Positions 1-64,000 of a DNA stretch of 64,000 bases are shown one piece after another. Below the pieces are notes generated by a model, which saw only the letters and a list, made by a program, of their open reading frames with translations, was not told where the DNA came from and did no database searches. Made by a program: the position numbers and the translations under genes. How positions within the stretch are numbered: position 1 is the first letter of the stretch; the number at the start of each line of letters is the position of its first letter. The stretch is taken from NCBI GenBank assembly GCA_008690995.1, contig VRMN01000011.1:496001-560000 (forward strand), written 5' to 3'. Origin of the DNA: Porphyridium purpureum (taxonomy: Eukaryota).

Positions 1-3000
1 GAGTTTGGCGACATCACGCTGCACCGGCGTCCGACCCGCGATTGGCTTCGTGACGCGAGACATGAGCTTGTCCGGACGCACCAATGCAAACTCACTCTCG
101 TCAAGTTCCGGTTCGCGCCAAGCACCTTTGACATTTCGCAGCAAGAAGGGCAGGCGCGGGCCCAGCAACAACAGAGCACCATTTGCATTCGCTTCCCTAT
201 GTCTTGGCAACTTTCCGCACACCAGCACGGGTCGCTTATGTACATACCACCTAAACTTCAAGCCCAGAACACTAGCACGACTCTTCCTCCATTTCGACCT
301 GTCGAGGAGACCAAGCTCAAAGTTTTTCTTGACAGACATTTGCACACCTTCCCTAGACATGCAACGCGCCCTGCGCGAAAAAATAAATTCCGTGTCCGGG
401 CCAAGTCCAGTGGCAAACGAGTGAGGGGCGTCCAGTATGCGATCCGGCGTGGAATTAGACCCTTTGCTTCTCACGTCCTGCTTCTTTCTCTTCTTCCTAA
501 CATTCGAATCTTCCTCATCAGCCTTTCTCGGCGACTTATGACTTCCATCATAATGCTCGCGGTGGGCCGCGCACAAAATGCTTGACCCATCCTGCAACAG
601 AAAGCACTTGGCTGCGAAAAGACAACGCCTATGAAACGATTTGCGGCACGCGCCGAGTAGACATCCAATCGTCGCGCCGCGCTCGTGACAATGATGGCAT
701 TTGAGTCGCCGGCCGCGTCTATATGCAGCTATGACGTTTGTCAGCTCCTCACCAGCGTCGTCTTCACTACCAGCGTCTCCAAGATCCACGGTGCACACTT
801 CTGGCGCGAGAGCGGCGCAGTTGTAGTGTACAAAGATTGGCGGTTTGCCCACTTCTAAACGGTACGGGCCCACCAAGTCCTCTGCGGCAATGCTCCTCTC
901 TCTGGGAGTCATCGGCGAGGCCGCCGGGCAAAGTGCACACGAGCGCCGTTCAACAGGAACCTCAATGTTCACTATCGAGTCTGGGTCAATTAGTGAAGTT
1001 GACTTGATGCGTTTCTTGCTACTTGAACTGATCAATACATGATCATCCGCCAACTTTTCCCTCGTCGATGGAGACGTGGAACTTTCAGGGCGCGACAGAG
1101 CAGCCGCTAGCGGACTCGCAAGCTCCTGGCTACGACCCAACTCGAGCCGGGGTTTGTGAGATGTCAAGGCTCCACTGAACGCGGGTGCTTGTCGTTTCCA
1201 GTGTCCCTGCATTTCTGAAAAAGCCTTCGTGACGTGCTGATGCTTTCCATGAAGCACAAAGTCTTCGTCATCGTCGTCGTCGCTTTCAGAGTTAATATGA
1301 TTCTCCTCGGACGCACGAAGAGAATTCAAAGGATGAAAAGAGTCGTTGTTTCTCACAGGCAGCTTTGCCTTTGTCGGCGAAGTAAGAATCTCTGCATCAT
1401 TAAAAAAGTCTCGAGGTTCCTTGACATGCTCACGAACCCGCCGCGCTTTGTTGACGGGAGCCAAAGCATCGCGAGGAAGAGCTGGCTCTGAAGCTGTCGA
1501 TTGTCTGCAAATAATCTCTTTCGGCTTCAGAAATATGTTTGCTTCGTCTGCGCTCCCTGGAGGCGGCAGGGGCGCAAAAGAAGTACCTTCTCGACCGAGT
1601 TGCCTTGAACCAGGGATCGGTGCCCTTCCTGCATCAGGGACTGATGAGCATACTGGCAAACCGGAGGACGCCAAAACCACTTCTTCATATTCTGTCCCTG
1701 ACGAAGAAGAAAGACAGGGTGTTGCCTTGCCAGTTTCAAGAGCAATTCCTCTCCCTGCGCCTCCTCGGCTTGCAGTTGCCACGTCTTGGACAGAGGTTGA
1801 AAGACTTATTGATCGACAGCTTCTGGGCGCATTTGGTAGTTGCAGAGGGCTAATCTTGCGCCTAGATGTTAATTTGGCCTGGTCTCTACGTGCCTTCGAT
1901 TCCGGGACCGTCGGCTCCGTTTCGAGCTCGCGATGGGGTTCGCTTGCGGCCGACATAGCAGCGCGAAAACCCGCTGGTTTCGCTTTCCGTACTTTAGTGC
2001 CTGCACGCGACTGGGATTGCGGTACTGGCTGCGGAAGAGAGAGTGCTGGTGCGGCAGGCAACGGCGAAGACTTATGGTCGGCGCGCACCAGCGAGCTCAC
2101 ACTTGCAGCAGGCTTCAGACGCCCTTCATCCAAAGCCTCGTCCTCTTTTGCGAGCTGTGGGCTCACACACCCGTCTTCATCAGTGCTACCCACACCATGC
2201 CGTTCTCTGATTCGTGCGTGGCGGCTGTCGTGTACCGCATCACGCCTGCTCACCCTTGACGAATCAGGCTCCGCCTTTGCTCTTGAAACGCATGAGGAAA
2301 GGGCTGACGTGGGCTTCAGCTTAAGCCTACTTCGGAGCTGTTCTTTCGATATCCGAAGCCTCGACGACGCACCCACGTTCCTTGATTTTCCAGCGTGCTT
2401 TGTAAGACTGCCGGCGAAGGGTGGTCGCGTCCTTCCTGTTCGCTGTGATGGTGTGCTTTGCATCGCGCTAGACGGCATTGCAGCCGCAGCGTGCCCGCCG
2501 TATGTTTGCGCATACTCGGCGGCTGGGTATTGATCGACAGTCTGGAAAGACGGGTTCGCGTCGTGAGCCATACTTTGCATCTGCGCGTTGTAGTACGGAT
2601 ATACCGGCGCGCCGGCTACGTCATAAGGTCTGAAATTGTTGGATGCGGGTGCCCCCGTGCCTGGCGGCGCAACACTTGGACTCACGAAACTCTCTGTTCC
2701 ATCCATCGCGTTGAATGAAAAGGCTGGTGCACCATGTGGGAAGCCCATGTACGCCATACTGCTTGCTCCATGCGGCGTCATAACATACGACGCAGTTCTC
2801 GTGGCATACGGAGCCATCGCGGGCGCATACCCCGCATACGCCACGCTGCCAGTGAAGCGCGGAGCATGCGGCGGCAGCGCATGTGATCCGGTCGGTGCAT
2901 ATACCGAGTGCGTGCCGCCTGGCGCATACGCGGGCGGCGCATTCCACATGTACGATTGCTGCGTTCCAGCACTGTGCGCCACCGTATGCGGCTCGCGCCG

Positions 3001-3093
3001 CTGCTGGTACTTCTCCTTGAGCATCCGCCATTTCAGCTGCACGGGATCGTCTTCCTCCTCGTCCGCGCGCTCATGCATTGCATATGGCTCCAT
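1..3093 (-). CDS. Large nuclear protein with an extended PHD (C2HC pre-PHD + zf-HC5HC2H) zinc finger; runs off the left edge (>1030 aa)
   Basis: Absent from the ORF track because it has no stop in the window. Hand translation from ATG 3093 gives MEPYAMHERADEEEDDPVQLKW... About 940-560 reads CALC...FVHYNCAALAPEV...RGRRLKCHHCHERGATIGCLLGACRKSFHRRC...ILCAAH, the ePHD pattern. The + ORFs at 5, 845, 1346 and 2636 are all its antisense shadow frame. Confidence 0.8.
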   Translation of the reverse strand, partial: MEPYAMHERADEEEDDPVQLKWRMLKEKYQQRREPHTVAHSAGTQQSYMWNAPPAYAPGGTHSVYAPTGSHALPPHAPRFTGSVAYAGYAPAMAPYATRTASYVMTPHGASSMAYMGFPHGAPAFSFNAMDGTESFVSPSVAPPGTGAPASNNFRPYDVAGAPVYPYYNAQMQSMAHDANPSFQTVDQYPAAEYAQTYGGHAAAAMPSSAMQSTPSQRTGRTRPPFAGSLTKHAGKSRNVGASSRLRISKEQLRSRLKLKPTSALSSCVSRAKAEPDSSRVSRRDAVHDSRHARIRERHGVGSTDEDGCVSPQLAKEDEALDEGRLKPAASVSSLVRADHKSSPLPAAPALSLPQPVPQSQSRAGTKVRKAKPAGFRAAMSAASEPHRELETEPTVPESKARRDQAKLTSRRKISPLQLPNAPRSCRSISLSTSVQDVATASRGGAGRGIALETGKATPCLSSSSGTEYEEVVLASSGLPVCSSVPDAGRAPIPGSRQLGREGTSFAPLPPPGSADEANIFLKPKEIICRQSTASEPALPRDALAPVNKARRVREHVKEPRDFFNDAEILTSPTKAKLPVRNNDSFHPLNSLRASEENHINSESDDDDDEDFVLHGKHQHVTKAFSEMQGHWKRQAPAFSGALTSHKPRLELGRSQELASPLAAALSRPESSTSPSTREKLADDHVLISSSSKKRIKSTSLIDPDSIVNIEVPVERRSCALCPAASPMTPRERSIAAEDLVGPYRLEVGKPPIFVHYNCAALAPEVCTVDLGDAGSEDDAGEELTNVIAAYRRGRRLKCHHCHERGATIGCLLGACRKSFHRRCLFAAKCFLLQDGSSILCAAHREHYDGSHKSPRKADEEDSNVRKKRKKQDVRSKGSNSTPDRILDAPHSFATGLGPDTEFIFSRRARCMSREGVQMSVKKNFELGLLDRSKWRKSRASVLGLKFRWYVHKRPVLVCGKLPRHREANANGALLLLGPRLPFLLRNVKGAWREPELDESEFALVRPDKLMSRVTKPIAGRTPVQRDVAKL

Positions 3094-3310
3094 GCTTCCC
3101 GGCCATGCATTCGGACGTTCTTGGCGCAGATACGCACAGACAGATACTCACACCGCACCCCTCAGCTCCGGCTCCAGCACAACAAACATGCATATAACCA
3201 TCTCCCCCTTCTCTCTCCCTCTCTTCTTCCCTTCACCGAGCCCGAGAGGAAAAAAAAAGTCCCGCCAAAAACTTGCGAGTGGACCAGATGAGTGTACAGT
3301 TGGTTGTTCT

Positions 3311-4118
3311 CTTTAAATTCTCGCACGCTTGATGATGACAAGCGCACGAGCTCGGATGACACAACCCTTCTCAGATGACCGAACCCCAGCAACACGACGC
3401 ACACGGCACAGAGAACACAACCACACGACGCACACAACACAGACGACGAATACCCGGGGCGTGGAAAATCCAACGTATAGGGCCTCTACTATTGCCTTTC
3501 GCGTCGGCACAGACAGCACCGGTCTCGACAGGGGCAGGGTGTCGTAACGGACAAAGCCGCCGTCTGCCTTCAGTGCTCCAAGAGCACCGAAACCCCCCAG
3601 ACACGATGTGCTGCTGGCTCTGCTACACAGGCTCAGCAAAAGGCCCCACGTCTTCCGACGACCACGCCCAGGCACCCGACACCAAAGAACAACTCTTCCT
3701 TTATTCTCTGTGTCGTACTCCCTTGCCTCTTCTTCTTCCGCTCTAAAGAAAATCCGGGGAACCGCACAGGCCCGCGCCCATTATATACCCCGCCGTCCTT
3801 GCTGTCCTTGACGCGGAAGGGAGAAATTATTTCTCCCAAAGGCTGGGCTTTCCTCCGTTCGTTCCACAGAACGAAGCCACAGCCAGCCACGTCAGCAAGC
3901 GGCTCAATGGGTGCCGGCCGGCCGCCAAGCGGCTCCTGCTTCCCTCGGACACGCGACTCCGGCTCCTCGGGGCGAAAGACAACAATGCACAAAACCAGAG
4001 GTACAGGGTAAAAAACCACGCGGGCGAAAAAGCCCCTGTACCTCAAAGAATTCCGAGACGCCGTACCTCTAGGTGTACACCCAGGGCGTCTCTCGGACCG
4101 GAACACTTTTAATCCATG
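3311..4118 (-). repeat. 3' LTR of element A (808 bp)
   Basis: Matches 14735-15543 except for about 4 substitutions and 1 indel seen by eye. The pol stop codon (4109) lies inside it. Confidence 0.95.
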
Positions 4119-5997
4119 CTCCTCCTTCCGATCTGAGGGACGCGTAACATGTTCCAACACCTGATGTGACCTTCCGGAAACAAAGGCTTTGTCATCAAGT
4201 CGGACACGTTTTCTCCCGTCCTCACATACTCCAATGTCACCAACTTCTGCTTCTCGCAAATTTGGTGTATCCACGCCAAGTCCGTGGCTCTGGTTACTGC
4301 CATGTGATGCAACTTTGGCGAATATCCCATCTCGACCGCACGGAGAACAACTTGACTATCACAAAGCAGGGTCAACGCATAATCCCCCTCCTGCACGCTT
4401 CGAAGAAACGACAATGCCGGAAACAAAGATAACTGCACCGTTTCTTCCAGAGCGGCCATCTCAGACTCAGAGGTCGAAGAGCTAACAAAGCGTTGCCTTC
4501 TGGAGCTCCAATCGACCAGATACTTGTTTCCACCCGCGACCAAGTACGTCACTCTTCCAGACGTTGACTTGCGCGTTTCCGGGCATCCAGCAAAGTCGGC
4601 ATCAGCATAGCCCAAGACGCTTACGTCACCGACCTTCAATGACGTCATCCGCAAATACTCAAGTGGCTCACGAGGAACCTTCAAGTATTGCATGACGCGA
4701 ACCAGGAGTCTCTCAGCTGCGACGTTCCAGCTATCCACATACCGAGCCACCACTCCAACTGCGTAGGAGATATCCGGTCTGACCGTCCTGGCCAACCACA
4801 GCAGCCTCCCAACATGCTCGCGTATTTTCAGATGCCCATGTTCGACTTGAACATCCAATACAGCGTCAGCATTCATCTTCTCGCCTGGTGACTTCACTGC
4901 TCGCAGCACCTGCCCAAGCTCTTCTTCAAATTCCTTCACCACCAAGGTTTGGTAGTGATCATGATCCAACGAAAACCGTGTCGCCGACTCCGAGATCATG
5001 AGACCTAGGAACCTTAACGGGGCTCCTTCCGAGAGGACTTCTGGCTCCTTCTCAATGAGGAACTCTGACCTCAACTCTCGAAATATCTCACCCCGATCCT
5101 TCTCGGCACACGCGAGCAGGCCATCGTCGACATACAAGGCCAAGAGTGCAACAGATGCACTTCCCGCCATCTTTTTCACGTATACGTTCTTCTCGCCGTG
5201 AATCAAATCCCACCCGAACTTTTGAAGTCTTCTGCGGGCATCGATGGAAAAGTCAGACCCGCTTCTTGGTAAGCCATAAAGCGCCCTCCTTAAGCGAACG
5301 ACAAGTCCATCACCTCCTCCTGGAACGTGACGGGGCAACATGGCAAACGTCGGTGGTCCTGACAAGTCAGCGTGTAAGTACGCCGACGTCACATCGAACG
5401 ACACGATTTTCAATCCCAGGATCGCGGCCAAAGCTATCAACATTCTGATTGCAGACAGGCCCGCGGGCACCTCATAGTCAAACACATCCTGAGTGACCTT
5501 CCCTGAGGCATCCCAAATCCTATTTCCACCAGCAACAAGCCGACACTTGACCTTGCGAAACTCCTCCGGAAGCTCAGCGAACTTCAATCCGAATATAAAG
5601 TGTGTCCGCACAAATCGTGCGCCTGGGACCTTGAGAGCTTCTTCCCTTGAAATAGGTTGCTCATCCCATACCTTGAATCGAATCATCAAGTCCACTTCTT
5701 TTTGCATGGCTTCTCTTCCAGCCGAAGAAGCCAGAGCTTGGCTCGTCTGCAACAAAGTTGTCAAGTTCAATTGCGGTGTTTCTGGAGCAACTCCTGCGCG
5801 TTGCTTCCAATTTTCCTCCGAGAGGCCCATATTATGGGCCCGGGCTCGCACATCCTTTCCGTTTCTTGAATTGCGGAACACTGCCTTGTATTCTTGCAGA
5901 GTTCTTTCCCACTTCCCCCAGCCAAAGAGCCGTAAGCCATCCATGATGGCCTGATCCTCTTCCCGGCTCCAAGCTACACTGGGTTTTCGTTTCCCCC
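4109..5997 (-). CDS. pol: Element A pol, 3' part: Myb/SANT-like domain, Copia-type RT and RNase H (cut off from the 5' part by element C)
   Basis: Motifs KCRLVAGG, DVTSAYLHADL, LRRALYGL, LYVDD, RPDISYAV, GYADADFAG, STSG, SSSTSESE and SDLMTKPL are the Ty1/Copia RT-RNaseH series. The N-terminal segment WSREED..GL..FG.G.W is Myb-like. Confidence 0.93.
4119..4129 (-). promoter_or_regulatory. Polypurine tract of element A (GGAAGGAGGAG)
   Basis: Abuts the 3' LTR. The identical 11-mer abuts the 3' LTR of B. Confidence 0.85.
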
Positions 5998-6001
5998 TTC
6001 T

Positions 6002-6293
6002 TGTCACAAACGGAGCTTCTTTTCTTTACTTCTTCTTCTCTCCTCCTCTACCTACTCTCTTCTTCCTAGCCTTTTTTCTTCGTTCGGCTGCCGCTCGCTC
6101 TGTTTTATACCCGCCTTCCGGCGCCGCAACGGCTTGCCCGGCGGGTTCAGCCCTCGGAATAACCCAATCCCGCGGCCCTCAACATAACTCAGCTGTACCA
6201 CACGGTACACCCACAGCTGTACTTTCAGTACACTTAGGGACTGTACCTCTGCGTACTCGCTGTACTGAGACCTGCATCAGGTCGCTCGCGACA
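6002..6293 (-). repeat. 3' LTR of element C
   Basis: TGTCAC...GCGACA, repeated at 11937-12228. Purine-rich GGGAAGTGTGGGA lies immediately upstream on the minus strand (PPT). Confidence 0.95.
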
Positions 6294-6819
6294 TCCCACA
6301 CTTCCCGCTTATCCACAGCGACCATTGCGATAGCGTGTTCTAAGCCCACGCGCCGCATGCATAGCAGCCGTTCCCGTGCCGCTCAACAGGTTCAAGCACA
6401 ATGAGCTGAGATCGAGCGGACGAAGTACAGTGTAAGCTGACAGGGTACAGTGCCAGCAACAGGGCCAAAAAAATAAGGTGGCCGGTGCCGCTCACAAGTG
6501 ACGCCCACTGACAAGACCCCGTACAGGCTGCCATCCCCCTCCCCCGCTAACCTTAAAGGAAAGGTGCGCTGTTACGGCTCTGCCCAATGTCACCCCGGGG
6601 AATTACCCTAGCCACGGATCCCCAGCATTTCACAGGGGCAGTTTTCTCTAATCAGGGAGTGCCTAAGATCCTCTTCAATTCTCGTTTGCCAAACTGCCGA
6701 AATTTAGAGTATATACACCCCCAAATATGGACTCAGGTACAGTATTACTGTACTTCACTGTACACAGACTGTACTTCATTTTGTTCTTTATCATTCGTTC
6801 TACCGTCTTGCTGCGGGCA

Positions 6820-6956
6820 CGGCTCCTTCTTTACCGTCCAGCCATGGACACAGCTCCTTCTTTAATGTCCAGCAACGGACACAGCTCCTTCTTTATAGTC
6901 CAGCAACGGACCCAGCTCCTTCTTTACCGTCCAGCCACGGACACTCCATCTTTATT
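6820..6956. repeat. About 4.5 tandem copies of a 31-bp unit (CAGCTCCTTCTTTAccGTCCAGCcACGGACA) in the 3' untranslated region of element C
   Basis: Units start at about 6820, 6851, 6882, 6913 and 6944, with no spacers. Confidence 0.85.
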
Positions 6957-7002
6957 CGAACATTTTTTTTTGAGAGCAGCGACGGCCGATAGCCACCCAG
7001 CG

Positions 7003-10000
7003 TCAAACACCTTCTGCCATGTCTCGGTACGCGGCTACCAGCATGGGCGGGAGCGTCTTCTCAGCCTCCCATGTGTCGCCTCGCTTCCCCATACCCCGCC
7101 ATCTCACCTTGTACTCGCGGCCTCCACCCGCAGCCCGATCTTCCACAATTGCCTCCACCACCCAACTTGCATCTCCTCCAGCGAACACGTTCGTGCCGGC
7201 CATGTCTACCACGTCCGGGTCTGCCTTGTGCAAGCGGTTCACATGCACGAGCTGGCCATGGAGCTCTGCGTCATCTCGGCCGTTTGCGCTGACCACGACT
7301 GCGTGAACCCCGTTCCGCTTTGTGATGCGGAAAGGTCCGAGCCACGGCTTTGTCAGCTTGCGACCCTGCCTCGTACTTGGGCACCACACGTATACGATGT
7401 CGCCCTCGGCAAACGTTTCCTTGTTCCGATGAATGTTTCTGTCATAGTACCTTGCAAACCTCTCGGCGTTCTCCGACATCTTATTCCCGGCGAGCCGATA
7501 GGCGCGCGCCAGCTGTGCGGAGATATCTTGCGGTTGCTGGCCCCCTTCAACCGCTCGCGGTCCGGCCATGCTTGCCCAGTCCTTGGCTGGCGACCCAAAC
7601 ATCATTTCGTACGGCGAGAAGCCGGTGGCTGCGTGGCGCGACGTGTTGTACGCGTAGGTTACAACGGACAGCCACCTATCCCAGTCGCGCGAGCTTGCAC
7701 TGACGTACGCCGACAGCATCTTGCACAGGGTCGCATTGAAGCGCTCCACCCTTCCGTTCGTCTGCGGGTGGTAGGCTGTCGTCATGAGCCTCCGGATTCC
7801 GAGTCTGGCGCAAAGCGACGTGATCACCTCACCGACAAAGTTTGAGCCCCGGTCGGACAAGATGGACTCCGGCGGGCCAAAGACAGTCAACCACGTCTGC
7901 AGGAAACTCCGCGCCACGGTCTCTGCCTTCTCGTCCGGGAGCGCCACGGCAACCGCCCATCGCGTCCAAGCATCCATCATGACGAGCACCTTGATATTTC
8001 CCGTTCGCGTCTCCGGACTGATGGTGAGGATGTCCATGCCTACAATTTCAAAGCGTCTGGACGCCGAGTACTGCACCATCGCCGCGTTCCGGCGGGGTGG
8101 TGGTGCCTTGCGCGCTATGCACTCGTGGCAGCACCGAACGAACTTCCGAACGTCTTCTGTCCACCCGGGCCACCACCACTGCGCGTCGGCTATCCTCGCC
8201 GCCGTCCTCGCCGTCCCCATGTGAGCTGACAGCGGGGCTCCGTGATAGACGTTGAGAACTGCCGACACAAGCGCGTCAGGGACCACCCGCCTGGGCATGT
8301 CTTTCAGCAACGCAAACACAATCCCGTCTTCGTCCACGATATACTCAGGGAAGGAGTACTTTGGCGCGGGTCCTGATAGGTTCTTGAGCTCCGCGCAGAT
8401 TTGCTCGTCCTCTGCGTACGCTGCTCTGAGCTCGTCGTCCGTGGGCACAGCGTATAGCGCCCCACTGTCTTGCGTGTCCCGTACCTCCCGGACCTCTTCT
8501 TCCGTGCCAGTGTCCAGAGGAGTACGCGATAGCGCATCGGCCACGATATTCGCTGCGCCTGGCTTGTGCTTCACGTCAAACTCGAAATCTTGCACGCGCA
8601 TGATCCACCTTGCCGTCCGACCCCGTGGCTCTTTCTGGCGAAGCAGCCACAGCAGCGCCGAGTGATCCGTCACGAGAATGAACTTCTTGCCGAACAGATA
8701 GTGCCTGAACTTTTCCATGGATAGTATGGCACCCAAGCACTCTTGCTCCGTGACGCTGTAGTTCAGCTCTGCGCCTCGGAATGCCCTTGAGTAAAAGGCC
8801 ACCGGGCGCCGCTGGTCCCCTTGAAGCAAGACCGCGCCAATGCCCACCTGGCTCGCGTCGACTTCAAGAACCATCTCGGCGGCCGGATTGAATGCAACCA
8901 GGACTGCGCTACCGTCGTCCATCGGATCACCTAGCGCATGGCGTAGGTCTATGAACGCGGCGCGCTGGTCGTCCCCGAATCTGCTCGCCCACTCTGCGCC
9001 ACCGGCCGTCTTCCGGTGGAAGCCACCTTTCTTGTCCGTCAATCCGAGCCCAGTCAGCGCTCGCCTCAGCGGGAGGGCACGCTCCTCGAAGTTCGGTATG
9101 AAGTTACGAAACCAGCCGACCAGTCCCAGGAACCGCTGCAGGTCCTTCGCTTCTTCTGGCTCTGGCCACTCCAGGATTGCCCGCGTCTTATCTACCCCAG
9201 GCCGCAAACCTTGCGGGCCAATGCGATGGCCCAGAAACTGTACTTCTGCCAGAGCAATCTTGCACTTGCGGGCCGACAGTGTAAGTCCCGACGCCGCGAA
9301 CCTTCGCAAGATCTGACGAAGTCCTTCCACATGTTCCTCGAAGGTCTCATGTCCCACTGTCAGATCGTCAATGTAGATCTGCGCGTGTGCATGGCGCATA
9401 GGGCCCAAAATCCGGTTGTTGAGTCGCTGAAACGTTGGCGGGCTATTGCAGCAGCCCTGCGGCAGACGCGTGTATTCAAATAGCCCCTCACGTGTGATCA
9501 TGGCAGTCAAATGCATGCTTTCTGGCGCAAGGGGCACCTGGAAAAACCCGTCCTTGAGATCGAGAGCGCTCTTCCATCGGCGCCTCGAAAGCCAGTCGAG
9601 CATCTCCCCAACGTCTGGGATTGGGTACCTGTCCTTGATTGTGATTGCATTGAGCGGGCGAAAGTCGGTAGTCATCCGATACGATCCATCTGGTTTCCGG
9701 ATCAGTACGTTGGCTGCTGCACACTCCGACGTGCTCGGCTGCAGCACTCCCTTAGCGACAAGGGCTTCGACCAGGCTGCGCTCAGCCTCGTTCTCGGCCT
9801 CTGAGCGCCTGCGCACTTTGGCCACCAGAGGGCGCTGGCCCGGTTCGACAGTGATGGTGTGTTCCACCAGGTCCGTTAATCCCATGGACGGCCTGAACAG
9901 CACCCACGCCTCAGCTAGGACGTCGCCGACTCGTTTGCGCTGCTCGGGCTCGAGATGCCCAAGCTCGATGGCCGCGGCGTTGCGCAGGGCTTCCTCTTTC

Positions 10001-10611
10001 TCGGCCGCGTGCTTCTGCTCCAGCTGGGCGATTCGACGATCAATCTCGCCCGGTTCTTCAAGATGACCGATGTGTTCTGGGCCCGGCAGACCACTCACTT
10101 GCTCGAACGGTAGAGAACCTCCACGCTTGAAGAACACAGCTTGACCTGGCAGCACGGCCGCGACTTCTCGAACCTGGAAGTCCCAGCCGATTAAGAGATC
10201 TGTCTTGAGGTGTTCCGCCACTCGGACCGTCTCGCACGGAAAAACGAAAGACCCGAGATGCAGATCCAGAAACCCAACGCTGACTCTGCCCAAGGAGGCG
10301 CCGTCCGGCCCTCGCGCTCCCCAACTTGACGGCTGCGTTTTCAAGCCGAGCCGGTCAGCCACGCTCGGGCTCACCCATGTTGAGTTTGCGCCCGTGTCCA
10401 GAACTGCCAGTGCGACCACTGCCTGGCCACATGCGGTGAGCTTCACCCGCAACGTCGGACTGTTGTCCGCACGCACGGCCAGCTCCGCGTCGCCGTCTTG
10501 TTCCTTGGCGTACGCCGCGCCTTGCAACTCTGCCTCACCTGAGGCATCGCCCGGCTCCCACCATTCCATGCAGGGGGCAGCTACTGCTTGCTGCCCCACT
10601 GCCCGTTTTTT
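7003..10611 (-). CDS. pol: Element C pol: aspartic protease, RT, RNase H, integrase (HHCC, DDE, GPF) and C-terminal chromodomain; probably expressed by -1 frameshift
   Basis: Motifs LDTGA; DFRPLN, LDLKDGFFQ, PQGCCNSP, YIDD; DAS..GIGAVL, TDH, ADALSR; SDRG..F, PQTNGRVERFN; WLGPF; WVVEAIVEDR...EYKVRWRG....DTWE. Confidence 0.95.
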   Translation of the reverse strand, partial: KKRAVGQQAVAAPCMEWWEPGDASGEAELQGAAYAKEQDGDAELAVRADNSPTLRVKLTACGQAVVALAVLDTGANSTWVSPSVADRLGLKTQPSSWGARGPDGASLGRVSVGFLDLHLGSFVFPCETVRVAEHLKTDLLIGWDFQVREVAAVLPGQAVFFKRGGSLPFEQVSGLPGPEHIGHLEEPGEIDRRIAQLEQKHAAEKEEALRNAAAIELGHLEPEQRKRVGDVLAEAWVLFRPSMGLTDLVEHTITVEPGQRPLVAKVRRRSEAENEAERSLVEALVAKGVLQPSTSECAAANVLIRKPDGSYRMTTDFRPLNAITIKDRYPIPDVGEMLDWLSRRRWKSALDLKDGFFQVPLAPESMHLTAMITREGLFEYTRLPQGCCNSPPTFQRLNNRILGPMRHAHAQIYIDDLTVGHETFEEHVEGLRQILRRFAASGLTLSARKCKIALAEVQFLGHRIGPQGLRPGVDKTRAILEWPEPEEAKDLQRFLGLVGWFRNFIPNFEERALPLRRALTGLGLTDKKGGFHRKTAGGAEWASRFGDDQRAAFIDLRHALGDPMDDGSAVLVAFNPAAEMVLEVDASQVGIGAVLLQGDQRRPVAFYSRAFRGAELNYSVTEQECLGAILSMEKFRHYLFGKKFILVTDHSALLWLLRQKEPRGRTARWIMRVQDFEFDVKHKPGAANIVADALSRTPLDTGTEEEVREVRDTQDSGALYAVPTDDELRAAYAEDEQICAELKNLSGPAPKYSFPEYIVDEDGIVFALLKDMPRRVVPDALVSAVLNVYHGAPLSAHMGTARTAARIADAQWWWPGWTEDVRKFVRCCHECIARKAPPPRRNAAMVQYSASRRFEIVGMDILTISPETRTGNIKVLVMMDAWTRWAVAVALPDEKAETVARSFLQTWLTVFGPPESILSDRGSNFVGEVITSLCARLGIRRLMTTAYHPQTNGRVERFNATLCKMLSAYVSASSRDWDRWLSVVTYAYNTSRHAATGFSPYEMMFGSPAKDWASMAGPRAVEGGQQPQDISAQLARAYRLAGNKMSENAERFARYYDRNIHRNKETFAEGDIVYVWCPSTRQGRKLTKPWLGPFRITKRNGVHAVVVSANGRDDAELHGQLVHVNRLHKADPDVVDMAGTNVFAGGDASWVVEAIVEDRAAGGGREYKVRWRGMGKRGDTWEAEKTLPPMLVAAYRDMAEGV
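10574..10611 (-). promoter_or_regulatory. -1 frameshift signal of element C: A_AAA_AAC, 7-nt spacer, 8-bp stem GGGGCAGC/GCTGCCCC
   Basis: The heptamer is in the gag frame at 10605-10611, and pol is in the -1 frame and open across it. Confidence 0.8.
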
Positions 10612-11879
10612 GGTCCGTGGCTCAAGCCACCGTCCGGATACGGCGCACGTGGTGCTCCACCTTGGCCCGCGGGGCGATGCACTCCCCCATCGGCCCGTGG
10701 CCATCCATTGCGGCAATCCCTCTTCAAGTGTCCAAGTTCGCCGCACTGCCAGCACTGCGGCTGTCCGGGCAAAGCAGTCGGAAGGGCTTGGCGCTTGGCC
10801 TGTGGCCCGAAGCTCTCGACCTGGTACACATCCTCTGCGTACAGGCCGTAGTCACGACCGCGCTTCTGGATCGTCGTGCCCGGGACCTCGCCTATGCGGC
10901 CCACTCTCTCGCGGCCAAGCGGGCGTTGCTGGCCAAACGGAGGAAGCGGGCGACTCGGTAGACCCTTCAAACCATCTTCACCGACGTGGTCCACCAGAGC
11001 TGAGCGCAGCTTGGTGAACGAGACGCTCACGCCGATCATGCGGACCGTGTTCTTCAAGAACGCGGAGTCCATGGCTTCGATCAACACGTCCTTCTTGTCC
11101 TCGTCGTCCATCTTGAGCCCGTCAGCCTTGGTCTCCAGGTCGTTCAGAAAGACACTCAAGCTGGCTTTCCCCGGTTGGAACTTCATGCGGCGGAGCTCGG
11201 CTTTCAAAGCCTGGCGGTGCTCGACATTGAAAAACATGGACTCCAGTGCCTTCCACACACGGTTCGCTGCGCCGGGCCCTGCCGCATCGACATCTTTGAT
11301 CACGGCTTGGTACCTTGACACCGCGGGCCCACCAAAGCAAGCGCTGATGTGCTCCGCGACATTGTCCCTTGCGAGGCCAAGTGTGTCCGCGTGCGACTCC
11401 CAGCAGGTCCGCGACGCGAAGAAATGAGCGTCACCTGGGGCCTTGATAAGAACTTGAGCACTGCGGACCGCCTCGCGAAAGGTTGCTGCGAGCTTCAACT
11501 GCTCCTCCCAGAACGACCGATCCATGGTACGGCCCGAGGTCTGCGCCGAGTTGCGGCTGTGCGCCTGGGCCTCCAGTTCAGCAACGCGAGCGCGAAGGGC
11601 CATCACTTCGGCTCCGCCCGGTGCAGCTAGGTCTCCAACCGGGACAACGGACTCTGCGTCGGCTGCGGCTTCCAGGTGACCTGGCGTCCCCTGCTCATTG
11701 TCGACAGCTTCACCCTGGTGCTCCACGACAGGCCCGTCTTCTGGCGCTGGGCCCCCGGCACGAGCGGCCCCTGCTTCGATGATCGCGGATCCGCTGCGTG
11801 GCTCCCCAAGTCCTGCCACAACTGCTGCCTCGCGAGGCCCACCTGCCTCTCCAACTCCTGCCCCACGCCCACGCGCCAT
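10581..11879 (-). CDS. gag: Element C Gag with CCHC zinc knuckle
   Basis: CWQCGELGHLKRDC. First ATG at 11879, just downstream of the 5' LTR. Confidence 0.88.
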   Translation of the reverse strand: MARGRGAGVGEAGGPREAAVVAGLGEPRSGSAIIEAGAARAGGPAPEDGPVVEHQGEAVDNEQGTPGHLEAAADAESVVPVGDLAAPGGAEVMALRARVAELEAQAHSRNSAQTSGRTMDRSFWEEQLKLAATFREAVRSAQVLIKAPGDAHFFASRTCWESHADTLGLARDNVAEHISACFGGPAVSRYQAVIKDVDAAGPGAANRVWKALESMFFNVEHRQALKAELRRMKFQPGKASLSVFLNDLETKADGLKMDDEDKKDVLIEAMDSAFLKNTVRMIGVSVSFTKLRSALVDHVGEDGLKGLPSRPLPPFGQQRPLGRERVGRIGEVPGTTIQKRGRDYGLYAEDVYQVESFGPQAKRQALPTALPGQPQCWQCGELGHLKRDCRNGWPRADGGVHRPAGQGGAPRAPYPDGGLSHGPKNGQWGSKQ

Positions 11880-11936
11880 CCTATCCCACTCCCAACCCCA
11901 CACTTCCTCGCTCCCACACGACCAATTTGCAAATTA

Positions 11937-12228
11937 TGTCACAAACGGAGCTTCTTTTCTTTACTTCTTCTTCTCTCCTCCTCTACCTACTCTCTTCTTC
12001 CTAGCCTTTTTTCTTCGTTCGGCTGCCGCTCGCTCTGTTTTATACCCGCCTTCCGGCGCCGCAACGGCTTGCCCGGCGGGTTCAGCCCTCGGAATAACCC
12101 AATCCCGCGGCCCTCAACATAACTCAGCTGTACCACACGGTACACCCACAGCTGTACTTTCAGTACACTTAGGGACTGTACCTCTGCGTACTCGCTGTAC
12201 TGAGACCTGCATCAGGTCGCTCGCGACA
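11937..12228 (-). repeat. 5' LTR of element C, with TATA-like GGTATAAAAC at 12037-12046
   Basis: Direct repeat of 6002-6293. Confidence 0.95.
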
Positions 12229-13765
12229 TTCTTCCAATAGGTAGGGGAACGTCCTCCTCCAAGTTCCCGGACACACGCGCCTCGGCCGTATTCGTAGGCA
12301 ACACCATAGTCTCTTGACTATCCGGTTCTTCCTGCCTAGAGTGAAAGTCGATTTCACCCTCACGTGCCGAGACCTCCTCGTCATCCTTTGTTTCCAAAAT
12401 CCGCATTGGAAACACTTCAGGGAACGCCTTGAAGTCCTGAGTGCGAGTCAGCCTCGGTGCCGCACTCGTCCACTCCTCCTGAGGAAGGACCCAGATTGCC
12501 AGCGGATGCTCCGCAACTCCAACAAGGACTCCAATCTTTCCTCTGGGTGCATACTTGTTCTCAGGTTGATCATTCTTGAACACCACCTTGCATCCAAATG
12601 GTACTGCTACCTTCCCCCGCTTCCATCTCTCACCGTACCTCATTTCATACGGAGACTTCCCAGACCTCTTGTCTGGGTGCAGCCGATTGAACATGAAGAC
12701 GAAATGCTGAGCGGCATGCAAAAACCACCGCTTTCCCAGCCCAGACTGCAGGAGATTTGCTCGTACCCCCTGATTCAAAGTATGATGGAAACGTTCCTGT
12801 TCAGCGTGGCTATTTGGTCTATGTGGGACGCCAATCTCATGCTTCACGAGATTCTCCCGTACCAAATTGCTCACATTTCCCCTGAACTCGTTTCCATCAT
12901 CTGTCCTCAGTACCTTTGGCCATCCTCGCCCGGCTTGCACGCTTGTCCAAGCTTCAGCAACCGCCGTATGCGTTTTGGCTCTCAATCCTGCCAGTGTGGC
13001 CCACCTCGTCGCTCTATCGATGTGCGTCAGTATGTACTTTGCTCCATCGGTGGCTTCCACGTTACGTCCGGGCTCCACCAGGTCGATCCCAACTTCGTCA
13101 TTGAACGACAAAGTGGACAAGTCCTTCTCCAGCCTTCTTGCTGGTCGGCTCTTGATCTTGGCCACAACACACGTCTCACAATCATCCCGCATCGGCATGT
13201 GAGTCAACGCATGTTCCATCCCGGCCATCTTTCCTTCGACCTCTTCACTGGCACTCTCCTCTTCTCCATCGCACGCTTGATTTCCGCTTGACTCGGAAAG
13301 AGCGTCCACGACATTCACCATCGCACAATCTTCCACATTTTTAAGTCCCAAGTCCATCGAACCCCTCTGCCAATCAATCCTCGGGTTCACGCGACTCAGC
13401 CAGTCCCACCCGAGAATTGCATCCATTTGCAGAGGCCCGACATAAAACTTGACCGGCCCTTTCCAGAACCCAAGATCAACATGCTGCAACACCGGGCCAT
13501 GCACTAAGACACTTTGCCCACCCGCAAGCTTGACCATTCCGTTCTCGCGCCCTTCAAATCTGCCGACAAAGCGAGATCCAAGAAAATTGTGCGATGCTCC
13601 GCTGTCCACCAGAAATTGGACAGACTCGCCATCTAAAGTTCCACGCTTGTAGAGCAACCTCGACGCCGCATCAGCGCGCCAGACCTCACCTACAAAGCCC
13701 ATCCCGGGAGGTTCCGTTCCCCTCGAGTGCACCTCCCAACTTCTCCCTCGAGGTTTTAGTTTTCC
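12229..13765 (-). CDS. pol: Element A pol, 5' part: Gypsy-type aspartic protease and Copia-type integrase
   Basis: FLVDSGASHNF...DAILGWDWL..VNPRIDW; HALTH..DCETC; GIDLV, RTDDGNEF, QERFH; PFGCKV...KYAPRGKIGVLVG. Removing C and one TTCT restores the frame: ...VPLPIGR|RGKRKPSVAWSREED. Confidence 0.93.
13704..13765 (-). promoter_or_regulatory. -1 frameshift signal of element A: G_GAA_AAC, 5-nt spacer, H-type pseudoknot
   Basis: Heptamer 13759-13765 directly before the gag TAA. Stem 1 is CCTCGAG/CTCGAGG and stem 2 is GGGAGGT/ACCTCCC. Confidence 0.8.
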
Positions 13766-14712
13766 GGGCCTCCCGCCAAGTGCCCATTCCGCTTTGGGCA
13801 ATTGGGTTTGATGTGGCCGCGCTGCCCGCAATGGTAGCATCTGACTTTGCCCACGTCCGCATGCTTGCGCTTCTCCGGCTGGCGTTTCTCCACGACGCCC
13901 AAATCCATTGGCGCCGTCCCGGCATACGACGAGCTGTTCCGGTAGTTTGGACTAGAGGCGCCATGAAAAGCCTCCCTCATGTCTCCTCCAAACCTACCAA
14001 CCTGCTCCGCAGCCAACGCCGCCCTCAGCGACTCTTCCAGCGTCTTCGTGTCCTGACGCGCCACCTCAAGGCGAAGCTTCTCCTTCAGGCCGAGAGTGAA
14101 GATGGTGTTGAGCTCGGCATCCGTCACACTATCCACTGACAGGGCCACCATCCTCAGGCGCTGCTCAAACTCAGCAACAGTCATCTTGCCCTGCTTCAGC
14201 TGATACAAGTTCGTTCGAGCAGTCAGGTATGCCTGCGGCGGCTCAAATGCCGTCCGCACGAAGTTCGCGAACGCATTCCAACCGGACTCGGCCAGTGCCA
14301 TCCTCTGTTCCTCAGGGCGAGCTGCCCACAACAGCGCGGCATCCTTCTCAAAGAAGCGCGACGCTACGATCACCTTCTGAGACTCCAGCGCTCCAGCTGG
14401 CATGCACATGTCCAAGTCTTGCTTCATCCTCGACAACCACTCGTTCACAACGAGTTTGTCGCGCTGTCCGTCGTATTTCCTCAAGCTGCGTCCAATCAGC
14501 GATGCAACGGTCCTTTCCGTTTCGCCGGGACCAGCTGACACAGATGCCTGATGCATCACATTCTGCAGCATCTCCTGCAAGAGGCGATTTCCCTCCTGCA
14601 GCTGCACAATCATCATTTCTTGTCCTCCGATACGAGCATGAAGCTGGTTGAAAGCTTCAATCCACGACGCGCCGCCCTGCAGGCCCTGCACGTCCATTCC
14701 CTCAGAATCCAT
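13756..14712 (-). CDS. gag: Element A Gag (Retrotrans_gag/Ty3-type capsid, PMDLG motif, CCHC knuckle), 318 aa
   Basis: LRKYDG, LYQLKQGKMTVAEF, FTLGLK, APMDLG, CYHCGQRGHIKPNC. Confidence 0.92.
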   Translation of the reverse strand: MDSEGMDVQGLQGGASWIEAFNQLHARIGGQEMMIVQLQEGNRLLQEMLQNVMHQASVSAGPGETERTVASLIGRSLRKYDGQRDKLVVNEWLSRMKQDLDMCMPAGALESQKVIVASRFFEKDAALLWAARPEEQRMALAESGWNAFANFVRTAFEPPQAYLTARTNLYQLKQGKMTVAEFEQRLRMVALSVDSVTDAELNTIFTLGLKEKLRLEVARQDTKTLEESLRAALAAEQVGRFGGDMREAFHGASSPNYRNSSSYAGTAPMDLGVVEKRQPEKRKHADVGKVRCYHCGQRGHIKPNCPKRNGHLAGGPEN

Positions 14713-14722
14713 CTTCGCCGAT

Positions 14723-14734
14723 GCGATGATACCA
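14723..14734 (-). promoter_or_regulatory. Primer-binding site of A (TGGTATCATCGC), probably for initiator tRNA-Met
   Basis: Abuts the 5' LTR. The first 8 nt match the TGGTATCA iMet-type PBS, and the same 12-mer occurs in B. Confidence 0.75.
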
Positions 14735-15543
14735 CTTTAAATTCTCGCACGCTTGATGATGACAAGCGCACGAGCCCGGATGACACAACCCTTCTCAGAT
14801 GACCGAACCCCAGCAACACGACGCACACGGCACAGAGAACACAACCACACGACGCACACAACACAGACGACGAATACCCGGGGCGTGGAAAATCCAACGT
14901 ATAGGGCCTCTACTATTGCCTTTCGCGTCGGCACAGACAGCACCGGTCTCGACAGGGGCAGGGTGTCGTAACGGACAAAGCCGCCGTCTGCCTTCAGTGC
15001 TCCAAGAGCACCGAAACCCCCCAGACACGATGTGCTGCTGGCTCTGCTACACAGGCTCAGCAAAAGGCCCCACGCCTTCCGACGACCACGCCCAGGCACC
15101 CGACACCAAAGAACAACTCTTCCTTTATTCTCTGTGTCGTACTCCCTTGCCTCTACTTCTTCCGCTCTAAAGAAAATCCGGGGAACCGCACAGGCCCGCG
15201 CCCATTATATACCCCGCCGTCCTTGCTGTCCTTGACGCGGAAGGGAGAAATTATTTCTCCCAAAAGGCTGGGCTTTCCTCCGTTCGTTCCACGGAACGAA
15301 GCCACAGCCAGCCACGTCAGCAAGCGGCTCAATGGGTGCCGGCCGGCCGCCAAGCGGCTCCTGCTTCCCTCGGACACGCGACTCCGGCTCCTCGGGGCGA
15401 AAGACAACAATGCACAAAACCAGAGGTACAGGGTAAAAAACCACGCGGGCGAAAAAGCCCCTGTACCTCAAAGAATTCCGAGACGCCGTACCTCTAGGTG
15501 TACACCCAGGGCGTCTCTCGGACCGGAACACTTTTAATCCATG
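14735..15543 (-). repeat. 5' LTR of element A (809 bp), with TATA-like GGTATATAAT at 15204-15213
   Basis: Direct repeat of 3311-4118. Confidence 0.95.
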
Positions 15544-15549
15544 GTTCTC

Positions 15550-16346
15550 CTTGGAATTTCTCCCTTTCTGCTTTGTAACCGAATCAACAAAACCGGATCG
15601 CTTCACCGATAACAGGAACTGGAAACCGCCACACCCCGGAAACTGACAAACCGACGACGAACCGACACACCGAAACGAACGGAAGGACAAGCAGGACAAT
15701 CAGAGAAAAGTGGCTAGAAAGGAAGAGAGGACAGAAAATTCAACTTATAGGGGACTACGAGAGGGAGTGGACCGGTCTTGACAAGTGAAGGGTGATGGAA
15801 GGTACGTTTAAACCCCAGCTGCCTTTTTAAAAACACTCCAGACCGATATCCGCTCGCACAACACGCTAGCGTGCCTCTCCCGCAAATCCAACCCAAGTCT
15901 TCCAACGACTGCCTCAATCCAACTAACCAATTCTCTTTTTATTCTATTTGCCCTTACCTCTTCTTCTACCTTGACCTGGAAATTCCTGGGAACCAGCTTG
16001 CCCCTTCGTCCTTTTATACCCTTCGTCCTTGCTCTTTCCAGCAAGGACGGGAGAACAAATTTCTCCAACAGGACGAATTTCCACCACAGGTTTTGATTCG
16101 TTCCACAACTCGCAACCACAGCCGGCCACGTATCCGGAAAATGGCCGGGAGGGCGCGTCAAGAACGAATCCAGAAGCTTCGGCCGGCCTTTGACCTTTGC
16201 ACAAGGCCACACAAAACGACAATGACAAACATTTCGCAGGTCCGAGATCATCACGCTTCTCGAACAATCTTTCATCATAGAACTTTCTAGGGTTTTGTAC
16301 TCAAAACCCTACGGCGTCTCTCGGGGCGGAACCCTAAAATTCCACG
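15550..16346 (-). repeat. 3' LTR of element B
   Basis: Direct repeat of 20514-21310. The pol stop (16334) lies inside it. Confidence 0.95.
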
Positions 16347-19300
16347 CTCCTCCTTCCGGTCTGAGGGACGCGTAACTTCTCCCAGCACTTAATGTGGCCC
16401 TCCGGAAATAAGGCCTTGGTCATTAAGTCCGCCACATTTTCGTCCGTCTTCACAAATGCCAGTTTCACAAGTTTCTGCTTTTCGCACACCTGATGCAACC
16501 AGGCCAAATCTGTTGCTCGGGTTATCGCCATATGATGCAACTTTGGCGAGTACCCCATCTCTATTGCTCGCATCACAGCTTGATTGTCACACATCAAAAT
16601 CACCGAGAACTCTCCGTCACGTATACTTCGCAAGAAAGACAATGCAGGAAACAACGAGAGTTGCACAGTTTCCTCTAGGGCGGCCAGCTCCGACTCTGAA
16701 GTCGACGAGCTCACGAAACGCTGCTTTCTTGAAGACCAATCCACTAGGTACTTGTAATCTCCAGCAACTAAGTACGTTGCTCTTCCAGAAGTCGACACAC
16801 GACTCTCTGGACAACCAGCAAAGTCAGCATCCGTGTATCCAAGAATGTTCACCCCTCTGATGCCTTCCTTGAGATTCCCCAACACGTGATACTCCAATGC
16901 TTCCCGAGGTGTTTTCAAATACTGCACGACTCGTACGAGCAGCCTTTCTGCTGCCACATTCCACTTGTCAACGTACCGGGCAATCATACCGACTGCATAC
17001 GCAATATCAGGTCGAACCGTTCTGGCGAGCCACATCAGCCTCCCGACGTGTTCTCTTACTTTCAAAGTCTTCCAGATGACTTGATAATTCAGAACTTCCT
17101 CGCCATCTAGCTTCTCAGATGGTGACTTCACGGCACGCAATACGCGTCTAATATCCTGCTCAAATTCCCGAATGACCACATCTTGATACTCTTGATTCGC
17201 CAAACTCACGCTCCCATTTTTGAGGGAAATGCTCGTCCCCAGGAATCTCAAGGATCCTCCTTCCGTCAATAGTTCTGGTGCTTTTTCTATGAGAAACTCT
17301 TGTTTCAATTCTTCGATGATTCCTGGGCGTTCCTCCTCTCGACAGGCTAATAGACCATCATCCACGTACAGAGCCAACAACGCAACTGACGAACTTGCAG
17401 CATTTCTCCGGACGTACACATTCTTTTCACCATGCACGAGCTTCCACTGGAACTTTTGCAATCTCCTCCGAGCATCTTGTGAGAAATCCGAGCCGCTCCT
17501 GGGCAAGCCATACAGCGCCTTTCTCAGCCTGACTACTGTGTCTTTTGAATCACAAATTTCACGCGGTAAGTATGCAAACGTAGGTGGCCCAGACAGGTCC
17601 GCATGGAGGTATGCCGAGCTGATGTCGAAACTAACAATCTGAAGGCCCAGAATTGCAGCCACAGCTATTATCATTCGGATAGCTGACAAACCAGCAGGCG
17701 TCTCATAATCAAAAATGTCATTCGTCGCAGCTCCATCGGACCCCCATATCCTGTTTCCCCCGGCCACCAAGCGGCACTTCACCTTGCGAAATTCTTCCGG
17801 CATCTCAGCAAATTTCAGACCGAAAATGAAATGTGTGCGTACGAAACGAGCACCAGGTTGCCTCCGGGCCTCCTCCAGCGTCAAGGGATTCTCATCCCAT
17901 ACCCCAAATCTCAGCATGGATTTGACTTCTTTTTCCATCGCGGCTCGTCCTTGCTCAGACGCTAACGCCGCTCCAGTTTTCAGCAAAGTCGTTAAGTTCA
18001 ACTGTGGGATCGTCACTGGACCACCCGTGCCTGCTGCCCGTTCCTCGTCAACCACTCTCACTTTCAATGCCTCGATCTCTTTCTCAAGCTCCGCTTCTCG
18101 AGCTCTGAGAGCATCGATACGACGATCCAAGTCCTGCACCGCTTCAACCGCGGATGGTTCGTCCACTTCTGGCAACTCTTCCTGCTGGCTCAGGCTCACC
18201 ATCTCTCGTTCAATTCCCTTTAAAGGGAACTCATGGGTAAATGCCTTAAAATCCTGAGTGCGAATTACTTTTGGGGTCTCACTCGTCCAGTCATCCCGAG
18301 GAAGCACCAAAATTGCCATCGGATGCTCTCCAACGCCGACGAGAATGCCAACTTTTCCTCGCGGTGCATACTTATTGTCAGGCTGATCATCTTTGTAGAC
18401 CACCTTGCACCCGAATGGCAAACTAAGATTTCTCGGCGACCATTTTTCACCACGTCGTAATTCAAACGGCGTCTTTCCAGACTTCCTGCCCACGTGAAGT
18501 CTATTCGTCATGAACGCAAAATGCTGCGCGGCGTGCATGAACCAACGCTTCCCGAGTCCGGCCTGCACAAGATTCGCACGGATTCCCTGATTCAGCGTGT
18601 GGTGAAACCGCTCCTGTTCAGCATGACTGTTTGGCCTGTACGGAATCCCCACCTCGTGCTTTATGAGGTGTTCACGCACCAGTCTCCCCACATCTCCCTT
18701 GAACTCATTCCCATCATCCGTTCGCAAAACCTTCGGCCATCCTCTCCCGGCTTGCACACTTTTCCAAGCGTCCGCAACCGCCGTGTGGGTTTTCGCACGT
18801 AGCCCCGCCAATGTCACCCATCCTGTGGCTCTGTCGATATGCGTCAAAATAAACTTTGAACCATCTACCGACTTCACATTTCGCCCAGGCTCCACCAAGT
18901 CAATTCCGACTTCATCATTGAATGACAATGCACTGACATCTTTCTCCAGCCTTCGGGCCGGGCGTCGCTTTATCTTCGCCACGACACACGTCTCACAGTC
19001 TCTTTGCATAGGCATGTGAGTCAACTCGTGTTCCGAAGCAGCCACGCTCTGATTTTTCCCGTCAAGCTCGGGAACCACTTCTTCAACATTTTCCAACGTG
19101 CATATTTCCTTCCCCTCGGGCCTCGTTTCCATCAGTCCCTTCTGCCAATCAATCTTAGGATTCACCATCTTGAGCCATTTCCACCCTAAGATGGCATCCA
19201 TACGAATGGGACCGATATAAAACTCGACGTTCCCTATCCAGAAACCGAGGTCCACCGCAAGCACAATGGGGCCGTGCACCTTCATTCTCTGTCCTCCCGC

Positions 19301-19546
19301 AAGCTCGACCATGCATTCATCGCAACTGGACTTTACGCTTGCGTCCAAGAATCGGGACCCCAGGAAATTATGCGACGCTCCACTGTCAATCAAGAAGTCG
19401 ATTTTTGAACCACTCACTTTCCCATGTTTGTAGAAGAGCCTTGACCTCGCACCCTCGTGCGCAACACCTTCCACAACACCCATTACAGGAGGCTCCATTC
19501 CCCTCGAGATCTCCTCCTGTCTTGGCTCTCGAGGTCTTAGTTTTCC
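16334..19546 (-). CDS. pol: Element B pol: PR, IN, leucine zipper, RT, RNase H (Copia order); -1 frame relative to gag
   Basis: FLIDSGASHNF; HELTH..DCETC; DDE core; KCRLVAGG, DISSAYLHADL, LRKALYGL, YVDD; GYTDADFAG, CDNQAV, ADLMTKAL. The frame is open from the slippery site at 19546. Confidence 0.95.
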   Translation of the reverse strand, partial: GKLRPREPRQEEISRGMEPPVMGVVEGVAHEGARSRLFYKHGKVSGSKIDFLIDSGASHNFLGSRFLDASVKSSCDECMVELAGGQRMKVHGPIVLAVDLGFWIGNVEFYIGPIRMDAILGWKWLKMVNPKIDWQKGLMETRPEGKEICTLENVEEVVPELDGKNQSVAASEHELTHMPMQRDCETCVVAKIKRRPARRLEKDVSALSFNDEVGIDLVEPGRNVKSVDGSKFILTHIDRATGWVTLAGLRAKTHTAVADAWKSVQAGRGWPKVLRTDDGNEFKGDVGRLVREHLIKHEVGIPYRPNSHAEQERFHHTLNQGIRANLVQAGLGKRWFMHAAQHFAFMTNRLHVGRKSGKTPFELRRGEKWSPRNLSLPFGCKVVYKDDQPDNKYAPRGKVGILVGVGEHPMAILVLPRDDWTSETPKVIRTQDFKAFTHEFPLKGIEREMVSLSQQEELPEVDEPSAVEAVQDLDRRIDALRAREAELEKEIEALKVRVVDEERAAGTGGPVTIPQLNLTTLLKTGAALASEQGRAAMEKEVKSMLRFGVWDENPLTLEEARRQPGARFVRTHFIFGLKFAEMPEEFRKVKCRLVAGGNRIWGSDGAATNDIFDYETPAGLSAIRMIIAVAAILGLQIVSFDISSAYLHADLSGPPTFAYLPREICDSKDTVVRLRKALYGLPRSGSDFSQDARRRLQKFQWKLVHGEKNVYVRRNAASSSVALLALYVDDGLLACREEERPGIIEELKQEFLIEKAPELLTEGGSLRFLGTSISLKNGSVSLANQEYQDVVIREFEQDIRRVLRAVKSPSEKLDGEEVLNYQVIWKTLKVREHVGRLMWLARTVRPDIAYAVGMIARYVDKWNVAAERLLVRVVQYLKTPREALEYHVLGNLKEGIRGVNILGYTDADFAGCPESRVSTSGRATYLVAGDYKYLVDWSSRKQRFVSSSTSESELAALEETVQLSLFPALSFLRSIRDGEFSVILMCDNQAVMRAIEMGYSPKLHHMAITRATDLAWLHQVCEKQKLVKLAFVKTDENVADLMTKALFPEGHIKCWEKLRVPQTGRRSVEF
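19485..19546 (-). promoter_or_regulatory. -1 frameshift signal of element B: G_GAA_AAC, 5-nt spacer, H-type pseudoknot
   Basis: Heptamer 19540-19546. Stem 1 is CCTCGAGA/TCTCGAGG and stem 2 is ACAGGAGG/CCTCCTGT. Confidence 0.85.
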
Positions 19547-20484
19547 GGCTCTGGCGGACCACCTGCCAAGCGCTCCTTCAATTTAGGGCATTTGGGCTTA
19601 ATGTGTCCACGTTCTCCACAATGGTAACACTTCACTTTGGTCTTGCCAGACTTCCGCTTGTCCATGGCTCCCAAATCCATTGGTGCGCTACCAGAATGCG
19701 ACGAGAACGCCCTGCTATGAGTCGATGACGAGTTCTTGATCACTTGACTCATATCTCCTCCGAACTTTGCAACCTGCTCAGCTGCCAACGCAACTTTCAG
19801 TGATTCTTCCAAGGTCCTTGTGTCCTGACGGGCCACCTCAATACGCAGTTTCTCCTTCAAGCCCAGCGTGAAGATGGTGTTCAGTTCTGCATCTGTCACA
19901 TCTTCAACTGATAACGCTGTCATCCTGAGATTCTGCTCAAATTCTGCGACCGTCATTTTCCCTTGCTTCAACTGATACAGATTGGTGCGCGCTGTCAAAT
20001 GCGCCTGCGGCGGCTCAAACGCTGTGCGCACGAAGTTTGCGAACGCATCCCATCCGGCCTCTGCAAGGCCCTTTCTCTGCTCCTCCGGACGAGCTGCCCA
20101 AAGCAGCGCTGCGTCCCTCTCGAAAAAGCGACTTGCAACAATCACTTTCTGCGAGTCCAAAGCATCTGCGGGCATGCAGATATCCAGGTCGCTCTTCATT
20201 CGCATCAGCCATTCATTGACAACGAGCTTGTCACGCTGACCATCAAACTTTCTCAAACTGCGCCCAATTAACGCGGCCATGGCACGATCGTTGTCACCAG
20301 ACCCAGACGCCACGGTCTGCTGGCGCAACAAAACATGCATCATTTCATGGAGGTTACGATTCGCTTCCTGCACTTGTGCCATCATCATCTCCTGTCCCGC
20401 AATGCGCGCATGCAGCTGATTAGCTGCCTCAATCCATGCCGCATTCTCCTGCGGGACATTCATTTCCATTTCATGGCTTTCCAT
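19537..20484 (-). CDS. gag: Element B Gag (Ty3/Gypsy-type, PMDLG, CCHC)
   Basis: Close homolog of A Gag; CYHCGERGHIKPKC. First ATG at 20484. Confidence 0.92.
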   Translation of the reverse strand: MESHEMEMNVPQENAAWIEAANQLHARIAGQEMMMAQVQEANRNLHEMMHVLLRQQTVASGSGDNDRAMAALIGRSLRKFDGQRDKLVVNEWLMRMKSDLDICMPADALDSQKVIVASRFFERDAALLWAARPEEQRKGLAEAGWDAFANFVRTAFEPPQAHLTARTNLYQLKQGKMTVAEFEQNLRMTALSVEDVTDAELNTIFTLGLKEKLRIEVARQDTRTLEESLKVALAAEQVAKFGGDMSQVIKNSSSTHSRAFSSHSGSAPMDLGAMDKRKSGKTKVKCYHCGERGHIKPKCPKLKERLAGGPPEPEN

Positions 20485-20513
20485 TTTCTCCAAACAACCG
20501 GGCGATGATACCA

Positions 20514-21310
20514 CTTGGAATTTCTCCCTTTCTGCTTTGTAACCGAATCAACAAAACCGGATCGCTTCACCGATAACAGGAACTGGAAACCGCCACACCC
20601 CGGAAACTGACAAACCGACGACGAACCGACACACCGAAACGAACGGAAGGACAAGCAGGACAATCAGAGAAAAGTGGCTAGAAAGGAAGAGAGGACAGAA
20701 AATTCAACTTATAGGGGACTACGAGAGGGAGTGGACCGGTCTTGACAAGTGAAGGGTGATGGAAGGTACGTTTAAACCCCAGCTGCCTTTTTAAAAACAC
20801 TCCAGACCGATATCCGCTCGCACAACACGCTAGCGTGCCTCTCCCGCAAATCCAACCCAAGTCTTCCAACGACTGCCTCAATCCAACTAACCAATTCTCT
20901 TTTTATTCTATTTGCCCTTACCTCTTCTTCTACCTTGACCTGGAAATTCCTGGGAACCAGCTTGCCCCTTCGTCCTTTTATACCCTTCGTCCTTGCTCTT
21001 TCCAGCAAGGACGGGAGAACAAATTTCTCCAACAGGACGAATTTCCACCACAGGTTTTGATTCGTTCCACAACTCGCAACCACAGCCGGCCACGTATCCG
21101 GAAAATGGCCGGGAGGGCGCGTCAAGAACGAATCCAGAAGCTTCGGCCGGCCTTTGACCTTTGCACAAGGCCACACAAAACGACAATGACAAACATTTCG
21201 CAGGTCCGAGATCATCACGCTTCTCGAACAATCTTTCATCATAGAACTTTCTAGGGTTTTGTACTCAAAACCCTACGGCGTCTCTCGGGGCGGAACCCTA
21301 AAATTCCACG
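20514..21310 (-). repeat. 5' LTR of element B, with TATA-like GGTATAAAAG at 20975-20984
   Basis: Direct repeat of 15550-16346, followed directly by PBS TGGTATCATCGC. Confidence 0.95.
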
Positions 21311-21979
21311 TTCTCATATCGTCGTACAACTGTACCTACACCGAGGGAGCTGTTTCGCCCGTGCCGTGAAGCACGAGGGGTCAGAAGACTCAGTCGAGTG
21401 CAGGCGAACGTGTCGCGGCGAGTCGCGCGCCTGCGGCCACAACAACTGTGCCACCCATACACACACGCGCGATCGGCCACTTGTCCTCAGAATCGCGACC
21501 CTAGCGCGGGCTTCATGCGCGCTATGAAGGATGGCAAGCCCACAGCCGCACATCCAGCGTCTCCGTAACCGCGAAACCTGGGTGAGTTCGCCGTTCTGTT
21601 CGCTAAACCGATTCGTTATCGGTTCAACTCGCCGGATGCGAATTTCATAAGCGACGCATAGAGAAAAGTACAGTGAACTCTGTTGGGTAACTTTGATCGA
21701 TTCGGTTGAACGTAGCCCGCGGGAGATTTTCGTGGAAGCTGATGCACCTGTGAATGCAGTGGGTGGGGCAGGATAAAGTCAGTGAAGGAGAGGTGATGAG
21801 TACGACACAGACTTGTACGAGTTCGCAGATAACTGCAACAAGGGCCGAAGGAAGCGCATGAGGAGGCTGGTGAGGACGCTGCAGTGAAACTCGTTCGAAG
21901 GTAGAGGTTGGAGAGGGCGACGTGGGCTGAAACGACTTGAATAGAGGTTAAGATGGCTGGATCACGACGGGGTGATGCG

Positions 21980-22594
21980 ATGTTGTTTGTCGCGGCAGCG
22001 CCTGCGGCGGACAAGGTGCAGGTCACAGGGCAGTGGAATGAGGGTGTCTGCGTGGCCAGAGATGTGCGTATGGGCATGGAGACTTCCCAGAGTTCGACGA
22101 CGCGGCGGGCATTCATGCAGCGTGCCGCCATGGTTGCGCTAGGTGGGCTGGGCGTGGTTGGTGCCTCAGGGGGCGCCTCGAGCGCAAACGCGGCCGCCAC
22201 TCCTGTTGAGCCCTCAATGGCGGAAAGGCAACGTGAGCTCAGTGAGCACTATCGCGGCGCGATGGACTCCTTTGAAAGGCTAGATGATCTGCGCACTATG
22301 ATTGATTTGGCGCTGGTCGACTCGCTGCGTGCGTCTATGCGCGGCCCCGAATACGGGAATGTTCGTATTGATTGTTATTTCCTTGCTACCAAGTCACCGG
22401 GTGTGCAGAAGGACAAGGCAATGCAATCGTTCCGCGTTCTCATGACAAACTTTGAGAACCTCGACCAGCAAGCCATCAAGCTGGGCCGAGGCGAGACAAG
22501 CGTCGACGCGGCCGTCATGAAGAACGAGCTTGATTCTCTCGAGAAGAACTTTAGCAGCTTTCTGGCACTCATTCCCAAGCCGCAAAGTTTGTAA
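21980..22594 (+). CDS. Plastid-targeted thylakoid-lumen (Tat) protein, possibly PsbQ-like
   Basis: MLFV-type transit peptide, twin-arginine TRRAFM, hydrophobic stretch and A-N-A cleavage site, then a helical mature domain. An upstream ATG at 21953 is also possible. Confidence 0.55.
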   Translation: MLFVAAAPAADKVQVTGQWNEGVCVARDVRMGMETSQSSTTRRAFMQRAAMVALGGLGVVGASGGASSANAAATPVEPSMAERQRELSEHYRGAMDSFERLDDLRTMIDLALVDSLRASMRGPEYGNVRIDCYFLATKSPGVQKDKAMQSFRVLMTNFENLDQQAIKLGRGETSVDAAVMKNELDSLEKNFSSFLALIPKPQSL

Positions 22595-22784
22595 ACCTAG
22601 GAAAGAAGTAGAAACTGTTGCCGAGGTATGCCAGGTAAAGCCGGACATATCAAGGGGAAGGACTCACTCCGGCTGGCTTGTTCGAGCTCTGAAAAAAAAT
22701 TTACTTATTCGAATATGGCCTCCTGACGCTCAGTCGCACGGCAAGTGAGCTAGACACTGGCGTCCGAATCGGTACCAGCAATTC

Positions 22785-23069
22785 TTATGAACCGCACGGC
22801 AGATGTTCTTTGAGCGATCCATAGTGAAGACGATCGCCGCGCTCAAATACCTGCGCATAGTGCACGACATTATCCAGCGCGTCCCTTGCTCGCAATCGCA
22901 AATCCTCGGCCTCTTGTTCGGACACGTGGCGGTTCTCCCGGAACTCGCCCCGCACTCGCTGCCGCAATTGCTGCTGCCGGTGTTTCGGAAGGGTCTCGAC
23001 CGCCTTGAGCAGCGAACGATACAGCGCGAGGCTGCTTCGCGTTGCGGGCGCACTGACAACAGGCAACAT
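22785..23069 (-). CDS. LYR-motif (Complex1_LYR) mitochondrial protein
   Basis: LALYRSLLK...RVRGEFRENR. ATG 23069 is the only in-frame ATG before the motif. Confidence 0.75.
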   Translation of the reverse strand: MLPVVSAPATRSSLALYRSLLKAVETLPKHRQQQLRQRVRGEFRENRHVSEQEAEDLRLRARDALDNVVHYAQVFERGDRLHYGSLKEHLPCGS

Positions 23070-23843
23070 GGCGGCGAACGCCGGCAGTGAGAGCCCGCCT
23101 TTGGAGGCAGCGTCTGTGATAGAGTTCTTGCTTGTCTGCGGACAGCTCAAGGTACGTTCAGCGTTTGATGTGGTCTTGGAGCGCGGGACTGCGAAGCCGC
23201 TGCAATGTAAACTGTGTTCGTGGTTGAGCTTGCAAGCGCGGTCGCGGAGGGTAGAGAACGTGGAACGCGCAACTAACCTTTCGTGAATCCTTGAAACTTA
23301 CGACTGTCTCTGTCGGTTTTGCTGCCGTAGAAGACCAAGCGGACTGGATGGGTCAAGAGCGGGATCGCGGATTGCGAGTCGGTCAGTGACCACATGTATC
23401 GGATGGGTATGATTTCATTGGTCCTGGGAGCCGAGCTGGCGCCCGAGCTGCGTGATCGAATGGTGAAGATGGCACTTGTACACGACTTGGCCGAGGCGTT
23501 TGTTGGCGATATCACACCGCACTGCGGGGTGAGTGCGGAAGAAAAGCACCGCATGGAGCACGAAGCCATGCATCACATCGCATTTGACGTGTTGAAAGGC
23601 TCTAGTGTTGGGCGCGAGATTTACGAGCTGTGGAATGAGTACGAGGCACGCGAAACACAGTGTGCGCGGTTCGTCATGGAGATCGATAAGTTTGAGATGA
23701 TTGTCCAGGCCCTAGAGTACGAGAGACAGCACGGCAAAACTCTGCAAGATTTTTTTGATTCCACGGCAAACAGCTTCCGGACTCCAGTCATGCAGGCGTG
23801 GGCCGAGCAGGTGCGAAGCATGCGACCCACACAGCCAGAGTAG
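23068..23843 (+). CDS. HDDC2: HD-domain 5'-deoxynucleotidase (HDDC2/YGK1 family); exons 23068-23151 and 23331-23843
   Basis: Splicing GTACGT (23152) to TAG (23330) gives ...CGQLK|KTKRTGWVKSGIADCESVSDHMYRM...VHDLAEAFVGDITP...DKFEM. Confidence 0.9.
23152..23330 (+). other. Spliceosomal intron (179 nt)
   Basis: GTACGT donor, ACTAAC branch site at 23272-23277, pyrimidine tract and TAG acceptor; removal restores the conserved motif. Confidence 0.88.
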
Positions 23844-23984
23844 ACGAGTCACAAAAAGTGATTTGGCCAGACACCGCATTCGTAATGCGATTGACTTTTT
23901 CCACCTCTTCGAGAACGGCCTGTCGTTTACTGAATGCTCGCGCCTCCCACAATCTTTCTTTTCGCCCTCTACTTTGCAAATGAC

Positions 23985-24998
23985 TTATTCTGCACCAAGC
24001 AGCTGCCCGCCGACCCATTCGGCGCCTGGGGCCAGCTTGACTGGGTCCTTGACTGCTGCGGGCTCCACGCAAATAAAGTTCTTCCAGCCCGGGTCACAGC
24101 CTTCCCCGCCAAACGGGTTCCACAGCGTAGCATCCGGAAGCGAGGGTGTCTTCTTCATTTTGATCAGTCTGAGCGTGGACGTGTCCAGGAGGGCGAGCTC
24201 TTCGGGTGCCCCGTAATAGATGCGGTCTGTTTCCTCCGTCACGTTCACACCAGCGCCCGAGTCATCATCCTCAAAGACGATGGCCTCGTTGGCCAGGCGA
24301 TCCATATAGTTGAGCTTGTCCAGACCGAACACCTTGGTCTGTGTGACATCCGAAATCTGGAAGTAGTTGTGCAGGGAAAATGTGAATGAGAAGGGCTTAT
24401 CGCCGGTATTCTTGACGCGCAGGGTCGTCTCGAGGCCCTCGCCGGACAGGATGACACTGTACTGCGCATCGAACGATGCTCCCGCCCAAGCTTTGACCAA
24501 CTCGCTTTCGTTGCTGCTATCGAGGCCAAACGTGGCGCTTACCGAGCCGTCTGCCTCGGTAGATGTGCTGAGCACTTTCCACGTGACGTTCCTGGCAAAA
24601 CCGTGCGTGGGCAGGGGCCCGTACGGCCCAAACTGTGGCCAGCAGATCGGAATGCCAGCACGGATTGGCTTGCTTCCGTCCCACGACGCCACTTTTGAGG
24701 TGAAAAAATTCTCTTCCTTGCCCGATTTCCAGCTGGTGACGGTGGCACCCAGCGCGTACACCTCGACAGTCTGGTTGGACGTCTCGTGCGACAAGGTGAC
24801 CTTTCCGAGATCGCCATTGCCCTTTCCAACGAGCGCGTCCATCGTCAGGCGCGCGGCCGACGCGCGGCGCCGGCCACCAGCAGGGCGCACGAGCGCGCGC
24901 GAGAGCCGTGGCACGCACCGATCCGCGTGCGCGCTCCACGCCTGGCGCGCCGCCGCGTCTGAGCGCGCGAGCGCATATGCGCCTACAAACCCAGCCAT
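23985..24998 (-). CDS. Glucose-6-phosphate 1-epimerase / D-hexose-6-phosphate mutarotase (aldose 1-epimerase family), plastid-targeted
   Basis: GATVTSWK, IRAGIPICWPQFG, HGFARN, SLHNYF, ETDRIY, LWNP, FICVEP; MAGFV transit peptide. Confidence 0.9.
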   Translation of the reverse strand: MAGFVGAYALARSDAAARQAWSAHADRCVPRLSRALVRPAGGRRRASAARLTMDALVGKGNGDLGKVTLSHETSNQTVEVYALGATVTSWKSGKEENFFTSKVASWDGSKPIRAGIPICWPQFGPYGPLPTHGFARNVTWKVLSTSTEADGSVSATFGLDSSNESELVKAWAGASFDAQYSVILSGEGLETTLRVKNTGDKPFSFTFSLHNYFQISDVTQTKVFGLDKLNYMDRLANEAIVFEDDDSGAGVNVTEETDRIYYGAPEELALLDTSTLRLIKMKKTPSLPDATLWNPFGGEGCDPGWKNFICVEPAAVKDPVKLAPGAEWVGGQLLGAE

Positions 24999-25341
24999 GC
25001 CGCTTTGAACTGGCGCCTGTTCGCTTCTGCCACCTCCACGTGCACGCACCAAATCACGCTCCCACAGCGTGTCACGGAGCGGTAGCGTTCCTCTTCTGCC
25101 GCACGCCAGATCGGAACGGCGCAGTGCGGTGCCAGCCAACTCTCCAAATCCGCCGCGGCTTACACCGGGAGATTCGGTTTCACACGGTACCGCGCGCCGA
25201 CTGTACTCCACAACTGTACCGAATCTGAGCTGTTGTCGCACGCCGCTGCGGCGCAGCCTGTGAGCGCGCTGGATTTGGACGGGCGGAATTGCGACAACAG
25301 GTACAGCTCTTTCCTGCGGCATGTGCCAGCACGAGTGCATC

Positions 25342-25372
25342 TGTGTGTGTGTCTCTGTGTGTGTGTGTGTGT
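25342..25372. repeat. (TG)n microsatellite
   Basis: Visible TG run. Similar AG/CT/CA runs occur at about 26140, 50835, 51055 and 52190. Confidence 0.7.
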
Positions 25373-26804
25373 TTTGCATGGGTTTGCGTGTCTACGCTCT
25401 CAGAACGCGCGGCAGGCGGAGAGATTTCTGCTCGTGAGAACCAACCGTTTACCCACAAACCGCTTGGTTACCTTGAATCCCCAACACAACTACAACAAGT
25501 GTCCTAACCCTCCAACGATCACGCGCGACACTTTTGGCGTTCCTTTGTCCCGCGGTCTCTTACCATGGTGTCGGCTCTCCACGCACTGGCGTTCTCCCAG
25601 TCGATTCCTTCTCGGTTCGGTTCATCGGACGGTTCTCCGACCAAGCGCGTGTGTCGATAGATCGGCTGTTTACTCGCGTCTCATTGATTTTCCTTCCGAT
25701 AAACCGCGCACGGAGGAAGACCAGCGCGAGGGATCAAAAACCAGAACAAGGCACGTCAATGAGCACGACTGATTGGGCGAACTGTACCCCTGTGTTTCTA
25801 TGTATTTGCGTGTGTGTTTTTGTATGCAGGAGGTGGTGATGGTCGTCATGAGGAGGGTTGTAGGGGTATGTGTGTTGTGTTGCTTAGGTGGACGCGGTTC
25901 ATCGCATAATGAACGCGGCGTTGCAAATCATGCAGAGCGACGATCTTACTATGACTGCGGCAGTGTGTGTCTGGCAGCACTTCGGGACGCTTGCGATGTA
26001 CACGAACGCACTGGATTCCGCTCTCTCTCTCTCTTGGTTTTTGTGCTGGCTAGCTAGTATGACGAAGGAGGGAAGCGCGGAAAGGACAATGGGCGAAGAG
26101 TGGGCGAGAGGGACAGTGAGAGACGGAGGGAGGGAGGGAAAGAGAGAGAGAGAGCGATAGAACGCGATACGCGTGGGGCGGCGGTGGAGAGGTGATAAAG
26201 GGGAAGGGTTGGGGGGAGAGAGAACAAGGGTGCGAAGAGGACGGATACGAAGGAGCGGGGCGGGAATTTGCGCTCGCAGAATCCGCGGCGCACGGAAGGG
26301 GGACACGCGGGGGAGAGGGAGCACGGAGTGAGGCTCTGGGTGCGCGGATCGGGCGTGTCGAACGCGTGGTGGGGCTCCGCACGACGCGTGCGCGCGGGGA
26401 GGGCGCAGCAGCATCGCGCGTTGCATACCCAGCCGAGTATGAATCGGGGTGTGTCGATCTCCCTCGAACTGCGGAGAGCGCGCGATTAAGCGGACGGACG
26501 TTGCCGGTACGGGGTTACAGAGCGGGGGGCGCGCGACGCGCGGGGCGGCCTTGTCGCATCGTAGGGCATTCGGGCATCTGTGGATCGAATCCGGGAGCGG
26601 ACCACGCGGCGAGGTTAGCGTTGGAATCCTTCCCGTGCAAGGAAGAGCACGAATCGTGGCGAATCAGGACGTTCAATCGCCCCGCGAGCCCGCCGTTTCT
26701 TCTTGCTGTCTTTGGTTGCTCCCGACTTTGTCGCCGTCTTCTGCTGTGCAAGCGGAGCGCGCGCACAGCGCGGAGGGTCCGTTGGCTCGTGGGCCGCCGA
26801 CGTG

Positions 26805-28673
26805 ATGGCTTCAAATCCCACCGCAATTCATGCATCCACCGAGTACGTGGTGGGCGTGAGCCCGGATACGTCGAGCCATCCGGATCTTGTGTGGATATCT
26901 AGCGCGCTTGGGGATACTGCGGCCTCTAAACAAGGCGTCATGGATGCCCTAGATAGAATAAGAAAGTTCCCTGGGGAGCAGTTGGATTTGAACCTGTTCC
27001 TGGCGACGGGCGGTATGCGTCTGATGTGTGGGGCCACCGCGCGATTTATGGACGACGAATTAGTTCAGATTCATGCGGCAGAGATGCTAGAGACAGTCCT
27101 CGGAGAGGTTCGCAAGGCACCTGCTTATCTGCACGAAGCTGACGGCGTGCCCGTACTCATGCAAGCACTGTATGACTGGACGCGCTCACAGAAAGTGGTA
27201 TCCCCATTGCTGGGCGCGCTTCGATATGCCACATTTCTGCGAGACAACCGGCCTGTCATGATCGATATGGGCGTGATCGAGAAAATCGCCTATTTGATGG
27301 GCGAGTTTGATAGCAACGAGATCCGGTTGCGAGGCACGTATGTTTTGTCCAACGTGTCGTACGGCAACGTGGCGCTCAAGCAGCGTGTTGGTGACTCGGG
27401 CGTATTCTCCACCATGGTGAAAATGATGAATAGTACAGAAGTCGCACAGGTCTCAGAGGATCATATTGTTGCGTTATTCGCAGCAATTCGCAACCTTGTG
27501 TTTGGGTCCAAGAAGAACCAGAACACTATTTATGAGACCGGTGGAATTGGTGCCATGTGTGCTTGTGCGCAGGCCCACCTGGATCGCAGCGAGCTTGTAG
27601 ACAATGCCTTTGCGGCCCTGGGAAACTCGCTGTTCGATAACGTTCCCAATGTGCGTGAATTTATTGACCAGCGCGGTGTAGAATTGATATTTAAGGGCGT
27701 GGAGGCGCATCCAGCAGATCTGTCGCTGCGGGAAAATGCGTTTGTGTTGATCCTACTATGCGCACGAGCCAGTTCGTATTCCAACGCCGAGGTACTGGAC
27801 GAAATTTTGAGACATGGGACCTTGAAGATGATCATGGAGACCGTGAGCAGCGAATCAAGCAGCTTACTTTTGAAGCAAAAGGCGCTGCTGGTGATTCCTC
27901 AGTTGTCCACTTTGCTGGACGGTCTCAGGCAGGCTCGTGAAGTTGGTCTTCTCGAGGTTCTCGTGCTTGAACTGCGGAAAACTGTAGATAAACAGCCGGG
28001 TGAAGGGCAAGGTACACAGGGTGACAAGTTGCCGCTGGCGGTAGGCATTCTATCGGCGATGGCGTCTCTGATCCCAGGCGACGAGGAAAACAAGTCTGTA
28101 TTGCTGCGCAACAAAGTGCTGGAGATCACTGTCGAATTTCTGGAACAGTACATTGATGATAAGGCCGCGGCCGCGCAATGCTTGCTACTTTACGATGCTT
28201 TATTTGATGACGCCGAAATACGCTCTGACGCGGAAGAAAAGGTTATCGAACTCATCGTCAAGGCGATGCAGCTGCACAACACAGACGCGTCGATCCAGGA
28301 GCACGGATGTGGTGCTTTGTACAAGATCGGGATCTGGGGATCGGTCGATCCCAAGCTCTTATCCGCGCCCGAGGTAGTACAGGCAGTTGAATACGCGCGC
28401 GAGTCGAATAAGGGCAGTTTTGCTGTCGAATCGGTCGCAAACCAGTTTTTGATGGTGCTTATTCAGGACTCGGACGCGAACCAGCGATCAGGGCGCAACC
28501 TGGGTGGTGGCGCCGGTGGGGCCGGCATGCGTTCACGCTCGCGCACACTCGGGCCAGGCAGCTCACGCTCACGGTCAAGGAGTGTCACGAAGAGTAGGTC
28601 GCCGCCGCGGACACGAACGCGACGAACCGAGATGGCCATGCCTCGCATCGTAGAGGAGCCCGACGAAAGTTAG
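26805..28673 (+). CDS. Armadillo/ARM-repeat protein with an RS-rich C-terminus
   Basis: Repeated GG/GV-I...AL.NL helical units; RSRSR tail. Confidence 0.75.
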   Translation: MASNPTAIHASTEYVVGVSPDTSSHPDLVWISSALGDTAASKQGVMDALDRIRKFPGEQLDLNLFLATGGMRLMCGATARFMDDELVQIHAAEMLETVLGEVRKAPAYLHEADGVPVLMQALYDWTRSQKVVSPLLGALRYATFLRDNRPVMIDMGVIEKIAYLMGEFDSNEIRLRGTYVLSNVSYGNVALKQRVGDSGVFSTMVKMMNSTEVAQVSEDHIVALFAAIRNLVFGSKKNQNTIYETGGIGAMCACAQAHLDRSELVDNAFAALGNSLFDNVPNVREFIDQRGVELIFKGVEAHPADLSLRENAFVLILLCARASSYSNAEVLDEILRHGTLKMIMETVSSESSSLLLKQKALLVIPQLSTLLDGLRQAREVGLLEVLVLELRKTVDKQPGEGQGTQGDKLPLAVGILSAMASLIPGDEENKSVLLRNKVLEITVEFLEQYIDDKAAAAQCLLLYDALFDDAEIRSDAEEKVIELIVKAMQLHNTDASIQEHGCGALYKIGIWGSVDPKLLSAPEVVQAVEYARESNKGSFAVESVANQFLMVLIQDSDANQRSGRNLGGGAGGAGMRSRSRTLGPGSSRSRSRSVTKSRSPPRTRTRRTEMAMPRIVEEPDES

Positions 28674-29604
28674 TTAGTGTTGGTGTCATTGTAGACAACG
28701 CGCGCGTTTCTCAGTGCGCTTCACGTGCAGTGGATCTGAGTAGGTTTGTGCGTGGTGTGTACCAATATTCTCTTCTTATCTTTCATTTCTCTCTCTGTAG
28801 ACCTTTTTGCACGTTGTCGTCCTGATCGTGTGTCCAGCGCGGCGGACCCTCGTTAGTAACAGAAACACGCCCGACGAGACTCCGTACGCCGCACGCGCCG
28901 GGGCGGGGGCTAGGAAATACGACTGCCAGGCAAGCACGCGGCACAGCTACCGCGCCGACTAGGCATTTTGTACCCTCACTCCAGGATTCCAAGCGCCATG
29001 TCTGACACCTACACACACGCGCCCACTGTCCCTTTGCGTACACCAACCGCGCACGCAGCCTATCATGACATCGATTACACCTCTCGTCGAACTGAACCCC
29101 TGCGATCCAACACACACGCCAGCTGTACACCCACGCCCATCTACTCAAAGCAAAAGTGCGAAGCACGTGTCTGTGCGCCGATCGCGTGCAAAGGCCCCCT
29201 TTTGTGGTGCATACCAAAAGAGGCGTGTTTGGATAGACGCCGCGATCGCGCTGGGAAAAGGGGGCGTTGCGGGAAGAACGCGTGAGGAAGGAGAGGCGGT
29301 GTGCGTGCTGTGGGGGGTGGGGGTGAGTGGATGGGGGATAAGGTTTGTGCACTCGCGCAGCGGATCGGGCGTGGTCGTGCAGACAAGGACATAGGGGGGA
29401 GAGAGGGGTTGTGTGTGTGCATGTGTGTATGTGCGCTGAAGGTGTGGGACGGAGGGCGAGAGTGAGGGCAGGGGACACGCGCGCGGTTGGGGATCGCGTC
29501 GCGCGCGTGCATTGTGACGAGTGCACAGCGGAAGAGGCTGGGGGAGCCCCCACGCGGAATTACGAAGAGCGCGACTGCGCCGGGGTGCACGGGCGCCGCG
29601 CAAG

Positions 29605-32600
29605 ATGTTGACCAAGTTTGAGACGAAGAGTAACCGGGTCAAGGGGCTTGCGTTCCATCCCAAGCGGCCATGGGTGCTGTCCACGCTGCACAGCGGCTCG
29701 ATCCAGCTGTGGGATTATCGCATGGGCACCCTGATCGACCGGTTTGAGGAGCACGAGGGGCCCGTCCGAGGGATCGACTTCCACCCGACGCAGCCCTTGT
29801 TTGTTTCTGGCGGCGATGATTACAAGATCAAGATATGGAACTACAAGCTGCGGCGGTGTCTGTTCACGCTGATGGGTCACTTGGACTACATCCGCACCGT
29901 TTACTTCCACAAGGAACACCCTTGGATCGTTTCTGCGTCCGACGATCAGACCGTGCGCATCTGGAATTGGCAGAATCGCTCGTGCCTAGCTGTGCTGACG
30001 GGGCACAACCATTACGTGATGTGCGCCTCGTTCCACCCGTACGAGGATCTTGTCGTTTCTGCCGCGCTAGACCAAACGCTACGCGTGTGGGACCTGTCCG
30101 CGCTGCGGCAAAAGTCGGTCAAGGCGCCCGGCGGCCCCGGTAGCTCGTCGGGAGGCGGCGGTGGCCTCGAGGGAATGAGCAACTCGATGCGTAGCCAGTT
30201 GCCCGCCGCCGTAAACGCCGACTTGTTCGGCAGCTCGGAAGTTACTGTCAAGTACGTTCTGGAAGGGCACAGCCGTGGTGTGAACTGGGCGCAATTCCAC
30301 CCGACCTTGCCGTTGATCATCTCGGGCGCGGACGACCGTCTCATCAAGCTGTGGCGCATGTCCGAGACGAAGGCGTGGGAGGTGGACGTCTTCCGTGGCC
30401 ACTTTAACAATGTGTCGTGCGTGATGTTCCACCCCAAGCTCGATCTGGTCATCTCCAACTCGGAAGACAAGACAATCCGCGTGTGGGACCTGAATCGTCG
30501 CACATGCTTGTACACCTTCCGCCGCGACAGTGACCGCTTCTGGATCCTTGCAGTGCATCCGACACTGAACCTGATCGCCTCTGGCCACGATTCAGGTATG
30601 CTTGTTTTCAAGCTTGAACGTGAGCGGCCGGCGTTCAACGCGCTGTCTGATCGCCTCATTTACGTCAAAGACCGGTATGCGCGTGCGCTCGACTTTGACA
30701 ATGGTCGCGACACGCCGATGTTTGCGTTGGCCGGGAAGCAAGGCGGAGCTTCTGGGAGTGGCTCGGGTCTCGACTCGATGATGGGCGATTTTGGTGGGAT
30801 GGTAAGTAGCGGAGGAGCGGCGCGGCCAATCAAGGCGCGCTCTATGAGCTATAACGCTCAAGAGAACGCGATCTTACTCAACTATGACGCTGAAGGTGGC
30901 TCGTACGAGCTGTACGTGGTGCCCAAGGGTAGCGGCTCGGGTGGCGAAAATGTGGTCGAGCCCCGACGTGGATTCGGATCATGCGCGGTTTTTGTGGGGC
31001 GCAACCGGTTTGCGAGCCTGGAGCAAGGAAAGACGGTGGTGGTTCGTGATTTGCACAATGAAGTAACAAAGCGCGTGCCTGTCATGCTGCCCGGAGCCGA
31101 CATGATGTATGTGGCGGGCCCCGGTTTTGTTCTGTTGCGTAATGAAGAGACAGTAGCGATGCAGGATCTCCAGCAACGCAAGATTACGGCACAAGTGTCT
31201 GCCAGCAGCGTTCGCTATGTGGTGTGGAGTGAGGATATGAACAGGGTCGCGCTGCTTGGTAAGCATGTGTTGCTGATCTGCTCGCGAAAACTGGAAGTAC
31301 TGGCGACGATCCACGAAAGCATCCGCATCAAATCTGCCGCGTGGGACGATTCAGGCGTGCTTCTGTACACGACATTGAACCACCTGAAGTACTGCCTCCC
31401 GAACGGAGATAATGGCATCGTCAGTACGCTGGAAAACACGATATACATTACTCGAGTGCGTGGACCAGCAGTTTGCTACCTCGACCGAGAGGGCAACCCA
31501 GGGCTGATGCCGATTGATCCGTCTGAGTTTACGTTCAAGCTTTTGCTGCTGAGAAAACGGTACGACGATGTGAAGCGTATGATCGCAGAGTCGCGTCTGC
31601 CTGGGCAGGCTATCATTGCGTATTTGCAGAAAAAGGGATTTCCCGAGGTCGCGCTTCACTTTGTGCGAGACGAGACGACACGCTTCGCCTTGGCTGTGGA
31701 TTCAGGCTCGGTCGAGGTAGCGCTTGAATCGGCCAAGGTGCTTGACCGCCCGGACGCTTGGAATCGGCTCGCAGACGTTGCGCTTGCGCAGGGTAACGTT
31801 GACGTGGTGGAAATGTGCCTCCAGAAGACGAAGAGTCTCGAAAAGTTGGCGTTCCTGTACGTGCTGCTGGGAGACTTTGAAAGACTTCGAAAAATGGCTC
31901 AGATCGCAGAAAACGCGGGCAACTACATGGCAGTTTTCCAGATCATGATGTATCTCGGGGACTATGAAGGCATGACGCGTGTGCTCGCAAGCTGCGCGCA
32001 GGTTCCCCTTGGCAAGCTCTGCGCACGCAGCCACGGGCTTGATGAGCTAGCGGACGAGCTGGTGGGTGAAGAAGGAGCTTCAATACCTCATGCTCCGCAG
32101 CAGCAACAGCTGATGATGCCTCCCATCCCGATTGGAGCCAGCGAAAATTGGCCCCTGCTGCAGATTTCGCGCGGCATGTTCAAGCGCGACCCCAACTCGC
32201 AGGGCGAGTTTGAGGAGCCGGCGCTCGATTACTACGAAGACGCAGCGACGTTTGCCGAGAGCGAGCGCGATGGCTTTCTGGACGACGAGAACTATGTTGG
32301 GAGAAAGACCGCGACTGCCGCCCCGGTATTGGATCCATTTGCGAAAGAGTTGGAGCAGCAGGCCGCGACATCGAAGGCAGAAGGTGGTGGAGGTGGCTGG
32401 GGTGACGATGACTTTGACCTTGATTTGCCAGTAGATCTCCCGGGAGCCGCCGCGCCCTCGCTGGGGGCGGAAGGGGATGGCCTGGAACCGCAGGAGGACG
32501 AGTACGGTCGAGTAGCAGACACAGAGACAGACCACTCCGTTTACTATGTTCCGCCGAAGGCAGGTGTAGGCATTGAGGCGCGCTGGACGCGCTCATCCAA

Positions 32601-33480
32601 GCTACCCGGTGAGTTGGTGGCGGCCGGCGCGTTTGACGAGGCAATGAAGTTACTGGCGCGGCAGGTTGGCGCGTGCATGTTTGGTCCAATGAAAGAGATT
32701 ATGTCGTCGGTGTACTTGGGTTGCCGGGGTGCGACGCCGGCATCCATGAACACGCGTTCGAATGCACTGTTTGTCAAGTCTGCGCTGGGTCCTGATCGGC
32801 CGTACTGCATGTTGACACTACCATTTGTCAAGGAGCGCTTTAGCGCCGGCGCGCAATTGTTCACACAGGGTAAGTTTTCTGATGCACTGGCTGTGTTTGC
32901 CAAGCTTCTTTTGTGCATTCCTCTGGTCGTTGTGGGGACAATGGAGGACGTGAACGAGGTGAAGGCAACTCTGGGTCTGTGCCGCGAGTATGTCATGGGC
33001 CTACTGCTAGAGCAGCAGCAGCGCAAAGCCAAGGCCGATGGCAACGCCGCGGCGCAAATGCAGCTCTCAGCGCTGTTTACGCACTGCAAGCTCGCGCCGG
33101 CGCACGCGCAGCTCACGCTCCGTGCCGCGATGGGCGCCGCATACTCCACGAAAAACTTCATTTTTGCATCGGGCTTTGCGCGGCGCCTGCTAGACTCTTC
33201 GCCCAAGCCAGACCTCGCGGCGTCTGCGCGCAAGATGATCCAGTTTTGCGATCAGAATATGAGTAACGCATGTGAAATCGATTATGATGACCGCCGCGAT
33301 TTTGTCCTGAACATGGGCACGTTGCAGCCACTGTATACGGGTTCGCCGCGCGACGAGTGCCCGCTGTGCGCCGCGCAGTACTCGCCGGAGTTCAAGTCGA
33401 CAGTTTGTGTAGTGTGCAAAGTCGCCAAAGTTGGCGCGAGCGCGGAAGGGTTGCGAATCAGTACTGTTCAGATGCGATGA
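29605..33480 (+). CDS. COPA: Coatomer subunit alpha
   Basis: MLTKFETKSNRVKGLAFHPKRPW, WD40 repeats, GQAIIAYLQKKGFPEVALHFV, C-terminal COPI_C cysteines. Confidence 0.98.
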   Translation: MLTKFETKSNRVKGLAFHPKRPWVLSTLHSGSIQLWDYRMGTLIDRFEEHEGPVRGIDFHPTQPLFVSGGDDYKIKIWNYKLRRCLFTLMGHLDYIRTVYFHKEHPWIVSASDDQTVRIWNWQNRSCLAVLTGHNHYVMCASFHPYEDLVVSAALDQTLRVWDLSALRQKSVKAPGGPGSSSGGGGGLEGMSNSMRSQLPAAVNADLFGSSEVTVKYVLEGHSRGVNWAQFHPTLPLIISGADDRLIKLWRMSETKAWEVDVFRGHFNNVSCVMFHPKLDLVISNSEDKTIRVWDLNRRTCLYTFRRDSDRFWILAVHPTLNLIASGHDSGMLVFKLERERPAFNALSDRLIYVKDRYARALDFDNGRDTPMFALAGKQGGASGSGSGLDSMMGDFGGMVSSGGAARPIKARSMSYNAQENAILLNYDAEGGSYELYVVPKGSGSGGENVVEPRRGFGSCAVFVGRNRFASLEQGKTVVVRDLHNEVTKRVPVMLPGADMMYVAGPGFVLLRNEETVAMQDLQQRKITAQVSASSVRYVVWSEDMNRVALLGKHVLLICSRKLEVLATIHESIRIKSAAWDDSGVLLYTTLNHLKYCLPNGDNGIVSTLENTIYITRVRGPAVCYLDREGNPGLMPIDPSEFTFKLLLLRKRYDDVKRMIAESRLPGQAIIAYLQKKGFPEVALHFVRDETTRFALAVDSGSVEVALESAKVLDRPDAWNRLADVALAQGNVDVVEMCLQKTKSLEKLAFLYVLLGDFERLRKMAQIAENAGNYMAVFQIMMYLGDYEGMTRVLASCAQVPLGKLCARSHGLDELADELVGEEGASIPHAPQQQQLMMPPIPIGASENWPLLQISRGMFKRDPNSQGEFEEPALDYYEDAATFAESERDGFLDDENYVGRKTATAAPVLDPFAKELEQQAATSKAEGGGGGWGDDDFDLDLPVDLPGAAAPSLGAEGDGLEPQEDEYGRVADTETDHSVYYVPPKAGVGIEARWTRSSKLPGELVAAGAFDEAMKLLARQVGACMFGPMKEIMSSVYLGCRGATPASMNTRSNALFVKSALGPDRPYCMLTLPFVKERFSAGAQLFTQGKFSDALAVFAKLLLCIPLVVVGTMEDVNEVKATLGLCREYVMGLLLEQQQRKAKADGNAAAQMQLSALFTHCKLAPAHAQLTLRAAMGAAYSTKNFIFASGFARRLLDSSPKPDLAASARKMIQFCDQNMSNACEIDYDDRRDFVLNMGTLQPLYTGSPRDECPLCAAQYSPEFKSTVCVVCKVAKVGASAEGLRISTVQMR

Positions 33481-33736
33481 GGGGCATTTGCTTTCCTCGC
33501 TCTGAGCTTGCTCTCATGCCTCATGTGCAGAGTCAAATTACTAAAATCATGACTTTGTTTGTTGGGAACGTTTAATGATGCTCAGTTGCTCTTCTCTCGA
33601 AGGACAAGGGCTGGGCCGGGGATGCTCCCGTCACTTCGAGGACTCAATGACTGCGAACGACTATGCTATTAATAAAATCACCATCGCATGGTGACTGGAC
33701 CTTTGGAGCGCGTGAATGCACGTTCGGCGCGGCAAA

Positions 33737-34240
33737 TCACTCATCCGGTGTTACAGTCGAGAAGATGCCCTGCGCGAGAATCTGAGAGCAGTAGTGTTCG
33801 GCCATTTCCTGCGGACTAATGATCACCAAACCCTGCCCTGTCTCGTGTGCGGTCTGCATGGCTGCGTACGCCCTCGAGAAGGTCAGGGTCGGGATCACCT
33901 TGAGCAGCGTCTGGATAACAAATTCGCGTGTGTTGAACGGGTCATTCAGGATATACAGGCGGTACATCTTGCCCTTATCCGTGACGTTCTCCTTGATTGT
34001 CACCTTCACCTTTTCCTTGTCCAGCACGGTCGATGCGCGCACTGGCTCGCGCGCCACAGCACCAGCTACCGCAGCCAGTCGCGATGCGGCCACACCCGCA
34101 CGCTTCGGCCATGCTTGCGCGGCCGTACGAACCAACGGACGCTCACACGCGCCACGCGCGCTCAGAGCTAGCGCTCCCGCGTCGCACGGCAACCGCCAGA
34201 CCGCCGGCCGAATAAGTACAAATGCCGTGTCTGACGCCAT
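33737..34240 (-). CDS. clpS: Plastid-targeted ClpS adaptor
   Basis: YRLYILNDPFNTREFV...AMQTAHETGQG...EMAEHY; transit peptide from MASDTAFV. Confidence 0.88.
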   Translation of the reverse strand: MASDTAFVLIRPAVWRLPCDAGALALSARGACERPLVRTAAQAWPKRAGVAASRLAAVAGAVAREPVRASTVLDKEKVKVTIKENVTDKGKMYRLYILNDPFNTREFVIQTLLKVIPTLTFSRAYAAMQTAHETGQGLVIISPQEMAEHYCSQILAQGIFSTVTPDE

Positions 34241-35292
34241 GCTCGAATCGTTCCCCTGCAATCCGCGTGGACCGCGAATCGAGCCAAACAAGCCACCAAA
34301 ACCAACGCAAACAAGAAGCACAGCGCGTGGCGGTTTTGCCGCGTATGCAAGGCACCCCTGTCTACCGCGCGCCTTTTCCTTTCTTTGGCCCGCTCTACTC
34401 CACCGTGCGTTGCTGCTTGCGCTCTTCAAACCCTTCAGCTCAGCCGCCACGACCTCCACCTTCTCGAGCTCGTCAACGTTTTTCCCAGTCGCCTTCACAT
34501 CAAAATCATAAAACGGCGCTCCCTTTCTATGAACATATCGAGCTGGGGAGAAAAATGCAACCAGCACGCCAATTTGCCTGTGATTTTCTGGCCCCTACCG
34601 AACACCACGCAGTACACACAACTGTACACGGATTACACTGTGAAAACTGTACTTGTAATCGCCGGGGTGTACAGTTCACGACGAAGCACGGACGGGCGGA
34701 CAGACATTGGAAACCGTGAGAAATGAAAAGAGAAACATGTAACGGCTACTTGCCAAGAGTATGGTAAAACGGCGTTATTTCATTATGTTCTTTGGGCGGG
34801 CTGGTGAGCGACGCGGATTTGCTTTGAATGTGGAAAAGAAGAGTGTAGGCGGTGGACCTGCGCTCTGCGATAGAAGCGGACGGGCAGAGGGGCGACACCA
34901 GCAGACAGGCTGCGCGGCTTTGATTGATCAAGGTGGACAGCTCGATTTCTGTCGACGTGCGACCCTGGTGGTCTTTCTGAGTGGAAAGTGGGCAGCACGT
35001 GTCGCGGATGTGAATCGTTCTCACCGAGAAACACAGGTTGGTGGTCAGGTTGTGCACGTCGCGAGAGTTTAGACTCCCTGTCTGGCGCGCTAGAGTCACG
35101 TTTTTCCCCACGCTTGGTCGAGGCAGGTTCAGAAGAAGTAGCTCTTCAGTACCCTTTTTTGTTCTCGGGGAGGCAAGCAGACGGGTGGTCGCACGAGTGC
35201 GCGGAACGACGTCTAGACAGGAACAATCGGCTACGACGCATTCGCGATTGCATTAGCAAGGTCGTCTGAAGAGAGGCCGCACAGAATACGGA

Positions 35293-35892
35293 ATGGAAAA
35301 TCTGGCGCCAAAAGTCGCTTCGCGAGTCATGCGTGAGCTCGCAGAACTCACGAATGAAAAGAGCGCCGTGGATGGAGTCAGCGTCTTTTTGCCTTCGGAG
35401 TCGAATCTTTGTGACATTCACGCCAAGATGGTCGGACCACAAGGTACACCATTTGAAGGTGGAATTTCCCATCTGCGGCTCGCTCTGAGTCGCGACTTTC
35501 CGCACGAGGCGCCCAAGGGGTACTTTCTGACGAAAATCTTCCATCCCAATGTGAGTCCGACTGGCGAAATCTGTGTAAACACGCTCAAGAAGGATTGGAG
35601 CCCAGAGTTGGGCCTGAAGCACGTGCTCACCGTGATCAAGTGCCTGCTTATCGACCCGAACCCAGAATCCGCGTTCAACGAGGATGCCGGCAAACTGCTC
35701 CTGGAAGACTATGCGCAATTTGCTCAGACTGCGCGCATCTGGACAGATGTGTACGCCGAGGCTGCTGAGCGACCCGCTGAGTCCGCCGCGTCTGCTGACG
35801 GCGTGCCTGGCAGCAGTATGCCAGGTGACGGAAAGCCCAAGCCGTCCGATGCGAGCAGTAAGAGTAAGAAAAAGTCGCTCAAGCGACTCTGA
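35293..35892 (+). CDS. UBE2S: Ubiquitin-conjugating enzyme E2 S
   Basis: ENL.P.V, GPQGTPFEGG, PKGYFLTKIFHPNV..GEICVNTLKKDW, PNPESAFNEDAGKLLLE, C-terminal KKKSLKRL. Confidence 0.93.
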   Translation: MENLAPKVASRVMRELAELTNEKSAVDGVSVFLPSESNLCDIHAKMVGPQGTPFEGGISHLRLALSRDFPHEAPKGYFLTKIFHPNVSPTGEICVNTLKKDWSPELGLKHVLTVIKCLLIDPNPESAFNEDAGKLLLEDYAQFAQTARIWTDVYAEAAERPAESAASADGVPGSSMPGDGKPKPSDASSKSKKKSLKRL

Positions 35893-35968
35893 CATTCTCC
35901 AACCCCTAAATCGCGCTGGAAGCGTGTCTTGAACAGTAAAGCAAGTGCACGAAAGAGTGTGGGGAAAA

Positions 35969-37051
35969 ATGGGGAGCGTGAACGGACAGGCCAGTGCTTT
36001 TTGCTCGTCGCCTCTTGTGTCTGGCACAGTGATTGTGGCCTCGCGTCCGCAAGGGGTGACTCGATGTGGCGCCATCTCGGCGTGGCAGAATCGTCGGCAT
36101 AAGCGTTTTTCACGCGTACGTGGCGCGACTGCGCGCTCGAGCGACGGCTTGTGTATGGCGGCAGGAGCATCTCCGCAGCAGGAAATCTTTGACTGGATTG
36201 AGCAAAACACCGAGTATGGCGCAGTGACGCGTTCGGCGGCTTCCGGCGCGTCCGGCTGGGCTTCGGCGTTCAAAGTTGAAACGCAGTCTGGCACGCCGCT
36301 GTTCGTCAAAATGTCGACGAGCGAACCGCTCAGTATGTTCCAAGGGGAGGCAGAAGGGCTGCGCGCGATGCATCAAACGCACACGATCCGCGTACCCAAT
36401 GCCATTCACTACGGCGAGCTCAGCGCGAGACCAGGCGCGACTTTTATTGTCATGGAGCATCTTGACATGCGAGGCCGCAGCTCACAGAAAGAGCTCGGTC
36501 TTGCGCTCGCAAAACTGCACCTCGCCGAGCCGGCTGTGCAGGAAGCCAAACAAGGCATGTTCGGTTTTCATGTGAACAACACGATCGGCGGCACATTCCA
36601 GCCGAACGAGTGGACCGACTCATGGGTGGACTTCTTCCGTGAGAAGCGTATCATGCACCAAATTAAGCTCGCCAAGTCGGCCGAATTGCGCAACTTGGCC
36701 ACAAGGCTCTGCGATCGGTTGCCAAGCTACTTTGAGGGAATTACAGTCCAACCAAGCGTTTTGCACGGCGACCTCTGGAGCGGGAACATTGGCGCCGCGA
36801 ACGGCGAGGTGGCGATTTTTGACCCCGCCACGTACTACGGCCACCACGAAGCAGAGTTCGGCATGTCTTGGTGCGCGGGATTTGGTCCAGAGTTTTGGGA
36901 CGCATACCATTCGCTCATTCCACGTGCGCCGGGCTTCAAAGAACGACACAAAATCTACACACTCTACCACTACCTGAATCACTACAATCTGTTTGGCGGC
37001 GGCTATTACAATTCAGCCTACGCAATCCTTTCGGACCTTGTGGGTAAGTGA
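35969..37051 (+). CDS. Fructosamine/ribulosamine 3-kinase family protein, organelle-targeted
   Basis: FVK, MFQGEAEGL, FGFHVNNTIG, PSVLHGDLWSGN, FDPATYYGHHEAEF, LYHYLNHYNLFG. Confidence 0.93.
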   Translation: MGSVNGQASAFCSSPLVSGTVIVASRPQGVTRCGAISAWQNRRHKRFSRVRGATARSSDGLCMAAGASPQQEIFDWIEQNTEYGAVTRSAASGASGWASAFKVETQSGTPLFVKMSTSEPLSMFQGEAEGLRAMHQTHTIRVPNAIHYGELSARPGATFIVMEHLDMRGRSSQKELGLALAKLHLAEPAVQEAKQGMFGFHVNNTIGGTFQPNEWTDSWVDFFREKRIMHQIKLAKSAELRNLATRLCDRLPSYFEGITVQPSVLHGDLWSGNIGAANGEVAIFDPATYYGHHEAEFGMSWCAGFGPEFWDAYHSLIPRAPGFKERHKIYTLYHYLNHYNLFGGGYYNSAYAILSDLVGK

Positions 37052-37073
37052 TTGAAGCAACTCCATGAGAGCG

Positions 37074-37787
37074 TCAGATTAGAGCACGTTTTTTCAGGAA
37101 AAACCCGACGTAGAATGCCTCGAACGCGCCAACTAGCACCAAAATGACAATTGCTGTCCCGCTAAGCGCGGTTAGCTGCCTATTCAACCTCTCCGATTGC
37201 TCCTCCTGCTCCTGAAAGCGCCGATTGGCGCTGTGAAGCGTATCGACAAGCGTGTTCATGTAATCATTCAGATGCTCTGCGGTGGTTTGCAGGCGATCCA
37301 TCTGCGTCTTGTCGGCAAGGCCCACGTCGGCAAGGTTAGGTTGGTGCAGGATTTCAAAATTGATTGTGACCTTTCGGAAGGAAGTGGTCATATCATCTTC
37401 CCTTCCAAGATACTGGTGGTACACGCAAAAGTCGTACGATACTCGCTTTCCATTCGCCAGGTCCTCCGGCACGAGCGTGAAGACGCCGTGATCCGCGTCC
37501 GACTTGAAAATCACCGGCCGTTTCTGCTCGGTCCCGCCATCCAGCGGCTTGATCCAGAAATTCACGGGCATTTCCTTGCCTTTCCCGCCGCCATGCACCA
37601 CATACGTCACCCTAACCGGCACGTGCGGCACCAGGCTCTCCTGCAGACATCGGTTATGGAACGGCCTGAGCTTGAACGTGTACGCGTCTGCGCCATCCCA
37701 CGCCAGCGCCAACCACGCAACCACCACAAACACCACAGCACCGCACCATCCCGAAGGCACCCTCCACCGCGCGCCGTCCATGCCCAT
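37074..37787 (-). CDS. p24/emp24/gp25L (GOLD) cargo receptor
   Basis: Signal peptide, two-Cys GOLD domain, coiled coil, TM helix and FFLKKRALI tail. Confidence 0.85.
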   Translation of the reverse strand: MGMDGARWRVPSGWCGAVVFVVVAWLALAWDGADAYTFKLRPFHNRCLQESLVPHVPVRVTYVVHGGGKGKEMPVNFWIKPLDGGTEQKRPVIFKSDADHGVFTLVPEDLANGKRVSYDFCVYHQYLGREDDMTTSFRKVTINFEILHQPNLADVGLADKTQMDRLQTTAEHLNDYMNTLVDTLHSANRRFQEQEEQSERLNRQLTALSGTAIVILVLVGAFEAFYVGFFLKKRALI

Positions 37788-37985
37788 CAAGCCTCTGATC
37801 GCGCCTCCTTGTCCTTCTCTTTCCTCCTCCGACACCCTCTTCCCCACCTGTGTCTCTCTTTCTCTCCCTCTTCAGCTGCACGCTCGCACAAAAGTTCCAT
37901 CCGCACAGGATTACGTTAGAATAAGCATTAATAAATATGTTAAATTTAAACGCCTTGTGAAATGAGACCGTTTTGTGATAACGTG

Positions 37986-38024
37986 CTTCTAGGGTTTCCA
38001 GGGCTTCTAGGGTTTCTAGGGTTT
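37986..38024. repeat. Four tandem 9-mers YTTCYAGGG (telomere/telo-box-like)
   Basis: CTTCTAGGG TTTCCAGGG CTTCTAGGG TTTCTAGGG TTT. Confidence 0.7.
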
Positions 38025-39275
38025 GACTTTGGCGTGCATTTGGAGTGCCAGGAGGTGGAAGTCTGGACTGGCGTGTGAGACCATGATGCAAGCACGATCG
38101 GGGATGAACGAGAAGCGCAGACAAGGGATGGACGGTTCTGAAGGAGCCGCAGCATTTCTTTGCGACCGCTCGACCTCGAGCTCGAGCTCCGCACGCATAA
38201 AGCGCAGAAAGTCGTCCATGAACTGCAGGCAGACAAACTTGTCCCATGCCACATGCCGCAGCGGGCTGTTCGGACTCCGCGACGCCAGGCTTTGCGTGTT
38301 CATTTCTTCGATCCGCAGCAACATTCCGTTATCGTCCCGGAACCCGACGCGGATGGTTTGGACTCCCGCCAAGTAGCTCTGGATCCAATACTTGATCGCC
38401 TTGTACCGATAGAAATTGTTGCGCTGCCGGTCATTTTCCATGACGCGCGACGTCTTCAGTTCTGTGTAATTTGCGCGCGAGCCCGCACCATGTCCTCTAA
38501 CAATGCCGGTCTCCTTGCAATCTATCTCTGCCGCCAAGGCAATCCGCGCTTCTCGTAATCTGAAATTCACGATACTGCAGAATTCCTCGCCGTGCTGCGC
38601 ATCCACGGTGTCGCCACGTTCTTCATGCTCTGACACTCGCGTGGTTGCAATTTGCTCGAAACGGTACCCGTAGTACTCAAACCTCAGCTGTGATGGCTGC
38701 GCATCTGGTTCAGGTAGCATGACAATCTGCAGAACCAAGGTGCGCTCAAGTAGACACGCGTCGATATGCCACGCATCGCGACTGTTGTATGGTGTGAGCC
38801 CGATTTTGTTGAGATTGTTGCGGTAGCTGATCACGTCAATGTTGGCGAGTGATTGGCTTCCGAGTCTTTCCAAGATGGCATCCAGTACATTCGACACGCA
38901 CGCGTCCTTAGGTGCGCCGCGTGCGTCGGACACTGGTTCAGAACGATGACGATCCTTGATGTAATCGTCGAACCCGACATTCAAATCACACGGAAGTTCT
39001 CGCGGCGCACAGTAGGTACGCAGCGCCGAGCGATCATTGAGCAAGTACGCAAATGACGCTGTGCGACTATAGCATGCGACTTCCCTGGGCTCTGAAATCA
39101 GCAGCCGCTGATCATTCATCATGTTGGACTTGCCCATATTCCGCCGGCGCCATCCCGCCACATCAAACGACGCCCGACTGTTGTCGACGTATCCGCTGGA
39201 CAGTGACGACGCAAATGGCCGTGGTCCCTTCATACCCATCTCAACCAACCCATGCACGAACGCGGAGCCTTTCAT
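38016..39275 (-). CDS. DXO: DXO/RAI1 decapping exoribonuclease family
   Basis: ISYRNNL, YYGYRFE, EFCSIV, AEIDC, ELKTS, KYWIQSYLAGV...GFRD. The start codon is uncertain. Confidence 0.9.
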   Translation of the reverse strand: MKGSAFVHGLVEMGMKGPRPFASSLSSGYVDNSRASFDVAGWRRRNMGKSNMMNDQRLLISEPREVACYSRTASFAYLLNDRSALRTYCAPRELPCDLNVGFDDYIKDRHRSEPVSDARGAPKDACVSNVLDAILERLGSQSLANIDVISYRNNLNKIGLTPYNSRDAWHIDACLLERTLVLQIVMLPEPDAQPSQLRFEYYGYRFEQIATTRVSEHEERGDTVDAQHGEEFCSIVNFRLREARIALAAEIDCKETGIVRGHGAGSRANYTELKTSRVMENDRQRNNFYRYKAIKYWIQSYLAGVQTIRVGFRDDNGMLLRIEEMNTQSLASRSPNSPLRHVAWDKFVCLQFMDDFLRFMRAELELEVERSQRNAAAPSEPSIPCLRFSFIPDRACIMVSHASPDFHLLALQMHAKVKP

Positions 39276-39361
39276 CGGCTGTGACCTGCTGGTCCGTTCT
39301 GTCGCTCGAGACAGCAGTTTCGGGCACGAGGCGTCATTGGGAATGGAGGCAAAGAGGGACA

Positions 39362-40606
39362 ATGGCGTTTGATTGGTACAAGTACATACGGATGGGTCTT
39401 GTCGGGCTCTATCTGTGGTTTCTTTTCTGCACGAGCCTTGCGGTGATCTCCTTGCTTGCTCAGCTGCTCATTTGGACGCTGATTCCGTCCAATATTCGCG
39501 TTCCCGTCCAGTTCATGTCGTCCTCGGCAGCTGTTCACGGCCACGCGACGCATGTGCAAGCACTACGAGCAAGGCACCTTGGCTTCGAAGATGGCCGTCT
39601 GGAAGCCGTGGTTGAGCTGCCGCATGCACGCTCATGGTGGACATGTATGGACGCTGAGCTGGAGTTGGAACTAGCCGAGACAATGGAAAATCTAGAGCAC
39701 TCTGCTTTCACAGTACATGCTACTGCCGGTGTTCGCGTGGCGAATTCCTTGAGCTACGATGAAGATGCATTTTCCACTGCTTGTGCGTGGTCTTTGGACA
39801 CCAGCGCGACCATGTTGTACAAGTCTCGCGCATCCATCACAATCCAAGCGATCGTGTACGCATTGCCCCTGCTACTTGGTCTGCGCTCCGAGTATCAGCG
39901 CGTGTATGTGCCCTTTACGGATTCTTGCTGCCTGAGGCCAATCGACATGCTTGTATGTTTGGAACAGAATCAGAAGAACACTTCTACTTTTATTCCTTGT
40001 CGATGTGACCAGTGGCCTGAGCCGTCCGTCGATGCGATTTCCTCGGAGACTGGTGCTTCTGGCTGGCAAGCAGCGACCCACATGAAGATCAGCATCAGCC
40101 CAACGGTGGTCGCACCGGCACGCGCTTGGCTGAGAATGACAGGGACACGGCCGTGGCTGTGGAGCTCGTCGCCACTCGGCACCGCTCGCAAAATCGCGTT
40201 TGGGGCTGTGATCATACTCTGGTACGTCTCTGCGCTTTCGTCACTGATACTGGCGTGGTGCGTCGGGTTCTCCATCAAAAGCGTGCTTGAAACTTTATTC
40301 AAGAAAGGTACCGGTCATCGCGCTACAAGTGAACTGCAAGCGAACTCGAATCAGCATGCGCCTCGGGACCAGCGCACCACGCAATCGAGCAATCCCAGGA
40401 CACGAACCGATGCGGAAGATGTGATGTCACTTCTGAGTGGCACATCAGAAGCTCATCAAAGGACCGAACCCCGGCCCACGCCTGAAGGCGACCGCGACCG
40501 CGGACACCTCACCGATGAAAGCATCACCTTCTCTGGAGGCTTGCGTCGTCGAAAAAGTCGATCTCGCTCCAGAGCAGTGAGTGAGACAACACACAGTGCC
40601 GAATAG
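39362..40606 (+). CDS. Seipin-like ER lipid-droplet protein
   Basis: Two TM segments flank a luminal domain with VPVQF, LELELAE..EN and MLYKS...LPLLLG..SEYQ. Confidence 0.7.
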   Translation: MAFDWYKYIRMGLVGLYLWFLFCTSLAVISLLAQLLIWTLIPSNIRVPVQFMSSSAAVHGHATHVQALRARHLGFEDGRLEAVVELPHARSWWTCMDAELELELAETMENLEHSAFTVHATAGVRVANSLSYDEDAFSTACAWSLDTSATMLYKSRASITIQAIVYALPLLLGLRSEYQRVYVPFTDSCCLRPIDMLVCLEQNQKNTSTFIPCRCDQWPEPSVDAISSETGASGWQAATHMKISISPTVVAPARAWLRMTGTRPWLWSSSPLGTARKIAFGAVIILWYVSALSSLILAWCVGFSIKSVLETLFKKGTGHRATSELQANSNQHAPRDQRTTQSSNPRTRTDAEDVMSLLSGTSEAHQRTEPRPTPEGDRDRGHLTDESITFSGGLRRRKSRSRSRAVSETTHSAE

Positions 40607-40700
40607 ACTCATCTGGGTACTTACGGAAACGCACACGCGATATGTTTTAGAAATGTCAATGCGGTAGCGCGTCGTGGCTAATCTGTCTACATCTTTGTCA

Positions 40701-41738
40701 TCATCCAAGCGCGAGCTTAACATCGTTGATTGCGCTTTGAATGCATTCCACATCGAGCACGAGCGCGACCGTCATTGGCGACATGCTAGCGCCATCTTGA
40801 TCAGCGCCATTCCCACTGCATACTTGTGAACTGATTGCGCGCTCATACAAGGCTTGGTCCTCCTGATGCATGAAGTGCAGTTGCAATCGATCGGTGCCTT
40901 CAGAAGTCGAAGGCTGCGATGTTTTCCGCTTCTTCTTCTGCTTTTTCAGTGAGGGGAGCACAATTGAGTATGCTTCACAGATGTACGCAATGCGCATTGC
41001 TTTGGCTGCACGCTCACCGACAGCGCCTGTGAGCTCGGAAACAAAGCACTCCAGCAGCGGAGGGATCAGCTGAACGGGCAAATTGACCAGTCGCTCAATC
41101 AACAAGACGTTCATGTGCTTGGTCAGTTCCTCCTCCGAACGACCTCCCAGCGCAGACATGAACGACTCGTTTCCCGCTTTACCAATCAGAGATGCAAACG
41201 CCGAAAGCAGCCGCGCATGCTTCTCGCACCCATTTTGCAGGATACCGATCAGACCAATGGCGTCGTCGTTCGCACCATCAGCGTGAGCTTCACTCACAGT
41301 CTTAGTGGCATCCACAACTTCGAGATCAGTGGACTTGATCAGAGAGCACAACGCGTCGCGGTCGTTGCACAACACATCGGCACACGCGTCGGCGAACATC
41401 GAGACTCCGGAAGCCGCGTTACGGCCGCTCCTGTTGCCTTCGGTACTCTCTAGAAGCTTCTGTGCACGCTTCAGCAGGACGCGCACCGACATGACATCGT
41501 GCTCGCGCGCGTCGAAGATTTCAAACTGTGCCTGCACAAAGCCTTCACTCTCATCCGCTTCCCACATTGACTTGCCCCCGCCGTGTCTATCGTCCGACGA
41601 CGACTCGGACGACGACGAGGACGACGACGAGGACGACGCCTCAGAACCGCCTTCTCTACCCTTCCCATGGTCCGGCGCGGCCTCGGGCTGTGCGGTCGCG
41701 TCAACAGGGCGGCGCGGTGCCTGCTTATTCCTTGCCAT
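40701..41738 (-). CDS. BCCIP: BCCIP/Bcp1 family protein
   Basis: Acidic N-terminus, VQAQFEIFD, LLIERLVNLPVQLIPPL, KKQKKKRK, FMHQED. Confidence 0.8.
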   Translation of the reverse strand: MARNKQAPRRPVDATAQPEAAPDHGKGREGGSEASSSSSSSSSSESSSDDRHGGGKSMWEADESEGFVQAQFEIFDAREHDVMSVRVLLKRAQKLLESTEGNRSGRNAASGVSMFADACADVLCNDRDALCSLIKSTDLEVVDATKTVSEAHADGANDDAIGLIGILQNGCEKHARLLSAFASLIGKAGNESFMSALGGRSEEELTKHMNVLLIERLVNLPVQLIPPLLECFVSELTGAVGERAAKAMRIAYICEAYSIVLPSLKKQKKKRKTSQPSTSEGTDRLQLHFMHQEDQALYERAISSQVCSGNGADQDGASMSPMTVALVLDVECIQSAINDVKLALG

Positions 41739-41887
41739 GTTGCTGCTTCCTCCCTTTCCCCCGTGACGCAATGAACGAGTTGGCCCGCGGCGATGAGTGT
41801 TGGCCAAATCGTTACGGCCACGATGCGCGTGTGAGCAGGAGATGTGCACACGTTGTGCGAACGTTCAAACCAGGGAACAGCCAAGCG

Positions 41888-42799
41888 ATGGGTCAAGAAG
41901 GAGTAGCGCTGCGCGTCGGAGGCGTTCCGGAACACTTTAATCTGCCGTGGAAGGATGCCGCGGAGGTCTCGGACAAGTTTGTGTTTGTGGATGTGCCAGA
42001 AGGGTCCGGGCGCATGGTGTCGGGTCTTCTGAGTGGCGAGTTTGATGCCATTGTTGTTCTGACCGAGTGCGTGGTGGCCGAGATTGAAAAGCGTGCGCCA
42101 ATCAAGTTGATCGGCACGTACGTTGCGTCGCCGCTCCTATGGGGTGTGCACGTGAACCCAGCGGCGCACATCAGCGCCACTGACGACCTGCGCGGCAAGG
42201 TGTTCGGCGTTTCGCGTTACGGATCTGGTTCGCATGTGATGGCGAGCGTCATGGCCGAGATGCGTGGCTGGAACAAGGACCGAGCTGTGGGATCCCAATC
42301 GACAGAAAGCATGCATTTCAAAGTGTGCCATAACTTCGCCGGCTTACGAGATGCCTTGGCGAAGAACGACATTGATGTATTTTTGTGGGAAAAGTTCATG
42401 ACCAAACCCTTCCATGACGCCAAAGACTGTGCCTTGATCACAATTGATACTGTGCCAACGCCATGGCCGTGTTTTGTCGTCGCTATGCGTGCAGACGCGA
42501 GTCCTGAAAGCGTTCGCACAGCAGAGGAATCGCTGAGTTTGGCGTTGCTCCACGCCAAGGAATTTTGCGACGACCAGACGCGCAGCGCAAGCGCAGAGCG
42601 CATTGCTCAGACCTTCAAACTTTCCCCCGAAGACGCAGCCGCGTGGTTGCAGCAGGTCGCGTACGCAGAGGCAGAGAATCCGTCCGTTTCGCATGACGTA
42701 CTTGAGCAGAGCCGAAAGGCGCTTCTCAGTGCCGGCGTCCTAGAACATGAGACCGCAGCGAACAGCCTCTCTCTTGCAAACTACTTTTTTGAATCCTGA
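41888..42799 (+). CDS. Type-2 periplasmic-binding-fold protein (SsuA/NMT1-THI5-like, Ca3427-like)
   Basis: RVGGVPEHFNLPW, GSGRM, GTYVASPLLWGVH, GVSRYGSGS, FLWEKFMTKPF, TPWPCF. An upstream ATG at 41771 is also possible. Confidence 0.75.
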   Translation: MGQEGVALRVGGVPEHFNLPWKDAAEVSDKFVFVDVPEGSGRMVSGLLSGEFDAIVVLTECVVAEIEKRAPIKLIGTYVASPLLWGVHVNPAAHISATDDLRGKVFGVSRYGSGSHVMASVMAEMRGWNKDRAVGSQSTESMHFKVCHNFAGLRDALAKNDIDVFLWEKFMTKPFHDAKDCALITIDTVPTPWPCFVVAMRADASPESVRTAEESLSLALLHAKEFCDDQTRSASAERIAQTFKLSPEDAAAWLQQVAYAEAENPSVSHDVLEQSRKALLSAGVLEHETAANSLSLANYFFES

Positions 42800-42966
42800 A
42801 ACATCCTCATTCTTTGAGCGCGGCCTTCATGCGTCTGGTCTCAACCTGCTGACATTTGAACCATTCCCTTCCGCACGGAACACAAAGAGCTGTACGAGCC
42901 AGTGTATGCTTGCTTCCAAGCCTCGGCTTTGACAATAAAACCAGGGCAGGAACACAGCAGCTTCCA

Positions 42967-44169
42967 TCAGAAGCATCCAGTGGCCCAGCGCGGGATGGCA
43001 GGAGCTGCAGCACCGGATGCTGTTGGAGGGAAAGGCGGTGCGCCCTCCGCGTGCAAGGCAAAGCGTTCCATGAACACGTGGTGATAAAAGGCGGCCATTC
43101 CGTTGCAGCAGTGCTTATCAATCTCTCCATTTGCACAGACCAAATGAACCAAAAGATTGCATCGGCCTGCTTTACCGTCCGGGCCACCGGCTGCAGTATC
43201 GCAAGCTGGTGTGTCATCCCATAATGCGCGCCCCTTACTCAGCTCAAGACTTGCGCTGCTTCGTGGCTCATACTTGAGAAGCCTTTTGCTGTCTGGATAC
43301 GGATCAAGAATCTGCTGCTCCACCAGCAAGACGTGCGGGTTGACTTTGAGAAGGGCCACGACGGCAGGGTCAAACGAATCACGCGCCGCGTCTATCTTGT
43401 ATGTACGCAATGTATCTTCCAAGAAGTCGCGGGCCTGCGGGGAGGTACGCACAAGCATGACAGCAGGGCTTATCCCTTCATCTTCGGCTTTTCGCCTGCG
43501 CAACGCATTCATTGCCAAGATCACACACGGAGGCTCTGTTGCGGCATCCGGCGCTCCACCAGCCATGTCAAGAAGAAATTGCAAATCCTGATCTGGGTTG
43601 GTGAATAGCACATCACTGTCTGCCCAAAGAAGCCACTCAGCCTCGTCCCATCGTGCCAACAACGCGTTTGCGATGCGGTCCGTCGACGAATGAAATTCCC
43701 CATCTGATGGCGTCCCCTGGAAGAAGTAAGCGTATCCGTGCATGGCGGCGTACTTGGCTTTCGTGTCAGAGGCCAGTTCCTGAATCACGTCATGCGCTGA
43801 GGACATGTAGGCGGATACAAGCGCGACTTGCGGGCGCTCGCGCTCATTTCGTTCGTTTGGAGCGTCAATCACATCCTGCTCGTGCATCTGATTCTGCGAG
43901 CCGTGTCCTTCGGAACCCTCGGGCTGAAAGTCAACCCACCGTGCGTACTGGCGCGCGCGATCCTCTACACGCCGCACTTGTTCGCTGCTACGTACGATGA
44001 GACCCAGGTTCTTCGCATGGTCGTGGCGATGTCGGCTACGTCGCACTCCTGACGCACGCCCGTGCAAAAATCCAACGACAAACGATACGAAAAGAATCAG
44101 GCATGAACCGAACACAATGCGCCACCACGCGCGCCGTAAGCTTGTCTTCATATCTGTATCTGACGCCAT
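42967..44169 (-). CDS. Type II Golgi glycosyltransferase, GT34 (GMA12/MNN10)-like
   Basis: N-terminal TM, KAKYAAMHGY, EWLLWADSDVLFTNP (DxD). Confidence 0.75.
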   Translation of the reverse strand: MASDTDMKTSLRRAWWRIVFGSCLILFVSFVVGFLHGRASGVRRSRHRHDHAKNLGLIVRSSEQVRRVEDRARQYARWVDFQPEGSEGHGSQNQMHEQDVIDAPNERNERERPQVALVSAYMSSAHDVIQELASDTKAKYAAMHGYAYFFQGTPSDGEFHSSTDRIANALLARWDEAEWLLWADSDVLFTNPDQDLQFLLDMAGGAPDAATEPPCVILAMNALRRRKAEDEGISPAVMLVRTSPQARDFLEDTLRTYKIDAARDSFDPAVVALLKVNPHVLLVEQQILDPYPDSKRLLKYEPRSSASLELSKGRALWDDTPACDTAAGGPDGKAGRCNLLVHLVCANGEIDKHCCNGMAAFYHHVFMERFALHAEGAPPFPPTASGAAAPAIPRWATGCF

Positions 44170-44207
44170 CTTGCTGCCCTCCCTTCGTCCGTCAAACGCT
44201 TTCACAC

Positions 44208-45251
44208 ATGTCCGACTGCGGTGTCGAGCCCGTTGCGTACAAACATCTAGCGCACGACCTCGGCTGTCATGCCAGAATGGCGTGGGTAAGCCAAACTGTG
44301 GTCAATGTAGGGAGTCGCCTGAAGCGAGTCATTCACAGAGGCCGCGTCTGTCGTCAAAGGAGCCACACAACATGTGCTCACGGCGCGCTGGAGCGGCGCA
44401 CGGTGCGCGCGATTTCGTTTCCGGGCGGCGGGATTTTGTTCTGGTGGCAGCTGGGCGTGGTGCAGTCGCTGCGCAGCGAATATGAGAGAAGCGGTGCACA
44501 GATTCCGCTGGTGGGAGCGTCATGCGGCGCCTTCAGCGCCCTCATGCTTGCTTGCGGTGTGGATGCGTTCGATGCGTACGACAGTGTCTGCGATCTGGTC
44601 AAACGCCACAATGTGCTTGAGCGCGGACCGCTTGGTCTGTATGGCATTTGGTCGCGCTTGATTGAAGAGTGGCTAGACGAGCTTTTAGCTTCGCGGAACG
44701 ATGTGGAGGCGAGGCTCGCAAGCGCCAATATGGAGATTCGCGTGCTGCACCTGCTCGATTTGTCACGCGCGCGGGGATCCTCAGCACAGTATCATGTCTT
44801 GAGGCGTGTTGCAGGCGGAATGTTCACAGAGCGCGCCGTGTCTCATTTTGTCGACCGCCACGACGCGATCCAGGCGTGTCTGGCTAGCGCGCATATCCCC
44901 TTCTTTATCGACGGACAGCCGCTGAAACGCTTTCGATCTGATCTGTGGACAATAGATGCGTACGCATTCCAGCATCCATTTGCTGTAACATGGAGCGGGA
45001 CTACTCATTCGCATGTCGGGGAAACAGCGCAGGTGCTTGCAATTCCACGCAGAGACACCTTGTTCATTCACCATGAGCTTGACGGCGCACTCGCGCACGA
45101 AATCAAGAAGCAGAATCGATATGGAGCCAGCGTGCTGATGTCCGACGACCAATTGCAATTTGTGCACTTGCTTATCGCGTCTGGCATGGAGTACGGCACG
45201 CGCTTGAAGCAAACCATCTCTTTTGAAATAGATGAAGCGTATTGTTCGTGA
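44208..45251 (+). CDS. Patatin-like phospholipase
   Basis: SFPGGG..W.LGV, GASCG nucleophile elbow, ASAHIPF. The start codon is uncertain. Confidence 0.8.
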   Translation: MSDCGVEPVAYKHLAHDLGCHARMAWVSQTVVNVGSRLKRVIHRGRVCRQRSHTTCAHGALERRTVRAISFPGGGILFWWQLGVVQSLRSEYERSGAQIPLVGASCGAFSALMLACGVDAFDAYDSVCDLVKRHNVLERGPLGLYGIWSRLIEEWLDELLASRNDVEARLASANMEIRVLHLLDLSRARGSSAQYHVLRRVAGGMFTERAVSHFVDRHDAIQACLASAHIPFFIDGQPLKRFRSDLWTIDAYAFQHPFAVTWSGTTHSHVGETAQVLAIPRRDTLFIHHELDGALAHEIKKQNRYGASVLMSDDQLQFVHLLIASGMEYGTRLKQTISFEIDEAYCS

Positions 45252-45574
45252 CAAATCACCGAACGACGGACTCTCAGTATCTGAAGGTCCACCGGCTAGT
45301 TCCCTTGATAGATTTTTTGCCCGCTTGCTTGCAGCTGGATCGCATGGTTGACTAATTTACCTTCTGACTTGCGCATTGTGATACGCAATACATCTCCAGG
45401 TGAGAGAATAGCGCTGAGTTTTGCGCACACGGAAGAGCTACTTGGCGCGATGCCTAAATTTATGAGATTACATTCGGAACACGATACAGCCTATACAACA
45501 ATTCTTCATTGTGTCGCTCAACGATACTCGGTGATGGTGATGTATCGCTTCAGTTGCTCTTTTTTTTTTTTTGT

Positions 45575-47314
45575 TTACACTAGCTCATCGCCCACGGCCA
45601 CGCCAAGCACCTTTTCTCGCGACTCAAACATGCGTGATGAGTCGTATACTGCTGGTGAACTGAACATCTTGATGATTGGAATACTGGCATGCTTTTGCTG
45701 GATCTTGACGTGAGTTCGGCCGTACCGCTCCGCGATGTCGCCGACGCCCACATGACCACCAGCTTCCACGTCAACGACAGGCGCGCTGGTCTTGGATCGT
45801 GTCACATGGCTCATGGCAACAAGTTTCTCGAAGAAGCGGTCGGCCAACTTTGTGCCTGGCGACGCAGCAGCGCGCGACGATGAGGTACTGCGTGTTATGA
45901 AAGACATTACATCAAAGCTCGGCCATGGCTTTTCGGCGCCATGGCTGCTGCGCTCCTCCATCAGGACACTGCCACTCGGCTCGCTCCTTAAGTGCTCCGA
46001 CAGAAGCTGCACGTATTCATGCTCTTCCATGCCCATCTCCATGCAATTCTCCCTCAACGCTTCGGCATCCATCTGCGCTCGTGCCTTGGTCACTGCAGCC
46101 ATGTATCGCTGCTTGAATGGAAGCACCATAAGCGCCGGGACAAGTAAGCCTACAATAAACACCATAAGACCGGCCAACGCCATCAGCCACCTATTGTGCC
46201 TTAACGCGGCCTCCACTGACGAGTGCCACGACATCGAGCCCACCAATATGACGGCGTCCTTGCGCGGAAATCCGACCGCGCGCGAATTCACCATCTTGCG
46301 TCCGTTGCTGAATGTGTCTGCTGTCAGCAGCACCGGCTTCTTATCACCGTTCACGCTCTTCATCGCGTGGACCACATGGCTGTCCTTGGCTGACGCCAGC
46401 GTCTGCCTGAATGTCTGTGGCGACTTCTTGGAAGATGCAAGTGTCTCCTTGAACGTCTTGTGAGACGCAGTTCGAACCGGGTCTGGGTTGACTGACCTGG
46501 CGTATGTGATTGCCTTCTCATTCGGATCCAAGTTGGTCATAATTAGTCTGCGCTTGAGGTGCGTGCCGGTGGTACCATGCATCGCTGCAGAAATGGCCGC
46601 GGCTTCCTGCGCGTTTGAACGGGTCACCTGCTGGGTGCTTTCATCGGCCAAACTCTCAATTTTGGTGTCCATGGCATCGTCCGTGATGGACGAATGTGAC
46701 TGTGCAATGGATTCCAATTTAGATGCATAGTCATCGGCAAGCACTTGCCGATTCCGCGCGTACGTCTCGCGAGCTTCTTGTGAATGCGCCGCCCCTCTGG
46801 AAAGATCCACAGAAGGGGTCGCCGGTCTCACGAGACGGACCATGTAATCTGTAATGATGTGCTGTGTTGCGGCGAGGTGCTCGGCCACTGATGTTGCGGG
46901 ACTTTGTTCATTCACGAGGCGCGCTTCATAGTCGAGCTGCAGTTCCGACTTGACTCGCTCCGGCTTAGTCGGCATACGTGTGTTTCCGCTGAGATGCAGT
47001 CGTGACTTGACGTTCTGGAAGTTTTCCGAAACAATTTCAGTCTCCTTGCTCATACTATCTGTCAAACTGCGACTGAGCAACTCGCCATCATACGGGACCA
47101 CACCAACGAGTCTGCGGCCATGGAACTTGCGCGGCTTATAAGCGTTTTTCAGATCCTCCACCGACACATCAAGTATACTCGCCACGTGTATACCAGACGC
47201 TTGTACTTGCTTTGGATGCGCCGCAGCCACCAAGACCAACACAACGCCCAAGACCCGCACCACGAGCGCTAAAGAGAAGCGCCTGCTCGATTGACGAGAG
47301 CTGCAAGAAGTCAT
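45575..47314 (-). CDS. Hypothetical single-pass membrane protein (signal peptide plus one TM)
   Basis: ORF of about 580 aa with hydrophobic N-terminal and internal segments; no family recognised. Confidence 0.65.
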   Translation of the reverse strand: MTSCSSRQSSRRFSLALVVRVLGVVLVLVAAAHPKQVQASGIHVASILDVSVEDLKNAYKPRKFHGRRLVGVVPYDGELLSRSLTDSMSKETEIVSENFQNVKSRLHLSGNTRMPTKPERVKSELQLDYEARLVNEQSPATSVAEHLAATQHIITDYMVRLVRPATPSVDLSRGAAHSQEARETYARNRQVLADDYASKLESIAQSHSSITDDAMDTKIESLADESTQQVTRSNAQEAAAISAAMHGTTGTHLKRRLIMTNLDPNEKAITYARSVNPDPVRTASHKTFKETLASSKKSPQTFRQTLASAKDSHVVHAMKSVNGDKKPVLLTADTFSNGRKMVNSRAVGFPRKDAVILVGSMSWHSSVEAALRHNRWLMALAGLMVFIVGLLVPALMVLPFKQRYMAAVTKARAQMDAEALRENCMEMGMEEHEYVQLLSEHLRSEPSGSVLMEERSSHGAEKPWPSFDVMSFITRSTSSSRAAASPGTKLADRFFEKLVAMSHVTRSKTSAPVVDVEAGGHVGVGDIAERYGRTHVKIQQKHASIPIIKMFSSPAVYDSSRMFESREKVLGVAVGDELV

Positions 47315-48646
47315 ATTTGCATCCAACTATTTCAAACAAACGCGCCAGCCCGTACAAAACAGACACTCGCTGATGAATCGATGCCTCTTCCCCTCCTCCT
47401 TCGACGAACAACCATACACCACCAATCTGAACTCTTTCACGTTGTCTCGCTGGCACCGCAGTCCTTACTTGAAGAGCTCCGCCTGCAAGTCCTTACTCTG
47501 CTCCTCTCCTCAATCTCCCGCTCTGCTCCATGCCCTGCGATGTGGCCGGAGCGACGCCTATTATATATCACATGCTGCGTCACCCGGGCGAAGGACCGTA
47601 CGCACATCCGGTTGGCGTTACTGCGCGCACATCCTTTCCTGCCAGAGATCAATTGCGCTTCCGAAGCATATCCATCTACCGCCGTGAGGCGCAATGCTGC
47701 TGCTCAATGTCTTGCATGTCTCACTTGTCATCTGCAGCTGTCAGGACCCTCCTCATCAAGGCTGCCACACACGCACACTCTCACACCTGCGTCCGCCAGT
47801 CGGAACCCACTCAACTGCCACAAACCCGCAGCTCGCGCAAAATTGTCGCGCAAACCGAGTCTTAAACCACCGCAGTACCTACACACTGTACACTATAAAA
47901 ACAGCCCAGTTTTACCAGGACCCACTTCCCCCCTTCTTCTTACACATTTCTTTGCAAACCGGGTCGAGCTGGCGTGTACCTAAAAAGGCGGCGTTTTGGG
48001 GAAGGGTGTACAGTGGTTGTGACGGCGGCGAGACGGACGGATGGACATTGCGAAGGGCACGCAGGTTTGGCGGCGGGTGTGTGTGTGTGCCTGCCGGCCG
48101 CGCTTGGTCGTGGGATCGGGATGGGAATTCACCTGCCCATGTTCCTTGTCGCCGCAAGGCACGCAGCTCCAGAAGGCTTGTGAATTCGCGCTTCAGCAGT
48201 TAAAATCGCTTCTCCTTACAAAACCGCACAGCCAGAGAAATGGACGCAAATGCGAAGAAAGTCCGCCACTCCACAAGCGCAGCGCTGTGCTTGGGGAAAG
48301 GGAGCGTCCCGAACAAAACATGAGGGCACTGCCACTTGCTTGGGAACCGCATACAGTATCATGACACGGAACTGCACGGCGCAAAACACGTACTTTACGT
48401 TTCTACTTGACCACTCTCTTGCGCACTCAAACATACTTCCATTCGGGCGTCAAACCCCTTGCGCAAAGGTCACACCCAAGCGCCGTTCGCCATTGCATAC
48501 CGGCATGCAGCGCTCGCAATAACGCACAGACTGGTCAAGGCATGCTTAATGCGTGGCAACATGCCTCTTCCAGTGCGGTCCCGCGGGAGCGACCCTCTGA
48601 TTCCATCTCGCCTAGCTCCACCATGAATCGCACGACGTGCACCTGA

Positions 48647-49453
48647 CTAGACAAGCTCCTTTCGAGGCGGCATCAAGAATTTGCCAGATACCTTGGTCTC
48701 GATGACCTCATCGATGATCCCATATTCCTTCGCCTCCGCCGGCGTCATGAAAAAGTCGCGGTCGGTGTCCTTCTCGATTTGCTGCAGTTCCTTGCCGGTG
48801 TACTCGGACATGTACATGTTGAGCACTTCCTTGATCCACAGGATTTCCTTGGCCTGAATTTCAATATCGGCGGCCTGACCCTGCGCGCCACCAAGCGGCT
48901 GGTGGATCATGATGCGCGCGTTTGGCAGGCTCTTTCGCTTACCCTTTGCGCCTGCACCCAACAGGAACGCACCCATGGACGCAGCAGTTCCGAAGCAGAT
49001 CGTCTGCACGTCGCACGGAATGTACTGCATAGTATCGTAGATGGCAAGACCCGCCGACACGCTCCCTCCGGGTGAGTTGATGTACAGCGTGATATCCTTG
49101 CTCGGGTCATCCGCAGCCAAGTATAGCATCTGAGCGACAAGGGCGTTGGCGACCTCGTCGTCCACCTGCCTGCCCAGCAGAAGGATTCTGTCCTTGGCGA
49201 GGCGCGAGAAGACGTCCATCTGCCCCTCGCCCATCGCGACCATGGGCATAGGGAACGGAGCCTTGCTCGGCTCCTCACGTCCTGGCGGCGCGACGGGCGT
49301 GTCCGGCGGCATCATGAACGGGTTTTCGCGGTGATTGCTGCTTCCGCCGGCGCCGGCGGCCATCACCACACCTGCCGCGCGGCGCGTGCACATCGCCGGG
49401 CGCGACCCCGCGCGCACCTGTGCGCCCATCCCGGAAGATCCAATGAACGCCAT
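48647..49453 (-). CDS. clpP: Plastid-targeted ATP-dependent Clp protease proteolytic subunit
   Basis: [19 protein letters not shown] (Ser), RIMIHQP (His), DTDRD (Asp); MAF transit peptide. Confidence 0.95.
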
Positions 49454-49579
49454 TCTTCCTGCGTCCCTAACCTCAGCACCCGTTTCTGTCCCCTTCCCTC
49501 TCCACGCCAATACAATCCGTCACCTTCCTTGCGTCGCCCGTCCACTAGACTGAGCAATCACCCTCCACTTTTCCTTCCG

Positions 49580-50230
49580 TCACAGCCAGGCAGGATCTGC
49601 CCAGGTCAGAAATTAGAGCCTTGTGAAAGGGAAGAGTCGGAGCAAGGTCGCATGGCACAACCAGCGTGACGGGCACGCCAGTGGCGTCCGTTTGCCGTCT
49701 ATCGGCCGACCTGTCGATGCTTCTAGATCTCGATCGCATCCGTGCGGACTGTAGGTACGTGAAGCTTTGAACTCCAGCACAGCTCAGAGTTCGTTCGATG
49801 TTCCAAGGAAGAGAGTCTTTATTTGCACGTCAGTCCGACGTGCTTCTTGCAGTGGATCATGCGTCCGGTTCGCCGTGGCGATCGTGATTCGCGCGGGAAG
49901 CCATGAGGATAAGCACCGCAAGTACTGAGGAACGAGGTCAGATGACTATGCACATGGACCTCGTCATGCCAAATGCACGGGGTTGGACGCGAGGGAATGT
50001 GTAGTTAGATCGAAGGCGACCAGAAGGAAAAGAAGAAAGAGCGAAGAGAACTCCCAGTCGCTCAGTTTGCTAACACGAAGATTCACTCTGTGCTCTCGTC
50101 CCGCAGCCACACCGCGCCACACACCGCGCAACCGAGAGAAGCAAGGCTCAGATTCGTTCCCCAAGGAGTGAGGCGACGCAATGAAAAGCGCGGCCTTGCT
50201 CCTCAGTACTTGGTTTATTCTTCAATAATA
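49580..50230 (+). ncRNA. Candidate structured and/or spliced non-coding transcript (class unknown)
   Basis: Long G-U-rich stem 49905-49939 / 50192-50222, several local hairpins, and intron-like signals GTACGT (49755), GCTAAC (50069), CAG (50106); no convincing ORF. Confidence 0.3.
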
Positions 50231-50370
50231 ATCGGCCGACAATGAGCATCAATGCATCATAAATATAAAGCCTCGATCTTCCGAGGACGCAGTCAAGTTT
50301 GGTCCAATGGTTGGCTCTCTATACAGTTCAAAGGTCAATTGTGTCGGTCTCTTCTTGCCGGGTAGAAGCT

Positions 50371-50613
50371 TCACGAACAGCCGAGGCTAAGGCTTGCTTC
50401 ACTGATACATCGCCGCGGCTCACCTTCGAGCTGCGGCACGTCCTTATCTTTCATCACATCCTCCCGCTCGCCCACTCCATGAACCGGCACGGGTTCACAC
50501 GAGCCCGCCTCGTCGATACTCTGCTGGATCTTCCTCGAGCGGTGCTCGCGTACCTTGAGTGCGAGGTCGCCCAGCTCAGCCACCGACTTGGAGCCACACT
50601 TCAGAATAATCAT
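50371..50613 (-). CDS. Small hypothetical protein (80 aa)
   Basis: ATG-initiated ORF with TATATAAA about 155 bp upstream (50766-50773, minus strand); no family recognised. Confidence 0.35.
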   Translation of the reverse strand: MIILKCGSKSVAELGDLALKVREHRSRKIQQSIDEAGSCEPVPVHGVGEREDVMKDKDVPQLEGEPRRCISEASLSLGCS

Positions 50614-52424
50614 GCTTCAGTCCTCCGCCGCTTCGCGTCCGCACCGTCAGACAATCAGCGTGCCTATCTCCCTCTGCGTTTGCTTTCCCTCAAACGAGTC
50701 GCTTCACTTTGTGACACGCCGCCAATCATCGCCGGAGAATCTGGTGGCTTCCGCAGCGCACGTCCTTTATATACAGCGGCCCATCCTTCCATCCATCCAC
50801 ATTCTTTTCTCCTTCTTGACCTGATGCTGTAACCCACTCTCTCTCTCTCTCACACACACACACCGCGACTGATTCACGCAGCCGGATGGTTGAAAATGAC
50901 GCGCCGTAATTTCCCGGTTGCACGTTGCCGCCGCTCTCATGGCTCTCATCGCCAGCGTCGCTGGCGTTGGTAGTGTCGCTCCCCTCTCTAACCTTGCAAG
51001 CCCTGTCACACAACCAACACCCACCACCCGCCGCAGTTGCCTACCACACCCGCAAAACACATACACACACACACACACGCAGATCGATGACACGAAAACA
51101 TAGAAGCATCGGACGACGATATGTAAGTGCGTGCGTGGCGTGGTGTGGCCCGAACGCTCGTTCCGGCACTTGTTACATGCCACTTACGCCACTTACGCAC
51201 CGTGAGCCACTTGCGCGACTCCTCCTGCTGTTACTGCTGCTGCTCCTTCTACTCCTTCTACCCCTTCTCGTCTCTTTGGTGTCTGTGCAAGAGCCGATGT
51301 ACAGACATGCACCGTGCCCACGTCGCATGTCCAGCCTCCCAACGCCCGCCACACAATCGATCCGGACATGCAAGCGGCATGTAAGCATCGCCCTCTTTCT
51401 ATCACAAACGCGCCGCCTTCTGTCAGACACGTAAAATGCAATCAGCACGGCGAGTGTACACACACTGTACGTCCAAGTCGCTCGGTCATTGCCGCTTACA
51501 CAGCTTATCGGTAAGTGGAAGTCGTGCTCATGTGGAAAAGTAATACGAAAAATTGGAAGCCACCACGCCGGTGTACACTGGATGTACAGCGCTCGTGTTG
51601 CGCGTGTCCCGCTCGGGACTCGGGACGCGCTGGCGTCTTGTTCTGGTCACCCGGCGCGAGCAGCACGAACGCATGATGCCGATATAAGAGGATGTGAGTC
51701 CTGAGGAGTCGCCAGGGCTGGCGCTTGCCTGTCCGGTAATCCATGTGTCTGTCTGACGTGGAAGGGCACGATGTCCGCCTTGCACAGGCCCGCGGGTTCA
51801 GACGCTGCGTGACGTCGTCGCCGAATGGCACGTCGCACCCGCGCAAGATTGGGCCATGCCTTTCGCTTGAGAAGCTTACGCGTCGTCTGACTCTTGCTTC
51901 TTCGTGAGCAGGTTTCGCGCCAGTGCTGGGCGACAACCGTCGAGCAGGTTACTTCGCGATGCATTTTGCGACTTTCATCTCACACGCAGATGCAGCACCG
52001 TTTCTTTTTGTCTTCCCACCCGCACATTCATCTGCGAGCCCTTGCAGCATCCATGCCATCTCACGTGGCCCGCCAGCTTCCTTGTGGCTTAACATCAAGG
52101 AATGCTCCAATCGCGCGCAAGAACTAAGCTTACGCCACGGCGTCCACTCTGCGCAATTGCACACGTGCACATTCGCGACCCGAGTTCACACACACACACG
52201 CACTCTCTCTCAGTCTGTCTCACCCTCTCTCTAACCCTTTCTGTAACCTTTCTCGAACCTCGGGACAAGCCTGACATGCACTCGCGTGCAGAGCAAGAAC
52301 GCCGCACATCGAGGTGAGTCCTCAGACTTTCGAGCTCGTGCGCCGGCGAGAGATTAATCGCGGTGTAGCAGACGAGTGGCTCAGCTTCGGGTGCGGGGTT
52401 TGATCGCGACGGGGGAAGAACACC

Positions 52425-53369
52425 ATGGCGATGATGGGGGGTGGAGTAGGGGTGGTGGGCGGCGGCGGCGGCGGCGGCAGCGGGGGAGGGAGAGGGTATG
52501 GCGCAAGCGGACTCGCGGGTGCGGGGATGGGAGGAATGATGGGGTCGAGCGACGAGCGCGTGTTGCGACTGGTGCAAGAGCTGTCGGTGCCGGAGCAGCG
52601 CGAAATGGCGCTGTTGGAGCTCAGCAAAAAGAGAGAGACATTCTCCGACCTCGCGCCGCTGATATGGAACTCGTACGGCACAATTGCATCCTTGTTGGAG
52701 GAAATCGTCGCTATTTATCCATTGCTTAGTCCACCTGCGCTTACGGCTCACGCGTCAAACCGTGTGTGCAACGCGCTTGCTCTGCTGCAGTGCGTCGCTT
52801 CGCACAGCGAGACGCGCGGGAATTTTTTGCAAGGGCATATCCCTTTGTTTTTGTATCCCTTTCTGAACACGGTTTCAAAGACGCGCCCGTTCGAGTACCT
52901 GCGTCTCACCTCGCTGGGTGTGATTGGTGCTCTCGTGAAGATGGACGACCCCGATGTGATCAGCTTTCTACTATCGACAGAAATCATTCCGCTGTGTTTG
53001 CGCATCATGGAGACCGGCTCGGAGCTTTCCAAAACGGTCGCAACGTTTATTGTGCAGAAAATCTTACTCGATGAGCACGGGCTCAACTACATTTGTGCCA
53101 CCGCAGAGCGCTTCTATGCTGTCTCTACTGTGCTCAGCAGCATGGTTGAAGCGTTACGAGAAGCACCGAGCAGTCGGCTGCTCAAGCATATTGTGCGCTG
53201 TTATTTGCGCTTAAGCGACAACCCACGCGCACGTGAGGCCCTTCGTATCTGCCTCCCGGAACCGCTGAGAAACCAAACCTTTTCCCCGATTCTCGAAGAG
53301 GACACGGCAACTCGCAAGTGGCTGACGACGCTATTGTACGCATTGGGTGGCGAGCAGAATCCATCGTAA
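52425..53369 (+). CDS. CNOT9: CCR4-NOT subunit Rcd1/Caf40
   Basis: [66 protein letters not shown]. Confidence 0.97.
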
Positions 53370-53795
53370 GCAACTGCTCGAGTTGGGTTCTCAAGAGAGA
53401 GCCAAAGTCGAACACTTGCACACGAGAATAGAGGCTCAACCACAAGAACATAGGGTTTGATTTTGTGCTGTAGAATACGGAAGTGCGGCCGAGCGGCCGT
53501 AGCGTGGCATCATTGACGCCATGGCACAAGGGTTGCCGAAGGCTTGGGGCATGCACATAAGATCTCACTCTGGGAGGGCTGCGTGTCGGACCACCGCTGA
53601 ATTTCGCGCCTGTGATAAGGCCGCGTCGCAATCCGGAGCTTGGAAATTCTAAATCTATGCCTCTCGCAGCTGCCGTTGAAAGCGGGAACGGTCGTGATTA
53701 GTTGTAGACATCGAGTTTCCATCCAGCAAGCAGAAATAGGGAAACGAACACGAGATCTGTGCTTTACAAGCGTACTACTTTTCCAGACGCACTGC

Positions 53796-54749
53796 CTACA
53801 GCCTACTGCCAAACAGTATGACCAGCATTAGCGCGCAGCTCCCAATAACGAGTACCGCCATTTTGTTGTCACTGGTCTCTTGCTTGGGTGTACGCTGTGC
53901 TAGGAACCATTCAACCGAGTACTTCTCCGGCCCCTTCTCCATGACCGCGTAGGCTGCCTTGCCAGTTCCATACCCTCGTGACATTTTTGACTTGGCCTTG
54001 GGCTTGTTGTGCAGCTCTTCGCTAAGCTCACCAATCTGGATGAGGCTGGTTTCGTCAAGTAGCAGTTTCGGCGCCTGCAGAATATACAGCAATTCGTCGG
54101 CCACTTTCTTCACATCCTTGTCCGGGTGTACTTTGAGCGTACCCAAGAGCTGTCGCGCTGCCGGCTTATCCCCAAGCGCATCATAAGCCTGCGCAAGCCA
54201 TAACCCTGCCTCGCCTCCAAACCGTGAGCCCGTCCCCACATTTTCAATCACAGCACGAAAGAGTCCGACAGATTCCCGGTAACGCCCTCGATTGTACAGG
54301 TCGACACCGCGCTGAAAGGAACGCTGCTCAATTTCCTCAATCGAATCCGAGGAGCCTCTCGGTCCCGCTGACGACTTCATGACCTTTCTACCCGCTGTCT
54401 GCTCGTCCAACCAGGCGCCAAACATGTAAACTTTGCCCTCGTTTTCTGGAGACTTGTTCGTTGCCATTGCCTCGATCTCATCGAGTTCCTGCTCCAGTGT
54501 TTTCTCCGCACGCAGAGTGTCTCCAAGCTCATACCCACTTTTGCTCTCTTCCCCAGGCATTTGCCTCATCTCACACCGCACAGAAGCTCGCCGCCAAACG
54601 CGCGCCAGTCGTGTCGGCACATCATCCGGTTTCTCTCTGCTCTCGCGCAGCGCGCACACCGGCACCATTTTCGCGCGCTCCGCATGATGCAGACCAGCTT
54701 CGCCGGCTTGTGCGGCGGGCGCGAAACAGCAAGCGAAGGACGATGCCAT
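53796..54749 (-). CDS. Plastid-targeted TPR-like protein with a C-terminal TM helix
   Basis: FQRGVDLYNRGRY.E, GGEAGLWLAQAYDALG, LLYILQAPKL; transit-peptide-like N-terminus. Confidence 0.7.
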   Translation of the reverse strand: MASSFACCFAPAAQAGEAGLHHAERAKMVPVCALRESREKPDDVPTRLARVWRRASVRCEMRQMPGEESKSGYELGDTLRAEKTLEQELDEIEAMATNKSPENEGKVYMFGAWLDEQTAGRKVMKSSAGPRGSSDSIEEIEQRSFQRGVDLYNRGRYRESVGLFRAVIENVGTGSRFGGEAGLWLAQAYDALGDKPAARQLLGTLKVHPDKDVKKVADELLYILQAPKLLLDETSLIQIGELSEELHNKPKAKSKMSRGYGTGKAAYAVMEKGPEKYSVEWFLAQRTPKQETSDNKMAVLVIGSCALMLVILFGSRL

Positions 54750-55004
54750 GTTTCACAGACAGTAGACGAGTATTCCCAGCCAGACGCGCGTCGTTCAGCC
54801 TCTCCGACCTTGTCCAAACCCTTTTTCTCGCGCGCGCGCAACAGTTCGATCTTTTTCCAGCACTGTACACGCGCCGCGTAGCTTACAGCTTCTTTAATAT
54901 TAAACAAATGATTTTTTAATATTACAAAGCTATAGGGGGAAATGTTTCGCGGTACAGCTTCGGTTTGGGCTGAGCTGTACCGCATGAGATGCGGGAAAGT
55001 CAAT

Positions 55005-56411
55005 TCATTGGATGATGGCCAGGATGCCCACCGTGGTGCCGGTGAGAATGAATGGCGCCAGAATGTACTGGAAGAGCAGGATTGCTGACGCAGCGGCTTG
55101 GCTGTGTCCTGCGAGCTCGCTCATCGCCACTACATTGTTGGCAGACGGCATGGAGAACTCGAGCAAGATGGCGAGCTGCTTGATCCGGTCGTCTTGCGCG
55201 TTCTGCGGGAGCCAGCCCACGCGCTGCAGCGCGACGTAGCCCGAGATGAGCGTGGCTGGAACAAGAATGAGTCGCACTAGAGCAATGCTGACCAAGAGAA
55301 ACATGCTGGCGCCAGTGTTGCCAAACCCGCGAACGTATGCAAAGTAGAGGTTGCCGCCCACAAGCAGGCTGCTCAGGGTCAGCGTCGAGTAGCCAAGCGC
55401 GTACTGTGCCTCGAGGATGAGCCGGAGCGGGGCCTCCTGGTTCAAAATAATTGGACCCAAGTGGGGTAGCTGCGCGAGCACGATCGCGAGCAGAATGGCC
55501 GCCGTGGGTGGGGTACCGCGCACAGAATTCAGCACGGCCCACACGGTGCTCCTGACCAAATGCAATGCACCCGCGTCGTCCGACATGGCTTGCGCTCCCA
55601 CGGGAGACACAACAGAGTCTGACTCTGACTTTGGGGTGGTAACTTGTTGCTCGGGCCGCCCCGCGTGCGATTTGTACCTGGTCAGCGAGCCAAGCAAGTC
55701 GGCATCGGCTGAGTATGCTGTCGACTGCACTGCTGCTTGTGCCCCCTCGTGATGTGAAGAGTGAGCTGTATCGCCAGACCCAGAGTCGCTCTGCACAGAT
55801 GCCGGTACGCTTGCGTACCCCGCAGGCGATGGCAACACATGGTGGCTGCCTGCATCGCCATCCGCGCGTGCATTGGCTATGAACGGCATACCCACGCTCC
55901 AGCACACGACGCTCCAGACCAACAGCATGAGGGAGGTGAAACCCGTAGCCTTTTGCAGACATCCTATTTCTCCTTGGAGTGGCTCATAAAAGCTGCACAA
56001 TGCTGAGATAAACAGGATGGGAAGCTGATTCGCGTTGCAAAATACGCATGCGACAACGGCGGTGCGCCAGATCCGATCGGTGAGCGCGCCGGCGACGCGC
56101 TGGACGGCCCATAGCGCCACCACGCCAATAAGCAAGCTCGCAGTCAGGTTGATTACAGCGCCTAACGGCAGACTCCACAGCTCGCCAAAAGACAGGTCCA
56201 CCAATGACTCGAGAAGCGACGCGAACAGGAGGCACGGCAGCAGCAAGTGGAAAATGAGTTTCGAGAGCAGTTTTGTGCCGCCCGGGTCAAGCACTTGCAG
56301 ATATGCCAAGTAAAAACCGGCGAATGTCATAAGAAACACTTCCAGAATGCCCTTGAGCGCCGCCACTGTCACGTTCCACAGCAATGCCGCATGGTCGCCC
56401 GGCGCGACCAT
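55005..56411 (-). CDS. Auxin efflux carrier / PILS-like membrane transport protein
   Basis: LSKLIFHLLLPCLLF, FCNANQLP, LLVGGNL, SMPSANN; 5+5 TM layout with a central loop. Confidence 0.85.
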   Translation of the reverse strand: MVAPGDHAALLWNVTVAALKGILEVFLMTFAGFYLAYLQVLDPGGTKLLSKLIFHLLLPCLLFASLLESLVDLSFGELWSLPLGAVINLTASLLIGVVALWAVQRVAGALTDRIWRTAVVACVFCNANQLPILFISALCSFYEPLQGEIGCLQKATGFTSLMLLVWSVVCWSVGMPFIANARADGDAGSHHVLPSPAGYASVPASVQSDSGSGDTAHSSHHEGAQAAVQSTAYSADADLLGSLTRYKSHAGRPEQQVTTPKSESDSVVSPVGAQAMSDDAGALHLVRSTVWAVLNSVRGTPPTAAILLAIVLAQLPHLGPIILNQEAPLRLILEAQYALGYSTLTLSSLLVGGNLYFAYVRGFGNTGASMFLLVSIALVRLILVPATLISGYVALQRVGWLPQNAQDDRIKQLAILLEFSMPSANNVVAMSELAGHSQAAASAILLFQYILAPFILTGTTVGILAIIQ

Positions 56412-58162
56412 GGCGTTGCGCGCTCACACAGATACTACCCCTCCGCCGTCGCGCCGACAACGGCGTCCTTCGTTGTGCTTGCGCCAGGCACACTGTGCGC
56501 ATCAGGAGCAGTCACGTCTGGCACGATCTGCCGGCCTCACCGACGTCCATTCCCGCCTCCAACCACCTACGTTCAAGCCTGTTCCAACGTCGACTCCCAT
56601 GCAGTCACGACATGCCGATGCACTTTGCATCACGGTACAGTTGTCCATGAGGTACACTGAGTACAGTACATGAAATGCGGTCCCGAGCGACTGCGGCAGC
56701 GCGTGTGCTGCACTGGCGGAGCGACCTGGACAGTGGCGCGCTGGTTGCGAGGGATTTTGGAGGCAGCGTCTCTGCCTCAAGGCAAGAACGCGCGAGACAC
56801 ACAGTCGGCTTACGCGGCGTCATTACTGGAAGAATGGCGCCCGTCTCTTTTTCTCTCACTCCGCTGTGGAGCGCGCGTGGTCTGAAGCCGTGCTCCGTGA
56901 GGTTGGCGACAGGGAAGTGCTGGGCGCGCATTCGTGTCACACGCACATAAATCTATCCGGCGCACAAGTGTCCCTGGTTTTTTTTTTTCTTTCGCGAAAG
57001 TACTCTCTCTTCAGAGAATGTGTGAGGCGGAATTTTGTCGTGGGAAGAAGGGGGACCGTGGTTGTGCCGCAAAGGGCGCTGGTTTCCGTGTGCCATCGTG
57101 AACCGTCCGTGTGACCCGTGCAGCAGTTGACTCGCCCCATGAATAGGCTCCGTGAGCGACAAGGCCGACCGCAAGTCTGTCTGTCCAGTCCCAGAAGCGT
57201 TCGACCTGCTGCAGCGCCGAAACGTGAGTACCCAGCTCAAAGATTGCTTCGCGCACCGGAAGCGCCACCACTTGGCGAATCAAACACAAAGAGCTGTGGC
57301 GCCAAAACCAACAGGCAGACAGAATCACGTACACAGCCTACTGCTCTTTGGAACCGGAGCCGGGGCCATGTGGTTTGGTCGAGTCATGATCTTTCGCTTT
57401 TCGGGATATGCCCGCTTTGATTTCAAGTCCGCACTGATTTTGAAAACATTCCCCTTCGTCCTCACTTGAATTGGAGAGGCACTGAGATAGGCGACAGGGC
57501 AGAGCCAAAGCCATGCAGCGTGCGTGCACGCGTCGTGCGCGCGTGTGGAAGTGCAAGCCAGGCGCTTATTTTGAAAGCGTGGGGGTGAAATGAGCTGGAA
57601 ATTCAAAGGGGCCGGTAGTGGTCTTGTGTGGAGGGGGCGTGGGTGCATCCGCCAATGCGGTCCACCTATCCGCCGGTCGTGTCATGTCGTACACGCGCGT
57701 GTTGTACTAGTGTCCTGCGGTCGAATTCTCGTGCGTCGAATTCTTGCGTGGGGTTTCCGTGTTAACTTGACACCGAACCATGTGCACGAAGAGCCGCAGC
57801 ACCAGCTGTACCCTATCAAAACAGTGCTGCTGTGCTATGAAGAATGCGTGTACCGCCGCTCTTCCGTTTTCCTCCCTCCCTCCAGCGTTCGCTACACGCC
57901 CCGAAAATTCAAAACAAAGCCAAGGGGTACAGCGAAGCGTCAAGACTATTTCGAGCAGTGAGGTGTAACGCGTCTGGCGGGGTGTTATGCTTACGCGGCG
58001 AAAAAGCCGATAGCGCATGCTCTGCGTGTGGCGGGAGTGATTCGGTGATGATGGGGCTGCGGCCCGAAAAATCCGCGGGACAACCGCTCGGTCGCGCAAC
58101 CCTTTGGTTACGTCCTCCTGATGGTGTATTCCGCATGGAACGGAAGTCTGACGTGCACGGCG

Positions 58163-58171
58163 CTATATAAA
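58163..58171 (+). promoter_or_regulatory. TATA box upstream of the cyclin gene
   Basis: CTATATAAA about 155 bp before ATG 58323. Confidence 0.5.
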
Positions 58172-58322
58172 GTGCGGCCAGGCCTGGCGTATTCGCGAAT
58201 GGAAACAGGTCGTCAAACGCTGTTCGTGCAAGGACGAGACATCAACATACACTTGCTGAATATATCAAGGCAGGACGGACGTCCAACTACGAGCGACGTT
58301 CGAGGCGCACAGACAAGCAGGC

Positions 58323-59033
58323 ATGGACGGCATTTTCGACTTTTCGGGGATGGAGTTTGGCGCCGACATGAGCGATTTCTCGAGCAAGGCCAGCGTGGAG
58401 GCGAAAGAGCACGTGCAGGAGGCAAAGCAGCCGTGCGGCATGGTGCAGAGGGCTGCGAGCATAAAGCAGGCCGTGGTTGGCTTCCAACGCTTGAATTCCA
58501 TAGACTCGGTGATGAGCGAGACCACCCAGTTTGATTCGGTGGAGCTCACGCTGGAAGAGAAGGAGCAGCTGCTGGACAACATTGCCGACAGCCTGCGGGA
58601 GCAGTGCGAGCTGAACGACCCGTATGCGACGTTGCCGGCGCGGTCGGACCCAACTGCCATCTTTTTCTCAGAGGTGCCGAGCAACATCGACATTCGCTTT
58701 TACGCCACGCGATTAGTCAAGTACTTGGACATTTCGCCGGCTGCGTTTGTTGCTGCGATGGTGTACTTGGCGCAACTGAGAAGTACGGATGCCATCCGCA
58801 TCAACTCGTACAACGTGCACCGACTACTGCTGAGTGCGGTCAACGTGGGCATGAAATACACCGAGGATGTGTGCTACAGCGCGCGCAGCATTGCGCGCGT
58901 CGGCGGTATTAGCGACAGCAAGGAAGTCAGCCGGCTTGAGCGACAAATGCTCGCGCTGCTCAACTTTGAACTCTTCATTGACACCAAGCGCTTTACCGAG
59001 TCGCGCGCCTATTTGCTCCTGTCGCACAAATAG
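58323..59033 (+). CDS. PHO80/P(U)-type cyclin
   Basis: Y..RL.KY, FVAAMVYL, NVHRLLL, KYTEDVCYS..IARVGGI..EVSRLE..LLNFEL. Confidence 0.88.
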   Translation: MDGIFDFSGMEFGADMSDFSSKASVEAKEHVQEAKQPCGMVQRAASIKQAVVGFQRLNSIDSVMSETTQFDSVELTLEEKEQLLDNIADSLREQCELNDPYATLPARSDPTAIFFSEVPSNIDIRFYATRLVKYLDISPAAFVAAMVYLAQLRSTDAIRINSYNVHRLLLSAVNVGMKYTEDVCYSARSIARVGGISDSKEVSRLERQMLALLNFELFIDTKRFTESRAYLLLSHK

Positions 59034-59514
59034 ACGCTTCAAAGGCGCTTGTCCCGCCTGTCTCGCTTGTCTCGCGCACGAACTTTACACACAAGTTTAT
59101 TTATGCTATCATTATTTCTTCTTCCTCTAAACCAGAGATTCCAAACTAACAAGCAGCCAAAGTGAGCCAACCAGCCCCTCTCGAACTTCCCGTCCCGCCA
59201 CGAATTGCTACAACATGTCACATGTCGCTCATGTCGCCTGTGCCGCTTCTGTCGCCCATGTCCCGCCTACTTTGCGTCCCGCCCGCTCGCGCGGTGGCTC
59301 AAAAATACGAATAAAAAACCGGGTGAAAAATAAGCTTAAAATTAAAATACTGAGAGGTACAGTATCACAGTACTTCTCGGCGCGTTGAACATGTGTGGCA
59401 AAATGTGGAAGCAGATCGACGTTGGACGCGTCACTGAACGGTCACGAAACGTCTTCCGTCGTGGACTCTCTTGCGGCATTGGCTGCTGGAACACGACGCG
59501 CGCGCCCACGTGGG

Positions 59515-60858
59515 ATGAGCGGCGCGATGTGTGGTCGGAGAGATGGTGCGGCAATGGGGCTGGACGCGGCGGAACACGAAGGCTCGCACGCGGCGCGGCG
59601 GCGAGGCGCGCACGATGCACAGCACGGGCCCCGATGGCGTGGGGAACGCGCCGCCCTCGCACGTGAACACACGCTCGCACACGTGGACGCCAAGTTGCAC
59701 GATGCGGCGACTCTTCCGCAAGCGCATCAGGAGAGCGTTTTGCAACGGTCTGGCGCGAAAATGAGCCGCCCGCAGAGCTTGTCGTGGATCGAACTGATGA
59801 CTTCGTTCAATGTGTTGGTGTTCTTCGGCGTCCACGTGGGCTCGCTCATCGCGTTCTGGTTCTCTCCTTCGACACCCGGCACACTCGATCGGCGGCAGAA
59901 TCTTGCACTCGCGCTGGTGAATTACTGCGTGCGCATGTTTGGCATCACGGCAGGCTATCATCGCTTCTTTGCCCATCGCTCGTACAAGACGTCGCGCGTG
60001 TTCCAATTTATTCTTGCCGTGGTGGGGGCCGCATCGTGGCAAAAGGGCGTATTATGGTGGGCCTCATGGCATCGCCATCACCATCGCACGGCAGACACAC
60101 AAGAGGACGCGCACACGCCCAAGAAGGGCTTCTGGTGGTCGCATTTCGGCTGGTTCTTGTTTTCGAATGAGTATTCTGAGATCAAGTGGGAGCTCATTCC
60201 CGACCTCGCAGCCTATCCGGAACTTCGACTGCTCGAGAAGCTGCACTTTGTGCCCGGGCTTGTCCTGGCTGCTGCCTGCTTTTGCTATGGTGGCATCCGT
60301 GCATTTCTGTGGGGCTTCTGCGTGTCCACCACGCTACTCTGGCACGCCACCTTCACCATTAACTCGCTGAGCCACATGTACGGCTCTCAGAGATACAAGT
60401 GTGAGTTTCACTCGGAATGCGACGCGCGAAACAATGCGTTTCTGGCGCTGATCACGCTGGGTGAGGGCTGGCACAATAACCACCATTCCTCGATGGGCAG
60501 CGTAAGGCAGGGCCTTGCGTGGTACGAGTTTGATGTGAGCTTTTACACGCTGTCCATTCTTCGGATGGTGGGCTTGGTTTTTGGCTTCCGTGATCCGCCA
60601 TACGAGGAGCTGGAGCGGCGAAGATTACGTCCAGGTGCGGTTGCGGATGGCCAAAAGCCACCGTGCGTTCTGCAAGGCACAGAGCAGACGTCGAAACCAT
60701 CGACACATGATCGATTACGTGCCCCCGGTCGTGGAATCGCATCGCAAAATGCTGATCAGCTCAAGCTCGTTGGTCTCCACGATATTTGTGACCTGGATCT
60801 TCTCGAGTGTTCACCAATGACGTCCTGCGACTCTGTACCTGAGTCGGCTCCGCTGTGA
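59515..60858 (+). CDS. Membrane fatty-acid desaturase, delta-9 acyl-CoA/acyl-lipid type
   Basis: GITAGYHRFFAHRSY, WASWHRHHH, INSLSH, GEGWHNNHH. The start could instead be 59761. Confidence 0.92.
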   Translation: MSGAMCGRRDGAAMGLDAAEHEGSHAARRRGAHDAQHGPRWRGERAALAREHTLAHVDAKLHDAATLPQAHQESVLQRSGAKMSRPQSLSWIELMTSFNVLVFFGVHVGSLIAFWFSPSTPGTLDRRQNLALALVNYCVRMFGITAGYHRFFAHRSYKTSRVFQFILAVVGAASWQKGVLWWASWHRHHHRTADTQEDAHTPKKGFWWSHFGWFLFSNEYSEIKWELIPDLAAYPELRLLEKLHFVPGLVLAAACFCYGGIRAFLWGFCVSTTLLWHATFTINSLSHMYGSQRYKCEFHSECDARNNAFLALITLGEGWHNNHHSSMGSVRQGLAWYEFDVSFYTLSILRMVGLVFGFRDPPYEELERRRLRPGAVADGQKPPCVLQGTEQTSKPSTHDRLRAPGRGIASQNADQLKLVGLHDICDLDLLECSPMTSCDSVPESAPL

Positions 60859-61215
60859 TGCGCGGCTGCCCATCTTTTTCTATTTAGCATTGTCCCATGG
60901 ACCGTGACTTTTTACAGGGTTCAGTCTGTGTGCGGTTTTATTCTCCCCTTCTCGTTCGTTCTCTCTCTTTCTCTGTTTTGTTTCAAAAGCGCATATATAC
61001 AGACCGTGACCGTGATCGAGACCACGACTGGGAAACGCCCGCACGTCGGGCACACGAGTCAAAGAATCCATGTATCCTCCACATAAAGAAGGGAAACGTT
61101 ACTGCATGAGCCTCCCTTCGGCAGTAGTCCGGGCAGTTTTGCTTCTCGCAGCGGCGAGATCAAGACAGTGGGTCTGCCTCGGGACCGTAGAGTACCTCTC
61201 TGCATCTCAAGAAGC

Positions 61216-61614
61216 CTAGCCCGTGCCCCGATTGGCCTTTGGTAGGCGGAAGCGCTTCTTGTGCCTGCTCCCAAACTTGCACGCCTCAACTCCTCCTTGC
61301 CGCTGTTTGTGCCGCGGATTCTCGTCGCACCGGACGTACAGAATCTTACCTTTCCTGCCGAGCCTGCAGTGCGGGCACCGAAACTTCAACGCCGAAACAT
61401 GCTTCATCCCCCGTGTCTGATCGACTCGCCACCCGGCACCGGCACAGAGCCCATGCCACTTGGATAGGGCGCTCGCAGACAGGACACCCAAGCCACTAGC
61501 GCCCACCCCTCCGCGCGTTTCGAGCGTCCACGCGGAAGAAGCCATCGTCATGGCCGGCCGTCCGACCGCGCATGCGTGGCTGAACAGCGACGCCGCCGTC
61601 CGTATCCACGCCAT
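61216..61614 (-). CDS. MRPL36: Mitochondrial ribosomal protein bL36m precursor
   Basis: A presequence followed by MKHVSALKFRCPHC...VRCDENPRHKQRQG. Confidence 0.85.
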   Translation of the reverse strand: MAWIRTAASLFSHACAVGRPAMTMASSAWTLETRGGVGASGLGVLSASALSKWHGLCAGAGWRVDQTRGMKHVSALKFRCPHCRLGRKGKILYVRCDENPRHKQRQGGVEACKFGSRHKKRFRLPKANRGTG

Positions 61615-61704
61615 GGTTCGTAGGAACTTGCTGTCCACCACTCACACACCACTCGCTCCACTCTTTCGCAGCAGAGGCGCTGAGAGGCTCAGGTGGGAGA
61701 TGTA

Positions 61705-62505
61705 ATGATGGCGTCTGTGACCGCTTCTGATGTGGCTGCGCTGCGCGGCGTGATCACAGCAGACTGCGTTAGAGCCAGTTCTCCGGAGCGCGCATGCGAC
61801 AATGAAGGATCGGCGTGCGTATGTGAGTTGGATGACGCGGACCTGCAGCGGTTTCTGGTCGCCAGGCGTCGTGATGTGGATGCTGCGACAGAGCTGGTGC
61901 GGCAGGAGCGCACGTGGAAAAGCAAGTACCTTCCCGTCATGCGGACTGCGTCGCTGGAAGCGCTGCTCGCCAAACACAAAGTCGTGCACGGTGGGCGCAC
62001 GGCGAATGGTGACGCGGTCGTCGTGGTGTATGTGCGGAAACATGACAAGAACGAGGAAGATTGCGTGCATCTCAACACGCAACTGGCGGTCGTGGCCATT
62101 GAGGCGGGCATGGCTCGCTCAGAATCAGGCCAACTGCTTGCCGTCATGGACATGAGCGAGTTTGGCTGGGCACAGACCGACCTGGCCATGGCCAAGCGTA
62201 TCATCTACCTGCTTTCGATTGCGTACCCGGAACGGCTGTCCAAAATGATTCTGTTCCGCGCATGGCTTCCCTTTCGCAGCTTTTACGCGCTGGTCAGCCC
62301 CTTCGTAGACGAACGCTCCAAGCGTAAAGTCCATTTCGCGTCCGAGCTCAGCGAGCTGGAATCGCTTCACGCACTCACGCTTTCCGACCTCCCGGTGGAA
62401 CTTGGCGGTACGCTGGACACTGCTACTGACTCAGATTCGGGCTGTTGGTGGGACGCCCTCGACCGCTCTGTCCTCCTTCACCAAGCCACCGACGCCGATA
62501 AATGA
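61705..62505 (+). CDS. CRAL-TRIO (Sec14-like) lipid-binding protein
   Basis: DDADLQRFLVARR.DV, VMDMSEF, YPERLSK, VSPFVD....KVHF, LPVELGG. Confidence 0.9.
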   Translation: MMASVTASDVAALRGVITADCVRASSPERACDNEGSACVCELDDADLQRFLVARRRDVDAATELVRQERTWKSKYLPVMRTASLEALLAKHKVVHGGRTANGDAVVVVYVRKHDKNEEDCVHLNTQLAVVAIEAGMARSESGQLLAVMDMSEFGWAQTDLAMAKRIIYLLSIAYPERLSKMILFRAWLPFRSFYALVSPFVDERSKRKVHFASELSELESLHALTLSDLPVELGGTLDTATDSDSGCWWDALDRSVLLHQATDADK

Positions 62506-62619
62506 TTACGCATATAAAGCTGACTGCGAGACAACTTTCAGGTACGTCTGGACTTCGAACGATCGGCAGCGGAGGCGACGACGAAGAATTTTTATGTGGG
62601 GATTGGTTGGGTTGGCAGT

Positions 62620-64000
62620 ATGGCGGATATTCGTCTTCAGGCGGTGCACTCCGTGCCTGCCTCCGGGCCGCGGGGCGCTGGCACTTCCGATGGTGGGGCG
62701 CTTGACATGGCAGACTTGCTGGCGGGGCTGGGTGACGAGAAGCAGCTGATGCGCGAGCGTGCGCTTCTGGCGCTTCGCAAGTGGTTGGGAAGCAGTGGCG
62801 CCAACGAGGATCTTGGGACGGTTGTGGATGCGTTGCTTGGCGCGCTGGAGAAAGAGGCCGGGGCGGGGCAGGCGGAGGAACAGATGTGGCAGCTACGATG
62901 CGGCCTACTTTTGGCGCTTCGCGACGTCGTGCTGTATTTGGAAACACATCGTGTGGATCCTGCGAACGGAAAGGACGTGAGTGCGGTCTTAAAGCCGCAG
63001 GACGAGGAGAGGATGGTCCAGCAGGCCATGATCGGGGTGGGCCGCGCAGAGCTGCGAGAGAGGCAGGCCGGTGCCCAGCTGCTCGGCGCAATGGCCAAGC
63101 TTCGCGGTGCGATTGTTTGGCGACAGACGGGTGACGCTCTGCTAGGGAGCGTCGAGGCGTCGTTTGAGCTGGACGAGAAGCAGCGCTCGCAGGAGAGTGC
63201 CGAGCTAGTGAAGCGTACCGCAAACGACTCAGCTCTGCAAAAGTCCGGCACGCAGCTGCTGCATGACACGGAAGGCTGGCGGAATCTTGAGACAAGCCTC
63301 AGCGCGGTGCGCTGCATTTTCGAGGCGTGCGGTGCGCAGATCTTTATGATGGCTCATTCCGAGTCGCCGGCTTTGGACGATAATGTTCACGCGCGGCTTC
63401 TCCCACTTGTGCTGCGCGCGCGCGAACACACCAACCGATTTGTGCGTGACACGGCGCTGTTTGTGCTGACGGCGCTGGTGGTGGGCGCGTCTGAATGTGA
63501 TCGTGCGAAGAAAGATGAACAAGACACGTCCCCACTGGCCCTTACCGAGCGTGTGGCCGAGTCCATTGCGCGCGGGCTCGATGACAACTGGACCCACGTG
63601 CGCTTTGCAGGCTGTGTTTGTGCGCGCGAGTTCATGTCGCGACTGGATCCTTCGCGCCGCGAGGCATTCTACCCGCTTCTGCTGGCGCGCATGTGCTTGA
63701 ACCGCCATTATGAGGCGGAGGGCGTGCGGTTGTACTCGCAGACGACCTGGAAGCTTTTGATGGGTTTGCAGGGACGTCAAACGCTCACAGAATACATTGC
63801 GAATGTCGTGGCATATTATACGACGCAGTGTGATGCAGACAACCACGCGGTGCGCGAGGCAGCTTGTCAGGCCTTTTCTGAGCTCGCCACGCAGCTTCCG
63901 GACGAGGCGGCCGTTATTCCGTTCATCCCAAGCATGCTTGGCGCACTTGTCAACTGCTTCAAGGATGAGAGTTGGTCAGTGCGCGACTGTGCGTGCACGG
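62620..64000 (+). CDS. HEAT/ARM-repeat protein; runs off the right edge
   Basis: Absent from the ORF track because it has no stop. Hand translation gives HDTEGWRNLETS, HTNRFVRD, GLDDNWTHVRFA, DNHAVREAAC, FKDESWSVRD (HEAT-type D..W.VR repeats). The start is 62620 or 62707. Confidence 0.8.
   Translation, partial: MADIRLQAVHSVPASGPRGAGTSDGGALDMADLLAGLGDEKQLMRERALLALRKWLGSSGANEDLGTVVDALLGALEKEAGAGQAEEQMWQLRCGLLLALRDVVLYLETHRVDPANGKDVSAVLKPQDEERMVQQAMIGVGRAELRERQAGAQLLGAMAKLRGAIVWRQTGDALLGSVEASFELDEKQRSQESAELVKRTANDSALQKSGTQLLHDTEGWRNLETSLSAVRCIFEACGAQIFMMAHSESPALDDNVHARLLPLVLRAREHTNRFVRDTALFVLTALVVGASECDRAKKDEQDTSPLALTERVAESIARGLDDNWTHVRFAGCVCAREFMSRLDPSRREAFYPLLLARMCLNRHYEAEGVRLYSQTTWKLLMGLQGRQTLTEYIANVVAYYTTQCDADNHAVREAACQAFSELATQLPDEAAVIPFIPSMLGALVNCFKDESWSVRDCACT

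Follow-up and report, generated by a model that had tools for sequence, protein, structure and literature searches.

To our knowledge, the LTR retrotransposons whose targeting is understood are guided either by host tethers or by domains that read histone marks. Chromoviruses, the CoDi-A Copia elements of diatoms and the Tudor-Gypsy elements of Ectocarpus are described as carrying an extra folded reader in the integrase tail (PMC2774666, PMC12477816), and the account of CoDi-A indicates that a chromodomain can occur in Copia (PMC2774666). Tf1, Ty1, Ty3 and Ty5 need a host DNA-binding factor; insertions of Tf1 are reported to cluster at -9 and +19 from Sap1 motifs (PMC5741268), and the C-terminal domains of the Ty3 integrase are reported to bind TFIIIB (bioRxiv 10.1101/2021.07.27.453949). 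Among non-LTR retroelements, R2 and R4/Dong encode an N-terminal Myb domain that is credited with site choice (PMC7998251), and in PIF/Harbinger a transposon-encoded SANT/Myb/trihelix protein is described as serving the DDE enzyme (PMC8616336).

Here we describe a Copia family of the red microalga Porphyridium purpureum (family A) with a predicted Myb-type domain in the putative integrase tail. Its added domain resembles those of the chromodomain and Tudor integrases in its predicted position but is a Myb helix-turn-helix and not a Royal-family histone reader, and targeting has been shown for chromodomains, whereas we infer it for the Myb domain of A. Like Tf1 with Sap1, Ty1, Ty3 and Ty5, family A is found upstream of genes, with a DNA motif nearby at short distances that recur between sites; unlike them, it itself encodes a fold of DNA-binding type. 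R2 and R4 insert by target-primed reverse transcription, and their rDNA or microsatellite sites are fixed, whereas A is an integrase-based LTR element found at dispersed sites, and PIF/Harbinger differs in being a DNA transposon with the Myb-like domain on a separate protein. As far as searched, no LTR element was known to extend its integrase by a Myb domain, and the fusion is new in kind: the accessible full-text literature held no report of a Myb/SANT domain in an LTR retrotransposon and no description of these Porphyridium families, and an earlier mention may exist in subscription journals or Repbase, which lay outside that scope. A survey of plant genomes reports that Copia elements had gained no domain (PMC9289625), although its supplements might list Myb matches.

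The window analyzed here is the whole stretch of 64,000 nucleotides, whose first 21 kb contain three LTR elements, nested or in tandem and all on the minus strand, and whose remainder consists of compact, mostly intron-poor host genes. The family A element occupies 3311-15543, between a 3' LTR of 808 bp (3311..4118) and a 5' LTR of 809 bp (14735..15543) that show 7 differences over 818 aligned columns, and is flanked by the TSD GTTCT (3306..3310 and 15544-15548, given on the plus strand). Its PBS lies at 14720-14734 and its gag frame, with Retrotrans_gag, Ty3_capsid and a zinc knuckle, at 13756..14736, in a frame different from that of pol. The first part of pol (12233..13951) encodes protease, integrase core, an SH3-like domain and an acidic linker, and a second part (4109..5755) encodes the RVT_2 reverse transcriptase (RT; Pfam RVT_2, E = 1.3e-16) and RNase H. 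Between A's integrase core and its Myb-type domain is inserted element C (6002..12228), a Gypsy element with a chromodomain (E = 1e-8), identical 292-bp TG..CA LTRs and a 4-bp TSD, TTCT. Element B (15550..21310), a member of a sister family that lacks the Myb domain, has 797-bp LTRs (15550-16346 and 20514-21310) and a 5-bp TSD, TTCTC, shifted by one base relative to that of A. The LTRs of A and B have unusual ends, CA..AG and CG..AG, respectively, and not TG..CA; their 5-bp TSDs are clean, PBS and PPT are directly adjacent, and loose ends of reads agree with their boundaries. In run X7, contig depth reaches ~150,000 within 3621-4241, part of A's LTR, and is ~800 over the Myb region.

A sequence-only reading of the window had placed, between the integrase core and RT of A, a peptide at 5828..5997 that would be in frame with the integrase once element C is removed and that B would lack. 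The peptide is encoded on the minus strand at this location, but its end was given 4 bases short: it runs from a first Arg at 6001-5999, through a first Trp at 5971-5969, to a final Met that ends at 5828. With element C and one copy of the 4-bp duplication left out, the pol frame of A is open for 1203 codons with zero stops, in agreement with that reading. The joined frame does not depend on this reconstruction alone, because 6,364 stranded RNA reads of run X24 skip 5997-12229 and link both sides of element C, contigs of runs X1, X3 and X7 likewise skip the element, and database copies such as P0004 continue uninterrupted across its position. Element C interrupts only this family A copy. Element B was found to have no Myb domain at the corresponding place and has a coiled-coil-like stretch instead (weak MAD match, E = 0.03). 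An X1 contig that joins 3305 to 21310 spans the empty site, so the A and B insertion is polymorphic and recent.

If the library follows the common convention, the RNA of run X24 is A's sense strand; its depth was ~3,000-24,000 on the internal part of A, 400-3,200 on that of B and 6-58 on that of C. Transcription of A so far above that of B or C, together with the general prevalence of Myb domains in transcription factors, would suit a domain that acts on the LTR promoter as a transcription or anti-silencing factor, within the integrase or after release from it. We consider such a role improbable, since the depths come from a single RNA run, are uncorrected for copy number and go with a higher DNA contig depth of A as well, the products of pol are usually scarce and packaged, and no activation domain was seen.

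The domain proper extends from the first Trp to the final Met (5828..5971, minus strand), with Ala instead of the third Trp, and is preceded by a basic arm (5972..6001, minus strand). Its assignment to the Myb/SANT type, first made by eye, was borne out by profile comparison and by structure prediction. As an isolated 79-aa stretch the peptide matches PF00249 with 28.0 bits (E = 2.3e-6) against a cut-off of 24.4, and a repeat of the comparison with the isolated domain gave 28.3 bits, whereas inside the 638-aa ORF the score is slightly below the cut-off (23.1 bits); all five rows of alignment A1 match the same profile, at E values up to 5. AF2 with a 5-row alignment predicts a three-helix fold (pLDDT 81.3), with helices at 13-26, 31-37 and 48-57 plus a short fourth. 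In Foldseek, this model superimposes on human TRF1 (1w0t) with an rmsd of 0.8 Å over 50 columns; all E values are above 0.1, and weak Foldseek E values are usual for domains this short. VIA gave Z scores of 8.1-8.4 for TRF1/TRF2 (best Z, 8.4), and the top structural matches of both tools are Myb/SANT domains. By sequence, the nearest solved relatives are TRF1 domains (E = 8e-4), and a profile of four families matches c-Myb, Tbf1 and TRF1 at E values of ~1e-6 or better. The single-sequence AF2 model (pLDDT 62.8) has three helices and no meaningful Foldseek match, and the ESM Atlas held no usable match for the domain. These profile matches and models confirm the prediction that positions 5828-6001 of the minus strand encode a Myb-type domain.

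Outside the window, the sole database match to the Myb region among 68 candidates was a P. purpureum Copia protein, 94% identical. The segment is kept in other copies of family A: the protein cluster has 17 members, 15 of them listed, and 12 of the 15 contain the whole domain, the other three being one with a half-domain, one consisting of Gag only and one that stops before the domain. Some contigs carry a deletion across it. A homologous domain is present at the same place in families D (P0027/P0079), E (P0022), F (P0023), K (P0251) and L (P0252/P0277), all from P. purpureum, and is lacking in five related families, namely B, G (P0024, MMETSP), H (P0025, Logan), I and J. Over pol, families D, E and F are ~29-32% identical to A, and the RT-RNase H regions of the Myb-bearing families are ~30-37% identical to that of A, with the domain still present. 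Families K and L, which came to light only once the profile had been made, match it at E = 9e-16 and 4e-10, respectively, and leave-one-out profiles recovered 6/6 Myb families (E = 8e-13 to 6e-5; best, 3e-17) and 0/5 of the Myb-less ones. The first Trp is present in 6/6 families and the second in 5/6 (Phe in L), and the position of the third Trp is occupied by Ala in 5/6 and by Leu in F.

A neutral passenger in a flexible linker, now decaying, would be expected to be missing from many relatives, as the domain is from 5 of the 11 families, to have diverged widely, as the between-family identity of only 17-41% may indicate, and to leave remnants such as the half-domain database copy and the contigs with deletions. 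We nevertheless regard it as very improbable. Although their RTs have diverged to the extent given above, all six families retain the core Trp, the acidic first helix, the third-helix pattern and one basic residue. This retention across families is the stronger evidence; among 12 copies of A the variable columns number 1/48 in the domain, 6/60 in the linker and 1/74 at the RT start, a comparison of low power in that the divergence among these copies is too low to prove selection on the domain.

In an RT tree of 20 rows, from which ten distant proteins were left out and which holds zero Gypsy or Bel/Pao rows, all 11 families fall on one branch (100/100), separate from 9 other Copia proteins. 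The presence of the domain implies at least 3 changes on this tree, A/B and the E-F-K-H group each holding both states, and such a patchy distribution indicates that the elements transpose without it. One old gain followed by several losses is the simplest reading; repeated gain or swapping is a possible alternative. The domain tree, of 55 columns and mostly unresolved, neither supports nor rejects a single origin (AU P = 0.066), and no donor emerged from it; capture from the host is plausible. The capture is old and not specific to family A, and the comparisons as a whole argue that the fusion is real, old and repeatedly retained, its function being inferred. Zero matches to the domain were obtained among ~70 distant Copia proteins, and it was found in none of the 5 loci (23-32% identity, six frames) returned by a metagenome scan with P0001. 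In a profile search of 1.84 billion proteins, multi-repeat cellular Myb proteins dominate the best 150 of 3,663 matches (E up to 0.001); the retroelements among these 150 are three Porphyridium polyproteins, the other 147 having no RT match, and single-domain fusions elsewhere could rank below them. The best single-domain cellular score belongs to P0111, a 211-aa metagenome protein with two Myb repeats and, as in the element domains, Ala for the third Trp.

Within pol, motif order places the domain ahead of RT, towards the integrase, in 6/6 families, as had been proposed for A: it lies 129-211 residues upstream of the K.RLVA motif, the first RT motif, and also precedes a hydrophobic motif with which the RT region begins (5756..5776 on the minus strand, common to A and B and echoed in other families). 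In family L the domain is upstream of a basic RRS.R..PP motif that also occurs in the linkers of the Myb-less families I, J and G. Processing of Ty1/Copia polyproteins separates integrase from RT immediately ahead of the RT start; on this basis the domain would be expected at the C-terminal end of the mature integrase, and the cleavage site of A is likely to be near the hydrophobic motif. Comparison across families indicates that the slot before RT is modular: it is occupied by Cys/His-rich stretches in F, G and H and by the coiled-coil-like stretch in B, and in distant Copia proteins a chromodomain (P0072, E = 2e-9) or a SET domain (P0076, E = 3e-11) lies just before RT. The Cys/His-rich stretches of P0023 (about 950-995), P0024 (about 225-270) and P0025 (about 310-360) have no Pfam match, and could possibly represent a new, shared zinc finger.

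Position, predicted fold and analogy with other integrase tails together lead us to favor a domain that works as an accessory tether, linking the integrase to target DNA or chromatin, a reading that we hold to be about evenly poised between right and wrong. The protease would cut after the domain, which would stay attached to the end of the mature integrase; in A, E, F and K, whose versions are basic, the arm and the third helix would contact DNA, and the acidic versions of D and L would contact protein or histones; and tethering in promoter-type intergenic regions would raise the efficiency of integration or sharpen site choice.

The composition of the domains is the basis for this division. 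The domain of A has 14-15 K+R against 7-8 D+E (pI 10.9), and those of A, E, F and K are all basic (pI 9.7-10.9) with a basic arm, whereas those of D and L are acidic (pI 4.4 and 4.7). Histone-binding SANT domains have an acidic surface and lack a basic DNA-binding face; the domain of A, being basic, does not fit that class, and D and L are acidic. Contact with DNA is thus plausible for the former four and contact with protein or histones for the latter two, and the arm at 5972..6001 could possibly be a minor-groove arm or a nuclear localization signal. In Myb domains, the acidic patch is reported to point away from the DNA and to be required for binding to chromatin (PMC2572630). The outward positions of the recognition helix differ in each of the six families, and this variation, together with the basic and acidic versions, implies that the families do not share a sequence code.

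The closest fold is that of TRF1, TRF2 and Tbf1 (Z 8.3; rmsd as given above), with which the domain of A has in common the single repeat, the basic arm and the G..G.G.W turn, and from which it differs in the Ala for the third Trp, a telobox recognition helix that is not kept and non-telomeric flanks. The sequence-only reading had offered two classes for the domain, telobox-like and SHAQKYF-like, and neither is borne out. The nearest cellular domains are of telobox type and end in LKDR(W/F)R, a helix that reads VRARAH in A and differs in the other five families too; TIGR01557, the SHAQKYF profile, matches 1/5 rows (best E = 0.057) and gives no match for the domain in the window. That the best sequence and structure matches are to TRF1, TRF2, Tbf1 and fungal telobox-type proteins could point to a reader of telobox kind by which integration is directed to telomere-type repeats, but with the altered helix, no repeat array or excess of TTAGGG at the window site (9 found versus 11.1 expected) and telomere-like runs in 0/6 flanks of A, this is extremely unlikely. 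The telomere repeat of this alga is described as not established (PMC3622300), which limits the telomere comparison.

The insertion in the window lies between divergently oriented genes, at a distance of 217 bp from the first ATG of a host gene with a PHD-like zinc finger (1..3093, minus strand) and ~640 bp from the next gene. A GTAC motif is present 14-17 bp from the insertion (3294..3297), and two more are on the opposite side (21324 and 21332). Flanks of further insertions were read by eye from the listed loose ends, single-contig or single-junction rows only; mixed-read consensus rows and apparent LTR or internal variants were left out. For family A, GTAC was found 14-26 bp away at 5/6 listed sites (start offsets of ~14-17 or 23, within 30 bp), compared with 10% of 30-mers in the window (P = 6e-5); without the window site the count is 4/5 (P = 5e-4), and counting a two-contig consensus row as two misses gives 5/8 (P = 4e-4). 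For family B, the motif was found at 2/4 listed sites, one of them the shared window site (P = 0.05), and A and B did not differ significantly in this tiny sample of listed loose-end rows (P = 0.5). The flanks show a preference for GTAC-bearing sequence, probably of promoter type. In the window, GTAC by itself has no excess outside genes (4.1 versus 4.0 per kb, by rough gene models), whereas CTGTAC/GTACAG has one (1.54 versus 0.45 per kb, P = 3e-4, by the same models) and may be regarded as a candidate promoter motif. Within 21316-64000, clusters of it lie 100-500 bp upstream of starts, at 34612-34669, 54865-54977 and 56635-56666.

The Myb-less family B shares both this preference and the window site, so the flanks do not tie the preference to the Myb domain. 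For the same reason, that B inserts at similar places without it, the domain is probably not the sole determinant of site choice, and the comparison with B suggests that a host factor may still be at work in that of A. Target features common to A and B would also be expected if the domain served the element's own DNA or complex, by binding cDNA ends or the LTR, stabilizing the intasome or aiding import through its basic arm. Recognition helices that differ among families, as family-specific binding to LTRs would predict, and the unusual LTR ends of A and B fit such a role as well, but B has similar ends and no domain, the acidic versions in D and L are a poor fit to DNA binding, and an import signal requires no folded three-helix domain. 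We consider this unlikely, though a real possibility. Our preferred reading, the accessory tether, could be extended to a Copia clade that reads DNA sequence by its integrase Myb domain and picks promoter sites without a host tether, its families having retuned the helix or switched to an acidic chromatin reader and so divided the safe sites among them; this extension is speculative and rather unlikely, and if true would make these elements the first LTR retrotransposons known to carry their own domain for targeting by DNA sequence. In this alga a natural comparison is at hand: six families have the domain and five do not, including A and B, which are young, transcribed and polymorphic. The comparison lends itself directly to asking whether integration can be guided by a DNA-binding fold that the integrase carries, a question also relevant to the engineering of targeted integrases.

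In the window, A and B stand in tandem at the same 6-bp site (15544-15549), one base apart, and LTR-LTR junctions with 4, 5, 15, 27 or 31 letters between them occur in reads. These arrangements point to repeated insertion of A and B into narrow hot spots. The database proteins P0019 and P0103 resemble tandem copies of B.

By the order PR-IN-RT-RH and an RVT_2 RT (E = 1e-16), family A belongs to Ty1/Copia, and its homologues are Copia polyproteins; the RTs of A and B are 72% identical. TG..CA LTR ends and a Copia-type Gag and protease, which are typical of Ty1/Copia without defining it, are absent from both: A and B, which encode gag and pol in separate frames (12233-14736 and 16334-20547), match the Retrotrans_gag, Ty3_capsid and Gypsy-type protease profiles and not those of Copia type. 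In A, B, E and F alike, a Copia-order IN-RT-RH is joined to Gypsy-type Gag and protease profiles, and a Gypsy/Copia chimera is possible from these profile matches; the Gag and protease motifs of D, I and L are of the usual Copia type. In element C, GTAC motifs abound in the LTR and 3' untranslated region (6190-6265, 6420-6450, 6735-6775 and 6814-6944), which also include a 31-bp tandem repeat of 4.2 copies.

What the first reader, a model, noticed from the sequence alone, without database searches (positions are those of the whole stretch)
15536..15560. Two different elements inserted at one host site, with overlapping target-site duplications
Seen: only GTTCTC (15544-15549) separates A from B, and GTTCTC also occurs at both outer junctions (3306-3311, 21310-21315). 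With LTR ends set by LTR-LTR comparison, A duplicated GTTCT and B duplicated TTCTC, so the cuts are 1 nt apart and in the same orientation. One shared 6-bp TSD is the alternative reading. A and B have different LTRs, so this is not a shared-LTR tandem. A's LTRs differ at about 5 positions and B's at none seen, suggesting A came first. Inference: strong site-specific targeting, here about 215 bp upstream of the ePHD gene start.
Basis: partly seen in the sequence, partly recalled or inferred. Interest (0 to 1): 0.85.

Follow-up and report, generated by a model that had tools for sequence, protein, structure and literature searches.

The report
Two retrotransposons stacked at one site
In a single-celled red alga, two different jumping genes sit head to tail with their insertion cuts one base apart in the gap between two host genes, which likely means these elements aim repeatedly at the same narrow spots instead of landing at random.

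Summary
Elements A (3311-15543) and B (15550-21310) are complete, related Copia-order LTR retrotransposons with different LTRs. Their 5-bp target duplications (GTTCT, TTCTC) overlap by 4 bases. Other copies fix the LTR ends and reject the 6-bp reading. The proteins match Porphyridium purpureum.

Co-insertion seems to recur. One of 4 runs shows an A-A head-to-tail joint with a 5-letter spacer. Four A/B pairs lie within 3 accession numbers among 37 loci, against 0.41 expected, which is an indirect proxy. Other flanks share no motif, so the cue is likely positional, not a target sequence. 'A first' is weak: 3 of the 5 LTR differences are family-wide variants.

Best reading: two separate integrase insertions at a narrow promoter hot spot, a known double-insertion mechanism. 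Main rival: newcomers land beside a resident LTR end. The lineage is unusual: its LTRs end CA/CG...AG, and A's integrase tail carries a TRF1-like Myb domain that B lacks. Not shown: the empty allele, or reads bridging the A-B junction.

The parts
1..3093 (-). Host gene with ePHD (zf-HC5HC2H) domain, runs off the window; ATG 213 bp from the target
   Evidence: (PF13771 E=3.5e-10)
3294..3302 (+). Left arm of a 9-bp perfect inverted repeat in host DNA bracketing the inferred pre-insertion site
3306..3310 (+). Target-site duplication of A, outer copy (GTTCT)
3311..4118 (-). A 3' LTR (808 bp), ends CATGG...TAAAG on the element strand
4119..4129 (-). A polypurine tract (same 11-mer as in B)
4109..6025 (-). 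A pol, C-terminal part: Myb-like domain, then Copia-type RT (RVT_2) and an RNase H-like end (the latter inferred from position)
5831..5974 (-). TRF1-like Myb domain between integrase and RT of A (absent from B); limits approximate
6002..12228 (-). Nested Gypsy chromodomain element C: TG...CA LTRs 6002-6293 and 11937-12228, identical; 4-bp duplication TTCT at 5998-6001 and 12229-12232; interrupts A pol
12212..13951 (-). A pol, N-terminal part (protease, integrase)
13756..14712 (-). A gag (Retrotrans_gag, Ty3_capsid, CCHC)
14723..14734 (-). A primer-binding site, abutting the LTR (likely initiator-Met type; tRNA not checked)
14735..15543 (-). A 5' LTR (809 bp)
15544..15549 (+). Host spacer GTTCTC = A's inner duplication (15544-15548) overlapping B's (15545-15549)
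15550..16346 (-). B 3' LTR (797 bp), ends CGTGG...CCAAG on the element strand
16334..19582 (-). B pol ORF (PR-IN-RT), uninterrupted, overlapping gag in the -1 frame; coiled-coil-like stretch where A has Myb
19537..20484 (-). B gag (315 aa)
20502..20513 (-). B primer-binding site (same 12-mer as in A)
20514..21310 (-). B 5' LTR (797 bp), identical to the 3' LTR; telobox-like motifs in its first 70 bp
21311..21315 (+). Target-site duplication of B, outer copy (TTCTC)
21327..21335 (+). Right arm of the 9-bp host inverted repeat
21953..22594 (+). Host PsbQ-like ORF, divergent from the ePHD gene; first ATG 638 bp from the target
   Evidence: (PF05757 E=7e-4, below curated cut-off)

Best explanation
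A and B are two complete, related Copia-order LTR retrotransposons lying head to tail with overlapping 5-bp target duplications, most likely from two separate integrase-driven insertions that were probably steered to the same narrow window of a divergent promoter gap by a host landmark (a bound protein or chromatin edge), not by the target letters. Shown: anatomy, 5-bp duplications, cuts 1 nt apart, position between divergent ePHD and PsbQ-like genes, one further two-LTR tandem joint with a 5-letter spacer, varied flanks at other copies. Inferred: that each duplication was made by integrase; that a landmark on one flank survived the first insertion and positioned the second, as Sap1 positions Tf1 to the nucleotide; that such hot spots are few (roughly a few hundred, my estimate from 3-5 pairs among about 38 loci). 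Unknown: the order, and the identity of the landmark.
For: Each element has its own exact 5-bp duplication, PBS, PPT and LTR pair. Chance coincidence is 1e-4 to 2e-3 for about 40 elements. A second same-site tandem: in 1 of 4 runs laid (X3), A's right end joins A's left end across five letters at depth 128, near the depth of two divergent single A-like contigs in that run (168, 267); the spacer is neither PBS nor PPT sequence. In the annotated P. purpureum proteins, 4 pairs among 37 A/B loci lie within 3 accession numbers (simulated mean 0.41; P>=4 0.0008; P>=3 0.007 if one mirror pair counts once). 0 of 13 loci of more distant families do so (nearest 19). The site lies between divergent genes with no tRNA gene in the window. 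Precedent from passages read: P-element dimers carry the target duplication at the junction and lie a median 169 bp from transcription starts (10.1101/158386); Tf1 clusters at -9 and +19 from Sap1 motifs (PMC5741268).
Against: No genome was available, so distance to gene starts was measured for this one site only. Accession adjacency is a proxy: it does not show abutting ends, TE-rich gene-poor regions inflate it, two of the four pairs mirror each other with identical A proteins, and the control is weak (P=0.06-0.11). No B-to-A or further A-to-B joint was listed in the 4 runs, although two accession pairs would predict one if they abut. A and B have different integrase tails (Myb versus none), which a shared tether must explain. 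The data fit LTR-end-directed insertion about as well. The empty allele and a read bridging the junction were not seen.
Confidence: 0.5

Rival explanations
1. The resident element itself is the landmark: an incoming A or B integrates right beside an existing A/B LTR end, most simply just upstream of its U3, because U3-bound factors or the LTR edge attract the intasome.
For: Both resolved tandems are head to tail with 0 or 1 nt offset. A/B neighbour each other while 0 of 13 loci of related families neighbour them. B lies directly upstream of A's U3 here. A's U3 carries a GTACAG...CTGTAC inverted pair like the arms around the host site, and B's U3 carries telobox-like motifs while A encodes a TRF1-like Myb. 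No host landmark has been identified.
Against: Only two junctions are resolved. The motif matches were noticed after the fact and binding is untested. Most copies seen have non-LTR flanks. None of my 10 paper searches gave a precedent for LTR-edge targeting by an LTR integrase.
Confidence: 0.25
2. Weak, broad preference for open intergenic DNA plus luck, or two intasomes acting together in one burst, with selection keeping insertions at an already disrupted site.
For: Flank 5-mers vary. Both families are young and multi-copy. The LTR clock cannot separate A and B in time. With 100 elements and 1 Mb of target the chance reaches 0.015, and this window was picked for the oddity.
Against: Selection for harmless sites predicts nesting anywhere in a 5.8-kb element (as C did), not abutting within 1 nt. 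A second exact tandem joint exists.
Confidence: 0.13
3. Assembly artefact: an A-only and a B-only allele merged in tandem.
For: No bridging contig was among the pieces shown; the allele state in raw data was not obtained.
Against: The junction holds exactly one copy of the six host letters, as two real staggered cuts require; an assembler joining on 4-6 bases is unlikely (inference). Even so the two alleles would be independent insertions 1 nt apart, so the hot spot would stand.
Confidence: 0.06
4. A and B inserted on different homologues into the intact palindrome-bracketed site and were joined later by microhomology-mediated template switching within the shared TTCT.
For: The 9-bp inverted repeat around the inferred empty site is rare (15 of 6,553 host positions at +/-30 bp) and is split by the first insertion, so it could guide both only on separate alleles.
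Against: Needs an exchange within 4-6 bases. The A-A joint needs no such step. The repeat was found after the fact.
Confidence: 0.06

Closest known systems
Tandem TE dimers by double insertion (P element, jockey, R1 in Drosophila; McGurk and Barbash, 10.1101/158386, passages read)
   Same: Head-to-tail complete elements with the target duplication preserved at the junction; near transcription starts.
   Different: There the dimers are of one family, and LTR-element tandems are attributed to recombination with a shared LTR. Here two different LTR families keep four LTRs and the cuts are offset by 1 nt.
Shared-LTR tandems of LTR retrotransposons (plants, PMC11899658; Tf1/Tf2 by Rad52 strand annealing, PMC11042837; passages read)
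   Same: Adjacent LTR elements in one orientation, including Tf1-Tf2 hybrids.
   Different: Those share one central LTR and have one outer duplication; here the junction has two unlike LTRs and host letters between them.
Tf1 of fission yeast positioned by Sap1 (PMC5741268, passages read)
   Same: Promoter-region insertion at nucleotide-precise offsets without a strict target sequence: the model for how this may work.
   Different: Tf1 belongs to the Gypsy family (same paper); no host factor or offset has been identified here.
Ty1/copia superfamily, including non-TGCA Copia elements of plants (10.1101/137141) and diatom CoDi (PMC2806351); passages read
   Same: PR-IN-RT order, RVT_2, 5-bp duplication, atypical ends, location near genes.
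   Different: Ends are CA...AG and CG...AG, whereas the plant survey found the first T invariable. Gag and protease match Ty3-type profiles, pol overlaps gag in -1, and the integrase tail holds a Myb domain in A and in relatives. Not placed on a tree with CoDi or GalEa.
Drosophila errantiviruses gypsy, ZAM, Idefix (PMC5408687, passages read)
   Same: Non-TG/CA ends together with non-random integration.
   Different: They target short palindromic sequences (TATA, CGCG, ATAT); the duplications here share no motif.

Membership tests
Ty1/copia LTR retrotransposon | Integrase upstream of RT; Copia-type RT | tested here: met
   (rve before RVT_2 in A; RVT_2 E=1e-16 and 2e-18)
Ty1/copia LTR retrotransposon | LTR pair, PBS, PPT, 5-bp target duplication | tested here: met
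Ty1/copia LTR retrotransposon | TG...CA termini (usual, with known exceptions) | tested here: not met
   A: CA-TG...AA-AG; B: CG-TG...CA-AG
Ty1/copia LTR retrotransposon | Copia-type gag and protease profiles | tested here: not met
   Matches are Retrotrans_gag, Ty3_capsid, gag-asp_proteas, Asp_protease_2
Named Copia clade (CoDi, GalEa, Ty1 etc.) | RT/RNase H tree position | not tested
   No reference set was laid; relatives outside A/B reach at most about 41% identity over matched stretches
Double-insertion tandem | Two complete elements, target letters preserved at the junction and repeated outside | tested here: met
Double-insertion tandem | Empty and single-insert alleles exist; reads bridge the junction | tested here: inconclusive
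   No bridging piece among those shown; allele state at the host flank was not obtained
Shared-LTR (recombination) tandem | One central LTR | tested here: not met
   Two unlike LTRs (57%) with a 6-nt spacer
Sequence-specific elements (errantivirus-like) | Common target motif across copies | tested here: not met
   Seven other junction 5-mers share no motif; small sample
Pol III-gene-targeted elements (Ty1/Ty3-like) | tRNA gene next to the site | tested here: not met
   ARAGORN found 0 genes in the window; other Pol III genes were not searched
Tethered promoter targeting (Tf1/Sap1-like) | Fixed offset to a host-factor motif across many insertions; integrase-factor link | not testable with these tools
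   No whole genome held

The most novel reading that the evidence does not exclude
A red-algal Copia lineage whose integrase joins unprocessed LTR ends (two extra bases kept outside the ancestral TG/CA) and whose swappable DNA-binding tail, a TRF1-like Myb in A and several sister families, places new copies immediately upstream of promoter motifs, including those in the U3 of resident A/B elements, so that different families pile up head to tail with base-pair precision.
Probability: 0.2. Interest if true: 0.85.

Novelty: new variant of a known kind. Interest (0 to 1): 0.58.

Why it matters
Double insertion at one site is known for DNA transposons and LINEs, while LTR-element tandems are usually put down to LTR recombination. 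A two-family, four-LTR tandem with offset duplications, plus a second such joint, points to nucleotide-level targeting in a little-studied algal lineage. If the Myb tail is a targeting module, it would be a sequence-reading counterpart of the chromovirus chromodomain. It could be tested directly, because A has the domain and B does not. Practically, these young elements lack TG...CA ends, so default LTR finders would likely miss them, and they may alter promoters between laboratory strains.

Tried and rejected
6-bp shared duplication: rejected. Shared-LTR tandem and concatemer insertion: rejected because host letters lie between unlike LTRs. 2-LTR circle as the source of the X3 joint: disfavoured because the spacer is not PBS/PPT sequence and the depth is near single-copy. 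LTR clock for order: not reliable. Whole-genome map: no genome held. Degenerate LTR-end scan of metagenome contigs: 0 matches. Earlier findings: none for this genome or sequence. State of the host site in other samples: not obtained. In run X4, 20 records were laid, none of its 6 loose ends continues into this site's host flanks, and B's LTR occurs as a solo LTR with unmatched flanks; contigs show presence, not absence, so this is not counted. GTAC enrichment at promoters: not evident from the list of 255 positions. Myb fold: low-confidence single-sequence model (pLDDT 57, helices 16-28, 32-47, 51-60), no Foldseek match at E<=0.001; the wider fold search and the Atlas search never ran. The shared AGAA core in the duplications of A, B and nested C is treated as coincidence, since the A-A spacer lacks it.

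Full report
Observation. LTR-LTR comparison in the window gives element A at 3311-15543 (LTRs 808 and 809 bp, 5 differences) and element B at 15550-21310 (LTRs 797 bp, 0 differences). Both are on the minus strand, each with a PBS and the same 11-nt PPT abutting its inner LTR ends. A is flanked by GTTCT at 3306-3310 and 15544-15548, and B by TTCTC at 15545-15549 and 21311-21315. Six host letters separate them. The LTR families align at 57%.

Five or six bases. C3311 and G21310 also occur at the inner LTR copies, where no host DNA is involved. Contigs of 4 public runs laid on 14300-17200 agree: three records in X1 match from 14735, three in X6 from 14734, and a solo B LTR in X4 covers exactly 15550-16346. 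One run (X3) has a joint from A's right end (15543) through four letters to 14734, which puts five letters between two A LTR ends. The duplications are 5 bp and the two cuts are 1 nt apart.

Identity. B pol is 99-100% identical to proteins named Porphyridium purpureum; A-family proteins are about 70% identical to it. Pfam shows Copia order (protease, integrase, RVT_2) but Ty3-type gag and protease profiles. Pol overlaps gag in the -1 frame. A Gypsy chromodomain element C with TG...CA ends and a 4-bp duplication is nested in A's pol. The site lies between two divergent host genes, an ePHD gene (ATG 213 bp away) and a PsbQ-like ORF (638 bp; Pfam below cut-off). ARAGORN finds no tRNA gene in the window.

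More than chance? For about 40 elements, the chance of any two within 1 nt is 1e-4 to 2e-3, and 0.015 under generous assumptions. Two outside lines suggest recurrence. First, the X3 joint (1 of 4 runs; depth 128 against 168 and 267 for two divergent single contigs) is what an A-A double insertion at exactly one site would leave. Second, gene-model accession numbers appear to follow position, since gag/pol pairs and split models are consecutive. Among 37 loci (16 A, 21 B), 4 pairs lie within 3 numbers: 8499337/38 (A, A; 13 residue differences), 8491270/72, 8491285/87 and 8497459/62. The simulated mean is 0.41, P>=4 is 0.0008 and P>=3 is 0.007. Before counting I merged split models and gag/pol pairs and dropped P0098 as possibly this window's own A. 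Three rows had no accession shown, and only 15 of 17 A and 15 of 16 B cluster members were listed. Two pairs mirror each other with identical A proteins and may be one event. The intervening accessions were not seen. As a control, 0 of 13 loci of more distant families of the same alga lie within 3 numbers of an A/B locus (nearest 19), which is weak (P=0.06-0.11). Against this line: one search listed no B-to-A or other A-to-B joint, and adjacency in a gene list does not show abutting ends.

No fixed target sequence. Single-record junctions give TCCGG, GACTA and GGTAC beside A, ATTCT, GGTGT and CTTTT beside B, and ACAAA at the A-A joint. This assumes the printed loose letters abut the stated place; 24 loose ends were shown and 211 were not. 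They share no motif and none equals this site's letters. The precision is therefore likely positional. A perfect 9-bp inverted repeat (3294-3302, 21327-21335) brackets the inferred empty site; 15 of 6,553 host positions (+/-30 bp) or 34 of 6,547 (+/-40 bp) have such a repeat. I found it after the fact, and the first insertion would separate its arms.

Order. Either order gives the same sequence. Three of A's five LTR differences are multi-copy variants of the family: 15155 in 4 of 4 runs, 15262 and 15293 in 3 of 4 (15293 at depth 5,041 of 11,432 in X1). They likely reflect exchange between copies, not age. The other two were not among the rows shown (26 hidden). Two-sided p is 0.06 for 5 vs 0 and 0.5 for 2 vs 0. 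'A first' is possible but not shown.

Features bearing on mechanism. (a) Ends read CA-TG...AA-AG in A and CG-TG...CA-AG in B. B looks like TG...CA with two extra bases kept at each end, which suggests joining of unprocessed blunt ends (inference). Ty1 also needs no end processing but ends in TG...CA (PMC8487063, passages). A plant survey found the first T invariable among non-TGCA ends (10.1101/137141, passages). Three of 26 diatom families lack TG/CA (PMC2806351, passages). (b) Between integrase and RT, A carries a Myb domain: 27 bits against a 24.4 cut-off when scanned alone, best solved relative TRF1 at E=6e-4. B has a coiled-coil-like stretch there (coiled coil by eye). Pfam sees Myb at the same place in 3 of 30 relatives scanned, and a profile of four segments also finds the P0114 family, P0127 and P0155 among 267 stored proteins. 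The module is therefore a lineage trait that B likely lost. The structure model was low-confidence and gave no fold match. Two paper searches for Myb or SANT domains in integrase tails (listings, plus passages of PMC10984392) showed no such case.

Mechanism. I commit to two separate integrase insertions steered to one narrow promoter window by a host landmark that survives on one flank (0.5). It would work like Tf1 at fixed offsets from Sap1 (PMC5741268, passages) and leave the footprint described for P-element dimers near transcription starts (10.1101/158386, passages). The main rival (0.25) is that the resident LTR's U3 end is the landmark. It fits both head-to-tail junctions, the inverted GTACAG/CTGTAC pair in A's U3 and the telobox-like motifs in B's U3, but no binding is shown. 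Broad preference plus luck or a joint burst (0.13), assembly merge (0.06) and recombination of two alleles (0.06) follow. The different tails of A and B argue that the shared cue is not read by the Myb domain alone.

Comparison and novelty. Tandems of LTR elements in plants and fission yeast share a central LTR and are ascribed to recombination or strand annealing (PMC11899658; PMC11042837; passages); this one does not. Errantiviruses combine odd ends with palindromic target sequences (PMC5408687, passages); no such motif is seen here. Searches for Porphyridium LTR elements and for two different elements with overlapping target sites listed no description of this case; the library lacks most subscription journals and I opened no supplements. 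Passages of PMC7337890 and PMC8147415 added nothing specific. Verdict: a real feature and a new variant of a known kind. Open points: the empty allele, reads across the junction, and a genome-wide flank map.

Noticed in passing
window 5831-5974 (-); P0114, P0117, P0127, P0128, P0135, P0155: TRF1-like Myb domain between integrase and RT in A and in several divergent relatives; a candidate DNA-reading targeting module in a Copia lineage.
   Followed up: partly
window 3311, 4118, 14735, 15543, 15550, 16346, 20514, 21310: LTR ends read NN-TG...(C/A)A-AG, as if the two bases normally trimmed by integrase are kept in the integrated copy.
   Followed up: partly
window 13756-14712 and 19537-20484; 19480-19600: Copia-order pol is paired with Ty3-type gag and protease profiles and a -1 gag-pol overlap with GGAAAAC before the gag stop; P0114 and P0116 share the mixed architecture.
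   Followed up: partly
window 6002-12228: Gypsy chromodomain element with identical 292-bp LTRs and a 4-bp duplication, inserted a few codons upstream of A's Myb domain; its LTR holds seven GTAC motifs, and a 31-bp tandem repeat lies at 6805-6959.
   Followed up: partly
window 16288-16338 and 21252-21302: B's U3 holds telobox-like motifs (AAACCCTA, TAGGGTTT, CCCTAAA), two of them as an inverted pair.
   Followed up: no
P0003, P0075: Gene models with two and three repeats of the B integrase-RT segment, suggesting nested or tandem partial B copies (or mis-assembly) elsewhere in the genome.
   Followed up: no
run X4, record 22: A solo B LTR whose two flanks do not match, possibly from recombination between different B copies.
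   Followed up: no
run X6, loose end behind 15544: Another A flank with three GTAC motifs in 31 letters, like the three around this site.
   Followed up: no
window 23985-33480: Ordinary host genes: aldose 1-epimerase, an ARM-repeat protein, coatomer alpha.
   Followed up: no

Follow-up and report, generated by a model that had tools for sequence, protein, structure and literature searches.

Elements A and B of Porphyridium purpureum are LTR retrotransposons in which a Gag and a protease (PR) of Ty3/Gypsy type stand before an integrase (IN), a reverse transcriptase (RT) and an RNase H (RH) of Ty1/Copia type. Both lie in a window of 64,000 nt, the whole stretch of DNA that was analysed. What was directly observed comprises the domain identities and their order, the reading frames, a frameshift signal conserved between A and B, the existence of several families, and element ends of the form C...G beside a duplication of 5 bp. 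The best explanation, with a probability of about 0.82, is an old replacement of gag-PR in a deep Copia element by Gypsy counterparts, which gave an element with a Gypsy-type shell, a predicted -1 shift and a likely untrimmed integration. Copia and Gypsy count as two superfamilies with separate inheritance. An initial annotation of this DNA had proposed an inter-superfamily recombinant lineage, and the proposal was upheld, with Gag and PR of Gypsy type, IN and RT-RH falling with Copia, and at least five families.

Element B is an intact copy (Table 1), and the limits given in the initial annotation proved exact, as its identical LTRs and 5-bp target-site duplication (TSD) demonstrated. The ends of its 5' LTR agree with the loose ends of other insertions, and the pol frame stops within the 3' LTR, at 16334. 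The primer, going by general tRNA rules, is presumably the initiator-Met tRNA. In element A, the 5' and 3' LTRs differ by 4 substitutions and 1 gap. The capsid regions of A and B are 86% identical, and the two elements diverge by a pS of 0.71-0.79 and a pN of 0.17-0.24 in gag and pol alike; they are two diverged and recently active members, as had been supposed. Judged from their sequences, both halves (gag and pol) are under purifying selection. Element C, which is nested in A, shows the order PR-RT-RH-IN-chromodomain, TG...CA ends and a 4-bp TSD.

Table 1. Features of elements A, B and C, in positions of the window
Feature	Position	Strand	Remarks
B, intact copy	15550-21310	minus	Unit delimited exactly by LTRs and target-site duplication
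B 5' LTR	20514..21310	minus	797 nt; start CG-TGGAATTT, finish AAATTCCA-AG
B 3' LTR	15550..16346	minus	Same sequence as 5' LTR (797/797)
B target-site duplication	15545..15549 (second copy 21311-21315)	minus	GAGAA, 5 bp
B primer-binding site	20502..20513	minus	TGGTATCATCGC; abuts LTR; same 12 nt in A
B polypurine tract	16347..16357	minus	GGAAGGAGGAG; identical in A
B gag	19537..20484	minus	315 aa counted from first ATG
B candidate -1 slippery heptamer	19540..19546	minus	G_GAA_AAC, just ahead of gag stop
B predicted H-type pseudoknot	19485..19534	minus	Starts 5 nt past heptamer
B aspartic protease	19169..19423	minus	Gypsy/retroviral type (LIDSGASHNF ... DAILG..WL)
B integrase	18230..19030	minus	Short H-x3-H-x6-C-x2-C finger, D(60)D(34)E core
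B reverse transcriptase	16883..17950	minus	Copia-type (RVT_2)
B RNase H	16397..16840	minus	Copia-type (TDADFAG ... ADLMTK)
A 5' LTR	14735..15543	minus	809 nt; start CA-TGGATT, finish AATTTAA-AG
A gag	13756..14712	minus	
A pol part 1	12229..13951	minus	PR, IN; cut by element C
A pol part 2	4109..5997	minus	Myb-like linker domain, RT, RH
A 3' LTR	3311..4118	minus	
A target-site duplication	3306-3310 + 15544-15548		AGAAC; one base off B's site
Element C	6002..12228	minus	Ordinary Gypsy chromovirus nested in A; outside the hybrid

The Gag of B is composed of a coiled coil, a Ty3/Gypsy-type capsid, a PMDLG motif and a CCHC knuckle. Searches against Pfam confirmed the Gypsy type that had been claimed from motifs in both elements: the Gag of B scored 37.7 bits against PF03732 Retrotrans_gag (cut-off 24.1) and 34.8 bits against PF19259 Ty3_capsid (cut-off 29.1), the Gag of A scored 41.8 and 34.0 bits, both above cut-off, and neither Gag matched the Copia models PF14223 and PF13961 (UBN2 / Retrotran_gag_2) at E<=0.05. 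A capsid-only profile built from 6 hybrid Gags gave 29-48 bits on Gypsy-type Gags, which were 3 references only and were retrieved using hybrid queries, at most 4.2 bits on 25 canonical Copia Gags, and at most 0.9 bits on 10 N-terminal regions of other Copia-order proteins, 9 of them from the short-finger branch described below. A profile made from 25 Copia Gags gave the element Gag 0.5 bits, and hhalign of the hybrid Gags gave 98.2% against Gypsy, 41% against Copia and 0.1% against the Copia-order N-terminal set. With a structure model of the B Gag (pLDDT 87), the alignment behind which contained the 3 Gypsy references, Foldseek filled places 1-9 with dArc1, Ty3 and PEG10 and listed the Copia capsid 16th. 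In VIA-align the best match was the PEG10 CTD (Z 13.1, rmsd 2.9, 87 aligned); next came the Copia capsid (Z 11.2, rmsd 6.0, 154 aligned), with Ty3 in place 30 (Z 9.0), and on the modelled fold Gypsy and Copia capsids are not clearly separated. An earlier Gag model (pLDDT 49) yielded no structural match at E<=0.001 and was discarded.

The claim of a Gypsy-type protease was supported by its motif, by profile comparison and by the Pfam score of A, and not by that of B. Against PF13650 and PF13975, the protease of A scored 26.2 and 26.2 bits, above cut-off for PF13650 only, and that of B scored 22.0 and 20.9 bits, both below cut-off; these models are also matched by P0152, a Copia-type PR from the same branch. 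The retroviral-type motif ILG..WL was present and the Copia LLS motif was not found, nor did the A or B protease match PF22936 Pol_BBD, the Copia-type protease model. The best PDB match of the B protease was ASPRV1 (E 0.0056). A profile of 5 hybrid PRs scored 27.3 and 16.1 bits on Gypsy PRs, at most 5.9 bits on 14 PRs of the hybrids' own branch, and a median of 5.0 bits (maximum 16.3) on 42 canonical Copia PRs, whereas the own-branch PRs matched canonical Copia PR at 97.4% over 92 columns. By Pfam and profile comparisons, Gag and PR did not score best to Copia; a best score to Copia had been named as fatal to the chimera.

For the enzymatic half, the Copia order IN-RT-RH and the motifs KCRLVAGG, LYGL, YVDD, DADFAG and ADLMTK were all found in B and A, as first described, and so were all the Gag and protease motifs named in the initial annotation. 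The RT scored 67.6 and 61.4 bits against PF07727 RVT_2 (cut-off 31.6) and had no RVT_1 match in Pfam; neither the RVT_1 RT nor the RT-RH-IN order of Ty3/Gypsy was found in the hybrid. Identity of the RT to canonical Copia matches was 24-30%, and the integrase tail of B weakly matched SH3_retrovirus. Separate IN and RT-RH trees, the check that had been called for, were built from sequences outside the named reference sets of Copia and Gypsy, GalEa, CoDi and PyRE among them. In the RT-RH tree, B fell within a 34-row branch split from 20 other Copia rows (SH-aLRT 100), a second tree placed it identically, and the hybrids were nested inside the short-finger Copia branch. In the IN tree, hybrid integrases grouped with short-finger integrases (support 96/97), although a grouping with two Gypsy integrases was not rejected by the AU test (p 0.19). 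The trees place IN-RT-RH in a deep branch of Copia whose integrase zinc finger is very short. A cluster comparison of IN was uninformative, listing unnamed clusters first and then clusters with Copia IN domains. Among 80 distant loci returned by a metagenome scan, no short-finger integrase was found by pattern in ORFs of at least 300 aa.

Pol lies in the -1 frame relative to gag in both A and B, as the initial annotation had it, and the heptamer G_GAA_AAC is also present in A, at 13759-13765. G_GA is a known exception among X_XX slippery triplets (PMC5009743). The predicted pseudoknot has stems of 7 bp and 8 bp, and 15/15 pairs are kept in A; changes on both sides were seen between A and B at 2/15 pairs, a covariation based on these 2 sequences that was not significant (103/500 shuffles). 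The heptamer, spacer and 3' structure of -1 programmed frameshift elements are all present as sequence features, and Pol is predicted to be made through a -1 frameshift. PEG10 likewise has a -1 heptamer with a pseudoknot, that of B being a predicted one.

At least five Porphyridium families carry a Gypsy-type Gag-PR before a Copia IN-RT-RH, namely A and B (17 and 16 member sequences in their clusters), P0082, P0084 and P0241. In three further Porphyridium families, a canonical Copia Gag-PR-IN is joined to the same RT-RH branch. In branch members outside the hybrid families the protease is still of Copia type, which makes it likely that the Gypsy front end replaced an earlier one. On this reading, the gag and protease of a deep-branching Copia element would have been exchanged long ago for Ty3/Gypsy ones, with the swap point between the protease and the integrase zinc finger, probably through a template switch between RNAs packaged together or through a nested insertion. 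The swap probably happened once, because the five families share the capsid motifs YDG.RD....W and PM[DE]LG and fall together on one side of a branch of the Gag tree whose support is weak (74/82). Searches for a Gypsy donor gave distant matches only (2 at E 8e-4 among 5 hits in a first set; 1 at E 1e-4 of 2 hits in a second), and scans of viral contigs found nothing. Element C was rejected as the donor; the capsid of B matched neither it nor P0239 significantly.

The strongest alternative keeps the chimerism and assumes that the same Copia branch captured a Gypsy gag-protease several times. The hybrids did not form one clade in RT-RH or IN (for RT-RH, 0/200 bootstrap trees, although the AU test did not reject one, p 0.23), and A, B and probably P0240/P0090 have two frames while the gene models of P0082 and P0084 are single frames. 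Moreover, the other hybrids are a poor match to the A/B protease: a hybrid profile built without the B protease gave it 18 bits, fewer than the 23.6 bits of a plant Gypsy PR, and the donor of A/B may therefore have been a separate one. The common capsid motifs, the match of the B capsid to other hybrid capsids (E 1e-12 to 1e-15) and the one-sided position in the Gag tree speak against repeated capture, which we regard as a serious but rather unlikely variant. Considerably less probable is that no swap occurred, and that an ancient Copia-order lineage kept Gypsy-like Gag and PR while its relatives converged on or acquired Copia front ends. All LTR capsids share one fold, the Copia capsid takes second place in VIA-align, the branch is deep and long, and the three Porphyridium families did acquire a canonical Copia front end. 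However, the 14 tested PRs outside the Porphyridium clade form one family, which aligns with canonical Copia PR (97%) and fails to match the hybrid profile, Gags of the branch outside that clade lean to Copia (79%) and not to Gypsy (0.15%), and the nested position of the hybrids in the branch would call for several gains, each independent of the others.

It is also improbable, a little more so than the absence of a swap, that A and B are members of a Copia clade that already has a name, GalEa (CoPorcru1/2) for example, and that only their front end was overlooked. Two GalEa-like elements are reported from Porphyridium cruentum, assembled from joined accessions and placed by RT-RH only (PMC3587641). 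As compared by published description and not by a joint tree, GalEa has TGT...CA LTRs of 138-311 bp, a single ORF, the primer-binding site TGGTAGCAGAGC, SDAS in RNase H, and D(49-54)D(35)E, whereas A/B have C...G LTRs of 797-809 bp, two frames, the site TGGTATCATCGC, TDADFAG in RNase H, and D(60)D(34)E; the match to a named clade that might have undone the earlier claim was thus not found in these features. GalEa is the only Copia clade that we found reported from this species. Lastly, an assembly artefact, against which the initial annotation had argued, or a dead nested fragment with a chance Gypsy-Copia join, which the nest of three elements and the interruption of A by a Gypsy element might suggest, is refuted by the single open frame from PR through RH, the enclosing LTRs and TSD, the purifying selection on both halves, the families of the same build, and contigs from independent runs that cross the Gag-to-RH junctions (a single 4224-nt contig of run X1 spans 16317-20540 of B with 6 differences, and run X2 contains the entire unit). 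Joints in the contigs that go back were not read as circles, being expected from identical LTRs. Runs X19 and X20 are the only RNA-recorded ones among those holding the element, and contigs cannot show transcription.

The integrated ends of A and B read C(G/A)TGG...AAG, two bases beyond TG...CA. TG...CA termini were not found in A/B, the TSDs are compatible only with C...G boundaries, and the listed loose ends at LTR boundaries lie at C...G or at most 5 nt outside it, with 0 lying 2 nt inside. Retroviruses normally trim two extra end bases before integration. The position of the ends suggests integration without 3' trimming, and the A/B DNA copy likely integrates without removal of the two bases beyond CA; the C...G ends are a new feature here. 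Ty1 IN needs no 3' processing, unlike the integrases of retroviruses and Ty3 (PMC8487063), but in vitro it depends on a terminal CA; to join a terminal G, an integrase would have to have changed its specificity. Under the replacement reading, element RNA would be packaged in a Gypsy-type shell, the polypurine tract and primer-binding site would set the limits of a DNA copy extended by 2 nt as in retroviruses, and the integrase, as in Ty1, would do no 3' processing and would join the terminal G. The inner CA, no longer needed, may then have been able to drift, becoming AA in family A. The A and B insertions share one target, within 1 bp. Strict sequence-specific targeting was rejected, as the flanks of other insertions differ, and no RNA-gene target was found next to the insertion, with 0 Rfam matches at E<=1 in positions 1-26000 and 0 ARAGORN tRNAs across the window.

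In common with Ty1/Copia (Pseudoviridae, e.g. Tnt1-type), the hybrid has the order PR-IN-RT-RH, an RVT_2 RT, an ADxxTK RNase H, an SH3-like IN tail and a 5-bp TSD. It lacks the UBN2-type Gag, Pol_BBD protease and gag_pre-integrase domain of Copia, and differs in its very short HHCC, D(34)E, -1 frame and C...G ends. With Ty3/Gypsy (Metaviridae), PEG10, Arc and ASPRV1 it shares a Retrotrans_gag/Ty3_capsid Gag and a retroviral-type protease; unlike Ty3/Gypsy, its RT, RH and domain order are those of Copia, it has no chromodomain, and its ends are apparently untrimmed, whereas Ty3 trims them. PyRE10G of Porphyra yezoensis is reportedly a copia-like element with a gypsy-like integrase, that is, also a red-algal Copia with a Gypsy-like part, which in our hybrid is Gag and protease instead. 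Goodwin and Poulter are said to have described in 2002 Gmr1-like elements, Gypsy-like with the Copia order, which resemble the hybrid in having IN before RT and differ from its Copia RT and RH. In literature searches, no description of a Gypsy-front, Copia-back element like A/B was found, and the main plant reference survey dropped elements with chimeric signs as likely prediction errors (PMC6317226).

The odds seem even that Porphyridium harbors a radiating, undescribed Copia branch, carrying either a Gypsy Gag-PR or a canonical Copia Gag-PR-IN, in which the untrimmed terminal-G ends of A/B go against a near-universal CA rule. If true, LTR retrotransposons would be built of modules that can pass between superfamilies, the shell and protease being one and the enzymes another, and similar swaps would have recurred in unrelated eukaryotes. 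The hybrid itself, recently active and present in several families, indicates that Copia enzymes can be packaged and matured by a capsid and protease of Gypsy type, and it makes the compatibility rules of shell, protease cleavage sites and enzymes testable in an alga that can be cultured. Likewise, the C...G ends offer a natural test of the need for 3' trimming and a terminal CA. Plant non-TGCA Copia elements have substituted ends in which the first base is always T (PMC9804982), whereas the ends of A/B are 2 nt longer, with C first and G last, and finders demanding TG...CA would miss them.

Three LTR elements, all on the minus strand, lay within the initial 21.3 kb of the window; A and B are sister elements, and C is nested in A (table below). 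Proteins with 99-100% identity to those of B are assigned to Porphyridium purpureum by their sources. The proposal of the initial annotation that a Gypsy-type Gag and protease (PR) stand ahead of a Copia-type IN-RT-RH in A and B was borne out by the Pfam analysis. The B Gag exceeded the cut-offs for Retrotrans_gag and Ty3_capsid and matched none of the Copia Gag models, and B Pol was ordered PR, integrase, RVT_2 and RNase H. The PR of Pol matched Asp_protease_2 and gag-asp_proteas, below cut-off in B and above it for one model in A. Moreover, A and B had in common the primer-binding site (PBS) TGGTATCATCGC and the polypurine tract (PPT) GGAAGGAGGAG. Their target duplications lay one base apart, within an imperfect palindrome.

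Features of the 64,000-nt window
Feature	Position	Strand	Remarks
Element B	15550-21310	minus	two identical 797-nt LTRs; 5-bp duplication GAGAA
Element A	3311-15543	minus	LTRs of 809 and 808 nt, 4 substitutions and 1 gap between them; duplication AGAAC
Element C	6002-12228	minus	ordinary Gypsy chromovirus, TG...CA ends; within pol of A
Palindrome around the A/B target	3295-3310 and 21311-21335		TACAGTTG...CAACTGTA
Myb-like domain	5831-5974	minus	IN-RT linker of family A
Putative frameshift region of C	10581-10851	minus	A_AAA_AAC close to gag end
Repeats of C	6805-6959		31-bp unit repeated about five times in an array; lies between pol and 3' LTR
Loose end of a related LTR	14750		found in sequencing runs X4 and X15
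Ordinary host genes	21941-64000		PsbQ-like, aldose epimerase, coatomer alpha, fructosamine kinase, RAI1, seipin, fatty-acid desaturase

The Pol frame was -1 relative to gag, as had also been claimed, and in both A and B gag ended in CCG GAA AAC UAA, which contains the heptamer G_GAA_AAC; G_GA is an exception to the XXX rule of -1 slippery sites in the available text of a published list (PMC5009743). A predicted pseudoknot starts five bases past the heptamer, with all 15 pairs holding in A and B; two of the 15 were altered on both sides between the elements, which for two sequences falls short of significance (103 of 500 shuffles). Divergence between A and B was alike in gag and pol (pS 0.71-0.79, pN 0.17-0.24), so that synonymous sites are near saturation, yet the predicted frameshift signal was retained. 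The public model P0004, a family A gene, leaves out the stretch with the zinc knuckle and the frameshift signal, apparently via a predicted intron, and so yields a single Gag-Pol protein; other long members of its cluster (P0064-P0077) may do the same. The pol of element C likewise lies in the -1 frame, and the only Pfam match in its Gag was the zinc knuckle.

An assembly artefact, which the initial annotation had argued against, was excluded by contigs from 8 of the 24 listed sequencing runs. Run X1 yielded a single 4224-nt contig that takes in B between its PBS and PPT and shows 6 differences, the complete B unit was present in run X2, and A pol was uninterrupted by element C in contigs from three of four runs. 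The 90% clusters of Pol held 16 (B) and 17 (A) member sequences, which are predicted proteins and not a copy count. The hybrid is a real, multi-family, recently mobile inter-superfamily element, which behaves as an LTR retrotransposon yet on the features tested belongs to neither Copia nor Gypsy.

For the enzymes, 1.84 billion representatives were searched and the best 150 hits taken. A 90-row tree was built from the 176 sequences covering the profile, near-copies removed (the 60 top-scoring, each fourth of the remainder and a few named rows), and a second tree of 54 rows used a mixture model with a quick search only. In both, B fell within a branch of 33-34 rows split from every other Copia row at SH-aLRT 100. 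Branch members with an integrase mostly had a very short zinc finger (H-x3-5-H-x5-8-C-x2-C), and a sub-branch of 16 rows (support 89) took in every one of the 13 Porphyridium rows together with an MMETSP transcript, a Logan protein and an unsourced protein. Hybrid integrases clustered with other short-finger integrases (support 96/97). Grouping the hybrid integrases with two Gypsy integrases on long branches was not rejected (AU test, p 0.19), and the tree alone therefore does not fix their superfamily. The B integrase scored 120 bits with a short-finger relative, 61 with canonical Copia and 37 with element C. Several members of the short-finger branch carried extra domains, namely AAA_28, CCCH fingers in Gag and zf-CW (P0099, P0113, P0114, P0116, P0118, P0130 and P0214).

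Retrotrans_gag, Ty3_capsid and a retroviral-type PR preceded these enzymes in five Porphyridium families (A, B, P0082, P0084 and P0241), and a Logan Gag with 57% identity to B Gag showed the A/B type in another source; the records of five more Porphyridium clade proteins were without the front end. Profile comparison favoured a Gypsy rather than Copia origin of Gag and PR. With a small Gypsy reference set (3 Gags and 2 PRs, some recovered by hybrid queries), the hybrid capsid profile gave 98.2% against Gypsy and 41% against Copia, and the hybrid PR profile gave 27 and 16 bits for the two Gypsy PRs, at most 5.9 for 14 PRs of the short-finger branch and a median of 5.0 (maximum 16.3) for 42 canonical Copia PRs. 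Those 14 PRs, from outside the Porphyridium clade, formed one family that aligned to the canonical Copia PR at 97.4% over 92 columns. The capsid profile gave 0.1% when set against the N-terminal parts of 10 further proteins with Copia order, 9 of which were short-finger. For the predicted capsid model (pLDDT 87), Foldseek ranked dArc1, Ty3 and PEG10 on top and Copia 16th; structure contributes little, because VIA-align, unlike Foldseek, placed Copia directly behind PEG10. On these sequence comparisons, the simplest reading is that the gag-PR of a Copia ancestor would have been replaced by a Gypsy-type gag-PR. There may have been one capture or several: the hybrids did not make a single RT-RH clade and the PR of A/B was far from those of other hybrids, as several captures would predict, whereas the hybrid Gags lay together on one side of a branch (support 74/82).

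A second front end was found on the same RT-RH clade. P0078, P0245 and P0244 combined its RT-RH with a UBN2 Gag and Pol_BBD PR; their integrases treed with canonical Copia, and uniting them with hybrid integrases was rejected (AU test, p 2.5e-5). Set beside the hybrids, these proteins show one RT-RH stock bearing two unlike foreign front ends in one genome.

No published description of Gypsy Gag-PR on Copia enzymes was found, including in the available text of Maumus 2009 (PMC2806351); subscription journals, GyDB, REXdb and Repbase lay outside the search, and a database entry may exist. In the accessible portions of other reports, Llorens 2009 (PMC2774666) lists Copia branches, with a chromodomain in CoDi-A; Neumann 2019 (PMC6317226) removed chimeric-looking elements and does not mention red algae; and Piednoel 2013 (PMC3587641) describes two GalEa-like elements in P. 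cruentum by RT-RH. B lacks the GalEa features given in the portion of Donnart 2017 (PMC5445492) available.

The integrated ends were CG-TGGAATTT...AAATTCCA-AG in B and CA-TGGATT...AATTTAA-AG in A, and the flanking duplications were obtained with these boundaries only. Among the rows listed, other insertions of B (3 distinct flanks per end) and A (9 rows at the right end, 1 at the left) confirmed the boundaries: their loose ends fell exactly there or as much as 5 nt outside, and none 2 nt inside; three loose-end rows lay deep within the A LTR. Since the PBS adjoins the LTR, the DNA copy is expected with 2 nt beyond CA, as in retroviruses and Ty3 prior to trimming; for Ty1, trimming is unnecessary and a terminal CA required (PMC8487063 and PMC5408687, in part). 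The C...G ends are observed, and it is slightly more likely than not that the A/B integrase leaves the ends untrimmed and joins a terminal G. Non-canonical Copia ends of lotus differ, in the excerpt available (PMC9804982), in that T is always the first base, whereas A and B start with C. The related LTR in X4 and X15 also has a terminal AAG, followed by a different PBS starting TGGCAGG, which is a primer switch within the lineage.

The IN-RT linker of A holds the Myb-like domain, possibly a captured targeting domain, which was likewise present in P0085 and weakly in P0078; the linker of B has a coiled-coil-like stretch instead.
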